DNA from: an uncultured Chloroflexia bacterium
GTDB taxonomy: Bacteria > Chloroflexota > Limnocylindria > Limnocylindrales > CSP1-4
Length of the DNA stretch: 64,000 bases
Direction: 5' to 3'
Assembly (NCBI GenBank): GCA_963813705.1
Contig: CAWFAH010000011.1
Span: 326,341-390,340 of the forward strand
Shown here: piece by piece, positions 1 through 64,000 of the stretch
Numbering within the stretch: position 1 is the first letter of the stretch
How the letters are laid out: each line of letters starts with the position of its first letter
The notes under the pieces: generated by a model
Database searches by the model: none
What the model was told of the DNA's origin: nothing
The model's input: the letters and a program-made list of their open reading frames with translations, nothing else
Program-made: the position numbers and the translations under genes

Positions 1-3000
1 CGGCTTCCGATCCGGCTCGGAGTGAACAGCGGCGAGGTCGTCGCCAGTCGCGACATCGACGCGGGCGACTTCCTCGTGACCGGCGACGTGGTCAATGTCG
101 CGGCACGGCTCCAGCAGAACGGCGAGTCGTGGACGATCCTCGTGGGGGAGCGGGCAGTCCACGCCGCGCGCGGTACGTTCACCTTCCGGCGACCCACGAC
201 GATCGCGGCCAAGGGCAAGGAGCTCCCGATCCCGGCCCGCGAGCTCCTCGGCCGGGCCGCGCTGCGCGTCGTCGAGCGGACCCCGCTTGTCGGGCGCGCT
301 TCCGACCTGACCCAGCTCGAGCTCGCGGCGCATCGGTCGTTCGACGAGCGGCGTCCCTACCTGGTCAGCGTGATCGCGGCCCCGGGCGTGGGCAAGAGCC
401 GCCTCCTCGAGGAGTTCATCGATCGCCTCGTGGCCGCCAACCCCGACGTCACGGTGGCGGTCGCCCAGTGCCTGCCGTACGGCCAGCGGCTGACGTACTG
501 GCCGCTCCGGGCGCTCCTGTTCGACGTCCTTGGCCTGTCCGGCGACGCGCCGCCGGAGGCACTCCGGTCCGAGGTCAAGGCCTGGCTTCAGGAGGCCGGC
601 GATCCGACACCCGAACGGACGGCGGACCTGCTCGCGGCCACCATCGGCGCCGCCGAGACGGACGTGGTCGACCGGGCGGCCTTGTTCGCGGCCTGGCGCT
701 CCACGATCGAGCTGGCCGCTGCCCGCGGTCCGCTCCTCGTCGCGGTGGAGGACCTCCACTGGTCCAGCGACAGTCTCCTGGACCTCGTCGAGTTCATCCT
801 CCAGCCGCGGGGCGACGTGCCGTTGGTCATGGTCGCGCTCGCCCGGCCCGAGCTCCTCGACCGGCGACCGGGCTGGGGTGGCGGACGCCGGAACTTCGTC
901 TCGCTCGCGCTCGAGCCGCTCGAGCCCGACGAGATCGCCGAGCTCGTCGCCGACCTGCTCGACACGCCCGACCGGGGCGTGGTCGAGAGCGTTGTCGCGC
1001 GAGCCGAAGGCAATCCGTTCTACGCGGGCGAGATCGTCCGGTCCGTCGTCGAGCGAGTCCCCGACCTGCGCGACGTGAAGGCCGTCGAGGCGTGCCTCGC
1101 CGACCTTCCCGACACGGTCCAGGCGACGATCCTCGCACGTCTGGACGCACTTCCGGGGCCGGCGCGGCGGATGCTCCAGCTCGGGTCCGTGTTCGGGCGG
1201 TCGTTCGGCGCGCCCGGCCTCGCGGCGCTCGGGCTGGCGACGGACCAGGCTCGTGATGCGACCGACGCCCTGCTCGATCGCGATCTCGTCCGGTCGGCCG
1301 GTCGCGACACCTACGCGTTCCGGCACATCCTCATCCGGGAGGTCGCCTACGGAACGCTCACCCGGGCCGAGCGGATCCGGCTCCACGACCAGGCCGGCGG
1401 GTGGCTCGAGGCGACGGCCGGCCAGGACGCCGAGGGGTTGGCCGAGCTCATTGCCTTCCACTACCGGGAGGCGATTGCGCTGGCCCGAACCATCGGCCAG
1501 GCGGTCGACGACGACACGCGGCGACGAGCGGTCGACTGGCTGGGCCGGGCCGCCGCGGTGGCAGTCGCTGCGGCGGCCAACCGCGAGGCCGCCCGGCACC
1601 TGCGCTCGGCCATCGAGCTGGCGGACCGCGACGAGCTGCCCGAGCTGTACCTCCGACTCGGTCAGACAATGCTCGGCGGCGACGAGGGGATTGCCGCATT
1701 CGCCCAGGCCTATGAGATCGGGCGGGAGCACGGCCGGTCGGACGCCTTCCTGCTCGAGGCTCTCGCCCTGCGGCTGACCGCGATGACCCGCTGGTTCGCG
1801 TCGGTCGCCAACCAGCCATCGATCGAGGCGTTCGACGAGCTGATAGCAGAGGCCAGGGCTCTTTTCGAGCGGGTGACCGACGACCGCACCCGTGCGCTCT
1901 TCCTCGTCTCCCAGGCGTTCGTGCCGTTCTGGCTGCGGAACCTCGGGCGACCCGTGAGCGACGACGTCCTCGCCCGGTCCGAGCTGAGCGCGCAGCAGGG
2001 CCTCGAGATCGCCGAGCGCCTCGACGACTCCACCCTGGTGAGCGCCGCGCTCGATGGACTGGGTGGGGTCGTCCTGTCGAAGGGCGATCCCGCCGCCGCC
2101 GTCCAGCTGGCGGGTCGACGACTGTCACTCGCGGACCGGCTGGTTCTCCAGGAGCGACTCGACGCGTACAACGTCTTCGCCTGGCAGAGCTCACTGGTTG
2201 GGGATCTCGACGGCGCGGTCCGGGCCGCCCAGCGTGGCCTGGCCGACGTACAGCCGGGCCAGGACGAGTACTTTGCCCTCGCGGTCGCCAATTGGCTCCC
2301 CTATTGCCTGGCCATCCTGGGCCGCTGGGACGACGTCCCGGGCGCCGCGGAGCGGTGCCGCCAGCTCTGGATCGACGGTGGTCGTTCGAGCGCCGGCTAC
2401 GCGCTGAGCGGCTTCATCGCCGCCCTCGGTGTCGCTCAGGCACGGGGCGACGATGCGGGGACGGAGCGCTGGGCGGAGGTCATCGAAGGGATCGCGAACC
2501 AGTTCGATCCGAACCATCCCAGCCGACGGCTGCGCGCCTTCATCGGTCCCGACCTGGCGGCGCTCGGCCGGGACATCGCGGGCCGCGCCGAGTTCTACCT
2601 CGAGCGGCTCCAACATGTCGAGCGGGCCTTCGCGCTCCTGGCCGACCATCGACACCCGCTTGCAGCCGACATCGTGGAACGGATCGTCGGTACCGCCTCC
2701 GCCCGCGGCACGAAGCCGCTGCTCGGCCAGGCGTTCCGGGTCCGCGGTCTCCAGGCCGGGGACCCGGAGGATCTGGCCAGGGCCATGGCACTGTTCATCG
2801 AGGTGGGCGCGATCCCGTCGATCGCCCGGGTCGAGGTGGAGCTGGGGGAGCTGACCGGCGATGCGACCATGGTCGAACGAGGGATCGGCCGGCTCGAGTC
2901 GCTCGGCGACATCGGCCAGCTCGGGCGCGTCCGCAGCCGATCCGTCGAGGCAGCGGCCGGAGCCAGTCACAGCCCGGACGCCGGGGCCGACGTTCGGCGC

Positions 3001-3009
3001 CGGGCCTGA
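1..3009 (+). CDS. Class III adenylate/guanylate cyclase domain fused to AAA/STAND-type ATPase and long helical-repeat C-terminus (5' partial, continues off the left edge)
   Basis: Frame 1 is open from base 1 (RLPIRLGVNSGEVV...GDVVNVAARLQQ, the C-terminal half of a class III cyclase catalytic domain). It is followed by the Walker A motif AAPGVGKSRLLEEF, a Walker-B-like LLVAVEDLHWSSD, and ~600 aa of Leu/Ala-rich helical repeats. Stop at 3007-3009. Confidence 0.85.
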   Translation, partial: RLPIRLGVNSGEVVASRDIDAGDFLVTGDVVNVAARLQQNGESWTILVGERAVHAARGTFTFRRPTTIAAKGKELPIPARELLGRAALRVVERTPLVGRASDLTQLELAAHRSFDERRPYLVSVIAAPGVGKSRLLEEFIDRLVAANPDVTVAVAQCLPYGQRLTYWPLRALLFDVLGLSGDAPPEALRSEVKAWLQEAGDPTPERTADLLAATIGAAETDVVDRAALFAAWRSTIELAAARGPLLVAVEDLHWSSDSLLDLVEFILQPRGDVPLVMVALARPELLDRRPGWGGGRRNFVSLALEPLEPDEIAELVADLLDTPDRGVVESVVARAEGNPFYAGEIVRSVVERVPDLRDVKAVEACLADLPDTVQATILARLDALPGPARRMLQLGSVFGRSFGAPGLAALGLATDQARDATDALLDRDLVRSAGRDTYAFRHILIREVAYGTLTRAERIRLHDQAGGWLEATAGQDAEGLAELIAFHYREAIALARTIGQAVDDDTRRRAVDWLGRAAAVAVAAAANREAARHLRSAIELADRDELPELYLRLGQTMLGGDEGIAAFAQAYEIGREHGRSDAFLLEALALRLTAMTRWFASVANQPSIEAFDELIAEARALFERVTDDRTRALFLVSQAFVPFWLRNLGRPVSDDVLARSELSAQQGLEIAERLDDSTLVSAALDGLGGVVLSKGDPAAAVQLAGRRLSLADRLVLQERLDAYNVFAWQSSLVGDLDGAVRAAQRGLADVQPGQDEYFALAVANWLPYCLAILGRWDDVPGAAERCRQLWIDGGRSSAGYALSGFIAALGVAQARGDDAGTERWAEVIEGIANQFDPNHPSRRLRAFIGPDLAALGRDIAGRAEFYLERLQHVERAFALLADHRHPLAADIVERIVGTASARGTKPLLGQAFRVRGLQAGDPEDLARAMALFIEVGAIPSIARVEVELGELTGDATMVERGIGRLESLGDIGQLGRVRSRSVEAAAGASHSPDAGADVRRRA

Positions 3010-3044
3010 GGCGCCCTGGACCCGACCCGACTCGTAAGCGAGGC

Positions 3045-3073
3045 TTGACAGGTTACTTAGCAGTCGCTAAGCT
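3045..3073 (+). promoter_or_regulatory. Candidate sigma70-type promoter of the TetR gene (TTGACA-17 nt-TAAGCT), predicting a leaderless or near-leaderless mRNA
   Basis: TTGACA at 3045-3050, a 17-nt spacer, TAAGCT at 3068-3073. The ATG at 3082 lies only 8 nt after the -10. This is a locally AT-rich patch in a very GC-rich window. Confidence 0.5.
3056..3071. promoter_or_regulatory. Inverted repeat CTTAGC-AGTC-GCTAAG overlapping the TetR promoter spacer/-10 (candidate TetR operator O1)
   Basis: Perfect 6-bp arms with a 4-nt centre, read directly from the sequence. It is related to the palindrome at 3675-3688; both are ACTTAG...CTAA. Confidence 0.45.
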
Positions 3074-3081
3074 CCCGCGAC

Positions 3082-3645
3082 ATGAACGCTCAGACCAGGC
3101 TCAGTGCGCCCGAGCGCCGCGAAGCCGTCATCGCCGCGGCGACACGGGAGTTCGGGGCCGGCGGGTATGCCGGCACGTCGACCCAGTCGATCGCGAAGCG
3201 GGTCGGGGTCTCCCAGCCCTACCTGTTCCAGCTCTACGAGACGAAGAAGGACCTGTTCATCGCCGCCGTGCGAGCGTGCTTCACCGACACACGCGAGGCG
3301 TTCGAGGCAAGCGCCGGCCGGGCCCGCCGGACGACCGACGACCCGACGGCGATCCTGCACGCGATGGGTCAGACCTACCTGGACCTGCTTCGTGATCGGG
3401 ACAAGCTTCGAATGCAGCTCCAGGCCTATGCGGCCTGTGACGACGCCGAGATTCGAGCGGTCGTCCGCGAGGAGTGGACCAGGCTCCACGACGCCGTCGC
3501 CCGGGTCTCCGGGGCCGACGAGCTGGCAATCCATGCCTGGTTCGCCGAGGGAATGCTGCTCAACGTCGCGGCGGCGATCGGCGACCTCGACGCGGCCATC
3601 GCGCTCAAGCTGGCACTCCGCGGAGGTGCCCGTGACGAGGCCTGA
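3082..3645 (+). CDS. TetR/AcrR family transcriptional regulator
   Basis: N-terminal HTH ERREAVIAAATREFGAGGYAGTSTQSIAKRVGVSQPYLFQLYETKKDLF is typical of TetR_N. 187 aa. Sits immediately upstream of an MFS efflux gene. Confidence 0.9.
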   Translation: MNAQTRLSAPERREAVIAAATREFGAGGYAGTSTQSIAKRVGVSQPYLFQLYETKKDLFIAAVRACFTDTREAFEASAGRARRTTDDPTAILHAMGQTYLDLLRDRDKLRMQLQAYAACDDAEIRAVVREEWTRLHDAVARVSGADELAIHAWFAEGMLLNVAAAIGDLDAAIALKLALRGGARDEA

Positions 3646-3674
3646 AATCCGAACCCCTTTTTTGCTCGTTGGAC

Positions 3675-3688
3675 TTAGTGACCACTAA
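3675..3688. promoter_or_regulatory. Palindrome TTAGTGACCACTAA upstream of the MFS gene (candidate TetR operator O2)
   Basis: Perfect 6-bp arms (TTAGTG/CACTAA) separated by AC, 22 nt upstream of the ATG at 3710. A purine-rich AGAGAGAGGG (SD-like) follows at 3691-3700. Confidence 0.45.
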
Positions 3689-3709
3689 CTAGAGAGAGGG
3701 AACTCGTCG

Positions 3710-5153
3710 ATGCGTCCCAGCAACCGCTCCACCGCCTGGACCTTCGCGATCACCGCGATCGCCCTGTTCATGGTCGCCCTCGACAATCTCGTCGTCACGA
3801 CCGCGTTGCCGGTCATGCGGCGCGACCTCGGCTCGAGCCTCCAGGACCTCGAGTGGATGGTCAACGCCTACACGCTGACCTTCGCCGTCCTGCTCCTGAC
3901 CGGTGCCGCCCTCGGTGACCGGTTCGGGCGTCGCCGCTTCTTCATCATCGGCCTGCTCGTCTTCACGACCGGGTCGGCGGCTGCCGCCCTGGCGCCGTCG
4001 AGCAGCGCCCTGATCGTCGCCCGGGCCGTCCAGGGCGTCGGTGCCGCATTCGTGACGCCGCTGACCCTGACCATCCTCTCGGCGGCGGTTCGGCCGGAGC
4101 GGCGGGCGCTCGCCCTCGGGGCGTGGGGCGGCATCGGCGGCCTCGCCGTCGCGATCGGCCCGCTCGTTGGCGGGGCCATCGCCCAGGGCGTCAACTGGCA
4201 CTGGATCTTCTGGCTCAACGTGCCCGTCGGGATCGTCGCCGTCGTCCTCGCCTCACTCCGACTCGAGGAGACGCGCGGCCCGTCGGCGCCCCTCGACCTT
4301 GCCGGGCTCGGTCTTGCCAGCGCCGGCCTCCTGGGCGTGGTCTGGGGGGTCATCCACGGCAACGACCGAGGCTGGACGGATCCACAGGTGCTGACCGCGA
4401 TCGTCGTGGGTGGAGCGCTGCTCCTCGGGTTCGTCGCCTGGGAGCTGCGGGCCCGCGCGCCGATGCTCCCGCTCGACATGTTCCGCAACCGCGGCTTCGC
4501 CGCCGCGAACAGCGTCTCGCTCCTGATGAACTTCGGGATGTTCGGCTCGATCTTCCTCCTGTCGCAGTTCTTCCAGGTGGTCCAGGGCCTCAACCCGTTC
4601 GAGGCGGGCCTGCGCGTCCTGCCGTGGACGGCGATGCCCGCGATCGTCGCCCCGATCGCCGGCGCGCTCGCGGGCAGGATCGGCGCACGCCCGATCCTCG
4701 TCCCGGGCCTGGCCCTGATGGCCATCGGCCTGGGCTGGCTCGCGTTGATCGTCGAGCCCGACGACCCCCTACCCCGCCTTCGTCCCGGCATTCGTCGTGA
4801 GCGGGATCGGGATGGGCATGTTCTTCGCCCCGATCGCCAACGTCGTCCTGTCGTCCGTCCGACCCGAGGAGGAGGGCAAGGCGTCCGGCGCCAACAACGC
4901 GATCCGCGAGGTCGGCGGCGTGTTCGGCGTCGCGGTCCTCGCCTCCGTCTTCTCGGCCAACGGCTCGTACGCGAGCCCGCAGGCCTACGTCGACGGGCTG
5001 GTTCCGGCGATGGCCGTCGGGGCGGTCGTCGTCGCCGTGGCGGCGGTGATTGCGCTGGCGATCCCGGGTCGCATCGCCGCAGGCGAGGGGCTCGGCCAGC
5101 CGGTCCTGCCATCGGTCGGCCGGCCGGCGGAGGAGCGGGCGACGGCTTCGTAG
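3710..5153 (+). pseudogene. MFS drug:H+ antiporter (DHA2/EmrB-QacA-like, 14-TMS type) interrupted by a 1-nt frameshift near 4765-4769
   Basis: The N-terminal ~350 aa (frame of 3710) are typical MFS (FMVALDNLVVTTALPVMRRDLG, LGDRFGRRRFF). After LALIVEPDDP this frame turns into Arg/Pro-rich nonsense. The authentic continuation PYPAFVPAFVVSGIGMGMFFAPIANVVLSSVRPEEEGKASGANNAIREVGGVFGVAVL is in the frame of ORF 4797..5153. The shift maps to the C5 run at 4765-4769. Confidence 0.85.
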
Positions 5154-5160
5154 GGCCATC

Positions 5161-5193
5161 GACTCGGGCGTCGTCCGGTGCGGCGCCCGAGTC
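5161..5193. terminator. GC-rich hairpin downstream of the MFS gene (convergent gene pair)
   Basis: GACTCGGGCG (5161-5170) pairs with CGCCCGAGTC (5184-5193) across a 13-nt loop. There is no clear U-tract. Confidence 0.4.
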
Positions 5194-5276
5194 TAAACGC
5201 TGGGGGCCGAACGCCCTCCGGGCGCGCGATCTCCCCTGGTCGATACGTCTCAGCGGGCCGGTGGGCCTGCGGGGAG

Positions 5277-5296
5277 GCTGCGATCGCGATCGCAGC
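5277..5296. terminator. Perfect 20-bp palindrome GCTGCGATCGCGATCGCAGC abutting the stop of the minus-strand ADH pseudogene
   Basis: The sequence is its own reverse complement. It lies between the convergent MFS and ADH genes. Confidence 0.4.
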
Positions 5297-6278
5297 TAGG
5301 CGACGACGACAACGACGTTCCCCAGCTTCTGGCCGGTTTCGGCGTACCGGTGAGCCTCGACCATCTGCTCGAGCGGGAAGCGCCGGTCGATGACCGGGCG
5401 CAGCCGTCCCGCTTCGACCAGGCCTCGCAGGTAGGCCAGGTCCTCGGTGGTCGGGCCCGATGCCGCGAACGACACCCGCTTCCTGCTCCCCCTCGACGCC
5501 CACCTCGCGCGAACGATCTGCAAGAAACCCGGATTGGCCATGAGCAGGGAGCCGTTCCCGGTCAGCAACCTCACCATGCGAGCCGACGGTGTGTCGCGGA
5601 CGACGTCGAAGATCACGTCGTAGGTCTCGGGGCTGTCGGTGAAGTCCTCCTCAGCGTAGTCGATGACGCGATCTGCGCCGATGGTTCGCAGCATCTCCAG
5701 CTTTGGCGCGCTGTCCACCGCGGTGACGTGAGCCCCGAGGACCTTGGCGAGTTGGACCGCGAACGTGCCGAAGCTCCCTCCCGCGCCGTTGACCAGGACC
5801 CTCTGTCCGCTCCGGACGTTCGCCTTTCGCAGGAACTGCAGGGCCTCGCCTCCCCCGTAGGGGACGGCCGCAGCCTCCTCGTAGCCCAGGTTCGCCGGCA
5901 TCGTCGTGATCGCCCCGGCCTGAGGGGTTCTCGCGCAGGCAGATGTACTCCGCGTAGGCTCCCAGGCCAATGCCCGTTGCCGCGAAGACCCGGTCGCCCT
6001 TCCTGACTGACCTGACATCCCGGCCAACCGACTCGACGTCACCGGCGAGCTCCTGCCCGAGCACGGGTTGTCTCGGTCTGCGGATGCCGAACGCCAGCCG
6101 AATCGGCACCCAGATCCAGGGGGCGAAGTCGAAACGCCGCAGCTCGCAATCGGCCGCGCTGACCGTCGTGGCGCGGATTCGAACCAGCACTTCGTTGTCC
6201 TTCGGAACGGGCTTCGGCACGTCGCGGAGCTTGAAGAACGTCCGGTGGCCCGTAGTCCGTGCACACGATCGCTCTCAT
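5296..6278 (-). pseudogene. Zinc-type alcohol dehydrogenase / NADPH:quinone oxidoreductase family (MDR), copy 2, with two frameshifts
   Basis: Three frames carry consecutive parts. The first is MRAIVCTDYGPPDVL (ATG 6278). The second is KLRDVPKPVPKDNEVLVRIRATTVSAADCELR...GAYAEYICLRENP (frame of ORF 5651..6220). The third is ITTMPANLGYEEAAAVPYGGGEALQFLRKANVRSGQRVLVNGAGGSFGTFAVQLAK...GNVVVVVA, ending at the stop at 5296-5298. The shifts lie near 6236-6240 and 5925-5940. Confidence 0.8.
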
Positions 6279-6381
6279 GGGTCTCCGGTTCGTGCGGGCC
6301 CCACGGCCGTGGCCGTGCCGATGCCGCCGGTGGTGAGGACGACCTTGCCGGCCTTCGGCGAGCCCCGCTCAGGCAAGACCG

Positions 6382-7350
6382 AGCGCTAAGTGGCACGGTG
6401 ATCACGACCGTCCCCTTCGCATGCCCATCGCCCACATGGCCGATCGCCCGCGGCGTCTCATCCAGGGAGTAGCTGCCGTCGACGACCGGGGTGACCTTCC
6501 CGGCTTCGACGAGCTCCTTCAGAGCGACGAGGTCGCCGTGGTTCTGGAACTTGACCGACGGGCGCAGCTGCTGGCGCACGAACATCGACATCAACGCGGC
6601 CTTGATGACGGTCCCCAAGGCGCCGCCGGAGTGGCCGCCGCTGTTCGGCTGCAGCTTCCCGGTGGGGGTCAGTGCGCGCCGGGTCTGCGACAGCGAGTGG
6701 TTGCCCACGTTGTCGAGGATGAAGTCGTAGCGGGGGCCGCCCTGCGTGAAGTCCTCCTGGGTGTAGTCGATGACATGGTCGGCGCCGATCGAGCGGACCA
6801 GGTCCGTGTTCCGCGTGCTGGTGACGCCGGTGACCTCCGCGCCGAACGCCTTGGCGATCTGCACCGCGAACGTACCAACGCCACCAGACGCGCCGTTGAT
6901 GAGGACCTTCTGGCCCGGCTGGACGTGGCCCTGGTCGCGCAGCAGCTGGAGCGCGGTGGTGGCGGAGACGCCGACCGCCGCAGCCTCTTCGAATGTGAGG
7001 TTGGCCGGCTTCATCACGAAGTGATCCTCGGTCGCACAGGCGTATTCGGCGAACGCGCCCGCGACCCACCCGAAGACCTCATCACCCGGTCGGAAGCCCG
7101 TCACGTTCGCGCCGATCGCCTCGACCGTCCCCGCGACGTCGGTGCCGGGGATGGGCTGCTTCGGTCGGCGCAACCCGGCCACCATGCGCATGACGATCGG
7201 CTTGCCACTCATGAGCACCCAGTCGCCGACGTGGATGGATGCCGCGTGCACCCGCACGAGGACCTCGCCATTCCCGACTTCTGGCTTGTCGATGTCCTGG
7301 AGCCGGAGCGTTTCCTCCGAGCCGTACTCTTCCTGCACGATTGCCCTCAT
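6382..7350 (-). CDS. Zinc-type alcohol dehydrogenase / NADPH:quinone oxidoreductase family (MDR), copy 1; 3' end uncertain because there is no in-frame stop at the expected C-terminus
   Basis: MRAIVQEEYGSEETLRLQDIDKPEVGNGEVLVRVHAASIHVGDW...INGASGGVGTFAVQIAKAFGAEV...GHAKGTVVITV is a complete MDR fold of ~320 aa from the ATG at 7350. The frame then stays open across the intergenic gap and merges with the last frame of copy 2, producing the artefactual 729-aa ORF 5296..7485. Confidence 0.8.
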
Positions 7351-7551
7351 TGCCTGCCCTCCCGCGGATCGGTCTCTCGCGATTGGCTCGGCGCGGCCCG
7401 GGCGACCGGCATTTGGGCCGCGTGTCAGCCCGCGTCGCCAGCAGGATGTGCCGAGGACTCCGGCAAGGCCAGAGGCGTTTGTCACGAAGGGGCGGGGGTC
7501 CGCCGAGGCTTCAGTGAGGGGCGGCGCGGACGTCGTGCGTCCCAGCGCCGG

Positions 7552-8682
7552 CTACACGGCGCCGAGCGCCCCCTGCGGCGCCTTCGGCGTCCCGCGGACG
7601 GCGACGACGTTGAATGCCGTGACCGGACGCTGGAATCCGGCGAGCATCAGCTCTCCGACCGGCTCGACCTCGACAGCATCCTCGACCTCGGCATGGAGCC
7701 GCTGCGCGATGAGGATCTGACCGCCCAGTGCTCTGTCGGCGAGTCGCGAGGCGAGGTTGGTGACGCTCCCGATCGCCGCGTAGTCGGACCGCGCTTCGAA
7801 GCCCACCTCTCCGCAGGTCGCGTAGCCAAGCGCGATCCCGATTCCCAGGTCCAGGTCATGTCCGCGCTTCCGCCAGAGTGGTGTCAGCTGGGCCGTCTCC
7901 TCGCGGAGCGCACAGGCCATCCGGACGGCCCGCAGCGGGGCGTCCGGGATCTCGATCGGGTCGTTGAAGAAGAGCTGGACTCCGTCGCCCTCCAGGAAGC
8001 CGACGGTTGCATCGAAGCGGCTGACCAGCCGTCCGACCGTGGCGTGGAATTCGCCCAGCACGCGCATCAGCTCTTCGGGCTCGACGGCGTCGACGAAGTT
8101 GGTCCAGCCGCGCAGGTCGGCGAAGAGCATCGCCACCTCTCGACGATGGCTGGCCAGGACGGATTCGTCACCGGAGGAGACGATTGCCTCGGCGAGCTGC
8201 GGCGACAGGAAACGCTGCAGGCGGCGGACGCGCTCCAGCTCGGCCACCTGCGTGCGGACACGCTCTTCGAGCGTCCGGTTCAGGTTGATGATCGCGTCGT
8301 GATAGCGCTTGATACGCAGCAACGACTGGACCCGGGCGAACAGCTCGTCGGGGTCGAATGGCTTGGCGATGAAGTCGTCCGCGCCCGCTTCGAGACCCTG
8401 TGCCTTCCCGGAGTCCAGTTCGGCCGTCAGCATGACGACCGGCAGCACGGCGGTGTCGTCGTGCTTGCGGAGCTCGCGGCAGACCGCGTAGCCATCGGGC
8501 GGCGGCATCATCACGTCGAGCAGGACGAGATCAGGCCTGGCCGTTGCCACCAGCTCCAGCGCCGACGCACCGTCGTTGGCCGCGATCACCTGATAGCCGC
8601 GGGAGGTCAGCAACGCCTCGAGCAGTCGCACGTTCTCGGGCACGTCGTCCACGACGAGGATCCGGGCGGCCTCGTCGCTCAT
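7552..8682 (-). CDS. Response regulator receiver domain fused to class III adenylate/guanylate cyclase
   Basis: REC: ILVVDDVPENVRLLEALLTSRGYQV...DLVLLDVMMPPPDGYAV. Cyclase: REVAMLFADLRGWTNF...GFLEGDGVQLFFNDP...GEVGFEARSDYAAIGSVTNLASRL. The start overlaps the upstream RR stop by 4 nt (8679-8682). Confidence 0.9.
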   Translation of the reverse strand: MSDEAARILVVDDVPENVRLLEALLTSRGYQVIAANDGASALELVATARPDLVLLDVMMPPPDGYAVCRELRKHDDTAVLPVVMLTAELDSGKAQGLEAGADDFIAKPFDPDELFARVQSLLRIKRYHDAIINLNRTLEERVRTQVAELERVRRLQRFLSPQLAEAIVSSGDESVLASHRREVAMLFADLRGWTNFVDAVEPEELMRVLGEFHATVGRLVSRFDATVGFLEGDGVQLFFNDPIEIPDAPLRAVRMACALREETAQLTPLWRKRGHDLDLGIGIALGYATCGEVGFEARSDYAAIGSVTNLASRLADRALGGQILIAQRLHAEVEDAVEVEPVGELMLAGFQRPVTAFNVVAVRGTPKAPQGALGAV

Positions 8683-9059
8683 CGATCGCCTCCTTCGCAG
8701 AACTGCCCGACCATCTCGAGGAGCTCGTCGACGTCGACCGGCTTCGACAGGTAGCCGTCGAAGCCCGCCTGCAGGAAGCGTTCGCGGTCGCCCTTCATCG
8801 CCTGGGCCGTTACGGCGAGCACCGGGACGGAGGCGGTCCGCGCATCGCTCCGCAATCGGCTCAATGCCTCCAGGCCGTCCATGTCGGGAAGTCGGATGTC
8901 CATCAGGACGAGGGCCGGTGGATGCTCGGCGGCCAGCGCGAGCGCCTGCCCGGCCGTCGATGCTTCAAGGGTGCGATAACCGATCGCCTGGAGCACGTCC
9001 CGCAACAGCTTCATGTTCCTCTCGTTGTCTTCGACCACCAGGATCCGCTGGCCGGGCAT
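8679..9059 (-). CDS. Single-domain CheY-like response regulator
   Basis: ILVVEDNERNMKLLRDVLQAIGY...LVLMDIRLPDMDGLEAL...FDGYLSKPVDVDEL. 126 aa. The start lies 3 nt after the stop of the upstream kinase. Confidence 0.9.
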   Translation of the reverse strand: MPGQRILVVEDNERNMKLLRDVLQAIGYRTLEASTAGQALALAAEHPPALVLMDIRLPDMDGLEALSRLRSDARTASVPVLAVTAQAMKGDRERFLQAGFDGYLSKPVDVDELLEMVGQFCEGGDR

Positions 9060-9061
9060 GG

Positions 9062-10924
9062 CTAGGCCGGCTGGACCGGCAGGGTGAACGTGAAGGTGCT
9101 GCCCCGGCCCGGTTCACTCTCGACCCAGATTCGACCGCCGTGCAGCTCGACCAGGCGCTTCGAGAGGGCCAGCCCGAGGCCGGTTCCCTCGCGCTGCTCC
9201 TTGCCCGCGGCGGCCTGCTGGAACTCCTCGAAGATCCGCTCCTGATCTTCAGGCGCGATGCCCGGGCCGGTGTCACGGACCGAGACCCCGACCGCGCCGT
9301 CGAGCCGGGCTGCGCTCACGTCCACCTCCCCGCCGGGCGGCGTGAACTTCACGGCGTTGGAGAGCAGGTTGAAGACGACCTGCGTGATCCGGCGCTCGTC
9401 GGCGACCACGGTGTCGATGCCTGGATCCAGCGAAAGTGAGATCCGGACGCCCCCTTTCATCGCGCGCTCGCGCACGACCACCACGTCGCGCTCGAGCGCT
9501 TCCGGCAGAGAGAACGGCGCCTCGTGGAGCTCGATCTGGCCGGCCTCGACCTTGGCCAGATCGAGTACATCTTCGATGAGCGACAGGAGGTGGCGCGCCG
9601 AGGCGAGGATGTCGTCGAGGTACTCGGCCTGCTTGGCGTTGATCTCACCGAAGAGTTGCTTGCGGAGCACCTGGGAGAATCCGCTGATCGCGTTCAACGG
9701 CGTCCGCAGCTCGTGCGACATGTTGGCCAGGAACTCCGACTTGTGACGACTCGCGGCCTCCAGCTCGCGGGTCCTCTCATCGAGCGCCGCGAGTGCCGAG
9801 GCCAGCTCGCGGGTCCGCTCCTGGACCTCGAGCTCGAGATTGGCGTAATGCGCCTGGAGCCGTGCCGCCATCCGGTTGAACTCCTCGGCCAGCGCCCCGA
9901 GCTCGTCGCGGCTCGAGATCTCGATGCGCTGATCGAGCGCGCCGGAGCCGATCTTCGCGGCAGCCCCCTGGATGGTCTCGATGGGTCGGACCAGGTTGCG
10001 CGCGAGCAGCACGCTGGTGATGACCGCCACGACGAGGAACACGATGAGCAGCGTCGCGGTGCGCCAGATCGCGGCCTGGATGGGGGCGAACGCCTCGCTG
10101 ACCGGCTCCTCCACGAAGACCCACCACCCGGGCGGATCGACCCGCTGGAATGCGCTGAGCACCTCACGCCCGCCTTGATCGCGCCCCGTCGTGACCGTGT
10201 CCCCGGGGACGTTCCCCGCCCCCGTCATCGCCGCCTGTACCTGTGGCAGGCCGGCGAGGTTGGTGTGAGCGAGCACCAGGTTGATATCGGGGTGCGCGAT
10301 CAGCTCGCCGCTGGAGTCGACCGCGTAGGCATAGCCCTGCGTGCCGATCTGTGCCCGGTCGATCGCATCGAGCACCGAACGCAAGTCGACGTCGGCGACG
10401 ATGACGCCGTGCCCGGGGTCGGCCTCAGGCACGGCGACGGTCATGTGCGGCCTGTTGTCGCGCTGATCGAAGGCGATGCCGCCGAAGTACTGATGCTTGG
10501 CCAAAGCCTCGGTGAATTCCGGACTGGTGTGAAGATCCGCGCCACACGTGGTGCTGTCGAGCTGCAAGGAGTAGACGCGGACGCACTCCCGGCCGCCGGC
10601 ATCGAGATAGGACAGCTCACTGATCAGGCTCTGCCGCGTGAGCAGGCCGCGGAACGACTGCAGCCGGTCGCTCCCGTCAGGTTCCACCGCCGGCTGCGCA
10701 ACGCTCGTGACGTCGCCCAGGATCCCTTCGACGAACTGCTGGATGGAGACGGCCGCGGTCGAGGCCTTGTCCATCTCGATGTTCGTCAGCTGGCGCTTGC
10801 TGTCCTCGTAGGAGAAGTAGAACTCGCTGAGGCCGACCGACAGAATGGCGCCAGCGACAAGCGTCACGACGACGGCCGTGTATCTCCAGATCAGCCGATG
10901 ACGCGGTCGAGCGGGACCTGCCAC
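9062..10924 (-). CDS. Membrane sensor histidine kinase (two TM helices flanking a ~270-aa Cache-like periplasmic region, HAMP, HisKA, HATPase_c)
   Basis: TM1 is [15 protein letters not shown] and TM2 is [23 protein letters not shown]-like [45 protein letters not shown]-box [15 protein letters not shown]-box [15 protein letters not shown]-boxes DTGPGI and GTGLGLAL. Confidence 0.9.
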
Positions 10925-10947
10925 CCTGCGATTCGGTCCTTGACCCG

Positions 10948-12066
10948 CTACCGGTACACCGGATTGGCGCGGGCGACGACGTCGGGCGGCACCGTGATAC
11001 CCAGCTCGGCCGCACGCTTGAGGCTGAGCGCGAACTCGACCTTGGGCACCTCCTGGACCGGCAGGTCAGCTGGCGCCGTGCCGCGCAGGATGCTGTCGAC
11101 GAACCGGGCGCCGGCGGTGCCGACGGGACCCACGTCCACCCCGAGCGAGAAGAGGGCGCCCTGCTGAACCCATTCATGTCGGTGCGCCTGAACCGGCAGG
11201 TTGGCCTCTTTCGCGAGCCCGATGATGGTGTCCGAGAAGTTCAGTCGCAGGCTGGGCGACAGGATGAAGGCGCCGTCGACCTGGCCCGGCGTCATCGACT
11301 GGAAGGCCTGCTCGAGGCCAGCCTTGTCGGACGCCTGGCGAATGACCAGCTCGATACCCAGTTGCCGTGCGGCGTCCTGCGCCTGCGCCAGCAGGGGTGG
11401 CGTCGCGGTGGTGTCGGTCGGGTCAACCAGGGTGAGCAGCCGCTGCAGCCGCGGCATGATCTGCTGATAGACCTCGACCTGCTTGGCGACAGGATCCCGT
11501 GCTCCGAAGACGCCGGTCAGGTTTCCGCCCGGATGCGACAGGCTCTGCACGAGGCCGTCGCGAACCGGGTCCGAGGGGTGAAGGAAGACGACCGGAATGC
11601 GGTTGTTCGGGTCGGCGGTGGCGTCCTGGGCCGCCTTGATCGACTTGTCCTCGAAGGCGACGATGACAGAGACGCGCTCGCTCACGAACTCCTTCGCCTG
11701 CTGCTCGACCTGGTCCGGTTCGAGGTTGCGCCAGATGAGCGCGATCCGCGGACCGTCGAACTCGCCCTGCAGCTGCGCCATCTTGCCCTGCACTTTCGTC
11801 GTCCCGTCGCCGACGAGCTGGCGCATCGCCTGGTCCGGTGAGTCGATCCAGCCCAGCTCGGCGAGACGCGTCACCAGCGTGCCCAGCGAGGGCGGGATAT
11901 GGTCCGTCCCGACGTGCATCAGGCCGACACGCGGCACCGGAGGCGGGGTGACGCTGCTCCCGAGCCCGGCCGAGCAGGCTCCAAGGAGCGCGGCGGACAT
12001 GAACAGGGCGATCACCAGCAGCGCCACGCGACTTGTCTTCGTTCGTTGCTCGCGGTGTCCGGTCAT
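10948..12066 (-). CDS. Lipoprotein of the PF04392 'ABC transporter substrate-binding protein' (BMP-like) family, probably acting as a kinase-associated periplasmic sensor
   Basis: Preferred start is the ATG at 12066 ([31 protein letters not shown], signal peptide plus lipobox). Family-typical motif [30 protein letters not shown]. No ABC permease or ATPase is adjacent; the gene is embedded between RR and HK genes. Confidence 0.8.
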
Positions 12067-12167
12067 GGGCACGACGATACGAGGACCCGGGCGGCGAGCC
12101 AACCGTGCCTGCATGGCGATGACGGGGGATGCTGGCACACCAGCCGGGGCGGGAGCCTTCCCGGCCG

Positions 12168-12545
12168 TCACGGGCAGAGACCTCGTACGAGGTCGGGCAA
12201 CCTGTCGATGTCGATCGGCTTGACGACATAGCCGGCGAATCCGGCCTCGACGGACCAGTCGTCAGCGGGATCGAGCGGCGTCGCGCTCAGCGCGAGGACC
12301 GGGATGTTCGCTGTCCGCCGGTCGGTATGCAGCCTGCGGGTGACCTCTGCGCCATCGAGGTCGGGCAGGCGAATGTCCATGAGGATGACGGCAGGCAGCT
12401 GCGCTGCAGCGAGCTCGATCGCCTCCGCACCATCGACAGCACCGAGTGTGAGGAATCCTGCAGCCGCGAGCACGTCGGCCGCCAGCTTCCGGTTCCGCTC
12501 GTCATCGTCGACGATCAGCACGAGCGGGCGGTCCGACGATCTCAC
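12168..12545 (-). CDS. Single-domain CheY-like response regulator (first gene of the phosphorelay operon)
   Basis: LVLIVDDDERNRKLAADVLAAAGF...VILMDIRLPDLDGAEV...FAGYVVKPIDIDRL. GTG start at 12545, or possibly the internal GTG near 12521. Confidence 0.9.
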   Translation of the reverse strand: MRSSDRPLVLIVDDDERNRKLAADVLAAAGFLTLGAVDGAEAIELAAAQLPAVILMDIRLPDLDGAEVTRRLHTDRRTANIPVLALSATPLDPADDWSVEAGFAGYVVKPIDIDRLPDLVRGLCP

Positions 12546-12562
12546 CGTCGTATCCTCTGGGC

Positions 12563-13228
12563 ATGCCGATCCGAATCGTGCTCGCGGAGGACCACTACCT
12601 CGTCCGCGAGGGCCTTCGAAGCCTGCTCGAGGCGCAGCCGGACCTGGACGTGGCGGCGGTCTGCGGCGACCTCGACGCGCTTCTCACGGCCGTCCATGAT
12701 GAGCGGCCGGACGTCGTCGTGACCGACATTCGAATGCCGCCGGGCGGGTCCGACGAGGGGATCCAGGCGGCGACGCGATTGCGCGAGACCGACCCGCACG
12801 TGGGCGTGGTGGTTCTCAGCAACTACGCGGACCCGAGCTTCGCCCTGACGCTGCTGGATGGGGGCAGCGCCGGGCGCGCCTACCTGCTCAAGGAGCGCCT
12901 GCAGGACGTCCAGCAGCTCAGCGCGGCAATCCGCGCCGTCGCCGAGGGTGGCTCGGTCATCGACCCGAAGGTCGTGGAAGGGCTGGTGGCGGAGCGTGCG
13001 CGCGGCCCGATGTCGCCCCTGGCCGAGCTGACCGACCGAGAACGCGGCGTGCTGCGGCTGATGGCAGAGGGGAAGAACAACGCGTCCATCGCCAGCGAAC
13101 TGGTGGTGACGGAGCGGTCGGTCGAGAAGGTGATCCACTCGATCTTCCTCAAGCTCGGGCTGACGTGGGAGCCGGCGGTGCACAAGCGGGTCAAGGCCGT
13201 GATCCTATACCTCGCGGAGAGTGATTAG
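12563..13228 (+). CDS. NarL/FixJ-family response regulator (REC + LuxR-type HTH)
   Basis: IRIVLAEDHYLVREGLRSLL...DVVVTDIRMPP. C-terminal LTDRERGVLRLMAEGKNNASIASELVVTERSVEKVIHSIFLKLGL. Confidence 0.9.
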   Translation: MPIRIVLAEDHYLVREGLRSLLEAQPDLDVAAVCGDLDALLTAVHDERPDVVVTDIRMPPGGSDEGIQAATRLRETDPHVGVVVLSNYADPSFALTLLDGGSAGRAYLLKERLQDVQQLSAAIRAVAEGGSVIDPKVVEGLVAERARGPMSPLAELTDRERGVLRLMAEGKNNASIASELVVTERSVEKVIHSIFLKLGLTWEPAVHKRVKAVILYLAESD

Positions 13229-13914
13229 GCTCTTGCCGACGAAATCGTCCCCGCAACGCGCGAAGCGCCCTTCGCCTGGTGCTCGATGGTGAGCCGGCCA
13301 CCCAGCGCCTCAACACGATCACGCAGGCGCTGGAGCCCCTCTTCCGGGTAGCCGCCTGCCACCCCGACCTCGAACTGCAAGCCTCCCGCGGTTTCGGCGA
13401 CGCTGATCGTCGCCTGCGTTCCCTTGGGCGCCGCCGTCAGCGCGTCGGCGCAGCACCAGTAGACCGCCGCGATCGACTCGGGTGTCTGGCCGGCGGCGGC
13501 CGAGACCCGGATCGTGACGGCGACGTCCGCACGATCGGCCGCGGACCGCAGCGCGCTGACGAGCCCCCGCGTGTCGAGCAGGCGGGACGGGTAGATCCTT
13601 TGCGCCAGCCTCGTCGCTTCGCCGATGCCATCTCGCATGTCGGCCCCCAACTGATCCAGCAATGCTTTCGCCGCCGTCGGGTCTTCATCCACCAGGCCCG
13701 CCACGCGGCTCAGGTTGACGGCGAGTGCTACGAGCTGCTGTTGGAGGCCGTCGTGGAGGGCGTGCTCGATTGCGCGACGATCGCCATCGGCGGCGAGCAG
13801 GAGCCGAGCGCGCGACCTGCGCAGCTCGACGATCTCATCCTGCAGCCGCTGGGGTTCGAGCCGTGCAGGATCGACGTCCTCGGACGATGTATTGCCGGCA
13901 CCAACGTCCGCCAC
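13225..13914 (-). CDS. Soluble HisKA_3-type histidine kinase-like protein lacking a sensor domain, with a degenerate ATP-binding N-box
   Basis: H-box region RRAIEHALHDGLQQQLVALAVNL. The ATP-lid region reads AAVYWCCADALTAAPKG where the family normally has EALTNxxKHA. 229 aa with no TM. Its stop overlaps the NarL-type RR stop (13225-13228, convergent). Confidence 0.75.
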   Translation of the reverse strand: MADVGAGNTSSEDVDPARLEPQRLQDEIVELRRSRARLLLAADGDRRAIEHALHDGLQQQLVALAVNLSRVAGLVDEDPTAAKALLDQLGADMRDGIGEATRLAQRIYPSRLLDTRGLVSALRSAADRADVAVTIRVSAAAGQTPESIAAVYWCCADALTAAPKGTQATISVAETAGGLQFEVGVAGGYPEEGLQRLRDRVEALGGRLTIEHQAKGASRVAGTISSARA

Positions 13915-13941
13915 GCCGTACCTCCCAGCGGAAGTTGTCGG

Positions 13942-14553
13942 TCATCGTTGGGTCGGCGTCAAGTCCTCGCCGATCGCGGCCGGCTGGCCGGCTCCGGGTC
14001 CCGCCTCCCACTCGTCGCGCGTCAGCGCGTACTCGACGTCGCCGAGCTCCTCGCCCTCGATCCGGTCCGGCCACGGCTGGTGGAACACGCGGACGAAGCG
14101 GAGTCCCGCCTTCTCCATGACCCTCCAGGACGCGACGTTCACCGCCATCGTCGTGGCGTACACCCGGCGCACGCCCAGGTCCTCGAACGCCTTGCGGATC
14201 AGCGCCCGGCTCCCCTCCGTCGCGTAGCCGCGCCCCCAGGCCGAGGCGATCAGTCGATAGCCGAGCTCCGGCGCGTCGTCCGAATCGCCCTCCTGGGGGC
14301 GGAGGTGGAACCAGCCCACGAACGCCCCGCCGGGCTTCTCGAGCGCCGCCCAGAAGCCATAGCGATCGCCGGCTTCGTAGTAGGCGATCCAGGACGGCAG
14401 GTAGACGTCACGGATCTCGTCACGCGGCGTGGGCCGGCCGCCGTTGATGTAGCGCATGACCGCCGGGTCAGAATCCAGTCCCGTGGCGAGGTCCACGTCA
14501 TCCAGCGTGAACCGGCGCAGGATCAGGCGATCCGTCTCGAGGTAGACGTGCAC
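13942..14553 (-). CDS. GNAT family N-acetyltransferase (RimJ/RimL-like)
   Basis: VHVYLETDRLILRRFTLDDVD...GWFHLRPQ...PELGYRLIASAWGRGYATEGSRALIRKAFEDLGVRRVYATTMAVNVASWRVMEKAGLRF. GTG start at 14553, in the frame of the long ORF 13942..15996. Confidence 0.85.
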   Translation of the reverse strand: MHVYLETDRLILRRFTLDDVDLATGLDSDPAVMRYINGGRPTPRDEIRDVYLPSWIAYYEAGDRYGFWAALEKPGGAFVGWFHLRPQEGDSDDAPELGYRLIASAWGRGYATEGSRALIRKAFEDLGVRRVYATTMAVNVASWRVMEKAGLRFVRVFHQPWPDRIEGEELGDVEYALTRDEWEAGPGAGQPAAIGEDLTPTQR

Positions 14554-14942
14554 CGGCGCGATGCTACCGCCGGGTCCGATGGGAGCGACCGGCTCACGCC
14601 CTCCGTCCCGACCGCGACATGCGATTGTGATGTTCGGCTGACTCCTGGAGATCGCCCGTGCAGCGGACCTCGCTACGCTCCGATGATCGAGCCGCTCGGG
14701 AGGTCGTCGGTGGAACGAGATCCGGACACCACGTGGCGGAGGATCCTCTCCGGCCTGGACCGCCCCGACGGCCTCACCGCCGCCGCTGACGAGGACGCCC
14801 GCTGCCGGCTCGCCCGCGATGTCCTCCGCAAGTCGATCCAGCTGGGGCTGCTGGAGGGCGACCCGCGCGCGATCCGTCCCGGCCCCGCCGAACGGACGTC
14901 GCCCTGGCGCTAGGCCCGGTTCGCCGCGCCGTGGATGCCGCC

Positions 14943-15996
14943 TCAGATCCAGCGCCGGAGGCGAGCGAACAGCAGGACGCCGGCGGCGAGGACGACGATC
15001 GCGAGGACGACGAACCAGAAGCTGAGTGGATCGTCCTTCGGCAGCGGAACCACGACATTCATCCCGAGCAGCCCGGCGATCAGCGATCCCGGGAGCAGCA
15101 GCACGGTCGCCAGGGCGAGGACCTTCATCGTCTCGTTCGTCCGCTGCGCGGTCCGGGTCATGAACACGTCGAAGGATCCGAGCAGGAGGTCGCGGCTGTC
15201 CTCGACGCTCTGGAGCGCCCCCTCGAAACGCCGGGCGACGGCCTGGAACGCCTCCGCGTCCTCGCCCGGGGCGACCACTCCGAAGTCGGGCGTCGCGAAC
15301 GCGGCAAAGACTTCGCGTTGCGCGGTCAGGACACGGCGGAGACGGGCGATCCGCCGGCGAAGTCGCACGAGCTCGGCCAGGACGTCCTCGCGTGCCTCCG
15401 GGCTGAGCGCCTTCCCGTCGAGCCGGTCGACGGCTTCCTCGATGGCGTCGACCGCCTTGAAGTAGCTCGTCACCGCGGCATCGACGGCCGTCGCCACGAA
15501 CGCCGCAGCGTCGATGACCCCGATCGTCGTGTCGGTCTCGATCCGTTCGTCGAGGTGCTGGAGGAGAGCGACCGGCTCGGCGTGGCTCGACACGACGACG
15601 TTCCCGCGCCGCCAGCAGGTCGAGCCAGTGCGGACTCTCGCTCGGATCGTGATCGGCTTCGGTCGCCACGCGCAGGTGGACGTACGAGCCGTGGAGCGCG
15701 ACGTGCGCACCCGGCTCGTGGCGCTCGAGGATCCGGCGCGTGGCCGGCTTCAGCTCGAGGCGCTCGGCGATAGCGGCGACGACCGCGTCCTCGACGTCGC
15801 CCTCGAGGTCGATCCACAGGAGCTGCCGCTTGCCCAGCCGCCGCTGGAGGGCCTCGCCGAGCTCGAGGGTCGCGTCCGTCCGATCCGCGTCGAACAGCCG
15901 GACGGTCACCGCCGGCCCGTCGTGCGCTGCGGCAGACGTCGCGAGCCGTCGCCCATTGCGCGGACCCGGGTTCGGCCCCGCCGGGTGGCCGCGCAC
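14943..15996 (-). pseudogene. corA: CorA-family Mg2+/Co2+ transporter with a 1-nt frameshift near 15601-15613
   Basis: The N-terminal part is in the frame of ORF 13942..15996 (VTVRLFDADRTDATLELGEALQRRLGKRQLLWIDLEGDVED...HWLDLLAA). The remainder is in the frame of ORF 14943..15710 (GNVVVSSHAEPVALLQHLDERIE...TMKVLALATVLLLPGSLIAGLLGMNVVVP with the GMN signature, then the final TM). Confidence 0.85.
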
Positions 15997-16193
15997 GCGA
16001 GGCAGCGCCGGCGGGCCGGATCTGGGCTGGGGTGATCATCCGCGGATGGTTGGCGACGGACCGCTGCACGCATGCCGGGCTCAGCGGGCTGCGGGCATTG
16101 CAACGGGGCGGCGGTTTCGAGGACCTACCGCAACGGATCCGCAGGGTCAGGCCGGAGCGGTGGGCCGCAGCACGCCCTGGCCCGGGCGGTCGA

Positions 16194-16343
16194 TCACGAC
16201 TTCGTCTCGCCGTGCTCGCGGCGCTCCTGTTGACGGTGCGCGCGGCCCGCTCCTCGGCCTCGTCCTTGCTCACCCCACGCTCCTCGTACGACTCCTTGAT
16301 GTGCTCGTACTGGCGCTTGCGTTTCGGCTCGATCCTCGGGCAT
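16194..16343 (-). CDS. Small ORF (49 aa) whose middle is out of frame relative to a conserved small basic protein family (KRxYEHIKES...AARTVNKER type)
   Basis: GGAGG lies 6 nt upstream of the ATG at 16343. The frame of that ATG gives MPEDRAETQAPVRAHQG...ERREHGETKS. The +1 frame of the central segment gives PRIEPKRKRQYEHIKESYEERGVSKDEAEERAARTVNR, which matches my recollection of that family. See findings. Confidence 0.45.
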   Translation of the reverse strand: MPEDRAETQAPVRAHQGVVRGAWGEQGRGRGAGRAHRQQERREHGETKS

Positions 16344-16448
16344 GGTCGCCTCCATTGGTCGTCGGTCGAGGGTGATCACCTTGCACCGGCCGGTGCGGCG
16401 TTCCGATGGCTCGATCCGGACGAGGCGTTGCAGACGCCTCGCGTCGGC

Positions 16449-17127
16449 TCAGTCCGCGGAGCCGGCCTTGGCGGCGGCGGGGATCGATCCAGGTTCACGC
16501 GGCCGGCGGGTCTCGCCGAACGGCAGGAGCTCGAAATGGATGGCCTCGAAGTCCAGGATGAGCTCCGGATGCCGGGTCGCGATCGGCTGCGCGACGTCCC
16601 CGCCGGTGGCCGCGGCCACCTCCTCCAGCTCCGCCAGGCCGAGATCGTGACGAACTGGTCGTCGCCGGCGGTCGCGAGGTAGAGGACCGCGGGACCACGA
16701 CCGGCGGCGATGTCGGACTCGGTGCCTTCCCGGGCCGCCGCGACGTAGTCGGGTCGCCGGCCGAGGCGCACCCGGCCGTGCGACAGCCGGAGGATGCTCG
16801 ACCCAGGGCCGGTCGGGTCGCCGAACCGCGAACTCGATTGGTACGACCTCGAGGCTTCGATCGGTCGTCTCGACGAGGAGCTCGGGATGGAACCGCGACG
16901 TCGGCTCGAACAATTCGCCGAGCACGTCGGCCATCCGCTCGCGCGACGACCAGATCGAGGCCATGACCCGGTCGCCGAGCTCGTCGGGTCCACGCCGGGC
17001 GACGAGGAGATCGAGGAGCCCCGGCCTCGGCCTGGAGGTCCGGGACCAGGACGCCGCGGAGGATCTGGTCGAAGGCCGGCCTGACTGGCCGGAAACGGAA
17101 CAGCCGGATGACCGCGGGACTCGTCAA
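16449..17127 (-). pseudogene. Tandem ABM/Dabb-like (ferredoxin-fold) domain protein broken by at least three frameshifts; family assignment tentative
   Basis: A sensible protein only emerges by stitching frames. The pieces are MTSPAVIRLFRFRPVRPAFDQILRGVLVPDLQAEA (TTG 17127), then GLLDLLVARRGPDELGDRVMASIWSSRERMADVLGELFEPTSRFHPELLVETTDRSLEVVPIEFA, then FGDPTGPGSSILRLSHGRVRLGRRPDYVAAAREGTESDIAAGRGPAVLYLATAGDDQFVTISAW, then ELEEVAAATGGDVAQPIATRHPELILDFEAIHFELLPF. The junctions lie near 17019-17022, 16826-16830 and 16631-16636. Confidence 0.55.
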
Positions 17128-17226
17128 GCCGTCGCACTCCTGCGTTCGAGAGGCTGCGATTGTGGGGCCGCCGGCCCCGAGGACAAGGCGGATGTGAGCC
17201 CGATCGTCCCGGCCGATTGCCCGGCG

Positions 17227-17535
17227 TCAGCGGGGGCGGACGCCCGCCGAGCTGGCAGGCGTGGAGTCGTCGCCCGCCTGGCCACCGCGCGCCGACCCGA
17301 CGACCTCGCCGCCGCGACCACGGCGACGACGACCTCGATCGCCAGCGTCAGCGGGATCTCGTACGGGCCCGGTGGAGCCGGGCAGATGATCGGCTCGCTC
17401 AGCGAGCGATCCGCGCAGGTCGCCGCGTCGGAGATGCGGATCGCTTCCGACCGCGAGACCGATCGTCACGAACCCGAGCGCCGCGAAGACGAGCACCGAG
17501 CGCAGCCAGGCCGGCACCGCCGGCCGTTCCTCCAT
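17227..17535 (-). CDS. Hypothetical small membrane protein (possibly also frameshifted)
   Basis: The N-terminus MEERPAVPAWLRSVLVFAALGFVTIGLAV is a plausible TM helix. The rest of this frame is Arg/Gly-rich. The +1 frame reads more protein-like (SEAIRISDAATCADRSLSEPIICPAPPGPYEIPLTLAIEVVVAVV). Confidence 0.3.
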   Translation of the reverse strand: MEERPAVPAWLRSVLVFAALGFVTIGLAVGSDPHLRRGDLRGSLAERADHLPGSTGPVRDPADAGDRGRRRRGRGGEVVGSARGGQAGDDSTPASSAGVRPR

Positions 17536-17627
17536 GGGCCGAGTGTGCGCCGATCGCCCGGCCGGCGCATGCGTCCAAACGACACCGGGCCTACGGCGCC
17601 ACGTGGCTGCCCGCCACCGCTGGCGCG

Positions 17628-19607
17628 CTACGCGACGACGCGCTCGTCCACGAAGGGCAGCTCCGGCTCGGCGGTCTCATCCCGGCCGACCGGAGTCCCG
17701 GCGCCGAACACGGCGACCGCCAGCCGGGCGATCGCCGGTTCCTGACCCGGCACGAACTCGAGCCCCAGCTCGATCCGACCGTCCGGGCCGACGACCCGGC
17801 GCCGGACCTCGGCATCGAGGGCGACCGGCGGGCCGCCACCCGCCTGGAGACGGAGGCCGACCCGGGCCCGCTTCGCCTCGAACGAGTCGTCGATGAAGAT
17901 GCGCGCGCCGGTCAGCGAGAGGTCCTCCAGCGCGCACGCCCGGCCATCGAGCGTGACCGGGATCCGGAGCGGGAGCCGGGTCCCGGCTCGCCGGTTGCCG
18001 GCGAACTGGCTCGACCGGATCCGCCCGATCGCGGCCAGGAGCAGCGCCAGGTTGACCGACATGAAGAAGGCGGCGCCGATCGGGGCCCACGGCACGAGGT
18101 AGGCGACCGGGGTCAGCCCGAACAGGGACGCGGCAAACCAGGCGAGGGCGAACGACGACGCCGCGGCGAGGACCGACAAGAGCCGCGGGACGGGCATCCG
18201 GATCCGCCCGCTCGCCGTGCGCCCCTTCGGCGTGACCCGGAAGCGGATCTCACCGAACGGGAGCAGGCCCGTGATCGTCGCCGGCAGGACCGCGGGCATC
18301 CGGAGCACCTCGAACAGGAGCGACAGGATCGGCGGGTAGTGCCCACGGGCGAGCAACCGGAGGGCAACGAACTGCAATCCGAGCGTGAGCAGGAACAGCG
18401 GCGCGAAGACGTCACCCGGCGCGTTGATCGGCACCGCGCCGGTGGCGACCACCGCGATCGGGATGACCATGTAAGCGAACGTCCGCCACGAGTCGAACCA
18501 TCCGAATAGCGTCGTGAGGAAGGCCAGCCGCTGACCGAACGACAGGCCGCGTCCGAACAGAGGGTTCTCGCGGCGCAGGACCTGCATCGCCCCGAGCGCC
18601 CAGCGATTGCGCTGCAGGAGATACGATGCCGCGTCGTCCGGCGCAAGCCCGTGCGCGAGCACCTCGTTGTGGTAGGCGCCGGTCCAGCCGGCGCGGTACA
18701 TCCGGATCGTCGTGTGGATGTCCTCGGTCACGCTGTCGATGCTCACTCCGCCGACCGAGCGGAGGGCGGCTACCCGCACGATCGCCCCGGTGCCGCACCA
18801 GAAGGGGGCGGACCAGCGCGTCTTGGCCGGGGCAATGACGCGGTAGAAGACGGCCTCCTCGTTGAACATCTCGCCGTTCCAGCGCCGGTGGTGTTCGAAC
18901 GACTCGAGGTTGTAGAAGTCCTGCGGAGACTGGGCGAAGGCGAGCCGGTCGTCCGCGAAGTACGGCAGCAGGGCGGTCAGGAACCGGGCCACCGGGACGT
19001 GGTCGGCGTCGAGGATCGCCACGAGGTCTGCGTCGACGACAGCCAGGGCGTGGTTCAGGTTGCCGGCCTTGGCGTTGGCATTGTCGGGCCGGGTCAGGTA
19101 CGACGCACCGAGCTGTTCAGCCAGCCGGCGGACCTCCTCGCGATGGCCGTCGTCGAGGACCCACGTCTCGTGCGCGGGCTGGAGCGCGACGGACGCGGCG
19201 ATCGTGGGCAGCAGAACCTCGACGGGTTCGTTGAACGTCGGGATCAGGACCGCGATCCGCCACGAGCGCGTCGGCGGGTCGGTCGGCGCCTCGGCATCGA
19301 GGCTCCACAGCGCGACCGTGTACAGCACGAGACCGAGCGCGTTGTGAACCTCGACCGCGAACAGCGGGATCGCCACCCACCACCAGGCCAGGTTGATCGT
19401 GCCGGTCAGTCGCCAGGCGAGGTAGCCGAACGTCACGGCGATGGCGACGACGGCGGTCCCGCGAATGAGCAGCTTGCGGGCGGCCGACTCGTGCGCGGGC
19501 ATCGACCCGTCCCGGAAGATGGGCGCGGGACCCCGGGCAGCACGTTGCCGAGTGGCGAAATGGGCCATGCCCGAACCGTACGAACGTCCGGGGCGGGGCG
19601 ACACCAA
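17628..19607 (-). CDS. Processive family-2 glycosyltransferase with C-terminal PilZ domain (BcsA/cellulose-synthase-like, predicted c-di-GMP regulated)
   Basis: IAVLIPTFNEP, VLDDG, AILDADH, SVTEDIHT (TED), FWCGTGAIV (FxCG), LQRNRWALG (QxxRW), and multiple TM helices. PilZ motifs RRAGTR (RxxxR) and DLSLTG (DxSxxG). The start codon is uncertain (19607, or the internal Met codons at MAHF / MPAHE). Confidence 0.9.
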   Translation of the reverse strand: MVSPRPGRSYGSGMAHFATRQRAARGPAPIFRDGSMPAHESAARKLLIRGTAVVAIAVTFGYLAWRLTGTINLAWWWVAIPLFAVEVHNALGLVLYTVALWSLDAEAPTDPPTRSWRIAVLIPTFNEPVEVLLPTIAASVALQPAHETWVLDDGHREEVRRLAEQLGASYLTRPDNANAKAGNLNHALAVVDADLVAILDADHVPVARFLTALLPYFADDRLAFAQSPQDFYNLESFEHHRRWNGEMFNEEAVFYRVIAPAKTRWSAPFWCGTGAIVRVAALRSVGGVSIDSVTEDIHTTIRMYRAGWTGAYHNEVLAHGLAPDDAASYLLQRNRWALGAMQVLRRENPLFGRGLSFGQRLAFLTTLFGWFDSWRTFAYMVIPIAVVATGAVPINAPGDVFAPLFLLTLGLQFVALRLLARGHYPPILSLLFEVLRMPAVLPATITGLLPFGEIRFRVTPKGRTASGRIRMPVPRLLSVLAAASSFALAWFAASLFGLTPVAYLVPWAPIGAAFFMSVNLALLLAAIGRIRSSQFAGNRRAGTRLPLRIPVTLDGRACALEDLSLTGARIFIDDSFEAKRARVGLRLQAGGGPPVALDAEVRRRVVGPDGRIELGLEFVPGQEPAIARLAVAVFGAGTPVGRDETAEPELPFVDERVVA

Positions 19608-19706
19608 GCAACGGTCCGCCGCAGGCCGGCCCGAAAGTCCCGGGCCCGTGCAGGACTGCGGTCGCGGTCGGGCGCGTTGGGCCCAGGAGGAGCCGCGGTC
19701 TCGAGC

Positions 19707-21545
19707 TCAGGCCGCCTGGCCGGCCGACGACTCGAGAGCGGCGATCCGGCCGGACAGATCGTCGAGGGCAGCGAGGTCCTCGACGAGCGCCCCCAGCCGG
19801 CGGGCGCGGTCCGCCGCGTCGTCGGCCGTCGCCCGTTCGACCGCGCTCGCCGCATCGCGTCGCGTCCGGCCGAGCTCCGCGATCCGCTCGCCGAACCGCG
19901 CCCGCATGTCACGCTGGAGCTGGGCGACGAGCGCGTCGAGCCGTCCGTCGACCTCGAAGCGGACGTCTTCCACGAACCGGGCCACGAAGTCGCGCGCCTG
20001 CTGGCGCCGATCCGTCAGCTGGCGACGCCGCTCGCCGGCGACCTCCTTGCCACCGAAGAACAGCGCCGCCCCGAGGAGCGCCGGCCCGACGATCGCGGTC
20101 CCCAGGAGCGCGCCGAGCATCCCCAGCATTTCCACGCCGACCGTTGCCCCGGCGAGCAGCCCGAACCCGGCGAGCACGCCCGAGCGGACCGTGCCGCCGA
20201 AGGCCTGCCCGTCCTGCCACAGGGCCGCCGCATCGACGGCGACCGGGTCGTCGATCGCCGGCGCGGTGTCCTCGTCGGCGATGAGCCGGCTGATCGCGGC
20301 CTGGATCTCGGACGCGCCCTCGGTGGCCTCGAGGAATGCATCGCGAACCGCGGCGGCCACCTCGCGCTGGGTTCGCGCGCTCAGATCGTTCCAGACCCGG
20401 CCGGGATCGACCCGATCGATCTCCTCGTTCGTCTCGCGCAGGATCCGGCGCATCGCGGCCGCGTAGTCGAAGGCGACGCGACCGCGGAGCGCGGCGAACT
20501 CGTCGTCGAGCCGCCCGGACCACTGCGCCCCGGCAGCCTCGAGGGCGGCGACCCGGTCGATCGCGGCCGCCAGCTCGGCGGCGATCGCCGCCCCGGCTTC
20601 CGGACGCTCCAGCGCCCGGCGCTCGAGGACGAGCGGTCCGCGGAGCTCGTCGAGGACGAGCCGCGTCTCGCGGGCGGCGCCGTCCGCGGCGAACGCGCGC
20701 GCCCGGCCCGCGGCGTCGACGGCGACCGCCTCGGCAAACGCTTCGATCCCGCTGTCGTGGCCGAGGCCCGGGTCGCCCAGCTCGTCCGCGGCACGACGCA
20801 GCGAAGCGCTGATCGGGTGCGGCCGGATCGGCAGCTCGATCTCACGGAGCCGCCGCTCGTCGATCTCGAGGATTCGCCGCCACGCCGGGTACATGTCGAT
20901 CTTCGTCAGCGCCACGAGGATGAGCGGGCCAGCGTCGACGGCGCTGGCGAGGAAGTCGAGCTCGGATCGGGTCAATTCGGCGGACGCGTCGGTCGCGAAG
21001 ACGAGGACATCGGCGACCGGGAGGAACGCCAGGGTCGCAGCGGCGTGGGCCGCGTTGAGCCCGCCGATCCCGGGCGTGTCGATGAGACTGATCCCGCGCT
21101 CGAGGTACGGATGCGGCAGGCTGACGACGACCTGCTCGACGGCCAGCCGGTTGTCCGGGTTGCCGCGCTCGGTCACCCAGCCGGCCAGCTCATCGGGGGG
21201 CACGACATCGCCGGTCGACGCGCCGCCCCGCCGGTGGACGATCGCCCCAGCTGGCGTGCCGTAGCGCAGGGTCGTCACCGCCATCGTCGCGAGGTCGTCG
21301 TCGACCGGGCAGACGTCCTGCCCGAGCAGGGCGTTGATCAGCGCGCTCTTGCCCTGCTTGAACTCCCCGACGACACAGACGACGGTCTCGGTCCGCTCGA
21401 GCCGGGATCGGATCCGCTCGAGGCGGCGAACGAGATCCTCGCGACCGCGGACCTCGGCCTGTCCGCGGAGCGCCTCGACGATCCCGGCCGCCGCGCCGGG
21501 CAGCGCCGTGTCATCCCCGCGCGCCGCTGCGCCGCCCTTGGCCAT
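19707..21545 (-). CDS. Dynamin-family large GTPase (bacterial dynamin-like protein), copy 1
   Basis: G1 VVGEFKQGKSALINALLG, G3 LIDTPGIGGL, G4 LVALTKIDMY, followed by a long helical stalk and a hydrophobic paddle-like segment (VLAGFGLLAGATVGVEMLGMLGALLGTAIVGPALLGAALFF). Preferred start is the ATG at 21545, preceded by GGGAGGG. Confidence 0.85.
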   Translation of the reverse strand: MAKGGAAARGDDTALPGAAAGIVEALRGQAEVRGREDLVRRLERIRSRLERTETVVCVVGEFKQGKSALINALLGQDVCPVDDDLATMAVTTLRYGTPAGAIVHRRGGASTGDVVPPDELAGWVTERGNPDNRLAVEQVVVSLPHPYLERGISLIDTPGIGGLNAAHAAATLAFLPVADVLVFATDASAELTRSELDFLASAVDAGPLILVALTKIDMYPAWRRILEIDERRLREIELPIRPHPISASLRRAADELGDPGLGHDSGIEAFAEAVAVDAAGRARAFAADGAARETRLVLDELRGPLVLERRALERPEAGAAIAAELAAAIDRVAALEAAGAQWSGRLDDEFAALRGRVAFDYAAAMRRILRETNEEIDRVDPGRVWNDLSARTQREVAAAVRDAFLEATEGASEIQAAISRLIADEDTAPAIDDPVAVDAAALWQDGQAFGGTVRSGVLAGFGLLAGATVGVEMLGMLGALLGTAIVGPALLGAALFFGGKEVAGERRRQLTDRRQQARDFVARFVEDVRFEVDGRLDALVAQLQRDMRARFGERIAELGRTRRDAASAVERATADDAADRARRLGALVEDLAALDDLSGRIAALESSAGQAA

Positions 21546-21572
21546 CCCGCCCTCCCGGTTCGCCGAAGGATG

Positions 21573-21624
21573 CCGAGTGTACGCCCGGTGGGTCGCTCTG
21601 GCGCCGCCCGGAAGGTACACTCGG
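21573..21624. promoter_or_regulatory. 10-bp inverted repeat CCGAGTGTAC...GTACACTCGG (32-nt spacer) in the divergent dynamin/Hsp70 intergenic region
   Basis: Arms at 21573-21582 and 21615-21624 are exact reverse complements. The region separates the divergent starts at 21545 (-) and 21650 (+). Confidence 0.35.
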
Positions 21625-21649
21625 GCACCTGCTGGCGGAGGACGGCTGG

Positions 21650-23519
21650 GTGGACTACTCGCTCGGGATCGATCTCGGAACGACGTACTCGGCCGCGGCC
21701 ACGGCGCGCGGCGACCGGCTCGAGATCTTCCAGCTCGGCGAGCGGGCGGCGACGATCCCGTCAGTCATCGTCCTGCGCGCCGACGGCGAGGTGCTCACCG
21801 GCGACGCCGCGGAGCGTCGCGCCCTCTCGGAGCCGCTCCGGACCGCGCGCGAGTTCAAGCGCCGGCTCGGGGACCCGACCCCGATCATCCTCGGCGGCAC
21901 GCCGTACGGCGCCGAGGCGCTGACCGGCCATCTGCTGCGGAGCATCGTGGCCAAGGTCGGCGAGCAGATGGGCGGCCCGCCGGCGGCGATCGCCCTGTGC
22001 CACCCGGCGAGCTACGGCGAGTACAAGATCGACCTCCTCCGCCAGGCGGTTCGCCAGGCAGACGTCGGACCCGTCGAGCTGATCACCGAGCCACAGGCGG
22101 CGGCCCTCCACTACGCCCTCCAGGAGCGCGTGCCGACGGGCGAGGTGATCGCGGTCTACGACTTCGGCGGCGGGACCTTCGACGCCACGATCCTGCGCAA
22201 GACCGAGGACGGCTTCGACCAGCTCGGCCGGCCCGAGGGAATGGAGCGGCTCGGCGGGATCGACTTCGACGAGGCGATCTTCGCCCACGTGATGACCACC
22301 GTCCGGGGCGCCGGCGTCACGCTCGACCCGAACGACCCGGCCACGCTGGCCGGGGTGGCCCGGCTGCGCGAGGAATGCCGCCGCGCGAAGGAAGGCCTGT
22401 CGAACGACACGGACGCCACGATCGCGGTCTACCTGCCCGGCATCCAGACCGACGTCCGGCTCACCCGCGAGGAGTTCGAGTCGATGATCCGGCCGCGGAT
22501 CCGCGAGACGATCCTGGCCCTCGAGCGGGCGGCGCGGAGCGCGGGGCTCGAGTTCGCCGGGCTCGACCGGATCCTCCTGGTCGGCGGCAGCTCGCGAATC
22601 CCGCTCGTCGCGGAGATGGTCCGCGAGGCGACGGGGCGACCGATCGCCGTCGACGCCCACCCCAAGCACACCATGGCCCTCGGGGCGGCGTGGGTCGCCG
22701 AGCGGAGCCGGCGGGCGGCCGCTGAGCCCGCCGGCGCCGTCCCAGCGGCGGGTCTGGCGGCGGCCGGCGCGGTGGCGGCCGGCGCGGTGGCGGCCGGTGG
22801 AGCCGGTCTGGCGGCGGCGTCCGCGGCCGGGGCGTCCGCGGTGCCCCCGGCCGGCCAGTCGCCTGTCCTCACCAGCGCGCCCGTCGCGAGCCCCACGACG
22901 CCGGCCGGCGGGCTGCCCGCCGGGGCCGGCGCCGGACCGGCGTCCGCCGTTGCGGCCGGCCGGCGGCCGACGCTGGCGATTGCCGCCGTCGTCGCGCTCG
23001 TGCTCGTCGTGGTGATTGCCGCGGGGGCCTTCGCCTTCCTGCCTCGCGGCGGCTCGACCGGCGGCTCGCCCAGCCCCGGCAGCTCGGCGGTCGGTGGCGC
23101 CTCGCTCCCGGCCAGCCCGTCGATCGCGATCAGCCCGAGCCCGTCGGCGGCGTCGCTCGCCCCGGCCTCGCCGTCGCCCACACCGGTCCCGACGCCCACG
23201 CCGACGCCCGCCGGCAAGCAGGCGCGCATCCTCGGGATCACCGTCAGCGGCGGCCGCTACGTCGTCGACTACCAGGTCTACGGCTACACCCAGAAGCTGC
23301 CCGGGCGAGCACGTCCACTTCTTCTTCGACACCGTCAAGCCGACGCAGGCGGGGATGCCCGGCAAGGGCCCGTGGTACGTCTACGCGGGGCCGATCCCGT
23401 TCAAGGGCTACAAGCTCACGGATCGCCCGACCGGCGCGACCCAGATGTGCATCCTGTACGCCCACCCCGACCACTCGGTCGTCCAGAACACCGGCAACTG
23501 CGTCGACCTGCCGGGCTGA
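21650..23519 (+). CDS. Non-canonical Hsp70-family protein: actin-like ATPase (NBD) + Ala/Pro linker + single TM + Ser/Pro-rich spacer + ~95-aa C-terminal domain; 1-nt frameshift at 23300-23305
   Basis: NBD motifs GIDLGTTYSAAA, VYDFGGGTFDATIL, ILLVGGSSRIPLV. TM PTLAIAAVVALVLVVVIAAGAFAFL. After ...YQVYGYTQKLPG the ORF 21650..23593 frame degenerates. The frame of ORF 23016..23519 continues sensibly (EHVHFFFDTVKPTQAGMPGKGPWYVYAGPIPFKGYKLTDRPTGATQMCILYAHPDHSVVQNTGNCVDLPG, then stop). GTG start with GGAGG 8 nt upstream. Confidence 0.85.
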
Positions 23520-23531
23520 TCGGACGCGAGC

Positions 23532-25013
23532 GTGGCGACCGAGCGGGGATCCCTCGCAGACGCGATCCGCCAGATCGGCCGCGAGGCGCGTGAACTGGCG
23601 GCGGGGACGGACCTCGAACCGGCGGTGGCGGCCGTGTTCCAGCGCCTCGACGCGCCGCTCCGGGTCGCCATCGCGGGGCGGACGAAGGCCGGCAAGTCGA
23701 CGCTCCTGAACGCGCTCGTGGGCGAGCGCCTCGCCGCGACCGACGCGAGCGAGTGCACCAGGATCGTCACCTGGTACCGCCACGCGCTCGGCTACTCGGT
23801 CGCCGCCGAGCTGACCGCAGGCACGACCATCGACCTTCCGTTCCGGCGCGCCGACGGGGCGCTCCGGGTCGACCTCGGAACGCTGGAACCCGAGGCCGTC
23901 GACCGGATCACGGTGGGCTGGCCGGCCGGCCGGCTGGCCGACCTGACGCTGATCGACACGCCCGGGCTCGGCTCGGCGAACGAGGCCGTCTCGGCACGCA
24001 CGACCGAGGCCCTCATCGACGACGACTCCGAGCACCCGGCGGAAGCCGACGCGGTCATCTACCTCATGCGCCACCTCCACCGCTACGACGCCCAGTTCCT
24101 CGAAGCGTTCATCGACCGCTCGCTGGCGCATGCGTCGCCGATCAATGCGATCGTCGTCCTGTCCCGGGCCGACGAGATCGGCGCCGCCCGGCCGGACGCG
24201 CTCGTCTCGGCGGGCGCGGTCGCCGAGCGGTATGCCGCCGACCGCCGGATCCGCGAGCTCGCCTCGGGCGTCGTGCCCGTCGCCGGCCTGATCGCGGAGA
24301 CCGGCGCCACGCTCCGCGAGGCCCAGGTGGCCTGGCTGCGCCAGATCGCCGCGCTCGACGCGGCCCGCCGGGAGGCGCTCCTCCGCTCCGTCGATCGGTT
24401 CCGCGACCCCGAGCTCAACCCGCTGGCGGCCGAGATCCGCGAGGAGCTGCTCGATCGGCTCGGGCTGTTCGGGTTGCGCCTGGCGATCGGGCTCATCGTC
24501 GACGGTCGCGTGCGGACCGCGACCGACCTGTCCCAGGCGCTGCTCGCCATCTCCGGGATCGCCGGGCTCCAGCGGATCCTCGACCAGCGCTTCGCGGCGC
24601 GGTCGGACGCGCTCAAGGCGCGCTCGGCGCTGGCGGCGTTGCGGGCGATCGCCGACGAGCTCGCCCGGCGGTCGGTGCCCGGGGCGAGCCGGCTCGGGGC
24701 GAACATCGAGCGGGTCGAGGCCGGGTCGGAGGAGCTGGCTCTTCTGCGCCTCCTCCACCTCGTTCTCGCCGGGGCCGTCGACGTCAGCCCCGACGAAGGG
24801 GCCGAGATCGACCGGCTGACGGGGTCGGGCAGCATCGGCGAGCGGGTCGGCCTGGCCGCCGATGCGCCGCCGGCCGCCACGCGCGCCGCGGCCCTCGCCG
24901 GCATCGATCGCTGGCGCGCGCGGGCGGCCAGCCCGCTCAGCGACCGGCGAACGGTCGAGGCCGCCGACATCGTGATCCGCGCCTACGAGCGGGTCCACGC
25001 CCTGGCAGCCTGA
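23532..25013 (+). CDS. Dynamin-family large GTPase (bacterial dynamin-like protein), copy 2
   Basis: G1 IAGRTKAGKSTLLNALVG, G3 LIDTPGLGSA, G4-like VVLSRADEIG, helical C-terminal half. GTG start 12 nt after the corrected Hsp70 stop. Confidence 0.85.
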   Translation: MATERGSLADAIRQIGREARELAAGTDLEPAVAAVFQRLDAPLRVAIAGRTKAGKSTLLNALVGERLAATDASECTRIVTWYRHALGYSVAAELTAGTTIDLPFRRADGALRVDLGTLEPEAVDRITVGWPAGRLADLTLIDTPGLGSANEAVSARTTEALIDDDSEHPAEADAVIYLMRHLHRYDAQFLEAFIDRSLAHASPINAIVVLSRADEIGAARPDALVSAGAVAERYAADRRIRELASGVVPVAGLIAETGATLREAQVAWLRQIAALDAARREALLRSVDRFRDPELNPLAAEIREELLDRLGLFGLRLAIGLIVDGRVRTATDLSQALLAISGIAGLQRILDQRFAARSDALKARSALAALRAIADELARRSVPGASRLGANIERVEAGSEELALLRLLHLVLAGAVDVSPDEGAEIDRLTGSGSIGERVGLAADAPPAATRAAALAGIDRWRARAASPLSDRRTVEAADIVIRAYERVHALAA

Positions 25014-25045
25014 CGGCGCCAGACCGGTAGCGTACCCTCGCGGTC

Positions 25046-26857
25046 ATGGCCGGCCCATCGACGAGGACCCCTCCCGACCCGGACCCCGAGCGAACGCTCC
25101 CCGACCGAGCCGGTCGCCGCCCCCGCGCCGTCGTGCCGTGGCTGGCGAGCTATGGACGGTCGTACGTCCGGTCCGATGTCGTGGCCGGGATCGCGCTCTC
25201 GGCCGTGCTCATCCCCCAGGGCATGGCGTACGCGGAGATCGTCGGCCTGCCGCCGGTCACCGGGCTGTACGCCACGATGCTCCCGATCGTCGGCTACGCA
25301 CTGTTCGGCTCCTCCCGGCATCTCGTGGTCAGCCCGGACTCGTCGGCCTCGGCGCTCGTTGCCGCGGTCCTCCTCCCACTTGGCGCCACCGACCCCGCGA
25401 CGCGGGCCACGCTCGCGGCAACCCTGGCGATCATGGTCGGGCTGTTCTGCATCGCCGCCGGCCTGCTTCGGCTGGGTTTCATTGCCGACTTCCTGTCGCG
25501 GCCGGTCCTGACGGGCTACATCAACGGGATCGGGGCCATCATGATCATCGGCCAGCTGCCGAAGATCCTGGGATTCGACGTGCCGTCAGACCGGCCCATC
25601 CAGGAGCTGGTCTACATGGCCAGCCATCTGGCCGAGACGAACCCGTGGAGCCTCGCGCTCGGGCTGCTGTGCGTGGCGATCGTCCTCGGCCTCGGGCGCG
25701 CGGCGCCCCGGGTGCCCGGCGTCCTCGTGGCGGTGATCGCGGCGATGGTCCTCAGCGTCGTCCTCGACCTCGGCGCGAAGGGAGTGGAGCTCACAGGTCC
25801 CGTCCCGTCCGGGCTGCCGACGCCGTCGATCCCACAGCCCACGCTCGACCAGATCCTGCTCCTCGTCCCGGGAGCGCTCGGCCTCGCCCTCGTGTCCCTT
25901 GGCGACACGATCGCCACCTCTCGGACGTTCGCCGTAAAGCTCGGCTACCAGGTCGACGCCGACCGGGACCTCGTCGGGCTCGGCGCGGCCCAGGCGGCCG
26001 CGGGGCTGTCGGGAGGCTTCCCGGTCAGCTCGAGTGCCTCACGGACCGCCGTCGTCGAGGCATCGGGCGGCCGGTCGCAGGTCGCCAACCTGGTCGCCGC
26101 GGGCGTCGTGGCCCTCGTCCTGGTCTTCCTGGCGCCGGTGCTCGAGGTCCTTCCGAAGCCCGCCCTCGGTGCGGTCATCCTGGCGGCAGCGATCGGCCTG
26201 TTCGACTTCGGTTCGCTCCGCCGCTACTACCTCCAGCGCCGGCTCGAATTCTGGGTTGCGATAGCGACGATGTTGACCGTCATCTTCGTGGACCCATTGG
26301 TCGGGCTCATCCTGGCGATCATCATCTCGGTGGTCGACGTGCTCCGCCGGGTGACCCGCCCCAAGACGGCGATCCTCGGGCGGCTCGAGGCGTCCCGGTC
26401 GTGGCAGAGCGTCGAACGCTACCCGACCGCGGTCACGCAGCCGGGCCTCATCGTGTACCGGGTCGAGGCTCCCCTGTTCTTCGCCAACGCCGAGCGAATT
26501 CGGCAGGAGCTCGAAGCGCTCGTCGAGGCCAACCACGGCGCCATCGAGTGGATCGTGATCGACGCCGAGGCGATCACCGACATCGACCTCTCGGCTGCCG
26601 AGATCCTCTCGGAGCTCGACGACAGCCTCGCGGCGGCCGGAATCCGGCTCTGCGTGGCCGAACCGACCGGGATGATGGTCGAGCGACTCCGGGCGACGGG
26701 GCTCCTGCACGACTTCGGCCGGCTGCGGATCTTCGCCACGGTCGACGCGGCCGCGGCGGCATTCGCCGAGCGCGACGACGAAGAGCACCATGCCCCGTCC
26801 CACCCGGCATTTCCCGACGAGCCGAGCGCGATGCCGCCGGCGGGGCCGCTCGTATGA
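25046..26857 (+). CDS. SulP-family anion transporter with C-terminal STAS domain
   Basis: DVVAGIALSAVLIPQGMAYAEIVGLPPVTGLYA, multiple TM segments, and a STAS-like tail (LIVYRVEAPLFFANAERIRQELEALV...IVIDAEAITDIDLSAAEIL). Confidence 0.9.
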   Translation: MAGPSTRTPPDPDPERTLPDRAGRRPRAVVPWLASYGRSYVRSDVVAGIALSAVLIPQGMAYAEIVGLPPVTGLYATMLPIVGYALFGSSRHLVVSPDSSASALVAAVLLPLGATDPATRATLAATLAIMVGLFCIAAGLLRLGFIADFLSRPVLTGYINGIGAIMIIGQLPKILGFDVPSDRPIQELVYMASHLAETNPWSLALGLLCVAIVLGLGRAAPRVPGVLVAVIAAMVLSVVLDLGAKGVELTGPVPSGLPTPSIPQPTLDQILLLVPGALGLALVSLGDTIATSRTFAVKLGYQVDADRDLVGLGAAQAAAGLSGGFPVSSSASRTAVVEASGGRSQVANLVAAGVVALVLVFLAPVLEVLPKPALGAVILAAAIGLFDFGSLRRYYLQRRLEFWVAIATMLTVIFVDPLVGLILAIIISVVDVLRRVTRPKTAILGRLEASRSWQSVERYPTAVTQPGLIVYRVEAPLFFANAERIRQELEALVEANHGAIEWIVIDAEAITDIDLSAAEILSELDDSLAAAGIRLCVAEPTGMMVERLRATGLLHDFGRLRIFATVDAAAAAFAERDDEEHHAPSHPAFPDEPSAMPPAGPLV

Positions 26858-26909
26858 TGTGCGTCGGGCGACCGCGCCGGTCGTCCATGGCAGAACCGAG
26901 GTCGAGGCA

Positions 26910-27185
26910 ATGAAGGGCGACCGGGTGGAGGCGGTGGTCGACACCGGCCAGGGGACGCAGACGTTCGAGATCAGCGCCACGAAGGCGGGCCGGCGTCTCG
27001 AAGTCATCACGAGCCGCGGGGTCGTCGAGGTGCGCGAGGTCACCCGCACCGGCACGCCCGTCCGGACCGGACGGTTCATGACCTCCCGGCTGATCGCCCT
27101 GGTCGAGCACCCCGCGGGCGACGACCGCGGCCGGCTCGAGGTCTCGACCCGCCATCGGCTCCGGAACGCCGGCGCCGCCGACTGA
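26910..27185 (+). CDS. Hypothetical protein (91 aa)
   Basis: ATG at 26910 within ORF 26790..27185. Balanced composition (MKGDRVEAVVDTGQGTQTFEISATKAGRRLEVITSRGVVEVREVTR...). No recognisable motif. Confidence 0.4.
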   Translation: MKGDRVEAVVDTGQGTQTFEISATKAGRRLEVITSRGVVEVREVTRTGTPVRTGRFMTSRLIALVEHPAGDDRGRLEVSTRHRLRNAGAAD

Positions 27186-27233
27186 CCGGGCGACCCGCCC
27201 GGCCGGCTCGCCGGAACGCAGGGGAGCGCCGCC

Positions 27234-27680
27234 ATGGCGAGCACGCGCCGGTCGATGGCCTACCCGACCGACCACCTGCTGGCGGTCCTCGACGATCCGT
27301 CGGCCGGCGCCGCGGCCGGACGGTCGCTGATCGCCGCGGGCTTCGACCCCGCCGACGTCACGATCCTGCGCGGCGATGAGGGCGCCGACCGGCTCGACGG
27401 GCTGGGCGCCGTCGGCGGGCCGTGGCGCCGTCTCGTGCGTGCGATCCAGTTCATGACGATGGACCAGATGCCGGACTTCCTGACCTACGAGGCCGCCCTG
27501 CGCGACGGCCGGAGCGTGGTCGCCGTGCGAGCGCGGGACCGCCCGGCGATGCTCCGGGCGCGCGGCATCCTCGAGCCGGCTGGGGCGCACTTCATGAACT
27601 TCTTCGGCCGGTTCTCAACCGAGGAGCTGTCCCGCTGGCGCGGCCCGGAGCTCGACGTCCCGGACTACCTGCGCCGCTGA
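27234..27680 (+). CDS. Hypothetical conserved-looking protein (148 aa)
   Basis: Non-repetitive, balanced sequence (YPTDHLLAVLDDPSAGAAAGRSLIAAGFDPADVTILRGDEGADRL...FLTYEAALRDGRSVVAVRA). No family recognised. Confidence 0.55.
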   Translation: MASTRRSMAYPTDHLLAVLDDPSAGAAAGRSLIAAGFDPADVTILRGDEGADRLDGLGAVGGPWRRLVRAIQFMTMDQMPDFLTYEAALRDGRSVVAVRARDRPAMLRARGILEPAGAHFMNFFGRFSTEELSRWRGPELDVPDYLRR

Positions 27681-27700
27681 TCCCCGTCCGCGCCCGGCGC

Positions 27701-28117
27701 TCAACCCGGGCCGGGGCGCGCCTCGCTGAGCTCGATCAGATGGCCGTCCGGGTCGCGCAGGAAGCAGCGGATCTCCCACGCCGACTCGCTCGGCGGCGCG
27801 AGGAACCGCGCGCCGCGCCGAGTCAGCTCGGCATGGGCCGCACGGCAGTCGGGCACGCGAATGGTCAGCTCGTGGCTCACCCGGTCGGGATGCGCGGGCG
27901 GCGCGAACGTCACCGTCGGCTTGTCCGGTGTCGGGCCGCCCGGGGTGACGAGCAGGAGCCACGACCCGAGGAAGCGGAGGACGCACGACGTCCCGCCGTA
28001 CTCCCGGTGGACGGTGGCTCCGAGCACGTCCCGGTAGAACGCGCGCGACCGTTCGATGTCCGCCACGACGAGCAGGTGGGTGAGCTCCATCCCCTCGTCG
28101 GGGAACGCCGCGCTCAT
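27701..28117 (-). CDS. VOC/glyoxalase-bleomycin resistance family protein
   Basis: LTHLLVVADIERSRAFYRDVLGATV...FLRDPDGHLIELSE, a typical VOC beta-alpha-beta-beta-beta module. Confidence 0.8.
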   Translation of the reverse strand: MSAAFPDEGMELTHLLVVADIERSRAFYRDVLGATVHREYGGTSCVLRFLGSWLLLVTPGGPTPDKPTVTFAPPAHPDRVSHELTIRVPDCRAAHAELTRRGARFLAPPSESAWEIRCFLRDPDGHLIELSEARPGPG

Positions 28118-28581
28118 CCCCCGTCACCCGACTCGCGCGCCGCGAGGCGGGCCAGGGTCTCACGGAGGTCGGACGCGAAGCGCCGGCGCCCGGTCAGCTG
28201 GACGACGACGCCGACGAGCCGGCCCTGCGGACTCGCCGCGATCCGCTGGAAGTCGACGACCACGTGGCAGCCGCCACCCGGGTTCGCGGTGACGCGATAG
28301 TCGATCACGGTGCCCGGACGGAAGCTGGCCGCTTCGATCAGCGTCAGCGTGACCCGGCCGGGCTCGGACCAGTCGTACCGCTCGCGGGCCCAGACGCAGC
28401 CTCCGGCGACGAGCGTCCCCTCCTGGACGTCGGCCGAAGTCTGGCCGACTTCGTGGACCACGTAGCACCCGGGAGACAGGTTCGGCCACAGCGTGGGCCG
28501 GCGGTCGGAGAAGTCGGTCAGGGCGGCGATGAACCGCTCGGGCGACACGGCTCCGCTGGCCTCGTAGTGGATCTTCGCCAT
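28114..28581 (-). CDS. SRPBCC (START/polyketide cyclase-like) family protein
   Basis: ATG at 28581 preceded by GGGAGG. MAKIHYEASGAVSPERFIAALTDFSDRRPTLWPNLSPGCYVVHEVGQTSADVQEG... The longer ORF 28114..29163 upstream part is low-complexity. Confidence 0.7.
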   Translation of the reverse strand: MAKIHYEASGAVSPERFIAALTDFSDRRPTLWPNLSPGCYVVHEVGQTSADVQEGTLVAGGCVWARERYDWSEPGRVTLTLIEAASFRPGTVIDYRVTANPGGGCHVVVDFQRIAASPQGRLVGVVVQLTGRRRFASDLRETLARLAARESGDGG

Positions 28582-28798
28582 GGCGGCCTCCCTGGGCGGA
28601 TCGTCCGCACAGGGTACGGCGCACGGCGGCCCTCGGGGTCGCGGCCCTGTCGGGGCGACGACCCCGGGCTCGCGTGGACCATGCGCCGCGGCGCGGCGGA
28701 CCGAACGCCGGTCGCGGCCTAGACTGAACCCGGCGAGCGACGACGGGCTATCCATCCCTGCCGACGTCTCGGTCGCGCAGGCACGCACGGGAGGTGGC

Positions 28799-31700
28799 TT
28801 GGTCCGGTCGGTCGGTTTGTGGCGCGCCGTGGTCCACCGCAGCCGCGCCGATTGGCCGGTCGTGACGGCCGCGTTCGTCCTCCTCGTCTGCGCCGTCGGG
28901 TTGCTCACGACCGGCGCGCTGTACGGCGAGACGGTCGCGCTCGGCGGCCTGCGCCAGGCGGTCCTCGCCGCCCCGCCGGCCGACCGCGCCATCGTCGTTC
29001 GGACGTCGGCGGCGCCGGCGGAGGTCGCGGCGCTCGACCAGACCGTGTTCGACCAGCTGGGTGGCTCGCTGTCGACGGTCGGCGGCGAGGTCGACCTGGT
29101 CGTCGCCACCGACTCGCTCGCCCCGGCCGGCATGGACACCACCACGGCGCGCGGGCATCTCACCAGGCTGGCCAGCTACGCCCAGCTCGACCGGCATGCC
29201 GACCTCGTCGCGGGGCGGTGGGCCGAGCCGGGACACGAGCCGCTCGAGGCGACCCTGTCCGATGGGGCCGCCGCGGCGCTGGGCCTGGGGATCGGAGACG
29301 AGGTCAAGCTGGCGCGCGGTCTCGATCCGAGCCAGGTCGTCACGGTCGCCGTGGTCGGAGTGTGGCGACCTCGTCCCGACGACGGCTACTTCCTCGCGAG
29401 CCCGCTCGAGCTGCACGGCGTCGACGACGCGGGCGGCGTGACGACCCGCGGACCGTTCGTGCTGACGGCCGACGACCTGATCTCGCATCCGGTGGCCACG
29501 CGCCTCGATCTCGAATGGCGCGGCCTGCCGTCGACCGACGGCTTGCTCGTCGACCGGATCGGTCCGCTCGAGGATGCGGTGACGGCGCTCCAGCCGGCGC
29601 TCCGGGCGGCGTTGCCACCGCCGCGCGCGCTGACGATCGCGACGAAGCTCCCGGCCATCCTGGCCGACGCCAGGCGGTCGATCCTCGTCAGCCAGAGCGG
29701 GATCACCCTGCTGACGATCCAGTTCGCGGTCCTCGCCGGCTACGCCGTCCTGCTCGTCGGCGGACTCCTCGTCGAGCGGCGTCGATCCGAGACGGCCCTG
29801 CTGCGCTCGCGCGGGGCGAGCTCGGTCCACCTGGTCACGCTCGGGTTCGGGGAGGCCGTGATCCTCGCGATCCCGGCGGTGATCGTCGCGCCGCTCGTCG
29901 CGATTGCCGTCGTCCGGCTGCTGGGGATCGTCGGCCCGCTGGCCGGCAGTGGGGTCGCCTCGAGCGCCGGGCTCGATCCCGGAATCGTCGGCGTGGCAGC
30001 CCTCGGCGGGCTGATCGGGATCGCGGTGCTGACCCTTCCGTCCGTCGTCAGCGAGAGCAGCCCGCGCGGGATCCGGGCGGCGCTCGGCCGCCAGGTCGGG
30101 CGGACGATGGCCCAGCGCCTCGGGATCGACCTGGTCCTGGTGGTCCTCGCGGTCGTCGCCCTGTGGCAGCTGCGGCTGTACGGTGCCCCGCTCACCCGGA
30201 ACGCGCGTGGCGTCCTGGGCATCGACCCACTCCTCGTCGCGGCGCCGGCCATCGGCCTGCTCGCCGGCGCGGTCCTGGCGACGCGACTGATCCCGCGGAT
30301 CGCCGAGATCGGCGAGCGGATCCTCGGCCGGGGGCGTGGGATCGTGCCATCGCTGAGCGCCCGCCAGGTCGCCCGCCGTCCGCTGCGCTACACGCGGTCG
30401 GCGCTCCTCATCGTGCTCGCCACCGCCCTCGGGACCTTCGCCGCGGCGAGTGCCGCGACCTGGGCGCGCTCCCAGGTCGACCAGGCCGCGTACCGGGCGG
30501 CCGGCGACATCCGGGCCGTCCTGTCCGGCTATCCCACCATCCCCGAGTGGGGATCCGGGTCCGCCCTTCGCTCGATCCGCGGGGTCAGCGCGGCGACCCC
30601 GGTCACGACCCAATCGCTGGACATCGGGCGGACCGTCCGGGACGGTCGCCTCCTGGCCGTCGATCCTTCGGCGGTCCGCTCGATGGTCCGGTTCCCGGCC
30701 GAGGCCACCCCGACCTCCGGCCTCCTCGACCAGCTGGCGGCGGGGCGCCCCCAGGGAGCCGGGATCCCGATCGACGGCCGCCCGCGCCGGCTGGCGCTGA
30801 CGCTCGATGCCAACCTCACGATCGACAACTCCTCGGCGGGCGACGAGCCGGTCCCGCCCGACTGGCAGGCGATCGCGACCGCGATCGAGATCCAGGATGG
30901 CGATGGGCGGCTCCATCGCATCGAGGCCGGGACGCTCGGCGTCGAGGCGACGAATGGCCGGATCGAGCTGCCCGTCTCGACGGCGGTCGCGGGGCTCCCG
31001 ATCAGCGCCACCTACCCGCTGCGCCTGCTGTCGATCGAGCTGGCGATCGCGCCGCCACCGAACATGGTGATGACCGGGTCGGTGGAGCTCGTCGGGCTGT
31101 CGGCCAGTCCGTCGGCCGCGGGTGCGGACTGGCAGCCCGTCGCCTTCGTTCCCGGGGCCGCCGGCTGGACATGGACCCGCCAGGAGTCGCAACGCACGAC
31201 GCCCTACCGACCGCCCACGGGTTCGCCCGGTCGCATCGAGATCGGCCAGGGCGACGAGAGCTCGCCGGCGCTGTTCGGCGGGTTCGATCTGCCTGGAGCC
31301 ACGTTCCACCTGACGGCGCCCACCGTTGGCGACGGCGTGGTGGATGCGATCGCCGGAGATCGCCTGCTCGCGCTGACAGGGGCCGCGGTGGGCGACACGA
31401 TTGCCCTCTCCGCGGGCGCCCAGGCGCTGACCGTCCGGATCATCGGCAGCACGCCCAGCTTCCCGCCGCTGGACCCGGACACCCCGTTCGTCGTCGTCGA
31501 CGGGGCGACGGTCGATCTCGCTGCGTTCGCCGCGAGCGGCTTCTCGGTTCCCACCACCGAATGGTGGCTGTCGGCCGACGACGCGAGCGCACCCACCGTG
31601 GCCGCGACCCTGGCCGGCCCGCCGTATGGGGTGGCCCAGGTCGTCCGCCGGACCGCGCTGGTCGCGGCGCTGGCCGACGATCCGATCTGGCTCGGGGTGG

Positions 31701-32119
31701 TCGGCGCCCTCGGGCTCGGTGCGATCGCGGCGGTCGCCTTCGCCGCCATCGGCTTCCTCGTCGGGACCACCGTCTCCACGACCGAGCGGGTCCCCGAGCT
31801 GGCGCTGCTCCGGGCCCTCGGCCTGTCGGGCCGCCAGATGTCGTCCTGGCTCAGCCTCGAGCAGGTGTTCCTGCTCGTCGTCGGACTGGTCGGTGGCGCG
31901 CTGCTCGGCCTGCTCCTCGCCTGGCTCGTCCTGCCCTACTCCACCCTTGACCCGACCGGCGCCGCCGTGGTCCCGACGCCGGTCATCGTGGTCCCCTGGG
32001 CGGCGATCCTCCCGATCTACCTGGTCAGTGGCCTGGTCATGCTGGCAGCCGCCGCGGTCCTCGCCAGGCAGGTCCCGGAGCGCCGCGTGAGCGCCGTCCT
32101 TCGGGCCGGGGAGCGGTGA
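28799..32119 (+). CDS. Very large FtsX/MacB-type ABC permease (two FtsX domains, ~1100 aa)
   Basis: GGGAGG upstream of TTG 28799 / GTG 28802. N-terminal TM VVTAAFVLLVCAVGLLTTGAL. Two FtsX-loop signatures (RSETALLRSRGASSVHL and VPELALLRALGLSGRQM), each followed by TM clusters. Large extracytoplasmic inserts. Confidence 0.8.
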   Translation: MVRSVGLWRAVVHRSRADWPVVTAAFVLLVCAVGLLTTGALYGETVALGGLRQAVLAAPPADRAIVVRTSAAPAEVAALDQTVFDQLGGSLSTVGGEVDLVVATDSLAPAGMDTTTARGHLTRLASYAQLDRHADLVAGRWAEPGHEPLEATLSDGAAAALGLGIGDEVKLARGLDPSQVVTVAVVGVWRPRPDDGYFLASPLELHGVDDAGGVTTRGPFVLTADDLISHPVATRLDLEWRGLPSTDGLLVDRIGPLEDAVTALQPALRAALPPPRALTIATKLPAILADARRSILVSQSGITLLTIQFAVLAGYAVLLVGGLLVERRRSETALLRSRGASSVHLVTLGFGEAVILAIPAVIVAPLVAIAVVRLLGIVGPLAGSGVASSAGLDPGIVGVAALGGLIGIAVLTLPSVVSESSPRGIRAALGRQVGRTMAQRLGIDLVLVVLAVVALWQLRLYGAPLTRNARGVLGIDPLLVAAPAIGLLAGAVLATRLIPRIAEIGERILGRGRGIVPSLSARQVARRPLRYTRSALLIVLATALGTFAAASAATWARSQVDQAAYRAAGDIRAVLSGYPTIPEWGSGSALRSIRGVSAATPVTTQSLDIGRTVRDGRLLAVDPSAVRSMVRFPAEATPTSGLLDQLAAGRPQGAGIPIDGRPRRLALTLDANLTIDNSSAGDEPVPPDWQAIATAIEIQDGDGRLHRIEAGTLGVEATNGRIELPVSTAVAGLPISATYPLRLLSIELAIAPPPNMVMTGSVELVGLSASPSAAGADWQPVAFVPGAAGWTWTRQESQRTTPYRPPTGSPGRIEIGQGDESSPALFGGFDLPGATFHLTAPTVGDGVVDAIAGDRLLALTGAAVGDTIALSAGAQALTVRIIGSTPSFPPLDPDTPFVVVDGATVDLAAFAASGFSVPTTEWWLSADDASAPTVAATLAGPPYGVAQVVRRTALVAALADDPIWLGVVGALGLGAIAAVAFAAIGFLVGTTVSTTERVPELALLRALGLSGRQMSSWLSLEQVFLLVVGLVGGALLGLLLAWLVLPYSTLDPTGAAVVPTPVIVVPWAAILPIYLVSGLVMLAAAAVLARQVPERRVSAVLRAGER

Positions 32120-32120
32120 C

Positions 32121-34871
32121 GTGGCCTGGCTGACGATGGCCCTCCGACGCCTTCGCGACGACCGTGTCGCGGCGGCTGGGCTGGTCGTCCTCGTCGCGGT
32201 CACCGGCTTCGTCTTCGCGGTGGCTCCGCGGCTCTTCGTGCGCGAGGCGGACCGGGCCCTGCGCGACGAGGTCGCGGCGACGCCGGCGTCGGTCCGCAAC
32301 CTGCAGCTCATCCAGGAGCGGCGGATCGGCCAGGCCAGCGGCGATCCGCTCCGGGGAGTCGACCAGGCGGGTGCCGACCTCGAATCGCAGATCCCGCCGG
32401 CCGTCCGCGCCCTGATCGTCGACCGGACGTACACGGCCGACACGCCGCGCTGGCGGACCACCGGGAGCACGACCGCGAGCCTGGTCACGATGCGCGTCCA
32501 GCAGGGGATCGACGATCGGATCGTCTATCGCTCCGGAAGCGCACCGACCGGCCGGCTGGACCCGGTCCCGCTCGAGCCGGGGACGACCTCGAAGAACGCC
32601 ACGATCGCCTACGAGGTCGCGCTGTCGACCGCGACCGCCGATGCCATGGGGGTCAAGCCGGGGGACTTCGTTCCGCTCGTGCTCGATGCGACCGATCCCC
32701 TTGCCCGCGGCCGAAGCGACCGCGCGGCGGTGAAGGTCGTCGGGATCTTCGACGTCCAGGACCCGACCGCCCCGTACTGGTCCGACGACACGTCGGTCCA
32801 GCAGCCGGGCAGCGTCGAGCTCTCGGCGAACTACGTCCTGGTCAATGCGATCGCCCTGCTGTCGCCCGATGCGTATCCCGAGCTGATGTCGGCCACCGAT
32901 GCCAGCGCGCTGCCGCTGCGCTACTCGTGGCGCTACTACGTCGATCCGGATCGACTCGCCTCCGGCGGCGTGGATGCGGTCCAGGTCGGGCTGCGCCGGC
33001 TCGAGAGCGTGTTCCCGACATCGGCGGTCGTCGTCGGCGCGGCGAAGGGAACCATCCTGCGCAACGGGCTCCTCCGGTTCATCCAGGGGCAGCAGGCCCG
33101 CTGGCAGTCCGCCGAGGCGGTCCTGACCACGGTCGCGATCGGACCGGCGATCGTGGCTGGGGCGGCACTCGGTCTCATCGTCCTGCTCGGGTCCAGCCGC
33201 CGGAGGGCCGGTCTCGGCCTCGCCCGATCGCGCGGCGCGTCGCCCGGCCAGGTCATCGGCGCGACGGTGCTGGAGGGGCTCACCCTCACGATCCCGGCGG
33301 CCCTGGTGGCGATCTCCCTGGCGCTGCTCGCCGTGCCCGGCGGCGTGGACCCGGCCACGCTGGCGATCCCGCTCGTCGTCGCGGTCGTGGCGAGCGCCCT
33401 GCTCGCGGCCGCGATTGTCCCGACCGCGACCGGCGCGCCGGCCGACACGGGCCGCCGAGCGGGTGAAGGTGGACGGGGCTCCCCCCGTCGGCTCGTGTTC
33501 GAGCTCCTCGTGATCGGCCTGGCGATCGGCGGGGCGGTGCTCCTCCGCGATCGCGGCATCCGGGGCGCGAGCAGCGCCACCCAGCTCGTCGGCGCGGACC
33601 CGTTCATCGCGGCCGTCCCGGCCCTCGCCGGGTTGGCGGCTGGCCTCGTCGCGCTCCGCCTGTTCCGGATCCCGGTCGCCGGCCTGGCCGCGATCGCTGC
33701 GCTCCGGCGCGACCTCGTGCCCGTCCTGGCGATGCGCCGGACGACGCGGAGCGGGAGTGCCGCTCCGATCCTCCTCGTGCTCATGGCGACGGCATCGGTC
33801 GGCGCATTCTCGCTGGCCACGCTGGCCTTCTTCGATCGGGCGGGTGACGCGGTCGGCTGGCAGGAGGTCGGCGCCCCCTTCCGCATCGTGGAGGGCTCCA
33901 GCCAGCTCTCCGGGGACTTCGATCCGAGCGCGCTGCCCGGGGTCTCGGCGGTGGCCCGAGCGGGAGCGACCACGATCAACGGCGGCCCCCAGAACGGGGT
34001 CGAGCTGATGGCCCTGGACGTCGCCGACTACCGATCGGTCGTTCAGGGGACCCCGGGCGACCTCGCGATCCCCGGGCAGATGCTCGCGCCGGCCGACCCG
34101 GCCGCGCCCGTCCCGGCGATCGTCTCGACGACCGGCGTCATCGACGGGATCCGTCCCGGCGACGCCTTCAGCCTGATCGTCGAGGGCGAGCCGACGAAGC
34201 TCGTGGCCGTCGCCGTCCGCGAGTCCGGCCCGACACTGCCGATCGGTGGTCCCTTCGTCGTCGTCGATCGCGCCCAGCTCGCGGCCGCGCAGCCGCGGGC
34301 CGCCATCCGCACGTCGACCATCTTCCTGCGCGCCCCCGACGACGGCGCCGCTGCCCTCCGGTCCGCGTTGGCCGTCGCCGAACCGGGCGTGACGGCCGAG
34401 TCGCGAGCCGAGCGGACGGCCGCGATCAACGGCACGCCGGTCGTCGCCGCCGTGACGGTCGGCGTCGAGGCGGCGTTCGCGGTCGCCATCGCCTATGCCG
34501 CGCTCGCACTGCTGGCCGCGCTCGCGCTGACCGGAGCGGCCCGGGCATCGGAGTCGGCCCACCTCCGCACGCTCGGCCTGGGCAGTCGCCAGGCGATCGG
34601 CCTGACGATCGTGGAGCACGGCCCCACGGTCGTCCTCGCGATCCTCCTCGGGATCGCCTTCGGGCTGGCGACCTTCCTGGCACTCCAGCCCGGCCTGGGA
34701 CTTGGCGCCATCGTGGGTTCGGCGCTGGCGATCCCGCTCGACCTGTCGGCGACGCGGTTCGGACCGCTCGTCGTGGCGATCGTGGCGATCGTCAGCCTGG
34801 CAATGGCCCTCGGAATCGTCGTCCGACGCGAGCCGGCCTCGATCGCGGCCCTGAGACGAGGCGTGGAATGA
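32121..34871 (+). CDS. Second large FtsX/MacB-type ABC permease (two FtsX domains, 916 aa)
   Basis: GTG start 1 nt after the upstream stop. Signatures GLGLARSRGASPGQV and ESAHLRTLGLGSRQA, each with flanking TM clusters. Confidence 0.8.
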   Translation: MAWLTMALRRLRDDRVAAAGLVVLVAVTGFVFAVAPRLFVREADRALRDEVAATPASVRNLQLIQERRIGQASGDPLRGVDQAGADLESQIPPAVRALIVDRTYTADTPRWRTTGSTTASLVTMRVQQGIDDRIVYRSGSAPTGRLDPVPLEPGTTSKNATIAYEVALSTATADAMGVKPGDFVPLVLDATDPLARGRSDRAAVKVVGIFDVQDPTAPYWSDDTSVQQPGSVELSANYVLVNAIALLSPDAYPELMSATDASALPLRYSWRYYVDPDRLASGGVDAVQVGLRRLESVFPTSAVVVGAAKGTILRNGLLRFIQGQQARWQSAEAVLTTVAIGPAIVAGAALGLIVLLGSSRRRAGLGLARSRGASPGQVIGATVLEGLTLTIPAALVAISLALLAVPGGVDPATLAIPLVVAVVASALLAAAIVPTATGAPADTGRRAGEGGRGSPRRLVFELLVIGLAIGGAVLLRDRGIRGASSATQLVGADPFIAAVPALAGLAAGLVALRLFRIPVAGLAAIAALRRDLVPVLAMRRTTRSGSAAPILLVLMATASVGAFSLATLAFFDRAGDAVGWQEVGAPFRIVEGSSQLSGDFDPSALPGVSAVARAGATTINGGPQNGVELMALDVADYRSVVQGTPGDLAIPGQMLAPADPAAPVPAIVSTTGVIDGIRPGDAFSLIVEGEPTKLVAVAVRESGPTLPIGGPFVVVDRAQLAAAQPRAAIRTSTIFLRAPDDGAAALRSALAVAEPGVTAESRAERTAAINGTPVVAAVTVGVEAAFAVAIAYAALALLAALALTGAARASESAHLRTLGLGSRQAIGLTIVEHGPTVVLAILLGIAFGLATFLALQPGLGLGAIVGSALAIPLDLSATRFGPLVVAIVAIVSLAMALGIVVRREPASIAALRRGVE

Positions 34872-35767
34872 CCCGAGCGCGGTACGGCGAGGGCGCCCAG
34901 ATCGTGTGCGACAACCTGGTCCGGATCTTCAAGGTCGCGGATCTCGAGGTCGTGGCGCTGCAGGGCCTCGACCTGCTCGTGGAGAAGGGCGAGATGATGG
35001 CCCTCGTCGGGGCGTCGGGCAGCGGCAAGTCGACGCTGCTCAACATCCTCGGCGGCCTCGACGCCCCATCGGCCGGTCGCGCGGTCGTTGCCACGCACGA
35101 CCTCGCCCAGATGGGTCGCCGCGAGCGGACCGCATACCGGCGGCGGGTGGTCGGGATGGTCTGGCAGCAGACGTCGCGGAACCTGCTCCCCTATCTGAGC
35201 GCCCTCGAGAACGTGGAGCTGCCGATGGTCCTCGACGGCCGGGCCGCACGCGGCACGCGGGCGCGCGAGCTGCTCGATCTGGTCGGTCTCGGCGACCGGC
35301 TGGGCCACCGGCCCGAGCGGCTGTCGGGCGGCGAGCAGCAGCGGGTGGCGATCGCGGTCGCGCTGGCGAACGAGCCCGCGGTCATCCTCGCCGACGAGCC
35401 GACGGGCGAGCTCGACAGCGCGACCTCGGCCGACGTGTTCGGGCTGCTCCGGCGGGTGAACGCGGCGTTCGGCACGACGATCGTCGTCGTCACCCACGAC
35501 CCGCTGGTCTCCGAGCAGGTCGCCCGGACGGTCCGTATCCGCGACGGTCGGACGAGCACCGAGACGCGCCGGCGCACGGAACGCGGCGACGACGGCGACC
35601 ATCGGGTCATCGCCGAGGAGTTCGCCCTGCTCGACCGGGTCGGGCGCCTCCAGCTGCCGCGGGCCCACATCGAGAAGCTCGAGCTCGCGGAGCGCGTCCG
35701 GCTCCGGCTCGAGGAGGACCATGTCGGCGTCTGGCCCGATCGGGACGACGACGAGGCGAAGCCATGA
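34868..35767 (+). CDS. ABC transporter ATP-binding protein (MacB/LolD-type) with ~70-aa C-terminal extension
   Basis: Walker A GASGSGKST, signature LSGGEQQR, Walker B ILADEP, H-loop VVVTHD. C-terminal extension DHRVIAEEFALLDRVGRLQLPRAHIEKLELAERVRLRLEEDHVGVWP. 4-nt overlap with the upstream gene. Confidence 0.9.
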   Translation: MTRARYGEGAQIVCDNLVRIFKVADLEVVALQGLDLLVEKGEMMALVGASGSGKSTLLNILGGLDAPSAGRAVVATHDLAQMGRRERTAYRRRVVGMVWQQTSRNLLPYLSALENVELPMVLDGRAARGTRARELLDLVGLGDRLGHRPERLSGGEQQRVAIAVALANEPAVILADEPTGELDSATSADVFGLLRRVNAAFGTTIVVVTHDPLVSEQVARTVRIRDGRTSTETRRRTERGDDGDHRVIAEEFALLDRVGRLQLPRAHIEKLELAERVRLRLEEDHVGVWPDRDDDEAKP

Positions 35768-36471
35768 CCGCCGCCATCCTGCCCCCGAGCGGGCCGATGG
35801 TCGAGGCCGTCGGGGTCGACCGCGACTTCGGATCGGGCGACGCCGTCGTCCATGCCCTGCGCGGGATCGATCTCGCGGTCGGCCGCGGCGAGCTGATCGC
35901 AGTCCGCGGCCGGTCGGGCAGCGGCAAGACCACGCTGCTCAACGTCCTCGGCGGGCTCGATCGTCCGACGGCCGGCCGGGTGACGATCGACGGGGTCGAG
36001 GTGTCGGCGATGGACGAGGCCGAGCTCGTTGACCTGCGTCGCCGGACCGTGGCCTACATCTTCCAGGCGTTCGGCCTGATCCCGATCCTGAGCGCCGCCG
36101 AGAACGTCGAGGTCCCGCTCCGCCTGGTCGCTGCCGAGCCGCGCGAGCGCGACCGGCGGGTGTACGACCTGCTCGAGCTCGTCGGGCTGGCCGAGCGGGC
36201 GCGCCACCGGCCGCACGAGCTGTCGGGCGGCGAGCAGCAGCGGGTCGCGATCGCCCGGGCGCTCGCGAACCGCCCAATGCTGCTGCTCGCCGACGAGCCG
36301 ACCGGGCAGCTCGACTCGGAGACCGGCCACACCATCATGACCCTGATCCGGACGGTGGTCCGGACGGAATCGGTCACCGCCGTGGTTGCGACCCACGACC
36401 CGGCGATGCTCGATGTCGCCGACCGGGTCGTCGAGCTGCGCGACGGTCGCCTTGCCGAGCCCCACGGCTGA
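35764..36471 (+). CDS. Second ABC transporter ATP-binding protein (MacB/LolD-type)
   Basis: ATG at 35764 overlaps the upstream stop (ATGA). Walker A GRSGSGKTT, LSGGEQQR, LLADEP, VVATHD. Confidence 0.9.
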   Translation: MTAAILPPSGPMVEAVGVDRDFGSGDAVVHALRGIDLAVGRGELIAVRGRSGSGKTTLLNVLGGLDRPTAGRVTIDGVEVSAMDEAELVDLRRRTVAYIFQAFGLIPILSAAENVEVPLRLVAAEPRERDRRVYDLLELVGLAERARHRPHELSGGEQQRVAIARALANRPMLLLADEPTGQLDSETGHTIMTLIRTVVRTESVTAVVATHDPAMLDVADRVVELRDGRLAEPHG

Positions 36472-36528
36472 CGGCAGGCCGGGTCGTCGTCGGGCCGGGA
36501 CGCCCGGCGCGCGCGCTAGAGTTGGCTC

Positions 36529-37206
36529 GTGGTCGACATCCTCGCCGTCATCCCGGCCTACGAGGAGGCGCCCCGGATCGGCGACGTCGTTCGCGGCGCC
36601 CGGGTCCACCTGCCGGTCCTCGTCGTCGACGACGGCTCGAGCGATGACACCGCGGCGCAAGCCGAGGCGGCGGGTGCGACGGTCATCGTCCAGCGCCCCA
36701 ACCGGGGCAAGGGGGCGGCCCTGCGCCTGGGGTTCGCCCGGGCACTCGAGCTCGGCGGCGCGGCCGTCGTCACCCTCGACGCAGACGGGCAGCACGACCC
36801 GGCCGAGATCCCGGTCTTCGTCGCGACCTTCCGCGCGACGTCCGCGGACCTCGTCATCGGACGACGGGACTTTGGGCGGATGCCCCTCGTCCGGCGCCTG
36901 AGCAACCGGCTCGGCGGGCTGGCGATCTCGTGGGCGGTCGGCCGGCCGATCCCGGACAACCAGTCGGGCTATCGGTTGCTGAGCCGCCGGCTGATCGAGG
37001 CGATCGCGGTCAGCGACGAGTCGGGCTTCGAGTACGAGATCGAGATGATCACGACCTGCATCCGGGCCGGCTATCGGCTCGAGTGGGTCCCGATCCGGAC
37101 GATCTACGCCGGCGAGCCGAGCCACATCCGGCCGTGGAGCCACCTCCGGAGCTTCGTCCGGATGGTCCGGACGACCCGTCGGACGATGCGCCGGCCGCTC
37201 GCCTGA
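36529..37206 (+). CDS. Family-2 glycosyltransferase (polyprenyl-phosphate sugar synthase-like)
   Basis: AVIPAYEEAPRIGDVV, VVDDGSSDDT, TLDADGQHDP, PDNQSGYRLL. GTG start. Confidence 0.85.
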   Translation: MVDILAVIPAYEEAPRIGDVVRGARVHLPVLVVDDGSSDDTAAQAEAAGATVIVQRPNRGKGAALRLGFARALELGGAAVVTLDADGQHDPAEIPVFVATFRATSADLVIGRRDFGRMPLVRRLSNRLGGLAISWAVGRPIPDNQSGYRLLSRRLIEAIAVSDESGFEYEIEMITTCIRAGYRLEWVPIRTIYAGEPSHIRPWSHLRSFVRMVRTTRRTMRRPLA

Positions 37207-37228
37207 GCCGGCGTTCCAGCGCGCTCGC

Positions 37229-37720
37229 TCAGGCCCGGGCGGCCCCGGGCCGGCCCCAGCGCTCGAGCTCGCGATCGAGGTCGAGCGGCAGGATGGCACC
37301 CTGGTGCTCGTACTCGCCCCACGCCTCGCGCGGCACCCGCCACATGATCTCGAACTCGTTGCCGTCGGGATCCCGTCCGTAGAGCGACTTCGAGACCCCA
37401 TGGTCGCTCGCCCCGGTCAGGGCCGCAGCCTCGGACAGCACCCCGGCTGCCGCGACCAGGTCGTCGATCGTCGGCACCTCCCAGGCGAGGTGGTAGAGGC
37501 CGACCGATCCGCGCGGCGCGTTCGGCGCGGCCGGTCCGACCGAGAACAGGCCGAGGTCGTGGTGGTTCTCGCCACCGGCCGCGCGCATGAACACCGCGCG
37601 GCCGCCCATCTCCGTCCCGACGACCTCGAAGCCGAACACCCGGCGATAGAACTCCCCGGCCGCCGCGGCGTCGCGGACCCACAGGACGGCGTGGTTGAGG
37701 CGGGCCACCGGGATGCTCAT
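37229..37720 (-). CDS. VOC family protein (extradiol dioxygenase/glyoxalase-like)
   Basis: RLNHAVLWVRDAAAAGEFYRRVFGFEVV...LYHLAWEV...SLYGRDPDGNEFEIMW. Confidence 0.8.
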   Translation of the reverse strand: MSIPVARLNHAVLWVRDAAAAGEFYRRVFGFEVVGTEMGGRAVFMRAAGGENHHDLGLFSVGPAAPNAPRGSVGLYHLAWEVPTIDDLVAAAGVLSEAAALTGASDHGVSKSLYGRDPDGNEFEIMWRVPREAWGEYEHQGAILPLDLDRELERWGRPGAARA

Positions 37721-37823
37721 CGGTCATGCTCCAGACGCATCGCTGCCGCCCGAGCCACCCCCGGCGGACCGGGTCGAGGATACCCGGTCATCGGCGACGG
37801 GTCGCCCGGCGCCGGGCATGACA

Positions 37824-37853
37824 GAGGGGGCGCGCCTGACGGCGCGCCCCCTC
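37824..37853. terminator. Perfect 13-bp stem / 4-nt loop hairpin ending the Tad-like gene string
   Basis: GAGGGGGCGCGCC-TGAC-GGCGCGCCCCCTC, 50 nt downstream of the stop at 37903. Confidence 0.6.
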
Positions 37854-37902
37854 CGGGTCTCGGGGACCCGAGGTCCGGGCTCCGGTCAGGAGCCGTCCGG
37901 GA

Positions 37903-38634
37903 CTACTCCCGGCGGTTCCGCCGGCGGGACCGGTTCGACGACGGGCTGAGCAGCCCGACCGCCACGGCGATCCCGAGGAGTGCGATGAGGACGATCGGCA
38001 GGCCGGAACCCGTCCCGCCGTCGGTGGAGCCGTCGATCGTGGCGGTCGGCGGCAAGGTCGTCTTGGGCGTCCCGGTCTCGGCCTCGACCTCACCCGTCGG
38101 CTTCTCCGTCGGGGTGGCTGTCGGCTCGGTCGGCGACGTGGCGGTCGCCGTCGGGGTGGGGGTCGGGGTCGGCGCGTCGGTCGGCGTCGCCGTCGGGGTG
38201 GGGGTCGGGGTGGGGGTCGGGGTCGGCGTCGCCGTCGGGGTGGGGGTCGGGTCCACGCAGGCGCCGATCTTCAGGTCGTACGTCCGGGTCCAGCCATGGC
38301 TGCCCGTCGGGTCGTCTCCCGCGTGGACGTCGACCGTCGCGCTGTGCGGCTGGGTCGGATCGCCAACGGAGTAGGTGTGGACGAAGCTCGATCCGAACGT
38401 GAACGGAGACCCGGCGATCGGGCTGCCGTCGATGCTGATGGCGACGGTGTTCGTGACTCCGCTGTTGTACTGGGTGAGGCTGACCTTGAGGCCCGAGCTG
38501 CAGGTCAGCGTCGCGTTGGGCACGTGGGCGGCGACCGTTCCGATGGTGAACGCCAGGATGATCAGTGAGCCGCCAACGGCCGAAGCGACCCGCCGGAGCA
38601 GATGGCGCTGCCGTCGATCCTTCGATGCGATCAT
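37903..38634 (-). CDS. Secreted T/P-rich surface protein with C-terminal TM + Arg-rich tail (sorting-signal-like)
   Basis: Preferred start is the ATG at 38634 (MIASKDRRQRHLLRRVASAVGGSLIILAFTIGTVAAHV, a signal peptide). ~110-aa globular part, (TP)n linker, then LPPTATIDGSTDGGTGSGLPIVLIALLGIAVAVGLLSPSSNRSRRRNRRE. Alternative in-frame starts at 38679 and 38790. Confidence 0.7.
   Translation of the reverse strand: MIASKDRRQRHLLRRVASAVGGSLIILAFTIGTVAAHVPNATLTCSSGLKVSLTQYNSGVTNTVAISIDGSPIAGSPFTFGSSFVHTYSVGDPTQPHSATVDVHAGDDPTGSHGWTRTYDLKIGACVDPTPTPTATPTPTPTPTPTPTATPTDAPTPTPTPTATATSPTEPTATPTEKPTGEVEAETGTPKTTLPPTATIDGSTDGGTGSGLPIVLIALLGIAVAVGLLSPSSNRSRRRNRRE
38104..38252. repeat. Tandem hexanucleotide (GGGGTS)n repeat encoding the (Thr-Pro)n linker
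   Basis: The plus strand reads ...gtcggggtgggggtcggggtcggcg...gtcggggtgggggtcggggtgggggtcggggtcggc... On the minus strand this translates as PTPTPTATPTPTPTPTPTPTATPTDAPTPTPTPTATAT. Confidence 0.8.
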
Positions 38635-38761
38635 CTCGATCCGATTCCCTTTCCTGTGCCGCGAGCGGCGAACGAGCATTGCGCCTGGACGGCCGGTCGT
38701 CGCGAACCTGGTGAGGATCGGAAGCGGCGCGGTCCCCGAGGAGGCGTCGGGGGACCCAAAT

Positions 38762-38814
38762 GGGTCATCCCTGCCTAGTACCTTAGTCATGGGACCTTAA
38801 CGGCGGACATTACA
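38762..38814 (-). promoter_or_regulatory. Copy A of a conserved AT-rich upstream element (GTAATG-22 nt-TAAGGT-ACTAG)
   Basis: Minus strand: GTAATGTCCGCCGTTAAGGTCCCATGACTAAGGTACTAGGCAGGGATGACCC. About 75% identical to copy B, with an identical 22-nt spacing between GTAATG and a TANNNT hexamer. Confidence 0.5.
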
Positions 38815-38986
38815 TCCGGCTCGATTTCGGCCCTGTTTGATTACCTTCTGTTGTCAGGACGCCACGGATCGATCAGAGCGGATTATTGCGGTCGAGAGCG
38901 GCCCGCATCGGTGTATTTCGGATGACAACGGTGGCGTGCCGTGCGGTCGGCCGCCGCGCGGGTCGCCGGCCCGGACCTGGACTGGA

Positions 38987-39017
38987 CGAAGCCCGCCGGG
39001 CGGTCCGACGGGCTTCG
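38987..39017. terminator. Hairpin after TadG-like gene 1 (CGAAGCCCG ... CGGGCTTCG)
   Basis: 9-bp stem (38987-38995 / 39009-39017), 40 nt downstream of the stop at 39057. The arm sequence is shared with the hairpins at 41629 and 41794. Confidence 0.45.
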
Positions 39018-39056
39018 CTGCTGGCGGCGGCGACCGGGTCGAGCCCGGACGCTCAG

Positions 39057-41399
39057 TCAGGGGACGATGAGATGGACCGGGTTGCCCCGGATGTCGACCT
39101 GCCAGGTCGTCAGGTCGGTGCTGTAGTCGGACGCCGAGCCCGTCCCCATCGTGTACCGAATCTTCCACCAGCCACGCTCGCTGGTCGTGCTGTCGGTCGA
39201 TGGGTGCGGGGCGCTGTAGGTGGGCGGCAGCTGGACCTCGATCGTCAGCCAGCAGCCGTTGTAGAGGCTGTTCCCGCCGGTGTTCGTGGTGATCGACGTC
39301 GCGCCCTTGACCGTGGCGCTGCTGCAGCTCGAGGCGGCGCCGTCGGACGTCCCGCGGGTCGCGTGGTAGTTGAACGCCACGGGCGTGTAGTCCGTCGCGC
39401 CGGGCTGGAGGATCTCGAGCCGCGCCGAGAGCTGCCCGGTGTCGCCCGGATCCCACAGGTTGATGACCATCGTCTTGCCGGCGTGCACCGCGTCGATCTG
39501 GGCGAGGTAGAACTCGGTCGACCGGCCGGCCGGCAACCGGACGTACGCCTCCATCGCGCCGATGCCGTAGACCCGGGGCGTGCCCCCGTTGGCACTGGCG
39601 TAGATCGCGAAGGCGTTGAGAGCGGTCGTGTTGTTCTGGTCGTTCGGGCTGCCCGGATCGGTCGACGAGGTGTGCAGCCGGTAGGTCGTCCCGTTCGCCC
39701 CGCCGGTCAGGCCGCTCGCCAGCTGGTACCAGCCGCGGCGTGGATTGCTCGGGCTGCCGCTCTGCCAGTTCTCGGCGTCGTAGTGCCAGGCCAGGTTGGA
39801 GCAGTCGCCGATCCCGTTCGTCGGGTTCTGGCCGGCGGCCGCGAAGATGCTTCGGTCCTCGTACGACAGGCGTCGGAACGTAGAGCCCGAGCTGGCGATG
39901 GGGTTCCCGTCGTCGGTCGAGTCGTACAGCGTGTTCTTCGTGTCGTAGAGGTCGTAGAACGCGCTCACCGGCTGGCGCGAGCTGTAGCCGTTGGATCCGC
40001 CGACGGTCCAGTTCTCACCGGTGCCGGCCGAGGTCGTCGAGTCGCAGAAGCCCGGATCGAAGACCCAGACCGAGCCGCCGCTCGACCCGGCGGGCATGTC
40101 GATCGCGTAGTTGTAATACGCGTCCGGCAGGTACTGCGCGTCGGGGTCGGTGTTGTCGACGTTGTTCGGCGCGAACCCGGAGCGCGACTCGTAGCGGGTC
40201 ATGTAGGCGTCGCCCTGGATGTTCGGGGCGCCCTGGCTCTGCATCGCGCCCCAGAAGTTCTGGGGTGCGAGCGGCTGGCCCTGCGGCCCGATCATGTCGA
40301 CGTCCTCGAGGTCAGTGGTCGTCGAGGTCGTGACGGTGTGGAACGTCACCCGCACCTCGAGCGTGTCGACGGCCGCGGTCCGGTTGCAGCCTGCGCCGCG
40401 GAGGTTGGTGATCCGGACCCGGAAGAGGTTGTCGGCGAAGTCGCCGCGGATCCAGGCATGCCCGCCCCAGGCCGCGGTCGAGGCCTGGCTGCCGAACGTC
40501 GTCTGGGTCTCGCTCGTGGTGAGGGTCAGCTGCTGGGCGGTGGACCAGGTCGGGCTGCCGACGTTCCCGTTCCAGGTGGTGTCGATCGACAGCCGGCAGT
40601 TCGTCGTCGTCCCGTTGGTGCCGGTCAGACCGGCACGGAGGCGGACCTCGAGCCCGTCGATGATGGCATTGCTCGGGATCCCGTTGTAGCCGAGGAGCGC
40701 GAAGTTGCCCCACAGCTGGGTCGCGTTGTTCGTGCCCGACGTCGCATACCGGTTGTCGTTGTTGCGGTCGGCGTTGTCGGCCTGGTTCCACGACCCGCTC
40801 AGGGCGTTGGCCGCGTCGTCCCAGCCGGTGTCGTCCTGCGGCCCCGAGGTCGTCTTCGTCGTCGACAGGGCGTCGCGCAGGAAGCCGACTCCGTAGTAGT
40901 TCTGCGGGCTGCCCATGGGCACGGGCAGGACGTACTCGGCCTTTGAGGTTCGCGTGGCCGTGATCGTCGGGATCCCGAAGATCCGCATGAAGTAGGTGTT
41001 GATCGGCGCCGAGATCGTCACGTTGAGGCGGCGCTTGTTGTTGGTGTCCTGGACGGGCGTCACCGTGACCCCGCCGTGGTGGTCGTCGTAGCCGTTCTTG
41101 GTCGCCTCGTCGCGGGCGACGCCATACGCGGTCGACGGGTCGCCGGGCAGCCAGACGACGCCGGCCAGGGCGGCAGCGTCGGCCGCGCGCTGGACGCGCA
41201 GGGTGTTCGCCCAGTACCAGCTGACGTCGACGACGATGGCGGTGATCCCGGTCAGGACGAAGATGCTGATGACGAACAGGACGAGCATCTGGCCGCGGGC
41301 CCGGGCGCCCGCGACCGACGGATGAGTTCGCTGGCAAAGCCGGCTCAAAGCCAATCCCCCTGCTTTCGTACGCGCACCGGGATGGGCCATTCGGGTCAT
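39057..41399 (-). CDS. Large TadG-like protein 1 (N-terminal Tad/TadE-type pseudopilin-like TM segment + >700-aa extracytoplasmic region of unknown fold)
   Basis: ARARGQMLVLFVISIFVLTGITAIVVDVSWYWANTLRVQRAADAAALAGV matches the TadG/Tad_N N-terminus. KAEYVLPVPMGSP follows. The paralogue at 41866..44202 is colinear over the full length and shares the C-terminal GNPVHLIVP. Confidence 0.75.
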   Translation of the reverse strand: MTRMAHPGARTKAGGLALSRLCQRTHPSVAGARARGQMLVLFVISIFVLTGITAIVVDVSWYWANTLRVQRAADAAALAGVVWLPGDPSTAYGVARDEATKNGYDDHHGGVTVTPVQDTNNKRRLNVTISAPINTYFMRIFGIPTITATRTSKAEYVLPVPMGSPQNYYGVGFLRDALSTTKTTSGPQDDTGWDDAANALSGSWNQADNADRNNDNRYATSGTNNATQLWGNFALLGYNGIPSNAIIDGLEVRLRAGLTGTNGTTTNCRLSIDTTWNGNVGSPTWSTAQQLTLTTSETQTTFGSQASTAAWGGHAWIRGDFADNLFRVRITNLRGAGCNRTAAVDTLEVRVTFHTVTTSTTTDLEDVDMIGPQGQPLAPQNFWGAMQSQGAPNIQGDAYMTRYESRSGFAPNNVDNTDPDAQYLPDAYYNYAIDMPAGSSGGSVWVFDPGFCDSTTSAGTGENWTVGGSNGYSSRQPVSAFYDLYDTKNTLYDSTDDGNPIASSGSTFRRLSYEDRSIFAAAGQNPTNGIGDCSNLAWHYDAENWQSGSPSNPRRGWYQLASGLTGGANGTTYRLHTSSTDPGSPNDQNNTTALNAFAIYASANGGTPRVYGIGAMEAYVRLPAGRSTEFYLAQIDAVHAGKTMVINLWDPGDTGQLSARLEILQPGATDYTPVAFNYHATRGTSDGAASSCSSATVKGATSITTNTGGNSLYNGCWLTIEVQLPPTYSAPHPSTDSTTSERGWWKIRYTMGTGSASDYSTDLTTWQVDIRGNPVHLIVP
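41146..41303. repeat. Near-identical 158-bp block shared with 43970-44127 (5' ends of the two TadG-like genes)
   Basis: 3 mismatches in 158 bp (41160, 41175, 41187). 41188-41303 is identical to 44012-44127 (116 bp). The flanks on both sides are clearly diverged. Confidence 0.85.
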
Positions 41400-41446
41400 T
41401 CCGGGACTAGTACGTTAGTCAGGGGATCATTTCGCCCGACATTACA
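41393..41446 (-). promoter_or_regulatory. Copy B of the conserved upstream element (GTAATG-22 nt-TAACGT-ACTAG), ending at the TadG-like 1 ATG
   Basis: Minus strand: GTAATGTCGGGCGAAATGATCCCCTGACTAACGTACTAGTCCCGGAATGACCC. The ATG at 41399 is 12 nt after the TANNNT hexamer, which predicts a near-leaderless mRNA. Confidence 0.5.
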
Positions 41447-41628
41447 GAAGGGCCTTCGGGCACCGTCCGGCCCACGTTGTGGTGCGCGCCGGCCCCGTGC
41501 CGGAGCGGTTTGCCGGGCTGCGGGGTGGACGGGGTTGCCGGGGTGCCTTGCGCCGGGGTCCTCGGGGCTCCGGTGGGCTCCGGCGCGGAGCGGTGGAGCG
41601 CCGTGGTCGCAGTCCGCCGGGGGGACAG

Positions 41629-41667
41629 CACGAAGCCCGCCGGGGCTGGGTTCCGGCGGGCTTCGTG
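41629..41667. terminator. Perfect 15-bp stem hairpin inside the 466-bp spacer between the TadG-like genes
   Basis: CACGAAGCCCGCCGG-GGCTGGGTT-CCGGCGGGCTTCGTG. Confidence 0.5.
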
Positions 41668-41793
41668 GTCGGGAGGGGCCGGGACCCGGGTCCCGACAGG
41701 GGTCAGCGTGCGATCTCGGATGCCCACGGTGCGGCGTCGACCTTTCGGACCGCTTTTCGAGGGTGCGCCGGGGCACCGCCAGGTCCGCGACAC

Positions 41794-41826
41794 GACGAAG
41801 CCGCCGGACGTGCCGGCGGCTTCGTC
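41794..41826. terminator. Perfect 14-bp stem / 5-nt loop hairpin 40 nt downstream of the TadG-like gene 2 stop
   Basis: GACGAAGCCGCCGG-ACGTG-CCGGCGGCTTCGTC. Confidence 0.6.
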
Positions 41827-41865
41827 AGAGTCCGTGTCTGGAGGGGCCGCCCGGCGGCCCGGTCG

Positions 41866-44202
41866 TCAGGGGACGATCAGGTGGACGGGGTTGCCCTTGA
41901 TCTGGACCTTCCAGGTCGTGACGTCGTTCGAGGTCCCCGACCCGGTCATGTTGTACTTGATCTTCCACCAGCCGCTCTGCTGGGCCGTGTAGCCGATCGG
42001 GATGACGACATCGATCGTCAGCCAGCAGCCGTTGAACTGCGAGGTGGGGTTGGCGGTCACGATCGAGCTGACCGCGCTCCCGCTCGCCCCGTTGCAGCTC
42101 GCCGTTCCCGAGGCCGACGTGCCGACGGCCGACGACCAGTCGATGGTCGTGGGCGTCCAGCCCGACGAGGTCGGGATCTCGATCTGGAGGTTGGCGCTGA
42201 GGGGGCTGGTGTCACCCGGATCCCAGAGCTTGATCTCCATCGTCTTGCCCGCGTGGACCGCCTCGATCTGGGCGAGGTAGAACTCGGAGAACGTCGACCC
42301 GCCCGATGCCGACAACGGGGTGAACATCTGCATCGCGCCCAGGCCATAGATCTTCGGCGTCCCGCCGCTCGCGCTGGCGTAGAGGGCGAAGCTGCTCTCG
42401 CCGTTCGTGTTGCGCTGCTGGGCCAGGTTGGACGGGTCGGTCGAGGTCGTGTGGAGCCGGTAGACCGTGCCGTTCGCACCGCCGCTGAGCCCGGTGTACA
42501 GCCGGTACCAGCGGTCGTGGTAGTCGCGCCCGTCGCCGTACTGCGTGGCGGTCGTGTACTTGCACTCCGAGCCGCCGCTGCCGCCCATCGACGTGTCCGA
42601 GGCGGAGATCTGCTTGAACAGCCCGCCCGAGCTCGCCAGCTGGGTGTCGTCGGTGATGTCGTAGAGGGTGTTCTGCGTGTTGTAGAGCTCGAACATCGAG
42701 GACACGCCGTTCGTCCCGCTGAACCAGCGGTCGCCGGTTCCCTTGCTGACCGAGACGGCGCAGAAGACGGGGTCGTAGACGTAGACGCTGCCGTTCGTCG
42801 TGCCGGGCGGCATCTCGACGGCGTAGTTGTAGTAGTTGTCCTCGTCGTAGCACGCCCGGTCGCCGGTGGCGGTGCTGCAGGCCGGAGCCGTCGCCGACGT
42901 CGGCGTGTCGTAGTACGGCTGGAAGGCGTCGCCGTTGATGTTCGCGGCCCCCTCGGTGTTCATCGTGGCCCAGAAGCCGCGCGGGTTGAGCGTGGCGCCG
43001 TCGGCCTCGTAGCAGCTGCCCTTGCCGGTGGTGCAGGCGCTGCCCGGGCCCTGGAGGTTCTGGTCGGGCAGCGTCGTGGTCGTCGTGATCGGCGTCGGGG
43101 TCGCGGTGTCGATCGTGTAGTAGACGCGGATCTCGAGCATGTCGAGTCGCAGCAACGTCCCGGCCGCGCACGACGAACCGCTCTTGAGCGCCGTCGTCCG
43201 GATTCGGATCGGGTCGGTCGCGCTCGTCAGGTCGCCGGGAACCCAGGCGTGGCCGCCCCAGGCCGCCAGCGAGGTGGCGCTGCCCAGCGTGTAGTCAGTG
43301 GTGTTGGTCGTCGTCAGCGTGCCAGTCTGAGTGGCCGTCGTCGTCCAACTCGTGCCTCCGTTCCACGACAGGGCGACCTGGATCCGGCTGCTGGCACAGC
43401 CCGACGCGGTCATGTAGGCATCGCTCAGCCGGACCTGGATGCCGTCGATCGAACTGACCGACTGGCTGCCGCTCAAGCTCGGTGGGAGCGCGAACGTTCC
43501 CCACTGCTGGACGGCGCCAGTCGTGTTCGTCTGGGCGTAGACGTTGTCCGTCGCGCTACCGACCGCGTTGACCAGCGTCCCGCTCGACGTCGACCACCCG
43601 GCCGCGCCCGGCGCTGCGGTGGGCACTTTCCAACCGGTGTCGTCGCTCGACGAGTTGTGGACGATCTGGATCGACGTGCTCGTCGACGTCAGCCCGCGGG
43701 TCAGCCCGAAGTTCCCGTAGTAGTTCTCCGGGCTGCCCATCGGCACCGGCAGGACGTATTCGGCCTTCGACTGGCGAGTCGCCTGGATCGACTGGATGCC
43801 GAAGATCTTCATGAAGAACGTGTTGACCGGGGCGCTGATCGTGACCCACAGGCGCCGGTTGTTGGACGGGTCCTTGACGCTTGTGATCGACACGCCGTTG
43901 ACACCGTCGGTGTAGCCGTTCTGGGTGGCGGTCGTGGCGGCGGTCGCGTAGGCGCTGCCCGGCGCACCCGGCAGCCAGACGACACCGGCCAGGGCGGCGG
44001 CGTCGGCCGCACGCTGGACGCGCAGGGTGTTCGCCCAGTACCAGCTGACGTCGACGACGATGGCGGTGATCCCGGTCAGGACGAAGATGCTGATGACGAA
44101 CAGGACGAGCATCTGGCCGCGGGCCCGAAGCCGTGAGCGGCCGTCCGCGACACGCCGCCTGGCGGCGCGGAGGGTGGTGGCCAGCTGGCCCAGGGGACCC
44201 AT
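41866..44202 (-). CDS. Large TadG-like protein 2 (paralogue of 39057..41399)
   Basis: RLRARGQMLVLFVISIFVLTGITAIVVDVSWYWANTLRVQRAADAAALAGVVWLPG is identical to paralogue 1 over this stretch. KAEYVLPVPMGSPENYYG. C-terminal WWKIKYNMTGSGTSNDVTTWKVQIKGNPVHLIVP. GGAG lies 9 nt upstream of the ATG at 44202, 13 nt after the TadE-like stop. Confidence 0.75.
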   Translation of the reverse strand: MGPLGQLATTLRAARRRVADGRSRLRARGQMLVLFVISIFVLTGITAIVVDVSWYWANTLRVQRAADAAALAGVVWLPGAPGSAYATAATTATQNGYTDGVNGVSITSVKDPSNNRRLWVTISAPVNTFFMKIFGIQSIQATRQSKAEYVLPVPMGSPENYYGNFGLTRGLTSTSTSIQIVHNSSSDDTGWKVPTAAPGAAGWSTSSGTLVNAVGSATDNVYAQTNTTGAVQQWGTFALPPSLSGSQSVSSIDGIQVRLSDAYMTASGCASSRIQVALSWNGGTSWTTTATQTGTLTTTNTTDYTLGSATSLAAWGGHAWVPGDLTSATDPIRIRTTALKSGSSCAAGTLLRLDMLEIRVYYTIDTATPTPITTTTTLPDQNLQGPGSACTTGKGSCYEADGATLNPRGFWATMNTEGAANINGDAFQPYYDTPTSATAPACSTATGDRACYDEDNYYNYAVEMPPGTTNGSVYVYDPVFCAVSVSKGTGDRWFSGTNGVSSMFELYNTQNTLYDITDDTQLASSGGLFKQISASDTSMGGSGGSECKYTTATQYGDGRDYHDRWYRLYTGLSGGANGTVYRLHTTSTDPSNLAQQRNTNGESSFALYASASGGTPKIYGLGAMQMFTPLSASGGSTFSEFYLAQIEAVHAGKTMEIKLWDPGDTSPLSANLQIEIPTSSGWTPTTIDWSSAVGTSASGTASCNGASGSAVSSIVTANPTSQFNGCWLTIDVVIPIGYTAQQSGWWKIKYNMTGSGTSNDVTTWKVQIKGNPVHLIVP
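43970..44127. repeat. Near-identical 158-bp block shared with 41146-41303
   Basis: See the partner feature. The offset between the copies is 2824 bp. Confidence 0.85.
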
Positions 44203-44215
44203 CGTGTCGTACTCC

Positions 44216-44803
44216 CTAGCTCGGGTTGAGGGCCATGACGGTCCGATCGGACATCTGGAAGGCCGGGGTGCCGGCCATGCCGAGGAAGATCCCGAGCGGG
44301 CTGATCAGCTTGTAGCTGTAGACGAGGCTCACCCCGATCGAATCGGGGCTCGCGCCGTTGTCGCGGCCGCAGGCGTTCCAGTTGACGGTGGTCGACTTGA
44401 AGATGAGGGGCACGCCGTCGACCGTCGGGCCGGCGCCCGGGATCCAGGTGTTGACGCTCGAGCCGACCTGGTTGCCATTCGCATCGGCCTTGTAGATCTT
44501 GACCGCGCTGATCCGGCTGATGACGACCGGCGAACCGGGGCTCGTCAGGACGCGCTGGACGCCGGCCACGATCTGGTCGTCGACCTGGGCGCACGGGACG
44601 TTGGTGGTCCCGGGCCCGAGGGCCGCGCCGACGCGGGCACCCTCACGGGTCGCGTACTCCAGGGTCAGGTTGTGGCTGAAGGCGAAGCCGAACTCGAGCA
44701 TTCCGAACAGGAGCATCACGAACACCGGCACGGAGACGGCGAACTCGACCAGCCCCTGGCCGCGACTGCCGGCCCGCCGGTCGGCGAAGCGGCGGCAGCT
44801 CAC
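44216..44803 (-). CDS. TadE-like pseudopilin protein 2
   Basis: N-terminus RAGSRGQGLVEFAVSVPVFVMLLFGMLEFGFAF carries the TadE family signature (G/Q-x-L-V-E-F plus a hydrophobic helix). 4-nt overlap with the upstream TadE-like gene. Confidence 0.75.
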   Translation of the reverse strand: MSCRRFADRRAGSRGQGLVEFAVSVPVFVMLLFGMLEFGFAFSHNLTLEYATREGARVGAALGPGTTNVPCAQVDDQIVAGVQRVLTSPGSPVVISRISAVKIYKADANGNQVGSSVNTWIPGAGPTVDGVPLIFKSTTVNWNACGRDNGASPDSIGVSLVYSYKLISPLGIFLGMAGTPAFQMSDRTVMALNPS

Positions 44804-45399
44804 AGGACGGGCTCCATCCGCATCGCGTTCGACTCGACGAGGGTGTAGCTCGTGGTGCCCAGCCCGATGAACGAGCCGAGCGGGGTGAACGGGGTGTAGG
44901 CGTACGTGATCTTGACTCCGATCGTGTCGACCCCGCCCGAACCCGAGCAGCCGCCCTGGACGTTGCAGCGGCTCGTCTCGGGGTAGCCGGCGGCGCCGCT
45001 CAGCGTGTACGGGACCGTGAGCGTCGTGCTATCCGGGAGGGTGCACGTCTTCGAGCCGGAGCGGACGTACGTGTTGACCTTGCCGGTGAGGGGGTTGCCG
45101 GTCTTGCCCGCCTGGTAGATGTCGACCTGGGTGATCCGGGTCGTGCTGGCCGGCGCGCCGATCCCCTGCTCGACCTTGTTGAGGATCACGCAGTCGGACC
45201 CGACGGCATTGCCGGCCTCGGCCGCAATGAGCGATCCGTCACGGCTCGCGAAGTTGATGCTGAGCATCGCGTTGAACACCAGCCCGAACTCGATCATCCC
45301 CATGAGGAGGACGAAGAAGATCGGGAAGACCAAGGCGAACTCGACCAGGGTCTGTCCCCGATCGGTTGGCCGGTGCTTCGCGCGGAACAAGGTCTTCAC
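44800..45399 (-). CDS. TadE-like pseudopilin protein 1
   Basis: GTG start. KHRPTDRGQTLVEFALVFPIFFVLLMGMIEFGLVFN carries the TadE family signature. Confidence 0.75.
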   Translation of the reverse strand: MKTLFRAKHRPTDRGQTLVEFALVFPIFFVLLMGMIEFGLVFNAMLSINFASRDGSLIAAEAGNAVGSDCVILNKVEQGIGAPASTTRITQVDIYQAGKTGNPLTGKVNTYVRSGSKTCTLPDSTTLTVPYTLSGAAGYPETSRCNVQGGCSGSGGVDTIGVKITYAYTPFTPLGSFIGLGTTSYTLVESNAMRMEPVL

Positions 45400-45471
45400 T
45401 GCGGCGCGCTCTTCCCATCTCGTGGCTGTCCGAGCGAGACGACCCCGGTTGCGGGGCGGTGCCGTGGACAG

Positions 45472-45512
45472 TTCCTAGCCTAGGAAGCAGGACCTTTCGC
45501 GCCGCATTACGA
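45472..45512 (-). promoter_or_regulatory. Copy C of the conserved upstream element (GTAATG-22 nt-TAGGCT)
   Basis: Minus strand: CTTTCGTAATGCGGCGCGAAAGGTCCTGCTTCCTAGGCTAGGAAC. About 75 nt upstream of the TadE-like 1 start, directly after the kinase terminator hairpin. Confidence 0.45.
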
Positions 45513-45537
45513 AAGTGCGCGACTGCACAGCCCGATC

Positions 45538-45557
45538 GTCCGGGGGCAGCCCCGGAC
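45538..45557. terminator. Hairpin GTCCGGGG-GCAG-CCCCGGAC 6 nt downstream of the kinase stop
   Basis: 8-bp stem and 4-nt loop, read directly from the sequence. Confidence 0.5.
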
Positions 45558-45562
45558 CTTCG

Positions 45563-47782
45563 TCAGGCCGGCTGGTCGGAGCGCTCGGCCGGAACGGTGA
45601 AGCGGAACCCGGCGCCGCCCCTCGGGGCGGGCACGTAGCGGATCGAGCCGCCCATCGCGCGGACCAGGCCGCGGGCCACGTCGAGCCCGAGCCCGGTGCC
45701 CTCGAGGCCCTCGCTCGTCGAGCCGCGCTCGAACCGGCGAAAGACTCGGGCCCGCTCGTCCGGGGCGATCCCGGGACCCTCGTCCCAGACCGTGATGGCG
45801 ATCCGTTCCTCGCCGTCGTCCGGCTCGAGGACGACGCCGATCGCGCCGCTGGGCGCGTACTTGATGGCGTTGTCGAGGAGCATCCAGGCGACCTGCTCGA
45901 GGGCGGCTCGGTCGGCGACCGCGACCATCCCGTCGGTCCGATCGTCGAGCGCGAACGGACGGCTCGAGCGGAGCGATGTCCAGACTCGCTGGATGATCGG
46001 CCCCGGGGCGATCGGCTCCTCCTCGACCCGCAGGGTCCCCGACTCGAGCCGTGACAGGGTCAGCAGCTGGCCGACCAGGCGGGCCAGGCGGTCGGCCTCG
46101 GAGCGGATCACCCGCGCGCCCTCGCGCGCGTGATCATCCGTGCGTTCCGCCGTGGCGAGCTCGTCGGCGACGACCACGATGTTGGTCAGCGGAGCCTGGA
46201 GGTTGTGGCTGACGCCGCGGAGGAAGTCCCCTTGGAGCCGAGCCAGCCGGCCGAGCCGGTCGACCCGGTCGAGGGTCCGGGCGTGGACGGTCGCGTCGTC
46301 GGCGGCGGCACGGAGCAGGCGAGCGTAGACGTCGAGGAGCGCCTGGTCCGCCTCGGACCACTCGTGCCCGGCTGGCAGGTGGCCGACGAGACGGAGGTCA
46401 CGCGGGCCGGCCGGGCTTCCGGCACCGACGGGGCCGAGCGCCGCGACGATCGTTCGACCGGGCGGCGTCGCTCCGGCGGCTGGAGCGGGTGTCGCCGCGT
46501 CCGCCGCGTCGGGCCCATCCGGCGCCGGAGAATGAGCCGCCGTCGCCGGCCAGCGGGCGACGACGACCCCACCCTCGTCCTCGAGCGACGCGTCGACGAG
46601 CTCGAAGATCCGGGCCGCGGCGCGCACCCCGTCGGCCTCGACCCGGGCAACTCCGAGGTCCGGCGCCAGGTCGCCCGCGGCCGCGATCGCCTCGCGCAGG
46701 ACCCGGTCCCGGCGGGCCAGGGTTGCGGCCATCCGGTCCAGCGCGGTCGCCAGCCGGCCGATCTCGTCGCGGTCGTCGCCCGGCAGGCGGACATCGAGGT
46801 CGCCCGCCGCCATGGCGCTGAGACCGCCCTCGATCGCATCGAGGCTCAGGCGGAGGCGGCGGCCGAGGAGGATCGCCAGGAGCGCCGCGGCGAGCACCGC
46901 CAGCGCCAGGCCCGCGCCGAGCAGCGGCACGAGCCGGCTGCCGACGGTCTGGACGCCGGCGACGCGCATCGTCGCGACGAACCAGCCCGCAGGCTGGCCG
47001 TCGATCGCGTGGAGCGCCATCGCCCCGCCGACCAGGCCCGCCCGGATCTCGGGAGCCCCGTCCGTGCCGTCCACCGGGACGCCCGGCACGAAGGTCATCG
47101 CGGCGGTCTGGTCGCTGGCGACGCGCAGCGTGCGCGATCGGTCGAAGATGGCCCCGTCGAAGCCGGTGACCTGGCGGGCGTCAACCACGAACGCTGGGTC
47201 GAGCCGCCGGGCGAAGGCGAGCCCGACCGGCCCGTCGCCCGCCACCAGGACGCCCGGTCCGGACCGGCCGGTCAGGTCGACGGACTGGACATCGATCAGG
47301 TAGACCCCATCGCCGAGGTCCGCGTAGATGGGGCCGGACGCGGGTCCGGGCGGCCGGGCCAGGGCCACGACGCCGAGACGGGCGAGCTCCGTTGCGGCCG
47401 CCGACGGTCCGCCGGAGACCGTGCGGTCCCCGACGAGGAGGACGACCACGTCAGCCTCGCCCTGATCGACCTGGAACTGGATCACGTCGCGCCGGATCGA
47501 CTCGAGGTCGTACTTGGCGATCTCGTCCTGGAGGACCGGCCAGGTCACGTAGCTGTCGACCGTCTTGCGGAGGTCCGAGTTGTCGCGATCGAGGACGGCC
47601 TCGACGCCGCGGACGGCCGTGCGCGCCTGCGCGAGCGCCTCCTCGCCGACGACGTCCTCGACGGAGCGCAGCGCGGCGAACCCGAAGACGGCGAGCGGGA
47701 TCACCGCGACGAGCAGGAGGACGACGATGACCTGACGGCGATAGGTGACGCCCCGGGCGCCCCAGCGCGGACCCGTGGGCAC
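45563..47782 (-). CDS. Membrane sensor histidine kinase (TM, large periplasmic region, TM, HAMP, linker, HisKA, HATPase_c)
   Basis: TM VIVVLLLVAVIPLAVFGFAAL and LVPLLGAGLALAVLAAALLAILLG. HAMP LSLDAIEGGLSAMAAGDLDVRLPGDDRDEIGRLATALDRM. H-box VSHNLQAPLTNI. N-box LLDNAIKYAPSG. G-boxes DEGPGIAP and GTGLGLDVA. GTG start 9 nt after the RR stop. Confidence 0.9.
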   Translation of the reverse strand: MPTGPRWGARGVTYRRQVIVVLLLVAVIPLAVFGFAALRSVEDVVGEEALAQARTAVRGVEAVLDRDNSDLRKTVDSYVTWPVLQDEIAKYDLESIRRDVIQFQVDQGEADVVVLLVGDRTVSGGPSAAATELARLGVVALARPPGPASGPIYADLGDGVYLIDVQSVDLTGRSGPGVLVAGDGPVGLAFARRLDPAFVVDARQVTGFDGAIFDRSRTLRVASDQTAAMTFVPGVPVDGTDGAPEIRAGLVGGAMALHAIDGQPAGWFVATMRVAGVQTVGSRLVPLLGAGLALAVLAAALLAILLGRRLRLSLDAIEGGLSAMAAGDLDVRLPGDDRDEIGRLATALDRMAATLARRDRVLREAIAAAGDLAPDLGVARVEADGVRAAARIFELVDASLEDEGGVVVARWPATAAHSPAPDGPDAADAATPAPAAGATPPGRTIVAALGPVGAGSPAGPRDLRLVGHLPAGHEWSEADQALLDVYARLLRAAADDATVHARTLDRVDRLGRLARLQGDFLRGVSHNLQAPLTNIVVVADELATAERTDDHAREGARVIRSEADRLARLVGQLLTLSRLESGTLRVEEEPIAPGPIIQRVWTSLRSSRPFALDDRTDGMVAVADRAALEQVAWMLLDNAIKYAPSGAIGVVLEPDDGEERIAITVWDEGPGIAPDERARVFRRFERGSTSEGLEGTGLGLDVARGLVRAMGGSIRYVPAPRGGAGFRFTVPAERSDQPA

Positions 47783-47791
47783 GAGGCCTCG

Positions 47792-48484
47792 TCAGCCGGC
47801 GGCGACCAACCGGTAGCCCCCGCTCCGGTCGGTCAGGAGATGTCTCGGATCGTCCGGGTCGACCTCGATCTTGCGCCGGAGCCGGCGGATCGCGACCCAC
47901 ACGTACGCCGGATCGGCGCCGTCGGCGTCGCTCCACACCCGGGCCAGCAGCTGCTCGGTCGTGATGGTCGTGCCGAGGTTCGCCGCAAGAGTCGCCAGCA
48001 GTCGCGTCTCGGTCGGCGACAGCCCGATCGTCCGACCGGCGACGATCGCCTCGCGGCGGCGGAGGGCGAGCGACAGGTCGGGGCCGAGATCGAGCAGCTC
48101 GCTCGGGATCCGCTCGTTCAGGCGGCGCAGGACCCGGTGGACGCGGGCGACCAGCTCGGGGTAGTCGAACGGCTTAGTGACGTAGTCCTCGGCGTAGTGC
48201 TCGATGAGCTCCGTCTTCGAGCGCGACGTCGCGACCGCCGAGAGGACCACGATCGGGATGTCGGCACGCCGCTTGATCCCGGCCGCGACCTCCTCCCCGG
48301 ACACGCCAGGCATCATCAGGTCGAGCAGGACCAGGTCCGGCCACGCGTCGTCCACGGCCGCCAGGGCATCCGGGCCGGAGCCGGCAATCGTGACGTCGAA
48401 CCCGTCGCGACGCAGCCGGGCGCCGAGGAACTGGGTCAGCTGCGCGTCGTCGTCGACGAGCAGGAGGCGGTGACGCTGGGTCAT
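47792..48484 (-). CDS. OmpR/PhoB-family response regulator
   Basis: MTQRHRLLLVDDDAQLTQFLGARLRRDGFDV...LVLLDLMMPGVSGEEV. Winged-helix LSPTETRLLATLAANLGTTITTEQLLARVW...VWVAIRRLRRKIE...GYRLV. The ATG at 48484 overlaps the upstream stop (ATGA). Confidence 0.9.
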   Translation of the reverse strand: MTQRHRLLLVDDDAQLTQFLGARLRRDGFDVTIAGSGPDALAAVDDAWPDLVLLDLMMPGVSGEEVAAGIKRRADIPIVVLSAVATSRSKTELIEHYAEDYVTKPFDYPELVARVHRVLRRLNERIPSELLDLGPDLSLALRRREAIVAGRTIGLSPTETRLLATLAANLGTTITTEQLLARVWSDADGADPAYVWVAIRRLRRKIEVDPDDPRHLLTDRSGGYRLVAAG

Positions 48485-49194
48485 GGCCGGAGGCCGTCGT
48501 CTCCGCTTCCGCCGCCGGAGGTGGTCCCGTCCAACGAGCCACCGGTCGGCGTCCCGCCGGTCGTGGAGCCGCCGGTGACCGTCCCGCCGGTCAGGCTGCC
48601 GCCGGTCCCGCTGATCCCGCCGGTCGCGGTTCCGGTGCCCGCGCTGCCGCCGTCGACCGGCTGGCTGGCAATCGTCGTGGACACGGCATGCGGTGGATCG
48701 GGCCGGCGAAGGATCACCGGCCGGCTCGTGGGCTTCGGATCGGCCGTCCCGGCCTGACCGCCCTCGGCCGCGACGACGACCGGCGCAGGACTCGCGATCG
48801 GCCGCGGCGCGGGGACGTCGTCGGCCTCGCTCGTCGGCGCGAACCGGACGAGCAGGCTGGTCGGCGGCCCGCCGGTGCTGACGCGGACCCACACCGTCAG
48901 CCGGGCGCCGATGAACACGGTCCAGGTCCCGGCGTGACCGCTCTCCCGATAGCCGGCCCGGAGGAGCTGGCTGGCATACGCCCCGATCGTCGCGTCGGGC
49001 GACAGGTCGGAGTCGTAGCTGAAGAAGCTCCCCGGCCCGTCGAAGCCGGGCCCGGTCGACCCCAGCTCCAGGGTGGCCAGACGCGGCTGCGGGAGGCCGG
49101 CGAGGTCGGCCGGCTCGCCGACGCCGCCGAACGGCGTCGGCGTCGGCGTCGGTCCGCCGGGGTTGCAGGCGGCCAGAACGACCGTCGCCAGCAC
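48481..49194 (-). CDS. Putative lipoprotein with C-terminal xxTGG pentapeptide repeats; true start probably upstream of the annotated GTG
   Basis: Lipobox VVLAAC sits right at the ORF start. The in-frame upstream codons read LNSINPAHRLGLSILAV-LATVVLAAC, which would be an ideal signal peptide, but no ATG/GTG/TTG is available. There is a CTG at 49242 with AAGGG 7 nt upstream. The C-terminus is GTGTATGGISGTGGSLTGGTVTGGSTTGGTPTGGSLDG. Confidence 0.65.
   Translation of the reverse strand: MLATVVLAACNPGGPTPTPTPFGGVGEPADLAGLPQPRLATLELGSTGPGFDGPGSFFSYDSDLSPDATIGAYASQLLRAGYRESGHAGTWTVFIGARLTVWVRVSTGGPPTSLLVRFAPTSEADDVPAPRPIASPAPVVVAAEGGQAGTADPKPTSRPVILRRPDPPHAVSTTIASQPVDGGSAGTGTATGGISGTGGSLTGGTVTGGSTTGGTPTGGSLDGTTSGGGSGDDGLRP
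48484..48655. repeat. 15-bp periodic repeat encoding about six xxTGG pentapeptides
   Basis: On the plus strand the octamer ccgccggt recurs about every 15 nt between roughly 48550 and 48640. Confidence 0.6.
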
Positions 49195-49393
49195 GGCGAG
49201 GATCGACAGGCCGAGGCGGTGCGCGGGATTGATCGAGTTCAGTCGAGTGCCCTTCAGATCGGTCGCCGGTCGGTGGTCCTTTCCGTCGACCTGACAATCC
49301 TAGCGTCCCGGGACCGGCCAGCCCATCCCAAACCGTCGTCCTGGTCGCGGATGGCCCGAAAGGCGTGGCCCAGACGCACCGCGCGGCGACGCG

Positions 49394-50383
49394 TCACCCG
49401 AGCCGGAGCGCGGGGAGCACCTCGCGCCCGAACACGTCGATGAACTCGGCCTGATTGCGGCCGACGTTGTGGAGGTGGATCTCGTCGAAGCCCATGTCGA
49501 CGAAGTGCTGGATCTGGCTCGTGTGCCACTCGAGGTCCGAGCTGATCTGGCAGCGGTTCGTGAAGTCCTCGGGCCGGACGAGCCGGGCCATCGCCGCGAA
49601 GTCCTCGGGGTTCTTGATGTCCTGCTTCGGGAAGGGCATCCCGCCGTTCGGCCACTCGCTGAGCGCGTTGTCCATGGCCTGCTGCTCGGTGGGCGCCCAG
49701 CTGATGTGGATCTGGAGCAGCTTGGGCATCTGCGCCGGGTCCTTGCCGGCCTCGCGGGCCCCTTCGGCGAACCGATCCCAGAGCAGCCCGATCTTCTCGT
49801 CGGCGGCCCCGACCGTAATGATCCCGTCGGCCTGCCGTCCGGTGCGCTTCGCGTTGACCGGGCCGGCGGTCGCGACGTAGACCTTGACCGGCGTATCCGG
49901 GCGCGTGTAGAGCTTCGCGCTCTCGAGCGTGAAGTGCTCGCCGCGGTGACGGACGACCGACCCGCCGAACAGCTTGTTGATGATGTCGATCGCCTCGAAC
50001 AGCATCGAGCTGCGGACGCCGATCTCGGGCCAGACGCCGCCGATCACGTGCTCGTTGAGCGCCTCGCCGGCGCCGAGGCCGAGCCAGAAGCGACCCGGGT
50101 ACATGGCCCCGAGGGTGGCCGCCGCGTGGGCGATCACGGCCGGGTGGTAGCGGAACCCGGGGCAGGTCACGGCGGTCCCGAACGGCAGCGACGTGCGCTC
50201 GCCGAGCGCGCCCATGAAGCTCCAGGCGAACGCGCTCTGGCCCTGCTGCGGGGTCCATGGGTGGAAGTGCTCCGAGACCATGAACCCGGCACCGAAACCG
50301 GCCGCCTCGGCCCGGGCGCAGTAGTCGAGCAGGTCCGTCGGGTGGAACTGCTCGAGCATCGCGGCGTAGCCGATCTTCGACAT
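49394..50383 (-). CDS. LLM-class F420-dependent oxidoreductase (F420-dependent glucose-6-phosphate dehydrogenase family)
   Basis: MSKIGYAAMLEQFHPTDLLDYCARAEAAGFGAGFMVSEHFHPWTPQQGQSAFAWSFMGALG...LGLGAGEALNEHV is highly characteristic of the FGD/TIGR03557 group. Confidence 0.85.
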   Translation of the reverse strand: MSKIGYAAMLEQFHPTDLLDYCARAEAAGFGAGFMVSEHFHPWTPQQGQSAFAWSFMGALGERTSLPFGTAVTCPGFRYHPAVIAHAAATLGAMYPGRFWLGLGAGEALNEHVIGGVWPEIGVRSSMLFEAIDIINKLFGGSVVRHRGEHFTLESAKLYTRPDTPVKVYVATAGPVNAKRTGRQADGIITVGAADEKIGLLWDRFAEGAREAGKDPAQMPKLLQIHISWAPTEQQAMDNALSEWPNGGMPFPKQDIKNPEDFAAMARLVRPEDFTNRCQISSDLEWHTSQIQHFVDMGFDEIHLHNVGRNQAEFIDVFGREVLPALRLG

Positions 50384-50576
50384 CAGATGGGCTCCTGCTG
50401 ATCGGCGACGGTGGCCGGCCGGCTCATCCTAATCGAGGGCCGCCGACGTGACATCCGCCACTCCGGGGTACGGACGACGCGACCGGATCGCGACCTTCGA
50501 CCCTGCGCGAGCGGCCGCGTCCGCAAGGTATCCTTCTGGCGCTACTCCGAACCCCCAGACCCCACAGGTGATGCCC

Positions 50577-51743
50577 ATGAAGGTCGGCGTCGCCAGGGAG
50601 ACCGCGGCCGGCGAACGGCGCGTCGCCCTGGTACCCGAAGCGCTCGGCAAGCTGACGGCTGCCGGGCTCGAGATCCTCGTCGAAACGGGCGCCGGCGACG
50701 GCGCCGCGATTCCCGACGCGGCCTATGCCGAGGCCGGCGCGTCGGTCGTCGCGGCCGACCGGCTGTACGCCGACGCGGACGTCGTCCTGCGCGTGCAGCG
50801 TCCGGCGGAGGCCGAGGTCGGCCGGCTCCGGTCGGGCCAGGTGCTGATCGGCTTCCTGTCGCCGCTGATCGATCCGCAGCTTGCGGCCGCCCTTGCCGCG
50901 CGCGGCGTCACGGCCATCAGCCTCGACGCGCTGCCGCGCACCCTGTCGCGGGCCCAGTCGATGGACGCCCTGAGCTCGCAGGCCAACGTCGGCGGCTACA
51001 AGGCGGTGCTCCTGGCGGCGAACGCCTACGGTCGCTACTTCCCGCTCCTGACCACGGCGGCCGGGACGGCCAAGCCGGCCAACGTCCTGATCCTCGGGAT
51101 CGGCGTCGCGGGGCTGCAGGCCATCGGCACCGCTCGCCGGCTGGGGGCCGTCGTCAAGGCATACGACGTGCGCGCCGAGACCAAGGAGCAGGCGGAATCG
51201 CTCGGTGCCACGTTCATCGTCCTGAAGTCGGTCGCCGACGCCTCCGGGGAAGGCGGCTACGCGCGCCAGCTCACGCCGGAGGAGCAGGCCGCCCAGCAGG
51301 CCGAGCTCAACGGCCACATCGCCACGATGGACGTCGTGATCACCACCGCCCAGGTGCCCGGTCGCCGGCCGCCGCTGCTCGTGACGGCCGCCGCGGTCGC
51401 GGGGATGAAGTCCGGCTCGGTGATCGTCGACATGGCGGCCTCGGCGCTCGGCGGCAACGTCGAGCAGTCGAAGGTCGGCGAGACGACGGTCACCGGCAAC
51501 GGCGTCACCATCATCGCCCCGGACAACCTGCCGGCGACGATGCCGGCCGGCGCCTCGGCGTTCTACGCCCGGAACATCTCGGCGCTCCTGCTCAACTTCG
51601 TCAAGGACGGCGGGCTCAACCTCGACTTCGAGGAGGAGATCACGGCCGCGACGGTCATCACCCACGGCGGCCAGGTCGTCCAGGCGGCGACGAAGAAGCT
51701 GCTCGAACCCGCCGCCCCGGCCACCGGAGGTGTCCCCGCATGA
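50577..51743 (+). CDS. pntAA: NAD(P) transhydrogenase subunit alpha part 1
   Basis: MKVGVARETAAGERRVALVPEALGKL...VLILGIGVAGLQAIGTARRLGAVV (Rossmann). AGGTG lies 6 nt before the ATG at 50577. The longer ORF from 50448 is not supported. Confidence 0.9.
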   Translation: MKVGVARETAAGERRVALVPEALGKLTAAGLEILVETGAGDGAAIPDAAYAEAGASVVAADRLYADADVVLRVQRPAEAEVGRLRSGQVLIGFLSPLIDPQLAAALAARGVTAISLDALPRTLSRAQSMDALSSQANVGGYKAVLLAANAYGRYFPLLTTAAGTAKPANVLILGIGVAGLQAIGTARRLGAVVKAYDVRAETKEQAESLGATFIVLKSVADASGEGGYARQLTPEEQAAQQAELNGHIATMDVVITTAQVPGRRPPLLVTAAAVAGMKSGSVIVDMAASALGGNVEQSKVGETTVTGNGVTIIAPDNLPATMPAGASAFYARNISALLLNFVKDGGLNLDFEEEITAATVITHGGQVVQAATKKLLEPAAPATGGVPA

Positions 51744-52072
51744 GCCCGGAGCTGCTCAACTCGCTGGCGATCTTCGTCCTGGCGATCCTCGTCGGGTTCG
51801 AGGTCATCAGCAAGGTCCCGGCGACGCTCCACACCCCGCTGATGTCGGGCGCGAACTCGATCCACGGGATCGTCCTCGTCGGCGGCATGTTCATCGCCGC
51901 CGAGGCGGACAACCCGTTGAGCTATGTGCTCGCCTTCGTGGCGATGGTCTTCGGGGCGGCCAACGTCGTGGGCGGCTACGTGGTCACCGACCGGATGCTC
52001 CAGATGTTCCGCCGCAAGCCGGTCGCGCCCAAGGCCGAACCCGAGGGCGCCGCGAGCGCCAGCGGATCCTAG
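51740..52072 (+). CDS. pntAB: NAD(P) transhydrogenase subunit alpha part 2 (membrane)
   Basis: ATGA overlap with the pntAA stop. MSPELLNSLAIFVLAILVGFEVISKVPATLHTPLMSGANSIHGIVLVGG. Confidence 0.85.
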   Translation: MSPELLNSLAIFVLAILVGFEVISKVPATLHTPLMSGANSIHGIVLVGGMFIAAEADNPLSYVLAFVAMVFGAANVVGGYVVTDRMLQMFRRKPVAPKAEPEGAASASGS

Positions 52073-52087
52073 GCGAGGAGCGCGACG

Positions 52088-53530
52088 ATGTCCCTCGACT
52101 GGATCTACACGATCGTCTACCTCGCCTGGCTCGGCGGGGCGGCCTGCTTCGTCCTCGGCCTCCACCAGATGAACTCCCCGGCGACGGCCCGGAACGGCAA
52201 CCGCCTCAGCGCGGCGGGGATGACCGTGGCCGTCGGCGCCACGCTGGTCTGGCTGGTCCTCCGGCCGGGCGGGCTCAGCGCGACGTCCTGGGCGATCATC
52301 GTGGTCGGCTTCGCGATCGGTGGCGGGGCCGGGCTGTACATGGCCCGGACCGTGAAGATGACCGCGATGCCCCAGTTGGTGTCGCTGTTCAACGCGGTCG
52401 GCGGCGGGGCCGCGGCGCTGGTCGCGATCGACGACTTCATCCGGCTCACCGGCGAGGGTGCCGCCCCGGTCGACACGACGATCTTCGTCGTCCTCGGGGC
52501 CGTGATCGGCTCGGTCACCTTCACCGGCTCGCTCATCGCCGGCGGCAAGCTGCAGGGCCTGATCGCCGGCAAGCCGATCATGATCCCGGGTGGGCGGATC
52601 GTGACCTTCGCGCTCGCCGCGATCGCGGTCCTCGGGACGGCCGGCCTCATCCTCGGGGCCGCCGGCGCCGTCAGCCTGTCGAGCTCGGCGACCCTGGCGA
52701 TCCTGGCGATCGTCGTCGCCTCGGGGCTCGTCTTCGGGATCACGATGGTCCTGCCGATCGGTGGCGCCGACATGCCGGTCGTGATCAGCCTGCTGAACTC
52801 GTTCACCGGCACGGCCGCGGCGATGGCCGGGTTCGTGATCGGCAACCCGGTGCTGATCATCTCCGGGGCGCTCGTCGGCGCGTCGGGCGGCATCCTCACC
52901 AAGCTCATGGCCGACGCGATGAACCGGTCGGTGCTGAACATCGTCGCCGGCGGGTTCGGCGGCGGCGAGGGCACCCAGGCCGCGGCGACCGGCGCGGGCG
53001 GCTCGGTCCGCGAGATCTCGGCGGACGACGCGGCGATCCAGCTGGCCTACGCCCAGCACGTGATCGTGGTGCCGGGCTACGGCCTGGCCGTCGCCCAGGC
53101 GCAGCACCAGGTACGCGAGCTGGCCGAGCTCCTCGAGGCGCGCGGGGTCGACGTGAAGTACGCGATCCATCCCGTCGCCGGGCGGATGCCCGGCCACATG
53201 AACGTGCTCCTCGCCGAGGCGAATGTCCCGTACCCGCAGCTCAAGGAGATGGACGAGATCAACCCGGAGTTCGACCGCTGCGACGTCGCGCTCGTGGTCG
53301 GGGCGAACGACGTGACGAACCCCGCGGCGCGGCGGCCCGGCACGCCGGTGTCCGGGATGCCCATTCTCGACGTCGACCATGCGAAGTCGATCGTGGTGAT
53401 CAAGCGGTCGATGGGTCGCGGCTACGCCGGGATCGACAACGAGCTGTACACCGATCCCAAGACGGGCATGCTGTTCGCCGACGCGAAGGACGGGCTCCAG
53501 GCGCTGACGGCCGCCGTCAAGGCGGTCTGA
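52088..53530 (+). CDS. pntB: NAD(P) transhydrogenase subunit beta
   Basis: N-terminal TM bundle plus C-terminal dIII: VIVVPGYGLAVAQAQHQVRELAELLEARGVDVKYAIHPVAGRMPGHMNVLLAEANVPY...ALVVGANDVTNPAA. Confidence 0.9.
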   Translation: MSLDWIYTIVYLAWLGGAACFVLGLHQMNSPATARNGNRLSAAGMTVAVGATLVWLVLRPGGLSATSWAIIVVGFAIGGGAGLYMARTVKMTAMPQLVSLFNAVGGGAAALVAIDDFIRLTGEGAAPVDTTIFVVLGAVIGSVTFTGSLIAGGKLQGLIAGKPIMIPGGRIVTFALAAIAVLGTAGLILGAAGAVSLSSSATLAILAIVVASGLVFGITMVLPIGGADMPVVISLLNSFTGTAAAMAGFVIGNPVLIISGALVGASGGILTKLMADAMNRSVLNIVAGGFGGGEGTQAAATGAGGSVREISADDAAIQLAYAQHVIVVPGYGLAVAQAQHQVRELAELLEARGVDVKYAIHPVAGRMPGHMNVLLAEANVPYPQLKEMDEINPEFDRCDVALVVGANDVTNPAARRPGTPVSGMPILDVDHAKSIVVIKRSMGRGYAGIDNELYTDPKTGMLFADAKDGLQALTAAVKAV

Positions 53531-53589
53531 GCCGCAGCCCGAACCAGGCGCGCCCCGGCTGACCGGTCGGGGCACGGGCGGGTGGTGCG

Positions 53590-54612
53590 ATGACGGCCGA
53601 CGTGGCGTTGATCCTGGCCATCGGGATGGCCCTGGCCTTCGCCGTCACGAACGGGTTCCACGATGCTGCAAACGCGATCGCGACCCTCGTCGGCACGCGG
53701 ACCGCGCGGCCGATCCCGGCGGTGGCGATGGCGGCCGCGTTCAACCTGCTCGGTCCCCTGTTCGTCGGCGCCGCGGTCGCGAACACGATCGCCGGGATCG
53801 TCACCGTGCCGCCGGAGCAGTCGGTCGCCGTCATCGGCGCGGGGCTGACCGGCGCCGTCGTCTGGAACACCGTCACCTGGAGGCAGGGGATCCCGTCGAG
53901 CTCGGGCCATGCCCTGGTCGGCGGGCTGGTTGGGGCCGCGCTCCTCGACGACGGGCTCGAGGCGGTCAACTGGGGACCGATCCAGAACGGCCAGCTGGCC
54001 GGGGTGCTGGGCGTCCTGATCGGCTTGTTCCTCGCTTCGTGCCTCGGCTTCGTCGTGGCCCTGGCGCTCGAGCGATTCGCGCTTCGGGCGATGGACCGGG
54101 CGACGATCCGGTTCCGCAGTCCCGTCCGCGGCGCCCAGTGGGTGGCATCGGCAGGGCTGGCGTTCAGCCACGGATCGAACGATGCCCAGAAGGCGGTCGG
54201 GATCATCGCCGCGCTGCTCGTCGCGAGCGGCCATGCAACCAGCCTTACGGCGCCGGTCGGGGTCATCCTCGCCTGCTCGCTCGCCCTCACCGCCGGGACG
54301 GCGCTCGGTGGCTGGTCGATCGTCCGGACGGTCGGGCGGCGGATCTTCCCGTTGCGCAGCCTCGACGGGCTCGTGAGCGAAGCGAGCAGCGCGGTGGTCA
54401 TCCTGGCTGCGTCGATCGCCGGCGCACCCGTGAGCACCACCCAGGTCGTCGCGACGTCGATCGTCGGGATCGGCGTCGGACGACGACGCTGGCGGCATGT
54501 CGGCTGGGGGATCGTCGGCCAGATCGGCGTCACGTGGCTGACGACGATGCCCGCAGCAGGCATCATCGCAGCGATCGCCCTGCCGGTCTGGAAGCTGGTA
54601 CCCGGAGGCTGA
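53590..54612 (+). CDS. Inorganic phosphate transporter, PiT family
   Basis: AFAVTNGFHDAANAIATLV and AFSHGSNDAQKAVGII are the duplicated PiT signatures. Confidence 0.9.
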   Translation: MTADVALILAIGMALAFAVTNGFHDAANAIATLVGTRTARPIPAVAMAAAFNLLGPLFVGAAVANTIAGIVTVPPEQSVAVIGAGLTGAVVWNTVTWRQGIPSSSGHALVGGLVGAALLDDGLEAVNWGPIQNGQLAGVLGVLIGLFLASCLGFVVALALERFALRAMDRATIRFRSPVRGAQWVASAGLAFSHGSNDAQKAVGIIAALLVASGHATSLTAPVGVILACSLALTAGTALGGWSIVRTVGRRIFPLRSLDGLVSEASSAVVILAASIAGAPVSTTQVVATSIVGIGVGRRRWRHVGWGIVGQIGVTWLTTMPAAGIIAAIALPVWKLVPGG

Positions 54613-54614
54613 CC

Positions 54615-55244
54615 ATGGCCCGTCGTTTGAGCTGGTTCCTGCCGGAGAACCCCGACGTCCTCGGGATGCTCCGCAAGCAGGCCGAGATCACCGAGCGCGG
54701 GATGGATGCCCTCAACGCATGGGCCGCCGGCGAGGAGGAGGCCGCCCAGCGGCTGCGCGACGCCGAGCACGAGGCGGATACCCAGAAGCGCGCCCTCCGG
54801 ATCGCCCTGAAGTCGGCGTTCATCACCCCGATCGGAGCGGAGGACATCTTCGTGATGTCGGGCCGGCTCGACGCCGTGCTCAACGGCGCCAAGGACGCCG
54901 TCCGCGAGTCGGAGATCATGGCGATGGCGCCCGACGAGGCGGTGGTCGCGATGTGCGGGTTCCTGAACGAGGGCGTCCACCTCCTCGCGCGCGCGTTCGC
55001 CCACATCGCCGGCGACTCGGATGACGATGGGGAGACCGAGGCGACCGATGCCGCGGACGCCGCGGTCAAGGCGCAGCGCCAGGTCGAGCGGGTCTATCGC
55101 CGAGCGATGTCGTCGCTCCTCGAGGTCGAGGACCTGCGCGCCGTGATGGGCCGTCGCGAGCTGTACCGGCGCTTCTCCCGGATCAGCGACGACGTCACCG
55201 AGGTGGCCGAACGCGTCTGGTACGCAGCCGTGAAGGAGGCCTGA
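54615..55244 (+). CDS. DUF47/PhoU-like phosphate transport regulator
   Basis: ATG at 54615 with GGAGG upstream. FLPENPDVLGMLRKQAEITERGMDALNAW...EHEADTQKRALRIALKSAFITPIGAEDIF... is typical of the PiT-associated DUF47 family. Confidence 0.8.
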   Translation: MARRLSWFLPENPDVLGMLRKQAEITERGMDALNAWAAGEEEAAQRLRDAEHEADTQKRALRIALKSAFITPIGAEDIFVMSGRLDAVLNGAKDAVRESEIMAMAPDEAVVAMCGFLNEGVHLLARAFAHIAGDSDDDGETEATDAADAAVKAQRQVERVYRRAMSSLLEVEDLRAVMGRRELYRRFSRISDDVTEVAERVWYAAVKEA

Positions 55245-55328
55245 CGGGCGGTCCATCGAGCGGACCCGAGCGACGACTGGCCGCTCGGCGCCTGGCCGGC
55301 CCGACCCCGCCCGACGTGGGCGGTGGCA

Positions 55329-57035
55329 TCAGCCCTTGCCGTGCTTCTTCTTCCGCTTGCCCGGCTTGCCGTCGCGCGCCGCGGCGATCTCGGCGAGTGG
55401 CGCGATCGGAGCGTCCGGCGGCGCCGGCGGATAGGGCGTCACCGTCACGTGCTGGACCGGGGTCGCGGCCCGCGCCACGGCCGGTTGCGAGGCCGCCAGG
55501 ATGGCCGCCTGGGTCGCCGGATCGAGCGTCATGGCGGAGGTGGTGGTCGCCGGATCGAGGACGGCGATCCCCGAGACGAGCGGCGTCGCCGACGGCGCGG
55601 ATCGCGCCATCGCGGCGCCGTTGAGGCCGGGCTCGGCGAGTGCCACGGTCGGCCCGCCGGGCGCGGGGTGCGCGCCACCCGGCGTGATCGTCTGCGGCGC
55701 AGGCGGGGCTGCCGCGGGGCTCGGGGCCGGAGGCGCCGCCGGTGACGGTGAGGCCGGCGACGTTGACGCCTCCGAGCCCGACGACGCTGGGTGGGGCGCC
55801 GACGGAGACGGTCCGGAACCGACCGCCTCGACGGCGGCCGTCGCTGCGGCGATCGACACGATCCGGTCCGTCGCCGGCGGAGGCGCCGGCTCCGCGGCCG
55901 GCCGGGCCCCGCTCCGGCCCGTCTCGATCTCCATCGCCGGGGCCGGGGCGCCCGTTCCGTCGTCGTGGCGCAGGACGAGCGGCGCGAGCGTCCCGAGCGA
56001 CTCAGCCACCACGACTGCGTCATCACCGTGCTCGATCCGGAAGTCGGATGGCGGGTTCACGAACGCCTTCCCGCCGCGGTTGATCGACAGCAGCGTCGCC
56101 CGGTGGTCCGCCCGCAACCGGGCGCTCACCTCGTCGACAGACAGGTCCAAGTACTCGTCCGGGATCTGGACCCGGTAGAGCTCGGACCCCTCGCCGCCCG
56201 AGACGATGTCGGACACGAGCTCGGTCAGGCCGGGGTAGAGCGCCGACCGGGCCAGCAGCCGGGCCCCGACCTGCGACGAGACCAGCAGCTCGTTGACCCT
56301 GGCCCGCCGGAAGTGGTCGGCATGGCGCGGGTTGTTGACCTCGACGACGGTGCGGACCTGGGGGGCCATCGACTCGATCGCGATGACGGTCAGGATCGAG
56401 CGCATGTCGGCGTCGTTCGAGTCGTCGACCGGGAAGATGAGAGCCGCCAGGGCGTGGGCGATCCCGGCCCGCTCGAGGTCGTCCGGCTCGGTCGGGTCGC
56501 CCTTGACGAAGTAGACCCCGTCCCCGGCCGGGTTCTTGTCGACCGGCGCCACGACCACGATCTTGACCTTGTAGGCATCCGACTTGAGCTCCTGGATCAG
56601 GTCGCGGGCGGTCGTGTTCCAGCCGCAGACCACGACGTGATCGGTGTACCCCGAAGCGCCCATCCCCTGGCCCTCCTTGAGCAGGAAATCGATGACGATG
56701 GCGATGAGCGCCCCGGTGATCGTCCCGAAGAGCGCCACCCCGAACAGAATCAACAGCCAGCTGATCACCCAGCCGGCCGGCGAGGTGATATACGACGGGT
56801 CGCCCTGACCGAGGACGGTCGTGAGGCCCCAGTAGAACGACGTCCCGAAGGCGCCGAGGGTCCAGCTCTTCTCGAGCAGGGTGATGAGCGCCGCCGCGAT
56901 GAGGACGATGATCAGGATCCCCTCGATCAGCGTCACGAAGAATCGCCGATCGAGCTGTCCGCGCGCGCGACGCGCGTAGAACTGGATCCGCCGGATGAGC
57001 GGGGACTCGAACAGGTGCGAGAAGCGCCGGCGCAT
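55329..57035 (-). CDS. Two-TM ion channel with RCK (TrkA-N/TrkA-C) domain and ~200-aa Ala/Pro-rich C-terminal tail
   Basis: Pore region FGTSFYWGLTTVLGQGDPS (variant of TVGYGD). RCK HVVVCGWNTTARDLIQELK. The tail is APAPAMEIE...APPAPSPAAAPPAPQ...KPGKRKKKHGKG. Confidence 0.8.
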   Translation of the reverse strand: MRRRFSHLFESPLIRRIQFYARRARGQLDRRFFVTLIEGILIIVLIAAALITLLEKSWTLGAFGTSFYWGLTTVLGQGDPSYITSPAGWVISWLLILFGVALFGTITGALIAIVIDFLLKEGQGMGASGYTDHVVVCGWNTTARDLIQELKSDAYKVKIVVVAPVDKNPAGDGVYFVKGDPTEPDDLERAGIAHALAALIFPVDDSNDADMRSILTVIAIESMAPQVRTVVEVNNPRHADHFRRARVNELLVSSQVGARLLARSALYPGLTELVSDIVSGGEGSELYRVQIPDEYLDLSVDEVSARLRADHRATLLSINRGGKAFVNPPSDFRIEHGDDAVVVAESLGTLAPLVLRHDDGTGAPAPAMEIETGRSGARPAAEPAPPPATDRIVSIAAATAAVEAVGSGPSPSAPHPASSGSEASTSPASPSPAAPPAPSPAAAPPAPQTITPGGAHPAPGGPTVALAEPGLNGAAMARSAPSATPLVSGIAVLDPATTTSAMTLDPATQAAILAASQPAVARAATPVQHVTVTPYPPAPPDAPIAPLAEIAAARDGKPGKRKKKHGKG

Positions 57036-57216
57036 CAGGACGCCGAGTCTAATCGCTTCGTCACGTCACCTGAAATGGCCCGGACCGCACCGCACCGCCC
57101 AGCCATGGGTCCATCCCGCGCCGGCCGGGCATGCGACCTCCGGTCGACGACGCTGAGACACGATGGGGTGGCGGGGCGGCCTTATGAGCCGGGGCGCCCC
57201 GCTCCCGCTTCGGTCA

Positions 57217-57963
57217 CTAGGCGTCGACGAGCTCGATCCGGATCCGCTTGTTGATCCGGCCCTTCGACTCGTAGCCGGTCACCCGGATCCCGCCGACCTC
57301 GCGGGTGTTGCCGACGTGGGTGCCGCCGTCCGCCTGGAGGTCGAGCCCGACGATCTCGATCGTCCGGATCTCGTCGATCCCGGGCGGCAGGAGGTTGATC
57401 TTGGTCCGGATGAGATCGGGGATGGCGAACGCCTCGTTGCGGGGGAGGACGTTGACCCGGACGTCGCGGCCGACGGCAAGCTCGGCGTTGACGGTCGCCT
57501 CGATCTCGCCCACGAGCTCGGCGCCCATCCGCTCGAACTCGAAGTCCATCCGGCCCGCACCGGGCTCCATGTTCCCGCCGGTCACCTGGGCCCCGTAGTC
57601 GCGCCAGACCACGCCGCACAGGGCGTGGAGCGCGGTGTGGGTCCGCATCAGCGCATGGCGGCGCGCCCAGTCGAGGTCGACGGTCAGCCGGTCGCCGGCC
57701 TGCGGGTCGCCGGCCGCGCCCGGCTCGAGCTCGTGGACGATGTCCGACCCGTCCTTGCGCGCCGAGCGGACGGACCAGCTGCGGCCGTCGGCGGACCGGA
57801 GGAGGACGCCGCGGTCCGCGGGCTGGCCGCCGCCGCCCGGGTAGAAGACCGTGCGATCGAGCACGACCAGCGCGCCACCGTCGCCGCTCCCCGGCTTGAC
57901 GTCGCGGACGATTGCCTCGACCGAGCGCAGGTACGCGTCGCGGTAGCAGATCGCGTCGGTCAT
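57217..57963 (-). CDS. AlaX-type alanyl-tRNA editing protein (trans-editing deacylase)
   Basis: TVFYPGGGGQPADRG, RTHTALHAL (HxxxH), LQADGGTHV. Confidence 0.85.
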   Translation of the reverse strand: MTDAICYRDAYLRSVEAIVRDVKPGSGDGGALVVLDRTVFYPGGGGQPADRGVLLRSADGRSWSVRSARKDGSDIVHELEPGAAGDPQAGDRLTVDLDWARRHALMRTHTALHALCGVVWRDYGAQVTGGNMEPGAGRMDFEFERMGAELVGEIEATVNAELAVGRDVRVNVLPRNEAFAIPDLIRTKINLLPPGIDEIRTIEIVGLDLQADGGTHVGNTREVGGIRVTGYESKGRINKRIRIELVDA

Positions 57964-57982
57964 CGGACGCCCACCCGGTGCC

Positions 57983-58498
57983 CTACTGGACCGTGAGGTC
58001 CCCGGTCATGTTGGGATGCCACTTGCAGCTGAACTTGTAGGCACCCGCGGCGAGCGCCGGGACGTTATAGGTGGTCTGTCCCGGACCGGTGACGGTGTCG
58101 CCCTCGAACACGTTGGCGCCCGAGCTATCAGCGATCTGGATGTTGTGCGGGATGCCGGAGTCCTGGTTGTCGAAGGTGATCTGGAACGCCTGGTTGGCCG
58201 GCGCCTGGAAGGTCGTCGTCGCGTAGGCGACGCCGCTCGCGACCTCGGCCAGGACGGTCCCGCCGCCGCCGGTCCCGCCGGAGCCACCGGACGGGGCGGC
58301 CGACGGCGCGCCTGAGGCGGCTGCCGCGCTCGGTGCGGCCGAGCCCGCCGCACCGCTCGCCGCCACCGAGGGTGCGACGGTCGGCGACGGCGTGGGCGCG
58401 AAGGTCCAGCCGGGGGCCTCGCCGGTCGAGCAGGCCGCGAGCAGGATCACGAGGAGGCCGGCGAGGGCCAGCGCTGGGACGAAACGAGCCGGAAGCAT
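57983..58498 (-). CDS. Cupredoxin (amicyanin/plastocyanin-like blue copper) lipoprotein
   Basis: Signal plus lipobox LLVILLAAC. Ala/Ser/Gly linker. Ligand pattern GIPHNIQ...FSCKWHPNM (C-x2-H-x2-M as in amicyanin). Confidence 0.8.
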   Translation of the reverse strand: MLPARFVPALALAGLLVILLAACSTGEAPGWTFAPTPSPTVAPSVAASGAAGSAAPSAAAASGAPSAAPSGGSGGTGGGGTVLAEVASGVAYATTTFQAPANQAFQITFDNQDSGIPHNIQIADSSGANVFEGDTVTGPGQTTYNVPALAAGAYKFSCKWHPNMTGDLTVQ

Positions 58499-58779
58499 GG
58501 TCGGACAGGGACCTCGATCATTCGGTGGGCAGGACGCCGGGACAGGACGCGTTGCTCACCTCGAGTCTAGCGTCCGGCCGCCGATCCCGCCTTGCGCGGA
58601 CGGACCGCGCAGTCCGAACGGGCGGTCCCGGACTGGTACTTCCGGGCCATGACCCGATGCACCACCCCGTACCTTCGTCAGGGTTCTCGGATGGCCCGGA
58701 TGGCCGCTAGCCTCAAGGTCCGATCGAGCGAACCGGCCCCGATCGGTCGACGACCCGGCCGGCAGACCAGGAGACCCAC

Positions 58780-58878
58780 ATGGCTCGGTTGCAGCAGCGG
58801 ATGTGGCGGATCGGCGTGGTGCTTGCCCCGCTGATGGCCCTCGCGCTCAGCCTCGAAGCCGGTCGCCGCTGGGTCTGA
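58780..58878 (+). CDS. Possible 32-aa membrane peptide (speculative)
   Basis: AGGAG lies 7 nt upstream of the ATG at 58780. MARLQQRMWRIGVVLAPLMALALSLEAGRRWV. Too short for independent support. Confidence 0.2.
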   Translation: MARLQQRMWRIGVVLAPLMALALSLEAGRRWV

Positions 58879-59072
58879 CCCAGCTCCGGCGGCCGCGCCG
58901 CCGGCACCAGACCGACCCGGAGACGTGACGGAGCCCATCCGTCGCGCCAGACGGGGAACCCATAAGCATGAGACCCGGACCGACCCTCCTCCGTCCGGGT
59001 CTCCTGCTGTCCCGCTCCGAGCCGGTCCGGCACGACGTCCCGCCGGGCCGCCAGAACGGTCCCTGAAGACGG

Positions 59073-59092
59073 TCGCAACCTGATCGCAACCT
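59073..59092 (+). promoter_or_regulatory. Direct repeat TCGCAACCT x2 (11-bp register) upstream of the GAF kinase gene, overlapping a possible -35 (TTGTTT) with TAGGCT at 59113-59118
   Basis: TCGCAACCT at 59073-59081 and at 59084-59092. The spacing equals one helical turn. Confidence 0.3.
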
Positions 59093-59121
59093 TGTTTCGG
59101 CACCTTCGTCCCTAGGCTTGT

Positions 59122-60423
59122 ATGGTGTCGACCATGGCCGCACCCGTCCGCACCCGCAGCGCTCCACCCGGCGATCGTCCGGCGGCCGAACGCCAGCTCG
59201 ACCAGCTGCGCTTCCTCCACCGCGTCGCCAAGCTGGTGACGACGGCGCGTACCTGGGACGAGCTGCTCGAGACGATCGTCGACGAGACCCGGGACGCTCT
59301 CCACGGCGACGTGTCGTCGCTCTACCTGCTCGATCGCGACGGCATCCACCTCACCCTGGCCGCAACGAACGGACTGGATCGCTACCAGATCGGTCGCGCG
59401 CGAGTGCCCTTCGGCGAGGGGGTGACCGGCCGGGTCGCCGCGGCGCGCCAACCGATGCGGATCGCGGACGTCCGCCACGATCCGCGCTTCCTGTGGGTCC
59501 GCGGCATCGACCAGCGCCGGTTCATCGCGTCGATGCTGTCGGTCCCGCTGTCGTGGCACGAGGCGGTGGTCGGGGTGCTCAACATCCAGACCGAGGAGAC
59601 CCGCGAGTTCAGCGACTCGGACGTGGCCCAGCTGTCGGCGATCGCCGACCTCCTCGCCGGGATCGTCGAGAAAGGCCGGACGCAGCGCGAGGCCGAGGCG
59701 CAGGTCGAAGCGTTGAAGGCGCTCGACGAGGCGCGCAGCGAGCTCATCGCCATGGTCACCCACGAGCTGCGCACGCCGCTCGCGGTCGTCCGCGCGTACA
59801 CCGACCTGCTGTCCGAGGAGCCGCCGCTCATCGGGCGCGAGAGCCGCGACATGCTCCGCCGCCGGACGCGCGACGAGTGGCACAACCGGGCGATCGACCA
59901 GATCGATCGGCTCGACCGGCTGGTCGACTCGATCCTGGCCTCGGTCCGGCCGCTCGAGGACCTGCCCTCCGACGTGGTCCCGGTCGACGTGCCGGGGCTG
60001 CTCGACGAGGTCGTCGGCGGGCTCCGGCCGCTCCTGCGCAACCACCTGGTGGTGGTCGACCCCGGGATCCGACGGTTCGCCCTGGCCGACCCGCCGAGGC
60101 TGCGCCAGATCGTCGAGCACCTCGTCGAGAACGCGGTCAAGTACGCCCCGCCGGGGACGACGATCAGCGTCGGCGCGTCGCTCCACGAGGGCTTCGTCCG
60201 GATCGCCGTCTCCGACGAGGGTCCCGGGATCCCGGCCGAATGGCGGGAGCGGATCTTCGAGCCCTACGCCAGGCGCGACACGCACACCGCCCGCGGGTCG
60301 GGGATCGGGCTGTTCGCCGCCAAGCGGCTGGCAGAGTCGATGCACGGCCACCTGTGGTGCGAGCCGGCCGAGCCGGCCGGAGCGCGCTTCGTGATCGCGC
60401 TGCCCGCAGCCGTCGCGGTCTGA
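59122..60423 (+). CDS. Soluble GAF-domain sensor histidine kinase
   Basis: GAF-like N-terminus (LLETIVDETRDALHGDVSSLYLLD...GEGVTGRVAAARQPMRIADV...SMLSVPL). H-box VTHELRTPLAVV, N-box LVENAVKYAPPGT, DEGPGIP, GSGIGLFAA. The start is 59122 or 59134. Confidence 0.9.
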   Translation: MVSTMAAPVRTRSAPPGDRPAAERQLDQLRFLHRVAKLVTTARTWDELLETIVDETRDALHGDVSSLYLLDRDGIHLTLAATNGLDRYQIGRARVPFGEGVTGRVAAARQPMRIADVRHDPRFLWVRGIDQRRFIASMLSVPLSWHEAVVGVLNIQTEETREFSDSDVAQLSAIADLLAGIVEKGRTQREAEAQVEALKALDEARSELIAMVTHELRTPLAVVRAYTDLLSEEPPLIGRESRDMLRRRTRDEWHNRAIDQIDRLDRLVDSILASVRPLEDLPSDVVPVDVPGLLDEVVGGLRPLLRNHLVVVDPGIRRFALADPPRLRQIVEHLVENAVKYAPPGTTISVGASLHEGFVRIAVSDEGPGIPAEWRERIFEPYARRDTHTARGSGIGLFAAKRLAESMHGHLWCEPAEPAGARFVIALPAAVAV

Positions 60424-60434
60424 GGAGGTTCGCC

Positions 60435-61133
60435 ATGCCAACGACGCGGCCGCTGCGCATCCTGGTCGTCGACGACGACCCGGCGATGGTCGGCGCGATC
60501 ACCGCGCTCGTCGGCACCGAGGGCCACCAGGTGATCACCGCCTACGACGGCCTGACCGCTGTGAGGCGGTTCCGCGACGACGCGCCGGACCTCGTGCTCC
60601 TCGATCTCGCGATGCCGGGCCCCGACGGGTTCAACGTCACCGGCCAGATCCGTGCCGCGGGCAACGTGCCGATCCTCGTCGTGTCGGGCGAGAGCGGCGA
60701 GGGGGCCAAGGTCAAGGCGCTCGAGATCGGTGCCGACGACTACCTGACGAAGCCATTCGGAAAGGCCGAGCTGCTGGCCCGGATCGCCGCGATCATGCGC
60801 CGGGCCGACGCCGCGGCGGGTGCCACCGGGACGGGCGCCGGCCCGCTCGAGGCGGGCCCGCTCACGATCGACCCCGGACGCCACGAAGCGCGGATCGGCT
60901 CGGTCGTCCTGAACCTGACTGCGACCGAGTACCGCCTGCTCGAGGTCCTCGTCCGCGCGGGCGGCGACGTCGTGCCCCACCAGCGGCTCGTCCGGGCCGG
61001 CTGGCCGGCCGAGGCCGACCCCGACCTGCTGTGGCTCAAGCCACACGTCGCCCGGCTCCGGGCCAAGGTCCACCGCGCCGGCGGCCCGGCGATCGTGGCC
61101 GTCCGCTCGGTCGGCTATCGCATCGAGGCCTGA
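60435..61133 (+). CDS. OmpR/PhoB-family response regulator
   Basis: GAGGAGG upstream of the ATG at 60435. LRILVVDDDPAMVGAITALV...LVLLDLAMPGPDGFNV. Winged-helix LTATEYRLLEVLVRAGGDVVPHQRLV...VGYRIE. Confidence 0.9.
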   Translation: MPTTRPLRILVVDDDPAMVGAITALVGTEGHQVITAYDGLTAVRRFRDDAPDLVLLDLAMPGPDGFNVTGQIRAAGNVPILVVSGESGEGAKVKALEIGADDYLTKPFGKAELLARIAAIMRRADAAAGATGTGAGPLEAGPLTIDPGRHEARIGSVVLNLTATEYRLLEVLVRAGGDVVPHQRLVRAGWPAEADPDLLWLKPHVARLRAKVHRAGGPAIVAVRSVGYRIEA

Positions 61134-61140
61134 GACAGCA

Positions 61141-61172
61141 CGAAGGGGCGCCATGCGCGTAGCGCCCCTTCG
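61141..61172. terminator. Hairpin CGAAGGGGCGC-(10 nt)-GCGCCCCTTCG between convergent genes
   Basis: 11-bp perfect stem, 8 nt after the RR stop. Confidence 0.6.
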
Positions 61173-61228
61173 AACGTGGCCGGCCGGCTCGGCTGCCGGC
61201 GCAGGCCGACCGGCCCTGCGGCGTCGGG

Positions 61229-61465
61229 TCAGGCAGGGATCCCGATCAGCGGCCGCCCCGAGGCATCGTGCTCGAGGTCGACGCAGGCCACCCGGCAACC
61301 GCGCGCATCGCGTCCGCCGAGCGGCGAGAAATGGAACCAGCGGGCCGGCGCGGCGGCGTCATCGGGTGCCAGGCGGCAGCCGCAGGCGGCACAGGTCACC
61401 GGGCCGCCGGCGGCCGTCGAGCCGAGACGCGGCCAGGCGGGCTGGGGTTGGGTCGGGTGGATCAT
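61229..61465 (-). CDS. Hypothetical small Cys-containing protein (78 aa)
   Basis: ATG at 61465 within ORF 61229..62062. MIHPTQPQPAWPRLGSTAAGGPVTCAACGCRLAPDD...GCRVACVDLEHD (CxxC...CxxxC, possibly a zinc ribbon). Weak support. Confidence 0.4.
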   Translation of the reverse strand: MIHPTQPQPAWPRLGSTAAGGPVTCAACGCRLAPDDAAAPARWFHFSPLGGRDARGCRVACVDLEHDASGRPLIGIPA

Positions 61466-61610
61466 GGCGGGCCTCTCGGATCGACGGCTGGGGTTGGCTC
61501 GGGACGACCGCGGCGTCGGGACGAACTCCGGGCAGCGTGGTGATCCTCGCCCGTCGACCGTCCGGCGTCGGCACCGGACGCGTCGCGGTTCGGTTGCGAA
61601 CCGGTACGAC

Positions 61611-61641
61611 GAGGCGGGCGTCCGATCCGGACGCCCGCCTC
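61611..61641. terminator. Hairpin GAGGCGGGCGTCC-GATCC-GGACGCCCGCCTC downstream of the TIGR03118-like gene
   Basis: 13-bp perfect stem, 24 nt after the stop at 61665. Confidence 0.55.
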
Positions 61642-61664
61642 GGGAACCCCAGGAACGGTCAGGC

Positions 61665-62753
61665 TCAGGGCGCCCAGACGGTCCCAAACGCGCCGTGCGA
61701 CTCGTCATTCGGGCCGGCGGCATAGAACAGGGTCGTCGACGGTCCGGCGGCGGCGTCGTTGCCGAAGCCGATCCCCCACAGGCCGTCGATCCAGATCGCC
61801 GTGTGGTTCGCGTCACGCAGCGTGCCGTCGAACCGCCAGTGGCCGTCGTGCCAGCGATAGGCATGCAGCCGGCCGTTGCCGAAGTTGCCGACGATGAGGT
61901 CGCCGCTGAACCGGCCGAAACCGGTCGCGGGCGCCCAGGCCACGCCCCACGGAGCGTTGAGCGCGCCACGCGAGGCCACCCGGCCGAGGAGCTTGCCGTG
62001 CGCGTTGAACGCGTCGACGAAGCCCTTCCCGGCGCCGGCGATCTCGTCGGAGCGCGCCGCATCCTGGCGGGCGTAGGTCACGAAGATCGTCCCGTTGATC
62101 GCCTGGATGCCGAACGGCGCGTAGCCCTTCGGGAGGTGCCGGTCACGGAACGCCCCGTCCCAGTGCTTGCGCTTGAGGGTGCTGTCGTAGACGTCGACCC
62201 GGCCGCGGTGGAAGTCCGTGGCGTAGAGGTAGTCGGCGCCGTTCCAGGTGGCGATCGCGAGGCCCTTGTAGATCGACTTCGCGTGGCTCGCGATGACGAA
62301 CGCCTGGGTCGACGAGACCGGCGGGTTGGACGCCGGGACGCCCGGGTTCCAGCCGGAGATCGTGCCGTCCTCCGCGGCGAACAGGAACCGCGCCGGCGCG
62401 GTCGTCGTCCCGTCGGTGACCGGGAAGCCGGTCCCGCCGTTGAAGACGGTGCCGGTCGGGGCGCCGGAGACGTTGACCACGAGCGGGAGGGCCGTGCCCG
62501 TCGCGCCGTTGTAGAGCGTCGACGTGTCGGTGCCGTTGTTGGCAACCCACCATGGCGTGGCCGGCCCATGGACGATGCCCCAGCCGTTGACGAGGTTCGG
62601 GTCCTGGATGTCGCCGACCCCGGCCTGGTCGGACGCGATCACGTGCGTGGCGTACACGTTCGGTGGGCGGTGGCTGTCGGCGGCGACGGGGGCGGCGACC
62701 ATGAGCGCGAGCCCCAGCGCGGCCCCGACCGCGACGAGTCGGCGGTTGATCAT
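61665..62753 (-). CDS. Secreted TIGR03118-family protein (uncharacterised beta-propeller-like)
   Basis: Signal peptide MINRRLVAVGAALGLALMVAAPVAA. DPNLVNGWGIVHGPATPWWVANNGTDTSTLYNG...APTGTVFNG...FLFAAEDGTISGWNP...GNFGNGRLHAY matches my recollection of TIGR03118. Confidence 0.75.
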   Translation of the reverse strand: MINRRLVAVGAALGLALMVAAPVAADSHRPPNVYATHVIASDQAGVGDIQDPNLVNGWGIVHGPATPWWVANNGTDTSTLYNGATGTALPLVVNVSGAPTGTVFNGGTGFPVTDGTTTAPARFLFAAEDGTISGWNPGVPASNPPVSSTQAFVIASHAKSIYKGLAIATWNGADYLYATDFHRGRVDVYDSTLKRKHWDGAFRDRHLPKGYAPFGIQAINGTIFVTYARQDAARSDEIAGAGKGFVDAFNAHGKLLGRVASRGALNAPWGVAWAPATGFGRFSGDLIVGNFGNGRLHAYRWHDGHWRFDGTLRDANHTAIWIDGLWGIGFGNDAAAGPSTTLFYAAGPNDESHGAFGTVWAP

Positions 62754-62932
62754 CGGCGTCCTCCTTGCCGAGGCGGTTGCCAGCCCGTGGCGGGCCGATC
62801 CGCGAAACCGCGCGCGGCACGATCAGGTACGCCGCCGGCGCGGGGGCGGTTTCGCCCGCCGGCGGTCGGCTCGCCGACGGGGCGCGATCGAGACGTCCGC
62901 CGGAGCGGCCGGCAGCGCTGCCGACGGACGAT

Positions 62933-64000
62933 TCAGCCGGTGTTCCGCAAGCCGGCCGCGATCCCGTTGATCGACAGCTGGACGAGGCGCAGGACCTCGG
63001 ACCGGGCCGGGTCGTCGGGCGGCAGGCCGCGCAGCCGGGCCAGCAGCCGGACCTGGAGCTCGGACAGCGAGTCGACGTAGGGGTTGCGCAGATGGATCGA
63101 GCGCTGGAGGACGGGCAGGCCGTCGAGAAGGCGCTCGCGCCGGGTGACCCGCAGGAGGAGCCGGACCGTCCGCTCGTGCTCGGCCTCGATCCGCTCCCAG
63201 ATCGCCGCGGCCGAGGGCTCGACGGCGAGGCCGGCATACAGCCGGGCCACCCCGATGTCCGCCTTGGCGAGCGTCATCTCGGCGTTGTCGAGGAGCGCCT
63301 CGAAGAGGGGCCACGACCGGTACAGCGCGGCCAGCCGATTGAGGCCATCGTCGCCGTGCGCCGCGCGGTAGGCCTCGAGCGCCGCACCCAGCCCGTACCA
63401 GCCCGGCAGGTTGAGCCGCGACTGCGACCAGGCGAAGCCCCATGGGATCGCCCGGAGGGTGTCGAGGCTCGGCGGAGGCGGCGGCTTCGCGGGGCCGGCG
63501 CGCGGCGGGCGACTCTGCCGGCGCCCCTGGTCCGCTCCCCGGGCGGCGGGGCGCGAGCCGAGCCGGAGGGCCGACAGCTCGAGGATCGGCGTCGCGTCGC
63601 GGAAGAAGGCCGCGAAGGCCGGATCGTCCCACACGAGCGCGCGGTAGGCCGCGTTCGAGACCGCGGCGAGCTCGTCGATCGCGGCGCGCCCGGCGCGATC
63701 GGCGGCCGCGGCACCGGCCTCGTGCTCGGGCGTCGAGGCGATGAGGACCGCTGCCGTCAGCTGCTCGAGCTGGCGGCGGGCGATCGCCGGGTTGGCGTAG
63801 TTCGCCGCGATGACCTCGCCCTGTTCCGTGAGCCGCAACCGGCCCGCGATCGATCCCGGAGCCTGGGCCAGGATCGCCCGGTTCGTCGGCCCGCCGCCGC
63901 GACCGATCGCCCCGCCCCGGCCGTGGAAGAGGGTCAGCTCGAGGCCGTGGCGGCGGCTCGTCTCGACGAGCGCCGCCTGGGCCCGGTAGAGGAGCCGGTT
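62933..64000 (-). CDS. ppc: Phosphoenolpyruvate carboxylase, C-terminal part (5' end beyond the right edge)
   Basis: The frame is open to base 64000: ...LTLFHGRGGAIGRGGGPTNRAILAQAPGSIAGRLRLTEQGEV...LRAIPWGFAWSQSRLNLPGWYG...INGIAAGLRNTG, then stop. These are the classic PEPC motifs and C-terminus. Confidence 0.9.
   Translation of the reverse strand, partial: NRLLYRAQAALVETSRRHGLELTLFHGRGGAIGRGGGPTNRAILAQAPGSIAGRLRLTEQGEVIAANYANPAIARRQLEQLTAAVLIASTPEHEAGAAAADRAGRAAIDELAAVSNAAYRALVWDDPAFAAFFRDATPILELSALRLGSRPAARGADQGRRQSRPPRAGPAKPPPPPSLDTLRAIPWGFAWSQSRLNLPGWYGLGAALEAYRAAHGDDGLNRLAALYRSWPLFEALLDNAEMTLAKADIGVARLYAGLAVEPSAAAIWERIEAEHERTVRLLLRVTRRERLLDGLPVLQRSIHLRNPYVDSLSELQVRLLARLRGLPPDDPARSEVLRLVQLSINGIAAGLRNTG

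Follow-up and report, generated by a model that had tools for sequence, protein, structure and literature searches.

The dynamin-like GTPases (DLPs) IniA and IniC are known from tuberculosis drug tolerance, and GspL and PilM-PilN combine an actin-fold cytoplasmic domain, a transmembrane (TM) helix and a periplasmic domain, a design that joins components of the envelope to an NTPase in the cytoplasm. Membrane fission is carried out by IniA (PMC6715688), and vesicle release needs both IniA and IniC, which interact (PMC10240201); induction by cell-wall synthesis inhibitors is a further hallmark of the pair (PMC6715688, PMC10240201). In Streptomyces, two hydrophobic segments hold DynB at the membrane, and DynA is its soluble partner (PMC8748795); Bacillus subtilis DynA has a part in phage defence (PMC12998192). 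E. coli HscC, with the tail-anchored DjlB and DjlC, is a specialised Hsp70 at the plasma membrane (PMC8215388), and some DO-GTPase/GAP1 systems, in which GAP1 stands beside one or more TRAFAC GTPases, often with Zn ribbons, include HSP70, GrpE and an HSP70 without the substrate-binding domain (SBD) (Kaur, Burroughs, Iyer and Aravind 2020, eLife; PMC7159879).

Here we analyse a 64,000-nucleotide stretch of DNA (the window) from an uncultured Chloroflexia bacterium, in which two DLP genes, DLP1 and DLP2, flank a gene for an Hsp70-like protein. The IniA/IniC-type dynamin pair is already known; what is new here is the Hsp70-like third component, of which a literature search found no description. 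The original prediction could not map the Hsp70-like partner to any characterised system, which stands; the dynamin pair can be placed.

Alignments place the dynamin pair in the IniA/IniC family

The two dynamin genes and their features are as follows.

19707..21545 (−): DLP1, IniA-type dynamin-like GTPase, 612 aa from an ATG preceded by a GGGAGG ribosome-binding site (Dynamin_N and IniA matches)
21345-21368 (−): DLP1 G1 motif, GEFKQGKS
21069-21080 (−): DLP1 G3 motif, DTPG
20895-20906 (−): DLP1 G4 motif, TKID
20049-20180 (−): DLP1 predicted hydrophobic, lipid-interacting region, aa 456-499
23532..25013 (+): DLP2, IniC-type dynamin-like GTPase, 493 aa (Dynamin_N and IniC-position matches)
23676-23702 (+): DLP2 G1 motif, GRTKAGKST
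23955-23966 (+): DLP2 G3 motif, DTPG
24162-24173 (+): DLP2 SRAD, where the G4 motif (N/T)KxD is expected

Both proteins match Pfam Dynamin_N above its cutoff of 27 bits (DLP1 at 77.6, DLP2 at 40.3), which bears out the earlier recognition of two dynamin-family GTPases from their G1 and DTPG motifs; DLP1 has the G4 motif too. Residues 26-589 of DLP1 align with residues 11-580 of M. smegmatis IniA (PDB 6j72; E 7.1e-57), a full-length match that covers the helical neck/trunk and the hydrophobic and basic lipid-interacting region of the IniA type, and by this comparison IniA is its closest solved relative. Both dynamins also match an iniB-like/iniA-like/iniC-like locus of Nocardia farcinica (L087): DLP1 is 33% identical to the IniA-position protein, and DLP2 is 42% identical over its full length to the IniC-position protein (E 2e-86), where the IniC assignment is one of synteny (the gene after iniB-like and iniA-like genes) and not of comparison with a reference M. 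tuberculosis IniC. DLP2 is IniC-sized and, like IniC, has no lipid-binding segment, no hydrophobic segment being found in it; its relatives number 434 in species-representative genomes. The AlphaFold2 model of DLP2 is all-helical past residue 260 with a mean pLDDT of only 61.6, and Foldseek returned no meaningful match.

Judged by these alignments, the pair belongs to the IniA/IniC family, and the likeness extends to the Actinomycetota, where the DLP genes are in tandem and often overlap, as do iniA-iniC. The present locus differs from iniBAC in that the DLP pair is split across divergent strands and in that the window holds no IniB-like Gly/Ala-rich gene, which is present in N. farcinica L087; instead there is a TM-anchored Hsp70-like ATPase, unreported in the IniA/IniC literature that we found.

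A predicted membrane-spanning Hsp70-like protein

The Hsp70-like gene encodes five consecutive regions.

21650..22699 (+): Hsp70-family nucleotide-binding domain (NBD), aa 1-350 (Pfam HSP70, DnaK NBD structures)
22700..22969 (+): Ala/Gly/Pro-rich cytoplasmic linker, aa 351-440, with Arg-Arg right before the TM helix (composition)
22970..23041 (+): single TM helix, aa 441-464, predicted N-in/C-out (family topology)
23042..23200 (+): Ser/Pro-rich extracytoplasmic stalk, aa 465-517 (composition)
23201..23519 (+): C-terminal extracytoplasmic β-sandwich, aa 518-622 (105 aa), and stop (−1 correction needed)

In the window this gene is frameshifted by one surplus G in the GGG run at 23303-23305. The uncorrected ORF (21650-23593) stays in frame 1, ends in an out-of-frame, Arg-rich tail and overlaps the start of DLP2, and the C-terminal domain, the stop codon (23517-23519) and the 12-nt gap to DLP2 all require one base to be removed from the run. 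The extra G is probably an assembly error, because a contig that is 99.8% identical across 17.5-33.5 kb (L001) reads CCCGGC where the window reads CCCGGGC, sporadic 1-nt indels occur in both assemblies, and sister assemblies contain split copies of the gene. The corrected protein (622 aa) matches database protein P0001 with 100% identity, and the C-terminal domain closes all 120 of its 120 best homologues. The original prediction gave the tail GEHVHFFFDTVKP...NCVDLPG and placed DLP2 12 nt past the Hsp70 stop; it had read silently through the frameshift, and neither feature is in frame in the window, although both are restored by the one-base correction. In four loci DLP2 begins 12-13 nt after the stop codon of the Hsp70-like gene.

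The ATPase domain had been described as complete and the SBD as missing, and our results agree. The NBD contains the motifs GIDLGTTYS, DFGGGTFD and LVGGSSRIP and aligns to DnaK NBD structures (2v7y at 2e-41). Since the Pfam HSP70 match (3e-52) ends near profile position 372 of 599, the SBD is absent, together with the canonical interdomain linker and the helical lid. Scores against the NCBIfam DnaK/HscA models (~170-177 bits) are far under the cutoffs of 620-822, and a bacterial Hsp70 review makes no mention of a TM-anchored Hsp70 NBD family. The residues D8, K70, E147, D171, T176 and D178 are invariant in 59 of 59 family members, and on this sequence evidence the NBD is catalytically intact. 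No conserved J-domain or GrpE gene lies near the module (84 loci and the window), which leaves Hsp70-type cycling conjectural.

Across the family the linker spans 36-194 aa and is ~53% Ala/Gly/Pro. One strong hydrophobic helix is present in 55 of 58 complete homologues, with a Lys/Arg count of 2.9 in the N-terminal flank versus 0.44 in the C-terminal flank (N>C in 54 of 55); this bias places the NBD inside and the tail outside, as originally proposed. Like GspL and PilM-PilN, the protein is thus predicted to be bitopic, with an actin/Hsp70-superfamily domain inside, one TM helix and a domain outside, whereas those proteins are not Hsp70-family members, lack ATP hydrolysis of the Hsp70 kind, and have secretion or pilus ATPases as partners, not dynamins. 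HscC, too, is a specialised Hsp70 that works at the plasma membrane (PMC8215388), but it retains its SBD and reaches the membrane via J-proteins, whereas the Hsp70-like protein here is SBD-less and predicted to span the membrane itself.

The C-terminal ecto-domain is modelled by AlphaFold2 as a β-sandwich (pLDDT 96.6), for which we found no PDB neighbour and no Pfam or NCBIfam model. It occurs in at least 661 protein clusters, including receptor Ser/Thr kinases, and in Ser/Thr kinases and an FHA protein the same domain is placed after a TM helix. Over 194 copies of the domain, three His and two Cys residues reach 91-99% conservation, and the ecto-domain of the Hsp70-like protein has an even number of Cys residues. 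Receptor kinases carry this domain type as their extracellular part, which fits the earlier suggestion that the protein senses the outside and supports such a role for it; the domain also occurs in TIR, CHAT and protease proteins, and the trigger may be either envelope stress or biological conflict.

Conserved linkage of the three genes

Linkage was counted from the DLP side at loci with at least 4 kb of flank on both sides of the pair, in species-representative genomes of Chloroflexota and Actinomycetota. An Hsp70-NBD homologue (at least 45% identity) lies within 8 kb of the DLP pair at 46 of 49 such loci (94%), or at 44 of 47 after removal of two duplicate loci; the three that have no Hsp70-like gene are L021, L034 and L077. 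Seen from the Hsp70 side, where contigs of at least 8 kb were counted, a dynamin pair accompanies about two-thirds of the loci, and at 15 of 41 no DLP is present in the available sequence. The Hsp70-like family therefore has DLP-independent members or a looser linkage, and to call the protein an obligatory partner, a term used in the original prediction, is too strong given these exceptions on both sides. Module loci show three gene orders and unrelated flanks in two phyla, the module is conserved vertically in core-genome contexts, and ORF clustering over 84 loci found no further gene family shared around it. DLP1, the Hsp70-like gene and DLP2 are a conserved unit, and their linkage, recurring in rearranged orders, is not due to chance.

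DLP1 and the Hsp70-like gene are divergent across a 104-bp intergenic region with a perfect 10-nt inverted repeat. Its length and position had been correctly reported; a likelier interpretation of its two arms is a pair of divergent −10-like promoter elements.

21573..21582 (−): left arm, putative −10-like promoter element GTACACTCGG, towards DLP1
21615..21624 (+): right arm, putative −10-like promoter element GTACACTCGG, towards the Hsp70-like gene

In 15 related loci a copy of the pattern G[GC]TA[GC]ACTCGG points towards each of the two genes, the arms lying 0 to ~60 nt apart; the 64-kb window has just 2 matches to it, against 0.1 expected.

A candidate membrane-remodelling module

On balance we lean towards reading the locus as three conserved genes for membrane remodelling, a module in which the Hsp70-like protein would act as a transmembrane adaptor or regulator of DLP1 and DLP2. 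The gene identities, the conservation of linkage and motifs, the topology and the use of the ecto-domain in receptors are the observations on which it builds. In this organism the module genes would be driven by a pair of back-to-back promoters that share a −10-like element, with the Hsp70-like gene and DLP2 co-transcribed. DLP1 would bind the membrane via its hydrophobic and basic loop, with DLP2 as its soluble IniC-type partner. The Hsp70-like protein would be a bitopic ATPase, with the NBD inside, a long flexible linker, a TM helix, a Ser/Pro stalk and a His/Cys β-sandwich outside. Its ecto-domain would read the state of the envelope and thereby bring about ATP-dependent control of the DLP1/DLP2 heteromer at the membrane's inner face, by recruitment, assembly or disassembly; in this scheme we infer the physical interaction, the direction of signalling and the physiological trigger. 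The downstream output may be fission, vesicle release or repair, as for IniA/IniC. Against the module reading stand the exceptions to linkage on both sides, the lack of a conserved J-domain or GrpE gene nearby and the presence of the ecto-domain in TIR, CHAT and protease proteins; in addition, the ATP-binding motifs of the N. farcinica Hsp70-like copy are degenerate and, to our knowledge, the mycobacterial iniBAC operon has IniB and no Hsp70-like gene.

Bacterial dynamins such as IniA/IniC and their relatives are tied to drug tolerance, vesicle release, membrane repair and division, and a membrane-spanning third component would be a concrete candidate for the missing control step, the targeting and switching-on of dynamins. 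A broader and more speculative proposal, which we hold only tentatively and consider rather doubtful at this stage, is that membrane-spanning SBD-less Hsp70-family ATPases are a hitherto unrecognised class of dedicated outside-in regulators of IniA/IniC-type dynamins, the ecto-domain detecting a cue from the envelope or the cell's exterior and the NBD spending ATP on assembling or dismantling the heteromer. If true, they would be a prokaryotic counterpart of the eukaryotic cooperation between Hsc70 and dynamin in membrane traffic. Two uncatalogued protein modules are defined here, the TM-anchored Hsp70 NBD family and the extracytoplasmic β-sandwich domain (at least 661 clusters), and the Hsp70-like component is present in culturable Actinomycetes, among them Actinoplanes, Solwaraspora and Krasilnikovia, in which it is amenable to deletion and tagging.

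Alternative readings

The divisome is a common site of action for actin-fold ATPases, FtsA among them, and this, together with the vertical conservation of the module in core-genome contexts, would suit a role in cell division, in which the DLP pair stabilises the divisome or septal membrane like Streptomyces DynA/DynB and is tied by the Hsp70-like protein to the synthesis of septal wall, not to stress. DLP1 and DLP2 show the same split into an anchored and a soluble member as DynB and DynA, in an actinobacterial-type lineage (PMC8748795). We consider this role unlikely: the likeness to DynA/DynB is architectural, and IniA is the closest solved relative; many carriers of the module are non-sporulating, uncultured lineages; and ORF clustering over the 84 loci revealed no linked division genes at any of them. 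The partners of DynA/DynB at sporulation septa are SepF2, SsgB and SepX, and an Hsp70-like partner is unreported in the literature that we found. The architecture invoked overlaps that of the favoured module; the physiological role differs.

Hsp110 acts on Hsp70 through NBD-NBD contacts, and it is conceivable, if improbable, that the Hsp70-like protein is not a dynamin regulator but an Hsp110-like exchange factor or holdase that brings DnaK to the membrane, or that it merely shares regulation with the DLPs. Its bona fide Hsp70 NBD, the position of the N. farcinica iniB/A/C-like genes directly upstream of dnaK-grpE-dnaJ, and the roughly one-third of the family not beside DLPs would be consistent with chaperone support. 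However, the module has no conserved J-protein or GrpE gene, a purely cytoplasmic co-chaperone would hardly be expected to keep an ecto-domain and a TM helix conserved, and linkage on the DLP side is as high as 94%.

A role in defence, another option raised originally, fared worse. An anti-phage or conflict system akin to Eleos (LeoA/LeoBC) or B. subtilis DynA, with the Hsp70-like protein sensing phage attack from outside, would share with these the paired or fused-pair dynamin GTPases at the membrane; DynA does contribute to phage defence (PMC12998192), TIR and CHAT proteins also carry the ecto-domain, and both DLPs give weak matches (1e-12 to 1e-15) to the LeoA/LeoBC profiles of PADLOC. Yet these matches are confined to G-domain segments (for LeoA, e.g. 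profile positions 33-86 of 559), no PADLOC model matches the Hsp70-like protein, and the known systems have no such component. The neighbours of the module are housekeeping or metabolic genes that vary between loci, with no defence genes beside it in the window or at related loci; conservation is on a class-to-phylum scale and not patchy; and searches found the module in no viral contigs and gave only 3 weak plasmid matches. We regard this role as very unlikely.

Membership of the DO-GTPase/GAP1 systems is more improbable still, although these also pair GTPases with HSP70-family proteins, SBD-less ones included, are largely actinobacterial and are in some cases membrane-proximal: the GTPases here are dynamin-family and IniA-like, not of the TRAFAC family described there (PMC7159879), and GAP1, FNIII, DnaJ, GrpE and variable effectors are neither in the window nor conserved over the 84 loci. 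A chance neighbourhood or annotation artefact, which the many spurious ORFs of high-GC genomes and the frameshift in the window might suggest, is scarcely credible in view of linkage in two phyla despite gene-order rearrangement, hundreds of close homologues for each of the three proteins, and a near-identical contig without the frameshift.

One further gene had been described as adjacent to the cluster.

17628-19607 (−): GT2+PilZ synthase

It is present as reported and is not part of the module: no strain other than this one and its near-identical relative has it beside the three genes, and it is an incidental neighbour.

A putative IniA/IniC-type dynamin pair around an Hsp70-like gene

The window has a G+C content of ~72%, and its nearest database proteins carry the labels Candidatus Limnocylindrales/Limnocylindria or 'uncultured Chloroflexia'. 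The genes of the interval are listed below (Pfam Dynamin_N cutoff, 27 bits).

17628-19607, minus strand: GT2 glycosyltransferase with a C-terminal PilZ domain (Pfam GT2 families and PilZ)
19707-21545, minus strand: dynamin-like GTPase DLP1, starting at an ATG with a GGGAGG ribosome-binding site (Pfam Dynamin_N, 77.6 bits)
start at 21650, plus strand: Hsp70-like gene (Pfam HSP70, 3e-52, nucleotide-binding domain (NBD) part of the profile only)
23532-25013, plus strand: dynamin-like GTPase DLP2 (Pfam Dynamin_N, 40.3 bits)

DLP1 matches Mycobacterium smegmatis IniA (PDB 6j72) over its full length (E 7e-57, residues 26-589 against 11-580), and the alignment takes in a hydrophobic stretch and basic residues matching the lipid-interacting region described for IniA (PMC6715688). 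Among solved structures DLP2 has no relative beyond the G domain, and Foldseek with its low-confidence AlphaFold2 model (12-sequence alignment, pLDDT 61.6) gave no meaningful match. Nocardia farcinica carries relatives of both proteins: its IniA-like protein is 33% identical to DLP1 (E 9e-55), and the protein in the IniC position is 42% identical to DLP2 over the full length (E 2e-86). IniC is described as the smaller of the two proteins and as lacking an obvious lipid-binding sequence; it interacts with IniA, and vesicle release needs both (PMC10240201). With 493 residues and no hydrophobic segment, DLP2 fits this description. The two genes thus appear to encode dynamins of the IniA/IniC type.

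The GT2-PilZ protein is BcsA-like (TIGR03030 CelA, 325 bits, under the cutoff of 699) and is plausibly a c-di-GMP-gated polysaccharide synthase. The original prediction had noted that the dynamin cluster lies next to it, but it adjoins the dynamin genes only in this strain and in L001, a contig that shares 99.8% identity with the window across 17.5-33.5 kb; a functional tie was rejected because none of 83 other loci has a GT2-PilZ match. Just past this gene, at 14596-17500, identity to L001 falls from ~99.8% to ~94-95%, with 24-31 mismatches per 500 bp and many indels, and the alignment stops at 14596; the segment is probably strain-variable or a recombination boundary. Elsewhere in the window, two large minus-strand ORFs (39057-41414 and 41866-44304) have an unusually low first-codon-position GC (0.52-0.56), and the region 39057-44304 shows a strong positive GC skew and a lower overall GC.

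The three genes form a conserved module

Co-occurrence of dynamin genes with a membrane-anchored Hsp70-type NBD, which the original prediction had proposed to check, was found across two phyla. Three long-contig homologues of the Hsp70-like protein all lie in the order DLP1(-)|Hsp70(+)-DLP2(+), with entirely different flanks. With a DLP2 alignment as query, a search of genomes sampled at one per species returned 434 relatives, of which the best 80 loci were analysed; they come from Chloroflexota (Limnocylindria-like genomes and Thermomicrobiales) and many Actinomycetota (Acidimicrobiia, Nitriliruptorales, Micromonosporaceae, Aeromicrobium, Pseudonocardiaceae and Micrococcales). Where the DLP pair had at least 4 kb of sequence to each side, an Hsp70-type NBD lay within 8 kb at 46 of 49 loci (44 of 47 without two duplicate loci). 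These linked NBDs are 45-94% identical to that of the window, compared with 29% for N. farcinica DnaK. Gene order is DLP1<-|->Hsp70->DLP2 in Limnocylindria-like genomes, and Hsp70<-|->DLP1->DLP2 or DLP1->DLP2->Hsp70 in Actinomycetota. An arrangement kept across both phyla, in three gene orders and amid varied flanks, is not a chance neighbourhood.

ORF clustering of 84 loci recovered the DLPs in 84 loci and the Hsp70-like family in 61, the next family reaching 12; no conserved J-domain or GrpE partner appeared among them. Since only the DLPs and the Hsp70-like family are shared across these loci, the module consists of DLP1, DLP2 and the Hsp70-like gene, and of these three only. At some actinomycetotal loci (L039, L083) a single DLP pair is surrounded by two or three paralogues of the TM-anchored Hsp70-NBD gene, whose tails can reach ~770 residues. 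Carriers that can be cultured include Actinoplanes, Solwaraspora, Krasilnikovia and Nocardia.

Seen from the Hsp70 side, the linkage is looser. Metagenomes were scanned with a family-specific NBD segment, characterised by patterns such as [AGV]REFKRR[LV]G, which gave 523 relatives; REFKRRLGDPTP is a marker of the family. Of the 80 best loci, 48 have a DLP in the available sequence. When only those spanning 8 kb or more are counted (41 loci), 26 have one and 15 do not, so that calling the Hsp70-like protein an 'obligatory partner' was an overstatement. The unlinked copies have unrelated, partly envelope-related neighbours (PMT, LCP, FtsX, BaxI, a sigma factor), and neither GAP1 nor other GTPases were found near them. 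Within this clade the ATPase accompanies almost all DLP pairs, but its family extends beyond DLP linkage.

A membrane-anchored Hsp70 nucleotide-binding domain

The predicted atypical Hsp70, with one TM helix and an ecto-domain in place of a canonical substrate-binding domain (SBD), was borne out by Pfam, NCBIfam and 58 homologues. Scores against NCBIfam DnaK/HscA models (~170-177 bits against cutoffs of 620-822) are consistent with an absent SBD, and neither an 'LLLDV'-type linker nor an SBD follows residue 350. Instead, a 90-residue Ala/Gly/Pro-rich linker leads to a TM helix (residues 441-464), a Ser/Pro stalk and a 105-residue terminal domain. The NBD aligns to DnaK NBD structures (2v7y, 2e-41), and all 59 of 59 family members keep D8, K70, E147, D171, T176, D178 and the glycine loops unchanged, which argues for a working ATPase. 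One strong TM helix is present in 55 of 58 complete homologues. Lys/Arg residues average 2.9 in the 15 positions before the helix and 0.44 after it, with the N-terminal side richer in 54 of 55, and the number of cysteines in the outside part is always even (0, 2, 4 or 6); on this basis the NBD is cytoplasmic and the tail extracytoplasmic.

The gene is frameshifted in the window, which the original prediction did not mention. The uncorrected ORF (21650-23593) acquires, past '...YTQKLPG', an Arg-rich, clearly out-of-frame tail that overlaps DLP2, and the predicted C-terminus 'EHVHFFFDTVKP...NCVDLPG' sits in the next frame (23307-23519). Shortening the GGG run at 23303-23305 by one base yields a 622-residue protein 100% identical to database protein P0001, encoded on L001, where the window's CCCGGGC reads CCCGGC. 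The continuous frame to NCVDLPG and the 12-nt gap between the Hsp70 stop and the DLP2 start accordingly hold after this correction and fail for the window as it stands. L001 has single-base indels of its own (relative to it, at window positions 25792, 26637, 29395 and 29836), which break its SulP-STAS and FtsX-domain genes, both intact in the window, and the Hsp70-like gene is split into pieces in sister assemblies. Given these observations, the extra G is a probable assembly error; taken with the L001 indels, it points to errors of the long-read homopolymer type in each of the two assemblies. Were the extra G genuine, the protein of this strain would retain its TM helix and stalk but not a complete ecto-domain. 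A word-indexed protein search with the ecto-domain returns mostly 'proteins' of 80-190 residues; the two checked are frameshift-split pieces of the Hsp70-like gene lying between DLP1 and DLP2, and such pieces do not speak for ecto-domains that occur alone.

The ecto-domain is shared with receptor kinases

Each of the 120 best homologues has the terminal domain, as do 33 of the 58 tails that are complete, among them tails from Micromonosporaceae; the remaining family members have longer, unrelated tails. AlphaFold2 predicts a six-strand β-sandwich with high confidence (pLDDT 96.6, pTM 0.89). In the structural comparison proposed earlier, Foldseek matched this model to no PDB entry below E 0.2; what came up were generic sandwiches of the FnIII/SKICH type (TM ~0.5). 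Neither Pfam nor NCBIfam has a model for the domain. An exhaustive profile search with a threshold of E <= 1e-3 recovered 661 clusters, of which 224 reached E <= 1e-30, and the 144 listed representatives (P0361-P0504) include 43 Ser/Thr protein kinases, 9 Hsp70-like proteins and one FHA protein, cluster counts of this kind under-representing the well-conserved Hsp70-like proteins. The kinases and the FHA protein carry one to five copies after a single TM helix; further carriers are S8 subtilases, FGE-sulfatase, TIR+FGE-sulfatase, CHAT, PD40, Calx-beta and P-domain proteins. The domain has three histidines (HxH on one strand and one later) that are 91-93% conserved over 194 copies, and two cysteines conserved at 98-99%; these residues suggest a disulfide and a site that binds a metal or ligand. 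The domain, at 23201-23516 in the window, defines a family that has no name, counts at least 661 clusters and bears the signature HxH...H plus two Cys.

Receptor kinases use PASTA domains in a manner that this arrangement resembles. The earlier proposal that the Hsp70-like protein senses the outside gains its best evidence here from the use of the same domain in receptor kinases, and the protein may indeed read something outside the cell.

A candidate dynamin machine with a transmembrane ATPase adaptor

In the best-supported picture, the IniA/IniC-type pair would be a fission, repair or vesiculation machine, and the Hsp70-like protein would be its dedicated transmembrane ATPase adaptor. A co-chaperone or shared-regulation role tied to DnaK is unlikely, the suggestive evidence for it coming from N. 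farcinica locus L087 (NZ_LN868939.1, 1004959-1024452), where a gene for a 1042-residue Gly/Ala-rich iniB-like protein, iniA-like and iniC-like genes are followed directly by dnaK-grpE-dnaJ. There, an atypical TM-anchored Hsp70-NBD gene with degenerate ATP-binding motifs lies divergently upstream of the iniB-like gene, on the opposite strand. The L087 replicon is labelled a plasmid, yet it is 2.66 Mb long and essentially unannotated; a search of a plasmid collection gave only three weak matches, including N. farcinica. We give equally low odds to a divisome-linked role such as that of Streptomyces DynAB (PMC8748795). The defence module offered as an option in the original prediction is poorly supported, as PADLOC matches are limited to G-domain segments (on which ground membership of Eleos, LeoA/LeoBC, was also rejected) and the Hsp70-like protein matches none, the neighbours are housekeeping genes that vary between loci, and no viral contig carries the Hsp70-like family.

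The nearest published theme is that of the DO-GTPase/GAP1 systems, which include SBD-less HSP70s (PMC7159879). The SBD-less HSP70 is common to both, whereas the defining GAP1 protein and the GTPase family of those systems are absent here, and membership was rejected. In the mainly open-access literature we found no Hsp70-like partner of IniA/IniC or DynA/DynB, although a prior description is possible, and no TM-anchored NBD family in work on IniA, IniA/IniC, DynAB, Cj-DLP and bacterial Hsp70. What was already known is the IniA/IniC-type dynamin pair; what appears to be new is an undescribed, conserved Hsp70-like third component and an unnamed ecto-domain family.

Two divergent promoter-like elements

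The perfect 10-nt arms described between DLP1 and the Hsp70-like gene were confirmed, but they read better as two divergent −10-like elements than as an inverted repeat: each arm, read towards its gene, is GTACACTCGG. In 15 related loci the Hsp70-like gene is preceded by the element G[GC]TA[GC]ACTCGG, whose reverse complement faces DLP1 in most of them. The element contains a TAnnnT hexamer, a type of −10 box in high-GC Gram-positive lineages, and occurs only twice in 64 kb (0.1 expected). A sigma-70 consensus scan found nothing, as expected at this GC content and for this promoter type. The spacing of the arms varies from zero (a contiguous palindrome, in locus L006) to ~60 nt among relatives, and a hairpin or single dimer operator was rejected because the arms are directional copies at such variable distances. 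This favours two divergent promoters of one type, from which we infer that both units would be co-expressed. Several actinobacterial loci of the order Hsp70<-|->DLP1 (L024, L025, L032, L035 and L052) also have a conserved intergenic GGGCCGAA(A/T)G box ~30 nt upstream of the TAGACT-type hexamer facing DLP1, which could serve as a −35 element or as a site for a regulator.

Follow-up and report, generated by a model that had tools for sequence, protein, structure and literature searches.

The locus described here lies within a 64-kb window (the whole 64,000-nucleotide stretch of DNA that was analysed) from an uncultured soil Chloroflexota bacterium. It comprises eight genes, all on the minus strand and with intact reading frames, a layout proposed in a first-pass annotation and borne out by the open reading frames (ORFs) and their Pfam domains. 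A lipoprotein gene (48481-49194), recognized as an ORF with an LAAC lipobox and C-terminal xxTGG repeats, comes first in an operon with the genes of an OmpR/PhoB-family response regulator (RR, 47792-48484; Response_reg and Trans_reg_C) and of a sensor histidine kinase (HK, 45563-47782; HAMP, HisKA, and HATPase_c). The lipoprotein stop (48481-48483) overlaps the RR start codon (48484-48482). Next come two minor pilin genes, TadE-like 1 (44800-45399) and TadE-like 2 (44216-44803), and two genes for large, putative tip minor pilins, TadG-like 2 (41866-44202) and TadG-like 1 (39057-41399). The last gene is an ORF encoding a T/P-rich surface protein (37903-38679, with the ORF extending to 38790). 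The two TadE-like genes overlap by 4 nt and TadE-like 2 is followed by TadG-like 2 after 13 nt, in agreement with the translational coupling claimed earlier for these three genes. Hairpins are found directly 3' of the kinase stop (45533-45562; 13-bp arms, 85% complementary), 3' of TadG-like 2 (41794-41826 and 41844-41860; 14-bp and 8-bp perfect arms) and 3' of the T/P-rich gene (37824-37853; 13-bp perfect arms). Scoring of the minus strand gave no canonical terminator, and the kinase hairpin, a terminator candidate, has no T-run.

The TadE-like proteins match PF07811 (E 2.8e-14 and 4e-15, respectively) and both large proteins match PF13400 (E about 1e-7, over the gathering score); all matches exceed the Pfam thresholds and confirm prepilin-type N-termini. 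The prepilin sites of TadE-like 1 and TadE-like 2 are G↓QTLVEF and G↓QGLVEF (the arrow marks the predicted cut), and a six-frame search of the window for G-x4-E-[FY] motifs retrieved these two genes only. The site of TadE-like 1 is nearly that of the lineage Flp pilins encoded in core tad loci (G↓QTLVEY). Each TadE-like protein defines its own orthogroup, TadE-like 1 being first and TadE-like 2 second in the cassette without exception. The order TadE1-type, TadE2-type, TadG is conserved across loci, with two to three cassettes per locus, and from this gene order TadE-like 2 may be a TadF-like second subunit.

The large proteins belong to a family of about 750 residues that is large in Chloroflexota (Limnocylindria-type MAGs) and has shorter relatives in Actinomycetota. 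More than 1286 full-length homologues of TadG-like 1 were found, and the C-domain is carried by 868 clusters. The G-Q site, which ends the leader of TadG-like 2 (...RARG↓QMLVLF), is kept in at least 90% of the family. TadG-like 1 starts somewhere from 41399 to about 41346; M38, called as the start in a close relative, was rejected, since translation from there would leave out the nearly invariant G-Q site, which is upstream. Both proteins do lack Glu+5, as first noticed, but this is the family-wide norm (consensus RGQVLVIFA) and not an oddity of the two. GspK reportedly lacks Glu+5 as well. The reported absence of a vWA domain is also confirmed: no Pfam domain was detected beyond the N-terminus in 50 family members, and no sequence relatives of the large proteins were found in the PDB.

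The AF2 model of TadG-like 1 (pLDDT 88) shows a long α1 helix with a small α/β module resembling a pilin (40890-41288), then all-β domains, namely a variable β-sandwich (40284-40880) and a conserved tandem β-sandwich (39060-40271). Foldseek searches with the whole chain retrieved jelly rolls (CBM4, CBM22, reelin-type, and discoidin) at probabilities of 0.93-0.99. The variable β-sandwich is probably CBM-like (per-domain TM-scores about 0.45, with the domain behind the matches presumed), which suggests binding to a polysaccharide or another surface ligand. The C-terminal 408 residues gave weak double-jelly-roll matches only, and the conserved tandem β-sandwich has no Pfam match and no close PDB match. 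The protein ends with the strand GNPVHLIVP (39060-39086), within a tail modelled at pLDDT <50 in the monomer. The motif TTW-x6-G[ND]P[VI][HR]L[VI] closes all homologues examined, and it fits the β-strand that licenses tip assembly in CpaL, GspK, and PilY1. A C-terminal β-strand (Cβ) is required in these three proteins; in CpaL it is needed for piliation, which largely tolerates loss of the ~470 residues in the middle (PMC12918778).

The first-pass annotation had described a module of Tad-type minor pilins, with tip-like large proteins and without pilin, ATPase, or platform genes in the vicinity. This description holds. Pfam scans of the main ORFs of the 64-kb window gave no T2SSE, T2SSF, or Peptidase_A24 match, and flp, cpaF/tadA, tadB/C, tadZ, cpaB, and A24 peptidase genes were not found there by these scans and the six-frame motif search. 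The machinery does exist in the lineage, in core loci with the order Flp-CpaB-TadZ-CpaF-TadB-TadC-RR-HK-[box]-TadE-TadE-TadG, where TadG has 411 residues. Since these core loci have no secretin, they look monoderm-type; no prepilin peptidase was seen within ±10 kb of them. CpaF is common in the lineage: its clusters at 85-90% identity number more than 120, and several of these are named Candidatus Limnocylindria.

The neighbourhoods of homologues, whose comparison had been proposed earlier, show that residence inside a complete tad locus does occur, as the exception and not the rule. In L019, an HK-RR-Flp-CpaB-TadZ-CpaF-TadB-TadC-TadE-TadE-TadG operon closes with a full-length homologue of 37% identity, and two shorter homologues adjoin full tad loci in L056 and L057. 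In L021-24 and L028, CpaB-like genes are found 3' of the large gene, and L030 has one just upstream of the cassette. Because core tad genes are missing from the 10-kb surroundings of about 90% of the homologous loci, including that of the window, a role independent of any pilus keeps some probability. The TadE and TadG N-termini would then be signal-anchors only, and the large β-sandwich proteins, together with the two small ones, would remain in the cytoplasmic membrane as a surface adhesin or sensor, with no Flp filament. The TadE-TadG pair located between rpmA and obg in Acidimicrobiia and the missing Glu+5 of the large proteins go in this direction, and the TadG of Aggregatibacter actinomycetemcomitans is said to have been first described as membrane-anchored and uncleaved by TadV. 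We nevertheless regard this explanation as unlikely. The TadE partners retain a complete prepilin site nearly identical to that of the lineage Flp, and the large proteins conserve the G-Q site. There are homologues that stand last in complete tad operons, and the invariant C-terminal motif matches a feature required in tip-complex assembly. Finally, a TadE-TadE-TadG set lies inside the core tad locus, presumably controlled through the same box and RR family as the cassettes.

This box is the shared upstream element of the first-pass annotation. It is present on the minus strand upstream of TadE-like 1 (E3, 45477-45510; GTAATGC-GGCGC-GAAAGGT-CCTGCTTCC-TAGGCT, two direct repeats and a -10-like hexamer), of TadG-like 1 (E1, 41412-41445; GTAATGT-CGGGC-GAAATGA-TCCCCTGAC-TAACGT) and of the T/P-rich gene (E2, 38780-38813; GTAATGT-CCGCC-GTTAAGG-TCCCATGAC-TAAGGT). 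The corresponding pattern, derived from these three copies, occurs three times in the window and not once in 100 shuffles. The three elements are diverged copies, with an identical 7-5-7-9-6 layout, of a lineage-wide box that precedes cassettes, GCAAGGT-N5-GCAAGGT-N9-TAnnnT. With at most one mismatch, the lineage box has 14 matches in 535 kb, vs. 0.1 in shuffles, all 14 ahead of cassette genes. In thirteen cases the distance to a TadE or TadG start is 54-230 nt, and the remaining match precedes an unannotated cassette-cluster gene of ~800 residues (L005). E1 is conserved in the closest relative (L001), and a near-identical copy is found in L011, whose large protein is only 48% identical. In the core tad locus, the interval that separates the TadE genes from the RR-HK pair contains a perfect box.

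RRs 54-70% identical to that of the window are encoded in nine further Chloroflexota cassette loci besides L001. In the core tad locus L081, a 55%-identical RR gene is directly upstream of the perfect box, and the recognition helix is conserved. The adjacent RR, suggested earlier as a possible regulator, is a credible one, and its action on the three window boxes is proposed from architecture and co-location. The kinase has an extracytoplasmic sensor of ~270 residues and of unassigned type, 34% identical to that of the kinase in the syntenic locus L012. In PhoB-type promoters, the pho box consists of two 7-bp direct repeats that replace the -35 element with a period of 11 bp. The present box has in common with it the pair of 7-bp direct repeats spaced by about a helical turn, the -10-like TAnnnT and a neighbouring OmpR/PhoB-family RR gene. 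It differs in its repeat (GCAAGGT; GTAATG/GAAAGG in the window) and in its period of 12 bp, and is a putative RR site.

Two genes first counted as components of the module are found only in L001. The lipoprotein, which has no Pfam or NCBIfam family, is a lineage-specific accessory outside the conserved module. The T/P-rich protein has a signal peptide, a two-Cys domain of ~100 residues, a T/P linker, a C-terminal TM helix, and an Arg-rich tail. It has no Pfam family, and its NCBIfam matches are far below threshold and low-complexity only. Its gene is present as described but its start is probably at 38679, matching a 258-aa product in the close relative. It appears to be a co-regulated accessory of this species group and, like the lipoprotein, is outside the conserved module. 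The box ahead of this gene could also point to a short pseudopilus acting as a piston, similar to that of a type II secretion system (T2SS), in which TadE/TadE/TadG would cap a non-extending Flp stub pushing cargo, perhaps the T/P-rich protein, across the wall. The large proteins do resemble GspK as the largest subunit, with no Glu+5 and with a C-terminal strand, and a T2SS-like delivery role has been discussed for Kil tips. However, the T/P-rich protein carries a signal peptide and a C-terminal membrane anchor of its own and is not conserved alongside the cassette, and a CBM-like head of ~600 residues is found more typically in tip adhesins than at the tips of T2SS. Such a piston is improbable.

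The two large proteins are paralogues, as first described, but old ones: their identity is 52% overall, 78% in the N-module, 38.5% in the middle, and 50.6% in the C-domain. The RR-HK-box-TadE-TadE-TadG arrangement replicates the distal portion of the core locus, so that one may think of functionless, decaying duplicates of its minor-pilin end. This reading, to which we give almost no weight, runs counter to what selection and conservation already show. No reading frame is disrupted and the promoter boxes are conserved. Compared with a 95%-identical relative, the genes are under purifying selection, with dN/dS of 0.23 (TadE-like 1), 0.14 (TadE-like 2), 0.15 (TadG-like 1), and 0.29 (TadG-like 2). 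In addition to the numerous full-length homologues, 60 columns are invariant in the 50-sequence family alignment.

The first-pass annotation knew of no characterized system of this kind. In fact, trimers of TadE/TadF/TadG type with a large variable TadG are described Tad pilus tips (CpaJ/K/L and KilL/M/N), and the cassette belongs to a kind already known from tip systems described in 2025-26. Myxococcus xanthus has four paralogous kilLMN tip clusters, one within kil cluster II and three separate, proposed to provide interchangeable heads on one Flp pilus, and tip homologues detectable by sequence were reported to be restricted to Myxococcota (Herrou et al., 2025, PMC12075869). As in Kil, the Chloroflexota cassettes associate two small TadE/TadF-type pilins with one large variable TadG-type protein, and several paralogous cassettes per genome are located mostly apart from the core machinery genes. 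The likeness described here is one of architecture. The exposed domain is of a different fold family (β-sandwich/jelly rolls). Unlike Kil, the host is a Chloroflexota with a secretin-less lineage core, the cassette has no link with predation or a T3SS, the window has two large subunits for one TadE pair, and the cassettes come with a two-component system of their own and a defined promoter box.

The tip complex of the Caulobacter crescentus Tad pilus is CpaJ/K/L (PMC12607857; PMC12918778). With it and with TadE/TadF/TadG of A. actinomycetemcomitans, the window proteins share the N-terminal pilin-like module and the G/A-x4 prepilin site; with CpaL/TadG, they share a large middle region predicted atop the tip and the conserved extreme C-terminal β-strand. 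The bodies differ: CpaL/TadG have a vWA domain with a MIDAS motif and two small β-barrels, whereas the large window proteins have neither vWA nor MIDAS motif. Their body consists of a β-sandwich, probably CBM-like, and of a tandem β-sandwich outside any Pfam family. The gene for CpaL accompanies those of its pilus machinery, unlike the window cassette. In the GspI/GspJ/GspK tip of type II secretion pseudopili, the largest subunit is also apical and supplies the tip-completing C-terminal strand (PMC12918778). Nonetheless, GspI/GspJ/GspK and PilY1/PilC belong to a different type IV filament branch with no sequence similarity, and PilY1, a type IVa adhesin, is itself no pilin.

Altogether, the locus is likely a satellite cassette for alternative tip/initiation complexes of a Tad (type IVc, Flp) pilus, whose pilin, ATPase, and platform would be encoded elsewhere in the host genome. 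A prepilin peptidase would cut TadE-like 1, TadE-like 2 and one large protein after the conserved Gly (G↓Q), and the cleaved subunits would assemble via their N-terminal helices into a trimer priming and capping the Flp filament. The large protein would be the apical subunit without Glu+5, the counterpart of CpaL/TadG, KilN, and GspK, with its β-sandwich body of ~600 residues atop the tip and its last residues (G-N-P-V-H-L-V-x-P) folding back as a β-strand that completes the complex. The neighbouring two-component system would govern expression: its RR, once phosphorylated, would bind the two direct repeats that substitute for a -35 element ahead of TadE-like 1, TadG-like 1, and the T/P-rich gene. 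Since the docking modules of the large proteins are alike (78%) and their exposed domains divergent (38-51%), TadG-like 1 and TadG-like 2 may be alternative heads, forming two tips with a common TadE pair.

All eight genes that the first-pass annotation listed on the minus strand between 37.8 and 49.3 kb are present in the ORF calls, in a window of ~72% G+C. The two ~195-aa proteins, TadE-like 1 (TadE1) and TadE-like 2 (TadE2), both match PF07811 (56.1 and 53.4 bits, gathering cut-off 22.9; E 4e-15 for TadE2 and 3e-14 for TadE1), and the two ~780-aa proteins, TadG-like 1 (39057-41399) and TadG-like 2 (41866-44202), both have the TadE/G-like “Tad” domain at their N-terminus (PF13400, 32.1 and 32.5 bits vs. 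a cut-off of 22.3, E ~1e-7). The prepilin-type N-termini quoted for these proteins are correct. The site reads DRG↓QTLVEF in TadE1 and SRG↓QGLVEF in TadE2, following the pattern G↓x4-E-[FY] with a hydrophobic helix. The response regulator (RR) carries Response_reg and Trans_reg_C winged-helix domains and the kinase (HK) carries HAMP, HisKA, and HATPase_c domains (Pfam). The lipoprotein gene overlaps the RR gene, TadE1 and TadE2 overlap by 4 nt, and a gap of 13 nt separates TadE2 from TadG-like 2. Hairpins are found 3' of the kinase, of TadG-like 2, and of the T/P-rich gene. On the minus strand there are no canonical σ70 promoters or T-run terminators, and a search of 37-50 kb of the window for Rfam families gave nothing at E <= 1. 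The T/P-rich protein and the lipoprotein belong to no Pfam family, and NCBIfam returned only far-sub-threshold TonB matches for the T/P-rich protein. Both were considered as conserved parts of the module and rejected as such, since they were found only in L001, the closest relative. They are accessory genes, even though the T/P-rich gene has the shared upstream box.

Core genes of the Tad machinery (flp, tadA/cpaF, tadB/C, tadV) are absent from the 64-kb window, as had been stated. Indeed, none of the other main ORFs of the 64 kb gave a Pfam match to a T2SSE ATPase, a T2SSF platform protein, or an A24 peptidase. A Flp pilin is missing as well, because the pattern G-x4-E-[FY] with a hydrophobic stretch behind it, looked for in all six frames, matched only the two TadE genes. 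From the gene calls, the Pfam results, and the absent core genes, the initial observation is therefore confirmed. Beside the cassette, on the plus strand (28580-36471), lie genes for a 1179-aa FtsX-domain permease, a 916-aa protein without Pfam family, and two ABC ATPases. This FtsX/ABC region also occurs in L001 and in L011, another homologous locus, where the same two giant genes adjoin a cassette whose TadG is only 48% identical. Elsewhere, four genes of the window (7552-8682, 17628-19607, 19707-21620, and 23532-25013) encode a receiver-adenylate/guanylate cyclase, a cellulose-synthase-like GT2 with a PilZ domain, and two dynamin-family GTPases.

The large proteins belong to a widespread family. 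Among 5.8 billion proteins searched, more than 1286 matched, and the best 120 of these are full-length with 46-95% identity. Nearly all of them carry PF13400 as their sole label, and those that are named come from MAGs of Chloroflexota or “Candidatus Limnocylindrales.” The protein encoded in the window itself (777 aa, counted from Met4) is on record in ENA ERZ25039551:contig_29262 and in a 1.1-Mb contig. L001 is 95% identical and fully syntenic with the window locus. In comparison with it, dN/dS is 0.15 for TadG-like 1, 0.29 for TadG-like 2, 0.23 for TadE1, and 0.14 for TadE2; all four genes are therefore under purifying selection. In an alignment of 50 family members, all of which match PF13400, 60 columns are invariant, with four Cys and numerous Asp, Trp, and His among them, and the G-Q of the leader is kept in at least 90% of the sequences. 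The loss of the Glu at +5, noted in both giants, is true but no peculiarity of theirs, since the family consensus is RGQVLVIFA. A full HMMER scan with the C-domain as query recovered 868 clusters from 1.84 billion representatives, 439 of them at E <= 1e-10; the full-length matches are 450-820 aa long and carry this domain at their C-terminal end. According to tblastn on 75 loci of species-representative genomes, the form made up of N-module, middle domain, and C-domain is that of Limnocylindria-type Chloroflexota. A form without the middle domain (N+C) occurs in other Chloroflexota, Acidimicrobiia (including Aquihabitans sp. McL0605), some Actinomycetes, and Acidobacteriota MAGs. Actinospongicola halichondriae, which can be cultured, has the N+C form too. 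Finally, many Actinomycetota, including the cultured Phycicoccus sp. HDW14, have the N-module and the last ~200 residues only. No cultured isolate is among the sources of the full-length family members found.

An AlphaFold2 model built on the 50-sequence alignment (pLDDT 88.1, pTM 0.69) has a pilin-like N-terminal part, with helices at residues 2-44 (α1) and 51-64 and strands at 75-122 (pLDDT ~75-90). Beyond residue ~122, only β-structure is modeled. No Pfam domain was detected outside the N-terminus in the 50 members. A sequence search of the PDB with the single protein gave no relatives, and a profile search only chance-level matches (E ~0.6). With the whole chain, Foldseek against the PDB retrieved multi-jelly-roll proteins, among them reelin repeats, a CBM22 tandem, CBM4, CBM11, CBM86, discoidin, BcsB, and phage tail-tip proteins, with probabilities up to 0.99 and per-domain TM-scores of ~0.45. 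Modeled alone, the C-terminal 408 residues (pLDDT 85.7, pTM 0.85) gave only weak matches (probability <0.4), all to double-jelly-roll proteins of the kind of PBCV-1/SGIV capsid proteins, PNGase F, PHM, and CUB pairs. These weak matches suggest that the CBM-like domain is most likely the middle one (residues ~137-335). The conserved C-domain is predicted to be a tandem β-sandwich with no close solved relative. An enzymatic fold of this part was considered and rejected, PNGase F, PHM, GH101, and capsid double jelly rolls all having probabilities <0.4 and TM-scores <0.25. The failure of the first-pass annotation to find a vWA MIDAS motif in the body is borne out: a vWA or MIDAS body is ruled out by the 0/50 Pfam matches and the all-β model, and Foldseek gave no Rossmann-type match.

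A universal motif lies at the extreme C-terminus. Every C-domain homologue ends with TTW-x6-G[ND]P[VI][HR]L[VI]x(P), which reaches the stop codon or lies no more than a few residues before it; this holds for those of the L001-L065 loci that have the C-domain, in Chloroflexota, Actinomycetota, and Acidobacteriota MAGs. In the window, the motif is encoded at 39060-39086 (TadG-like 1) and 41869-41895 (TadG-like 2), minus strand. In the monomer model the tail has a pLDDT <50; it is scored as a strand in the full-length model and as a coil in the model of the C-domain only. In PilY1/PilC, GspK, and CpaL/TadG, an extreme C-terminal β-strand completes the minor-pilin tip complex by strand complementation (PMC12918778/PMC13533445). 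This 2026 study showed that the terminal strand is needed for piliation, and that CpaL can largely do without its ~470-residue middle in this respect (PMC12918778/PMC13533445). The large-protein family shows a corresponding layout, in which a pilin-like module and a long body are followed by an invariant end that may act as the terminal strand. The low confidence of the tail would be expected if the tail needs partners, which is not proof that it does.

Genes were called and clustered in all homologous loci. In most of them a TadE-type gene, usually two, lies directly 5' of the large gene, and TadE1 and TadE2 form distinct orthogroups in a fixed order. Repeated cassettes are common, with 2-3 per locus in relatives: the order is TadE-TadE-TadG(734), TadE-TadG(460), TadE-TadE-TadG(812) in L003/L004, and L017 has three consecutive cassettes. 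The window has one TadE pair followed by two large paralogues, and L006 and L020 likewise have tandem large genes with a shared TadE pair. A second PF13400 class of ~460 aa (the “c5” genes) is present in L002-L005, L011, L016, and L020 (e.g., L002 7246-8628). Genes of this class are mixed in among the cassettes of the large proteins, and each usually has a single TadE gene and the GCAAGGT box described below in front of it.

The place of these cassettes relative to the machinery bears on what the large proteins do. The first-pass annotation had allowed for homologues sitting routinely inside complete tad loci. Such loci exist, but they are few: CpaF, TadB, and TadC are encoded within 10 kb only in L019 among 21 distinct full-length-type loci, and only in L056 and L057 among the N+C-type loci; otherwise, the homologues are mostly orphan (~90% of loci). 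This high orphan fraction counts for the main rival explanation, in which the large proteins would have a pilus-independent, membrane-anchored role. Against such a role, it can be said that the prepilin sites are intact, that the Cβ motif is present, and that the L019 operon exists. This operon is decisive for family membership, with the order HK-RR(LuxR)-Flp-CpaB/RcpC-TadZ-CpaF-TadB-TadC-TadE-TadE-large TadG, each assignment being verified with Pfam. Moreover, a CpaB/RcpC-like gene (SAF and RcpC domains) lies directly 3' of the TadE-TadG pair in L021-L024 and L028 (e.g., L022 11662-12552), loci otherwise devoid of core genes, and just upstream of the cassette in L030 (2129-3151). Thus, the L019 operon and the CpaB-like neighbors indicate that the family belongs to Tad pili, usually away from the machinery. 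Judging from sequence starts only, housekeeping genes then follow the CpaB-like gene (dephospho-CoA kinase, an ABC-F protein, Fpg, PolA). In Acidimicrobiia (L037, L039 from Aquihabitans sp. McL0605, L041, L045, L049, L050), a TadE-TadG pair occupies a fixed orphan housekeeping site, whose neighbors look, again from sequence starts only, like ribosomal proteins L21/L27, Obg, and ProB.

A core tad locus of the lineage was found with CpaF of L019 as query, which gave 8000 matches, the best 120 at 85-100% identity and several of these named “Candidatus Limnocylindria.” Four contigs of the same ENA series (L080-L083; ERZ250394xx-ERZ250395xx) carry the order HK-RR(GerE)-DnaJ-like-Flp-CpaB-TadZ-CpaF-TadB-TadC-RR(OmpR)-HK-TadE-(x)-TadE-TadG(411 aa). 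Neither a secretin nor an A24 peptidase is encoded within 10 kb of these core loci. The Flp site is EDG↓QTLVEY, to be compared with DRG↓QTLVEF in TadE1 of the window. The core-locus TadG has the same RGQ leader with a different, Cys-rich body and no GNPVHL tail. In L080, L082, and L083, several core genes (CpaB, TadZ, TadB/C, RR, and HK) are split or truncated, and they are intact in L081; the splits look like assembly frameshift errors, not pseudogenes.

Core and satellite loci are also linked by their regulators. The window RR shares 55% identity with the OmpR-type RR of the core locus and 54-70% with the RRs of 9 further Chloroflexota cassette loci besides L001; L012 has the same order as the window, RR-HK-TadE-TadE-TadG. 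The DNA-recognition helix YVWVxxRRLRxK is kept in the RRs of the window, the core locus, and the cassette loci. Upstream of 34 TadE1-type genes, we found a recurrent pattern consisting of GCAAGGT-N5-GCAAGGT, ~9 nt, and TAnnnT. In 535 kb of Chloroflexota loci (both strands), this box occurs 4 times without mismatch, 14 times with <=1 mismatch, and 37 times with <=2 mismatches, vs. means of 0, 0.1, and 3.0 in 100 shuffles. All 14 boxes with <=1 mismatch are upstream of cassette genes: in 13 cases the distance to a TadE/TadG-type start is 54-230 nt, and in the remaining case, that of L005, the box stands before an unannotated gene for ~800 aa. In L080, L081, and L083, precisely the stretch that separates the RR-HK pair from the core TadE genes holds a perfect box. 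Putative regulation shared with the core TadE-TadE-TadG genes is a further argument against a pilus-independent role of the large proteins.

The three upstream elements of the window have the same 7-5-7-9-6 layout. They are E3 upstream of TadE1 (45510-45477, minus strand, GTAATGC-GGCGC-GAAAGGT-CCTGCTTCC-TAGGCT), E1 upstream of TadG-like 1 (41445-41412, minus strand, GTAATGT-CGGGC-GAAATGA-TCCCCTGAC-TAACGT), and E2 upstream of the T/P-rich gene (38813-38780, minus strand, GTAATGT-CCGCC-GTTAAGG-TCCCATGAC-TAAGGT). We consider them diverged copies of a lineage-wide putative operator. A near-identical copy of the E1/E2 form is kept in L011, where the large protein is only 48% identical. The E1/E2 core TGACTAAGGTACTAG was rejected as a wider motif, being restricted to the window, L001, and L011, with a weak match in L017; the conserved feature is the direct-repeat box upstream of this core. 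Just downstream of E1 and E2, the stretch GATGACCC-N4-GGG(T/C)C is kept (41385-41405 and 38750-38775, minus strand; also L011 ~2398-2425). It may form a 5-bp stem, and it is non-coding, because it is out of frame with the T/P ORF. A box-like repeat, GTCAGGT-CGACG-GAAAGGA, is also present upstream of the lipoprotein-RR-HK operon (49262-49295, minus strand), with no -10-like TAnnnT 3' of it; this repeat could be an autoregulation site or due to chance. Two direct repeats at the -35 position combined with a -10-like hexamer characterize the pho-box promoter type of OmpR/PhoB-family regulators. Since the box matches this architecture and is specific to cassette genes, the earlier idea of one regulon under the adjacent RR gains comparative support, binding of the RR being predicted.

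The statement that no characterized system corresponds to this locus has to be revised, as the Kil Tips of Myxococcus, CpaJ/K/L of Caulobacter, and the Cβ licensing model all match. Myxococcus has four KilL/M/N cassettes, three of them outside kil cluster II, and the variable KilN domains are interchangeable; according to the authors, sequence homologues of KilL/M/N are restricted to Myxococcota (PMC12075869). As in the window and its relatives, Kil tips come from cassettes of two small and one large minor pilin, apart from the core machinery and in several paralogous copies. CpaJ/K/L is another published case of a matching Tad tip (PMC12607857). The differences are of several kinds. CpaL and proteobacterial TadG have a body with vWA and MIDAS, whereas the large proteins of the window do not, and their head has neither the vWA nor the KilN fold. 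In addition, the window comes from another phylum, in which the core locus has no secretin, and it combines two heads on one TadE pair with a dedicated two-component system and box.

The best reading is that the locus serves a Tad pilus as a satellite tip cassette. In this view, TadE1 and TadE2 would combine with one large TadG-like protein into a trimer that primes and caps the pilus. The large subunit would sit at the apex, where its β-sandwich body is exposed, and its terminal strand would lock the complex; that the tip subunits are processed, and that the head has a ligand, we infer. The two large paralogues would be alternative heads on one TadE pair, which fits identities of 78% for the docking N-module but only 38.5% for the middle domain and 50.6% for the C-domain. 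The two-component system may switch the three promoters. In a bolder version, possible but rather doubtful in our opinion, tip switching in these soil Chloroflexota would be signal-gated: distinct environmental signals would choose which β-sandwich head caps the single Flp pilus, each satellite cassette having its own paralogous sensor kinase/OmpR-type regulator and its own box variant. Such variants exist, with GTAATG/GAAAGG in the window and GCAAGGT in the core locus and most other cassettes.

The locus is thus a real and well-conserved feature, which probably encodes a Tad tip minor-pilin complex in a satellite position, not a new kind of system. Exchangeable tips on one Tad machine, a recently recognized idea, would thereby extend to a second, unrelated phylum with a core locus devoid of secretin, in Limnocylindria-type Chloroflexota for which metagenome-assembled genomes are the only source here. 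Of the new points, two are the most useful: the head-domain family with its strand motif, and the box tying core and satellite tip genes to OmpR-type regulators. The exposed head would be a large, uncharacterized β-sandwich domain family, whose invariant C-terminal strand motif fits the newly described licensing mechanism of type IV filament assembly. Core and satellite tip genes stand behind one direct-repeat box and beside one OmpR-type regulator family, and hence form a putative, directly testable regulon that offers a handle for finding all tip cassettes of a genome. Finally, if tip switching is true, these bacteria would have a programmable adhesin repertoire on one machine, provided by an 868-cluster domain family without Pfam entry.

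Follow-up and report, generated by a model that had tools for sequence, protein, structure and literature searches.

In a soil metagenome-assembled genome (MAG) of the Chloroflexota class Limnocylindria, three minus-strand elements of a Tad-like locus form a real and strongly conserved set of promoter-like modules, each consisting of a pair of short direct repeats and, after it, a candidate -10 box. The reading that we favour, with a probability of about 0.6, is that they are PhoB/GlnR-type (class II) activator-dependent promoters specific to the Tad minor-pilin ('tip') cassettes of Limnocylindria. The response regulator encoded in the neighbouring two-component operon would most likely switch them on. 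The window, that is the whole stretch of 64,000 nucleotides that was analysed, had been framed in actinobacterial terms in an earlier note, a framing that its Limnocylindria origin replaces. The features of the locus are as follows.

37903..38634, minus strand: anchored T/P-rich secreted protein, behind element A; orthologues lie behind type I elements in 13 genomes; no Pfam match.
38635..38748, minus strand: conserved leader from the hairpin to the ATG at 38634; mean column identity 82%, 80 invariant columns (13 genomes).
38749..38771, minus strand: hairpin immediately behind element A, GGGATGACCC-ATTT-GGGTCCCC; -17.9 kcal/mol, z = -2.5.
38775..38813, minus strand: element A (type I), heading the anchored T/P-rich protein gene; half-site 1 GTAATG 38808-38813, half-site 2 GTTAAG 38796-38801, -10 candidate TAAGGT 38780-38785, invariant ACTAG 38775-38779.
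39057-41348 and 41866-44202, minus strand: two TadG-like genes, with a Pfam Tad (PF13400) N-terminus.
41407..41445, minus strand: element B (type I), heading the second TadG-like gene; GTAATG 41440-41445, GAAATG 41428-41433, TAACGT 41412-41417.
44216-44803 and 44800-45399, minus strand: two TadE-like pseudopilin genes (Pfam TadE, E = 4e-15 and 3e-14, respectively).
45458..45537, minus strand: element C (type II), whole conserved block, heading the TadE-TadE-TadG operon; GTAATG 45505-45510, GAAAGG 45493-45498, TAGGCT 45477-45482.
45563..47782, minus strand: HAMP-HisKA-HATPase sensor kinase (Pfam), partner of RR-A; terminator-like hairpin after the gene at about 45533-45560.
47792..48484, minus strand: OmpR/PhoB-family response regulator RR-A (Pfam Response_reg and Trans_reg_C), the candidate activator.
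49297..49330, minus strand: promoter-like block 5' of the lipoprotein-regulator-kinase operon, GGTATGGGAG-N14-CGCTAGGATTGTCAGGTCGACGGAAAGG; TAGGAT 49297-49302; no tandem repeat.

The pattern GTAATG-N22-TANNNT, which the earlier note had read in three minus-strand copies, is matched exactly by A at 38780-38813, by B at 41412-41445 and by C at 45477-45510. When the window was shuffled 100 times with its dinucleotide content preserved, such matches averaged 0.19, and the observed count was never reached. The description of the elements as AT-rich patches at the heads of predicted transcription units also holds: their G+C content is 49-56%, compared with 72% for the window, and each follows a strong terminator-like hairpin and precedes the next gene. 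Behind each TadG-like gene lies a G+C-rich terminator-like hairpin of 13-15 bp (-44 and -47 kcal/mol). The GGTCC/GATCC block that had been seen in all three copies turns out to be the tail of half-site 2, and the ACTAG...GGATGACCC similarity of A and B to be part of a hairpin. By contrast, the proposed fourth copy at 49297-49330 is a different conserved promoter-like block, with no second half-site and in a different register. As the promoter of the lipoprotein-regulator-kinase operon lacks the repeat, it gives no sign of autoregulation.

Across the 3.17-Mb genome GTAATG occurs 59 times, both strands together, and the full pattern five times: in A, B and C, within a 23S rRNA gene and in a lower-GC island. 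We take the last two as chance matches. A genome-wide GTAATG regulon was rejected, because these two are the only exact full-pattern matches outside the locus.

The elements have a common anatomy. Two imperfect direct repeats of the form G[T/C/A]AA[T/G]G, which in the three elements read GTAATG-N6-G(A/T)(A/T)A(G/T)G, lie 12 bp apart from start to start and are followed after 9-10 bp by TANNNT; the half-sites in the earlier description are thus present. Measured from repeat 1 the distance to TANNNT is 22 nt, and the shorter distance past repeat 2 is kept in 41 of 50 distinct promoters. A promoter scan found no sigma-70 -35/-10 pair of the TTGACA type in 37500-49600, the -35 position being occupied by GTCGGC or GCGGCG; one flp promoter of the same genome does carry TTGACA-N18-TAGTGT. 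In type I, invariant blocks surround a 13-nt stretch that varies in sequence and is constant in length, and the blocks are not mutually complementary, a form of conservation that resembles a protein-binding site. Repeat 2 of type I is weak; CC-N-TGACTA-NN-GTACTAG and the hairpin are invariant. In element C, GTAATG lies within an imperfect inverted repeat, GCACTTTCG-N10-CGAAAGGT.

Both types are conserved in the genus. Of 19 congeneric genomes, 15 carry type I, with 20 copies between them and 0 mismatches at its 26 fixed positions, and 17 carry type II, with 19 copies; all lie within this locus, and type II always 5' of TadE/TadG modules. Neither type was found outside the locus in the 19 genomes, nor in a further 22 that are more distantly related. 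Pairwise, type I copies are on average 89% identical, compared with 43-55% in the upstream spacer; TadG proteins are only 46-79% identical. Type I co-occurs strictly with RR-A, which is 88-98% identical across the 15 genomes that contain the element and missing from the four that do not. For type II strict co-occurrence was rejected: in G013 and G018 the lipoprotein-regulator-kinase genes are lost from the syntenic locus, probably in a single event, and type II is intact, in one of the two even duplicated. The adjacent regulator is therefore not strictly required, unless its paralogue RR-B substitutes for it.

The architecture extends beyond the genus. In other Limnocylindria genera TadE-TadE-TadG cassettes are preceded by the consensus GCAAGG-N6-GCAAGG-N9/10-TAGGCT, and 25 of the 47 TadE-upstream regions in other Limnocylindria genomes carry the tandem repeat. 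Upstream of TadE its density is 2.2 per kb, an 87-fold enrichment over the remainder of these loci (0.025 per kb). A type I-like element also stands 5' of the orthologue of the anchored protein in another genus (L075). Class-wide, conservation falls on the tandem direct repeat and its constant spacing to the -10 box; the palindromes are genus-specific. The non-coding DNA of the present genome contains few tandem-repeat matches, B and C among them. Two others lie 5' of a TadG-like gene (C1:40728) and 5' of a TadE-like gene (C11:898864), the latter directly behind a paralogous regulator-kinase pair. Each genome has several cassettes of the TadE-TadE-TadG type apart from the core tad machine. The promoter of the flp pilin is not a member of the set: CTAATG-N21-TATAGT in G000 looked similar, but its TAATG is not conserved across the 19 genomes, and the motif is absent from the flp promoter of this genus.

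The activator-dependent reading draws on a dedicated subfamily of OmpR-family response regulators (RR-A/RR-B), which repeatedly adjoins TadE/TadG cassettes. The closest solved structures to RR-A are MtrA, RegX3 and RpaA. Each scanned congeneric genome has at most two members of the RR-A subfamily, both of them beside Tad cassettes in G000, and a small-genome sister family has neither TadG nor this regulator. The genomes without RR-A do have its paralogue RR-B (C11:900798-901577 in G000), whose recognition helix is nearly identical.

In the model that we propose, the two repeats would span roughly -40 to -22, the usual place of the -35 box, and a winged-helix response regulator would bind them as a head-to-tail dimer. 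The bound protein would replace the missing -35 contact and recruit the housekeeping RNA polymerase. The top candidate for this activator is RR-A, whose gene lies directly upstream (47792-48484), and RR-B could bind too, given its recognition helix. We infer from the sequence that transcription starts just past TANNNT, that the response regulator binds at the repeats and that it activates rather than represses. Several observations count against this reading. The repeat period is 12 bp in all copies, and OmpR/PhoB regulators usually have a period of 10-11 bp, although an alternative 11-bp register can be read (TAATG-n6-GAAAG). The weakness of repeat 2 in type I also tells against it, and a simple dimer site leaves the invariant CC-N-TGACTA-NN-GTACTAG block and hairpin of type I unexplained. 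Also against it are the type II elements that outlast RR-A in G013 and G018, the inverted repeat around GTAATG in type II and the repeat-free promoter of the regulator's own operon.

The earlier note had offered two explanations, an activator site plus a -10 box, possibly for the adjacent OmpR-type regulator, or an alternative-sigma promoter. The first is supported by the tandem repeats 9-10 bp from TANNNT, the lack of a -35 box, the conservation in genus and class and the regulator subfamily beside the cassettes. The second, in which GTAATG would act as the -35 and the downstream block as the -10, would account for two invariant blocks at fixed spacing where a standard -35 is missing. We consider it very improbable, because the conserved blocks lie 22 and 9-10 nt from the -10 box rather than at the 16-19 nt of sigma-70-family promoters; in addition, a single motif is duplicated in tandem in the upstream part, as is typical of a dimeric regulator, and the locus contains no sigma factor gene. 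An origin of the similarity in segmental duplication or gene conversion between TadG paralogues, with no function attached, is hardly credible. A and B do flank paralogous genes, and cassettes duplicate as units together with their own type II element, but A precedes a non-paralogous gene, other genera and unlinked loci show the architecture again, and conservation of the elements far above that of the flanking spacer in 15-17 genomes already contradicts such an origin. An unlikely but more serious alternative is that the elements are promoters or operators of another protein, which could be a repressor or could bind inverted repeats as a symmetric dimer. Such repeats exist in type II, where GTAATG forms the centre of the imperfect palindrome and could be the site of a different, symmetric regulator, and after type I as GACCC-N4-GGGTC; this palindrome and ACTAG are also what a tandem-repeat site fails to explain. 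The retention of type II in G013 and G018 would fit as well, as would the many repeat-bearing cassettes of other genera in which the stretches of about 2.7 kb before the first TadE and 4 kb past TadG contain no regulator gene. Against this stand the class-wide conservation of the tandem repeat at its fixed distance, with palindromes confined to the genus, and the presence of RR-B where RR-A is missing.

The hairpin and leader behind element A raise the further possibility that the elements act as RNA, providing a processing, stability or translation-control signal in a long transcript running from TadE to the anchored protein, in A together with a 150-nt leader. Hairpins follow both types, and the hairpin behind A has an invariant GACCC/GGGTC stem and a variable loop in the 13 genomes; it may be a palindromic operator or else a stem-loop at the 5' end of the predicted transcript. 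The leader, for all its conservation, is missing in G002. Contigs from soil metatranscriptomes (Logan) also span type I in four runs, but coverage of the locus is only 2-7x, so low that DNA carry-over would suffice. The contigs end at the edges of the conserved block and so speak neither for nor against a start site; two X24 contigs that seemed to start just past the -10 box were not reproduced in X28, X29, X32 or X33, where contigs cross the element and break at those edges. We regard a role as RNA as quite improbable. The leader and element have no relevant Rfam match at E <= 5, the RNAalifold covariation term is about 0 (+0.06 kcal/mol) and compensatory change is seen in just 1 of 38 pairs, on which grounds an Rfam-type structured RNA or riboswitch was rejected. 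The lack of complementarity between the invariant core blocks and the strong terminator-like hairpins upstream of each element also argue against it, and the constant distance to TANNNT across genera is a promoter feature at the DNA level. An upstream ORF that ends in ATGA at the start of the anchored protein is not a conserved coding feature, because about half of the 13 genomes lack it or have it in a different frame.

The result is a concrete cis-element for Limnocylindria, tandem GNAAKG repeats followed after 9-10 bp by TANNNT, and a named candidate regulator subfamily for multi-copy Tad pilus-tip cassettes. If the activator-dependent reading is true, it would show how an uncultured lineage picks the adhesive tip for one pilus machine, and it would supply a signature by which surface proteins under common control can be recognised in MAG sequences. 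A bolder version, which we put forward tentatively and think unlikely to hold, is that the tandem-repeat promoters and the RR-A/RR-B systems form a class-wide switchboard that sets which of several interchangeable Tad tip cassettes is displayed, and also which co-regulated anchored surface protein; the invariant type I discriminator, hairpin and 150-nt leader would then add a second and new, RNA-level control on the anchored-protein gene. Limnocylindria are abundant soil and freshwater Chloroflexota, for which we know of no cultured representative and of no described promoter or regulon.

Response regulators near tad genes or acting on them switch on pilus genes in other bacteria, as PprAB does in Pseudomonas aeruginosa and CtrA does at pilA in Caulobacter. 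These belong to other subfamilies or use other motifs and control the major pilin or the machine, unlike the candidate regulator here, whose targets would be minor-pilin cassettes. The Kil Tad pilus of Myxococcus has interchangeable TadE/TadF/TadG 'Tip' complexes (PMC12075869), which resemble the present case in that several TadE-TadE-TadG-type cassettes per genome stand apart from the core tad machine. The subject there is protein function, and neither a cis-element common to the cassettes nor a two-component system dedicated to them is described. GlnR, an OmpR-family regulator, binds a/b sites of the form gTnAc-n6-GaAAC head-to-tail around a non-optimal -35 (PMC10235972). The likeness is in half-site style only, with GTAAT(G) and GAAAG(G) here for gTnAc and GaAAC. 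GlnR has two 22-bp boxes (four protomers) with an 11-bp period and is an orphan regulator of nitrogen genes in actinobacteria, whereas the elements here have one repeat pair, a 12-bp period, a regulator with a kinase partner and a Chloroflexota host, and so are not actinobacterial GlnR boxes.

A close parallel in layout is the pho box of Escherichia coli, which, according to the account in PMC4971064 citing Makino 1986 and Blanco 2002, replaces the -35 with direct repeats adjoining the -10 that are bound by a head-to-tail PhoB dimer (class II). The 18-bp repeat unit of the present elements likewise ends 9-10 bp before TANNNT where a -35 is lacking. The two differ in repeat length (7 bp in the pho box, 6 bp here), in period (11 and 12 bp, respectively) and in the genes served, phosphate genes there and pilus-tip genes here; the sequence and the signal differ too. 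A response regulator that replaces the -35 contact is a textbook mechanism. The type of control proposed here would be a familiar one, and what would be new is its occurrence in a lineage in which it had not been described before.

The locus belongs to a Chloroflexota lineage, Candidatus Limnocylindrales (soil MAGs labelled 'uncultured Chloroflexia'), and not to an actinobacterium, although an earlier note on this DNA called TANNNT the actinobacterial -10 consensus. Its genes and the three AT-rich elements A, B and C follow one another on the minus strand in this order, each element having half-site 1 at 1-6, half-site 2 at 13-18, 10 nt, and TANNNT at 29-34:

48481-49194, minus: lipoprotein gene
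47792-48484, minus: OmpR-type response regulator RR-A
45563-47782, minus: HAMP histidine kinase
45533-45560, minus: terminator-like hairpin
45477-45510, minus: element C, GTAATG-N22-TANNNT match (half-site 1 GTAATG, cggcgc, half-site 2 GAAAGG, tcctgcttcc, -10 candidate TAGGCT)
44800-45399, minus: first TadE
44216-44803, minus: second TadE
41866-44202, minus: first TadG-like gene
41790-41830, minus: terminator-like hairpin
41412-41445, minus: element B, GTAATG-N22-TANNNT match (half-site 1 GTAATG, tcgggc, half-site 2 GAAATG, atcccctgac, -10 candidate TAACGT)
39057-41348, minus: second TadG-like gene
38985-39030, minus: terminator-like hairpin
38780-38813, minus: element A, GTAATG-N22-TANNNT match (half-site 1 GTAATG, tccgcc, half-site 2 GTTAAG, gtcccatgac, -10 candidate TAAGGT)
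38635-38774, minus: leader of roughly 150 nt, between element A and the ATG at 38634
37903-38634, minus: anchored T/P-rich protein
last, minus: VOC-family (glyoxalase-type) enzyme

The hairpins 3' of the kinase gene and of both TadG genes have G+C-rich stems of 13-15 bp (-27 to -47 kcal/mol, z = -2.7 to -3.7), and each element therefore heads a plausible transcription unit. They carry no T-tracts and look like terminators as used by this high-GC lineage.

The three GTAATG-N22-TANNNT copies described earlier are indeed present. Dinucleotide-preserving shuffles of the window gave a mean of 0.19 matches and reached the observed number in 0 of 100 cases. The elements are also AT-rich as claimed, at 49-56% G+C against 72% for the genome (3.17 Mb), in which GTAATG is found just 59 times, counting the two strands together. 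Five matches to the full pattern exist genome-wide: A, B and C, plus one in the 23S rRNA gene and one in a lower-GC island, both taken as chance. No TTGACA-N16-18-TATAAT-like pair was found by scanning 37500-49600; elsewhere the genome does have promoters of that sort, such as TTGACA-N18-TAGTGT upstream of one flp gene. On the same contig, 375 kb away, is the core tad machine:

C11:743800-751010 (outside the window): complete core tad locus, with three flp genes, cpaB, a tadZ-like receiver protein, cpaF, tadB and tadC

Conserved in 19 genomes, its flp promoter, GGTACCA...TATATTCAC...CCCTCGACTGGGGGTG, does not contain the tandem repeat.

Synteny of the element locus extends to 14 congeneric genomes. 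Type I, to which A and B belong, has the sequence GTAATGTC-N13-CC-N-TGACTA-NN-GTACTAG, with a hairpin, GGATGACCC-N4-GGGTC, directly after it. By whole-genome pattern search, 15 of 19 genus genomes carry type I, in 20 copies that all lie in this locus and match every fixed position; 22 genomes from other genera had none. Type II, represented by C, is built on the core CACTTTCGTAATG-N-GGCGCGAAAGGT...CCTAGGCT and occurs 19 times in 17 of the 19, with a TadE or TadG gene downstream every time. Mean pairwise identity of type I is 89% within the element and 75% in the hairpin, against 43% (-200 to -61) and 55% (-60 to -1) in the upstream spacer; the TadG proteins are 46-79% identical. Element identity so far above spacer and TadG indicates purifying selection rather than a by-product of the TadG duplication, an origin further contradicted by element A, which precedes a non-paralogous gene. 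Because the invariant type I blocks border a stretch of constant length but variable sequence and are mutually non-complementary, the conservation carries the signature expected of protein-DNA contacts and not of an RNA helix.

The same architecture extends beyond the genus. At 54 TadG loci taken from MAGs of other Limnocylindria, we inspected the DNA 5' of the first TadE; many of these regions have GCAAGGTC-N4-GCAAGGTy and, after it, TAGGCT-like hexamers. A loose tandem pattern, [GT][CTA]AA[GT]G-N6-[GT][CTA]AA[GT]G, matched 25 of 47 windows of 240 bp upstream of TadE, a density of 2.2 per kb compared with 0.025 elsewhere in the loci on both strands (87-fold enrichment). In a set of 50 distinct promoters, made up of genus types I and II and those of the other genera, 32 have the start of TANNNT 10 nt after repeat 2 and nine have it 9 nt after. 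GTAATG is thus the form taken locally, with AATG for AAGG, by a class-wide tandem repeat. One locus of another genus has swapped half-sites, GAAATG-N6-GTAAGG-N10-TAGGCT (L043), and a second has a type I-like GTCATG-N6-GTAAGG-N9-TAACGTACTGG ahead of an anchored-protein orthologue (L075). Two other genera of Limnocylindria have the type I -10/discriminator block CTAA(C/G)GTACTGG behind TadG as well (L075:6380, L088:5896), which suggests that bases just downstream of the -10 matter too. Within the genome under study, AAKG-N8-AAKG-N9-13-TANNNT matches B and C only, and a looser tandem pattern has few non-coding matches genome-wide, B and C among them. One further match, GCAATG-N6-GCAAGG (C1:40728), precedes a third TadG-like gene; another, GAAAGG-N6-GTAAGG (C11:898864), precedes a TadE-like gene directly behind the regulator-kinase pair of RR-B, a paralogue of RR-A:

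C11:897098-901577: paralogous module, with RR-B, kinase, GAAAGG-N6-GTAAGG and a 573-aa protein with a TadE-like N-terminus

The finding is real and broader than the earlier note saw: a class-wide motif of pilus-tip cassettes.

Logan contigs from several soil metatranscriptomes cover the locus, either of this species or of another in the genus, at a depth of only 2-7x. Two contigs of run X24 begin at or shortly past the type I -10, and an upstream contig stops 20 nt short of GTAATG. In X28, X29, X32 and X33, contigs cross the element and are interrupted 20-40 nt upstream of it, at the point where the sequences of co-occurring species become conserved; these breaks are therefore assembly-graph branch points. 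Coverage of the type II region is equally patchy. The 2-7x contigs argue neither for nor against a start site, and DNA carry-over may be their source. In one soil metatranscriptome, the non-coding spacer between TadG and type I of a relative (L102:15298-15575) has a contig depth of 7.3 compared with 3.7 for the adjoining leader and gene; a small RNA or a stable piece of 3'-UTR may account for this.

From anatomy and gene association, we consider the elements to be probable activator-dependent promoters (probability roughly 0.6). That the activator is RR-A or RR-B is a somewhat less certain prediction. RR-A is a standard OmpR/PhoB-family protein (nearest solved structures MtrA, RegX3, RpaA, KdpE and PhoP), and RR-B is 55% identical to it. 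At E <= 1e-45, the scanned congeneric genomes hold at most two members of the subfamily each, orthologues of RR-A at the syntenic locus (88-98% identity) and the RR-B type (54-57%). Regulators 51-72% identical to RR-A lie beside 14 of 54 TadG cassettes in other genera, and a small-genome sister family lacks both TadG and the subfamily. RR-A and RR-B differ little in their recognition helices, YVWVAIRRLRRKIE and YVWVTMRRLRTKLE, in keeping with the related half-sites.

The earlier proposal of an activator site plus a -10 for the adjacent regulator thus gains from the repeat/-10 geometry and from adjacency, but two genomes, G013 (L138, C4) and G018 (L063, C2), tell against it. Missing from their syntenic locus are the lipoprotein, regulator and kinase genes as well as type I and the anchored protein, and a luciferase-like monooxygenase gene directly abuts type II-TadE-TadE-TadG, a unit duplicated in G013; both genomes keep type II intact, and even the kinase's terminator hairpin. 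Either type II can be served by RR-B, or the loss happened recently, or some other protein is the one that binds. Also against the activator-promoter reading are the 12-bp repeat period, above the usual 10-11 bp; type I invariants beyond what a dimer site explains (CC-N-TGACTA, GTACTAG and the hairpin); the type II GTAATG, which lies at the middle of an imperfect palindrome, GCACTTTCG-N10-CGAAAGGT; and the promoter of the regulator operon itself, which lacks the tandem repeat. What had been read as a weaker fourth copy at 49297-49330 is a separate promoter-like block:

49297-49345, minus: genus-conserved promoter-like block of the lipoprotein-regulator-kinase operon, GGTATGGGAG-N14-CGCTAGGATTGTCAGGTCGACGGAAAGG

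The leader behind element A is conserved: from hairpin to ATG it shows 82% identity per column and 80 invariant columns in 13 congeneric genomes, and the anchored protein is much less conserved. RNA-level control of the anchored-protein gene through this leader, together with a tandem-repeat switchboard, is an unlikely reading. The leader has no Rfam match and essentially zero covariation across the aligned genomes, and is wholly absent from G002. An upstream ORF was rejected as a conserved feature, since roughly half of the genomes lack it or have it in another frame.

A literature search turned up nothing on how Tad is regulated in Limnocylindria. The explanation as activator-dependent promoters is based on the geometry of two known systems. 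In the pho box, tandem repeats abut the -10 and replace the -35 (PMC4971064), the arrangement predicted here from sequence; GlnR binds similar half-sites head-to-tail around a poor -35 (PMC10235972). The biological context matches that of Myxococcus, where TadE/TadF/TadG tip complexes are interchangeable (PMC12075869). The implied mechanism is of a known kind, and its closest counterparts are PhoB pho-box promoters and GlnR boxes.
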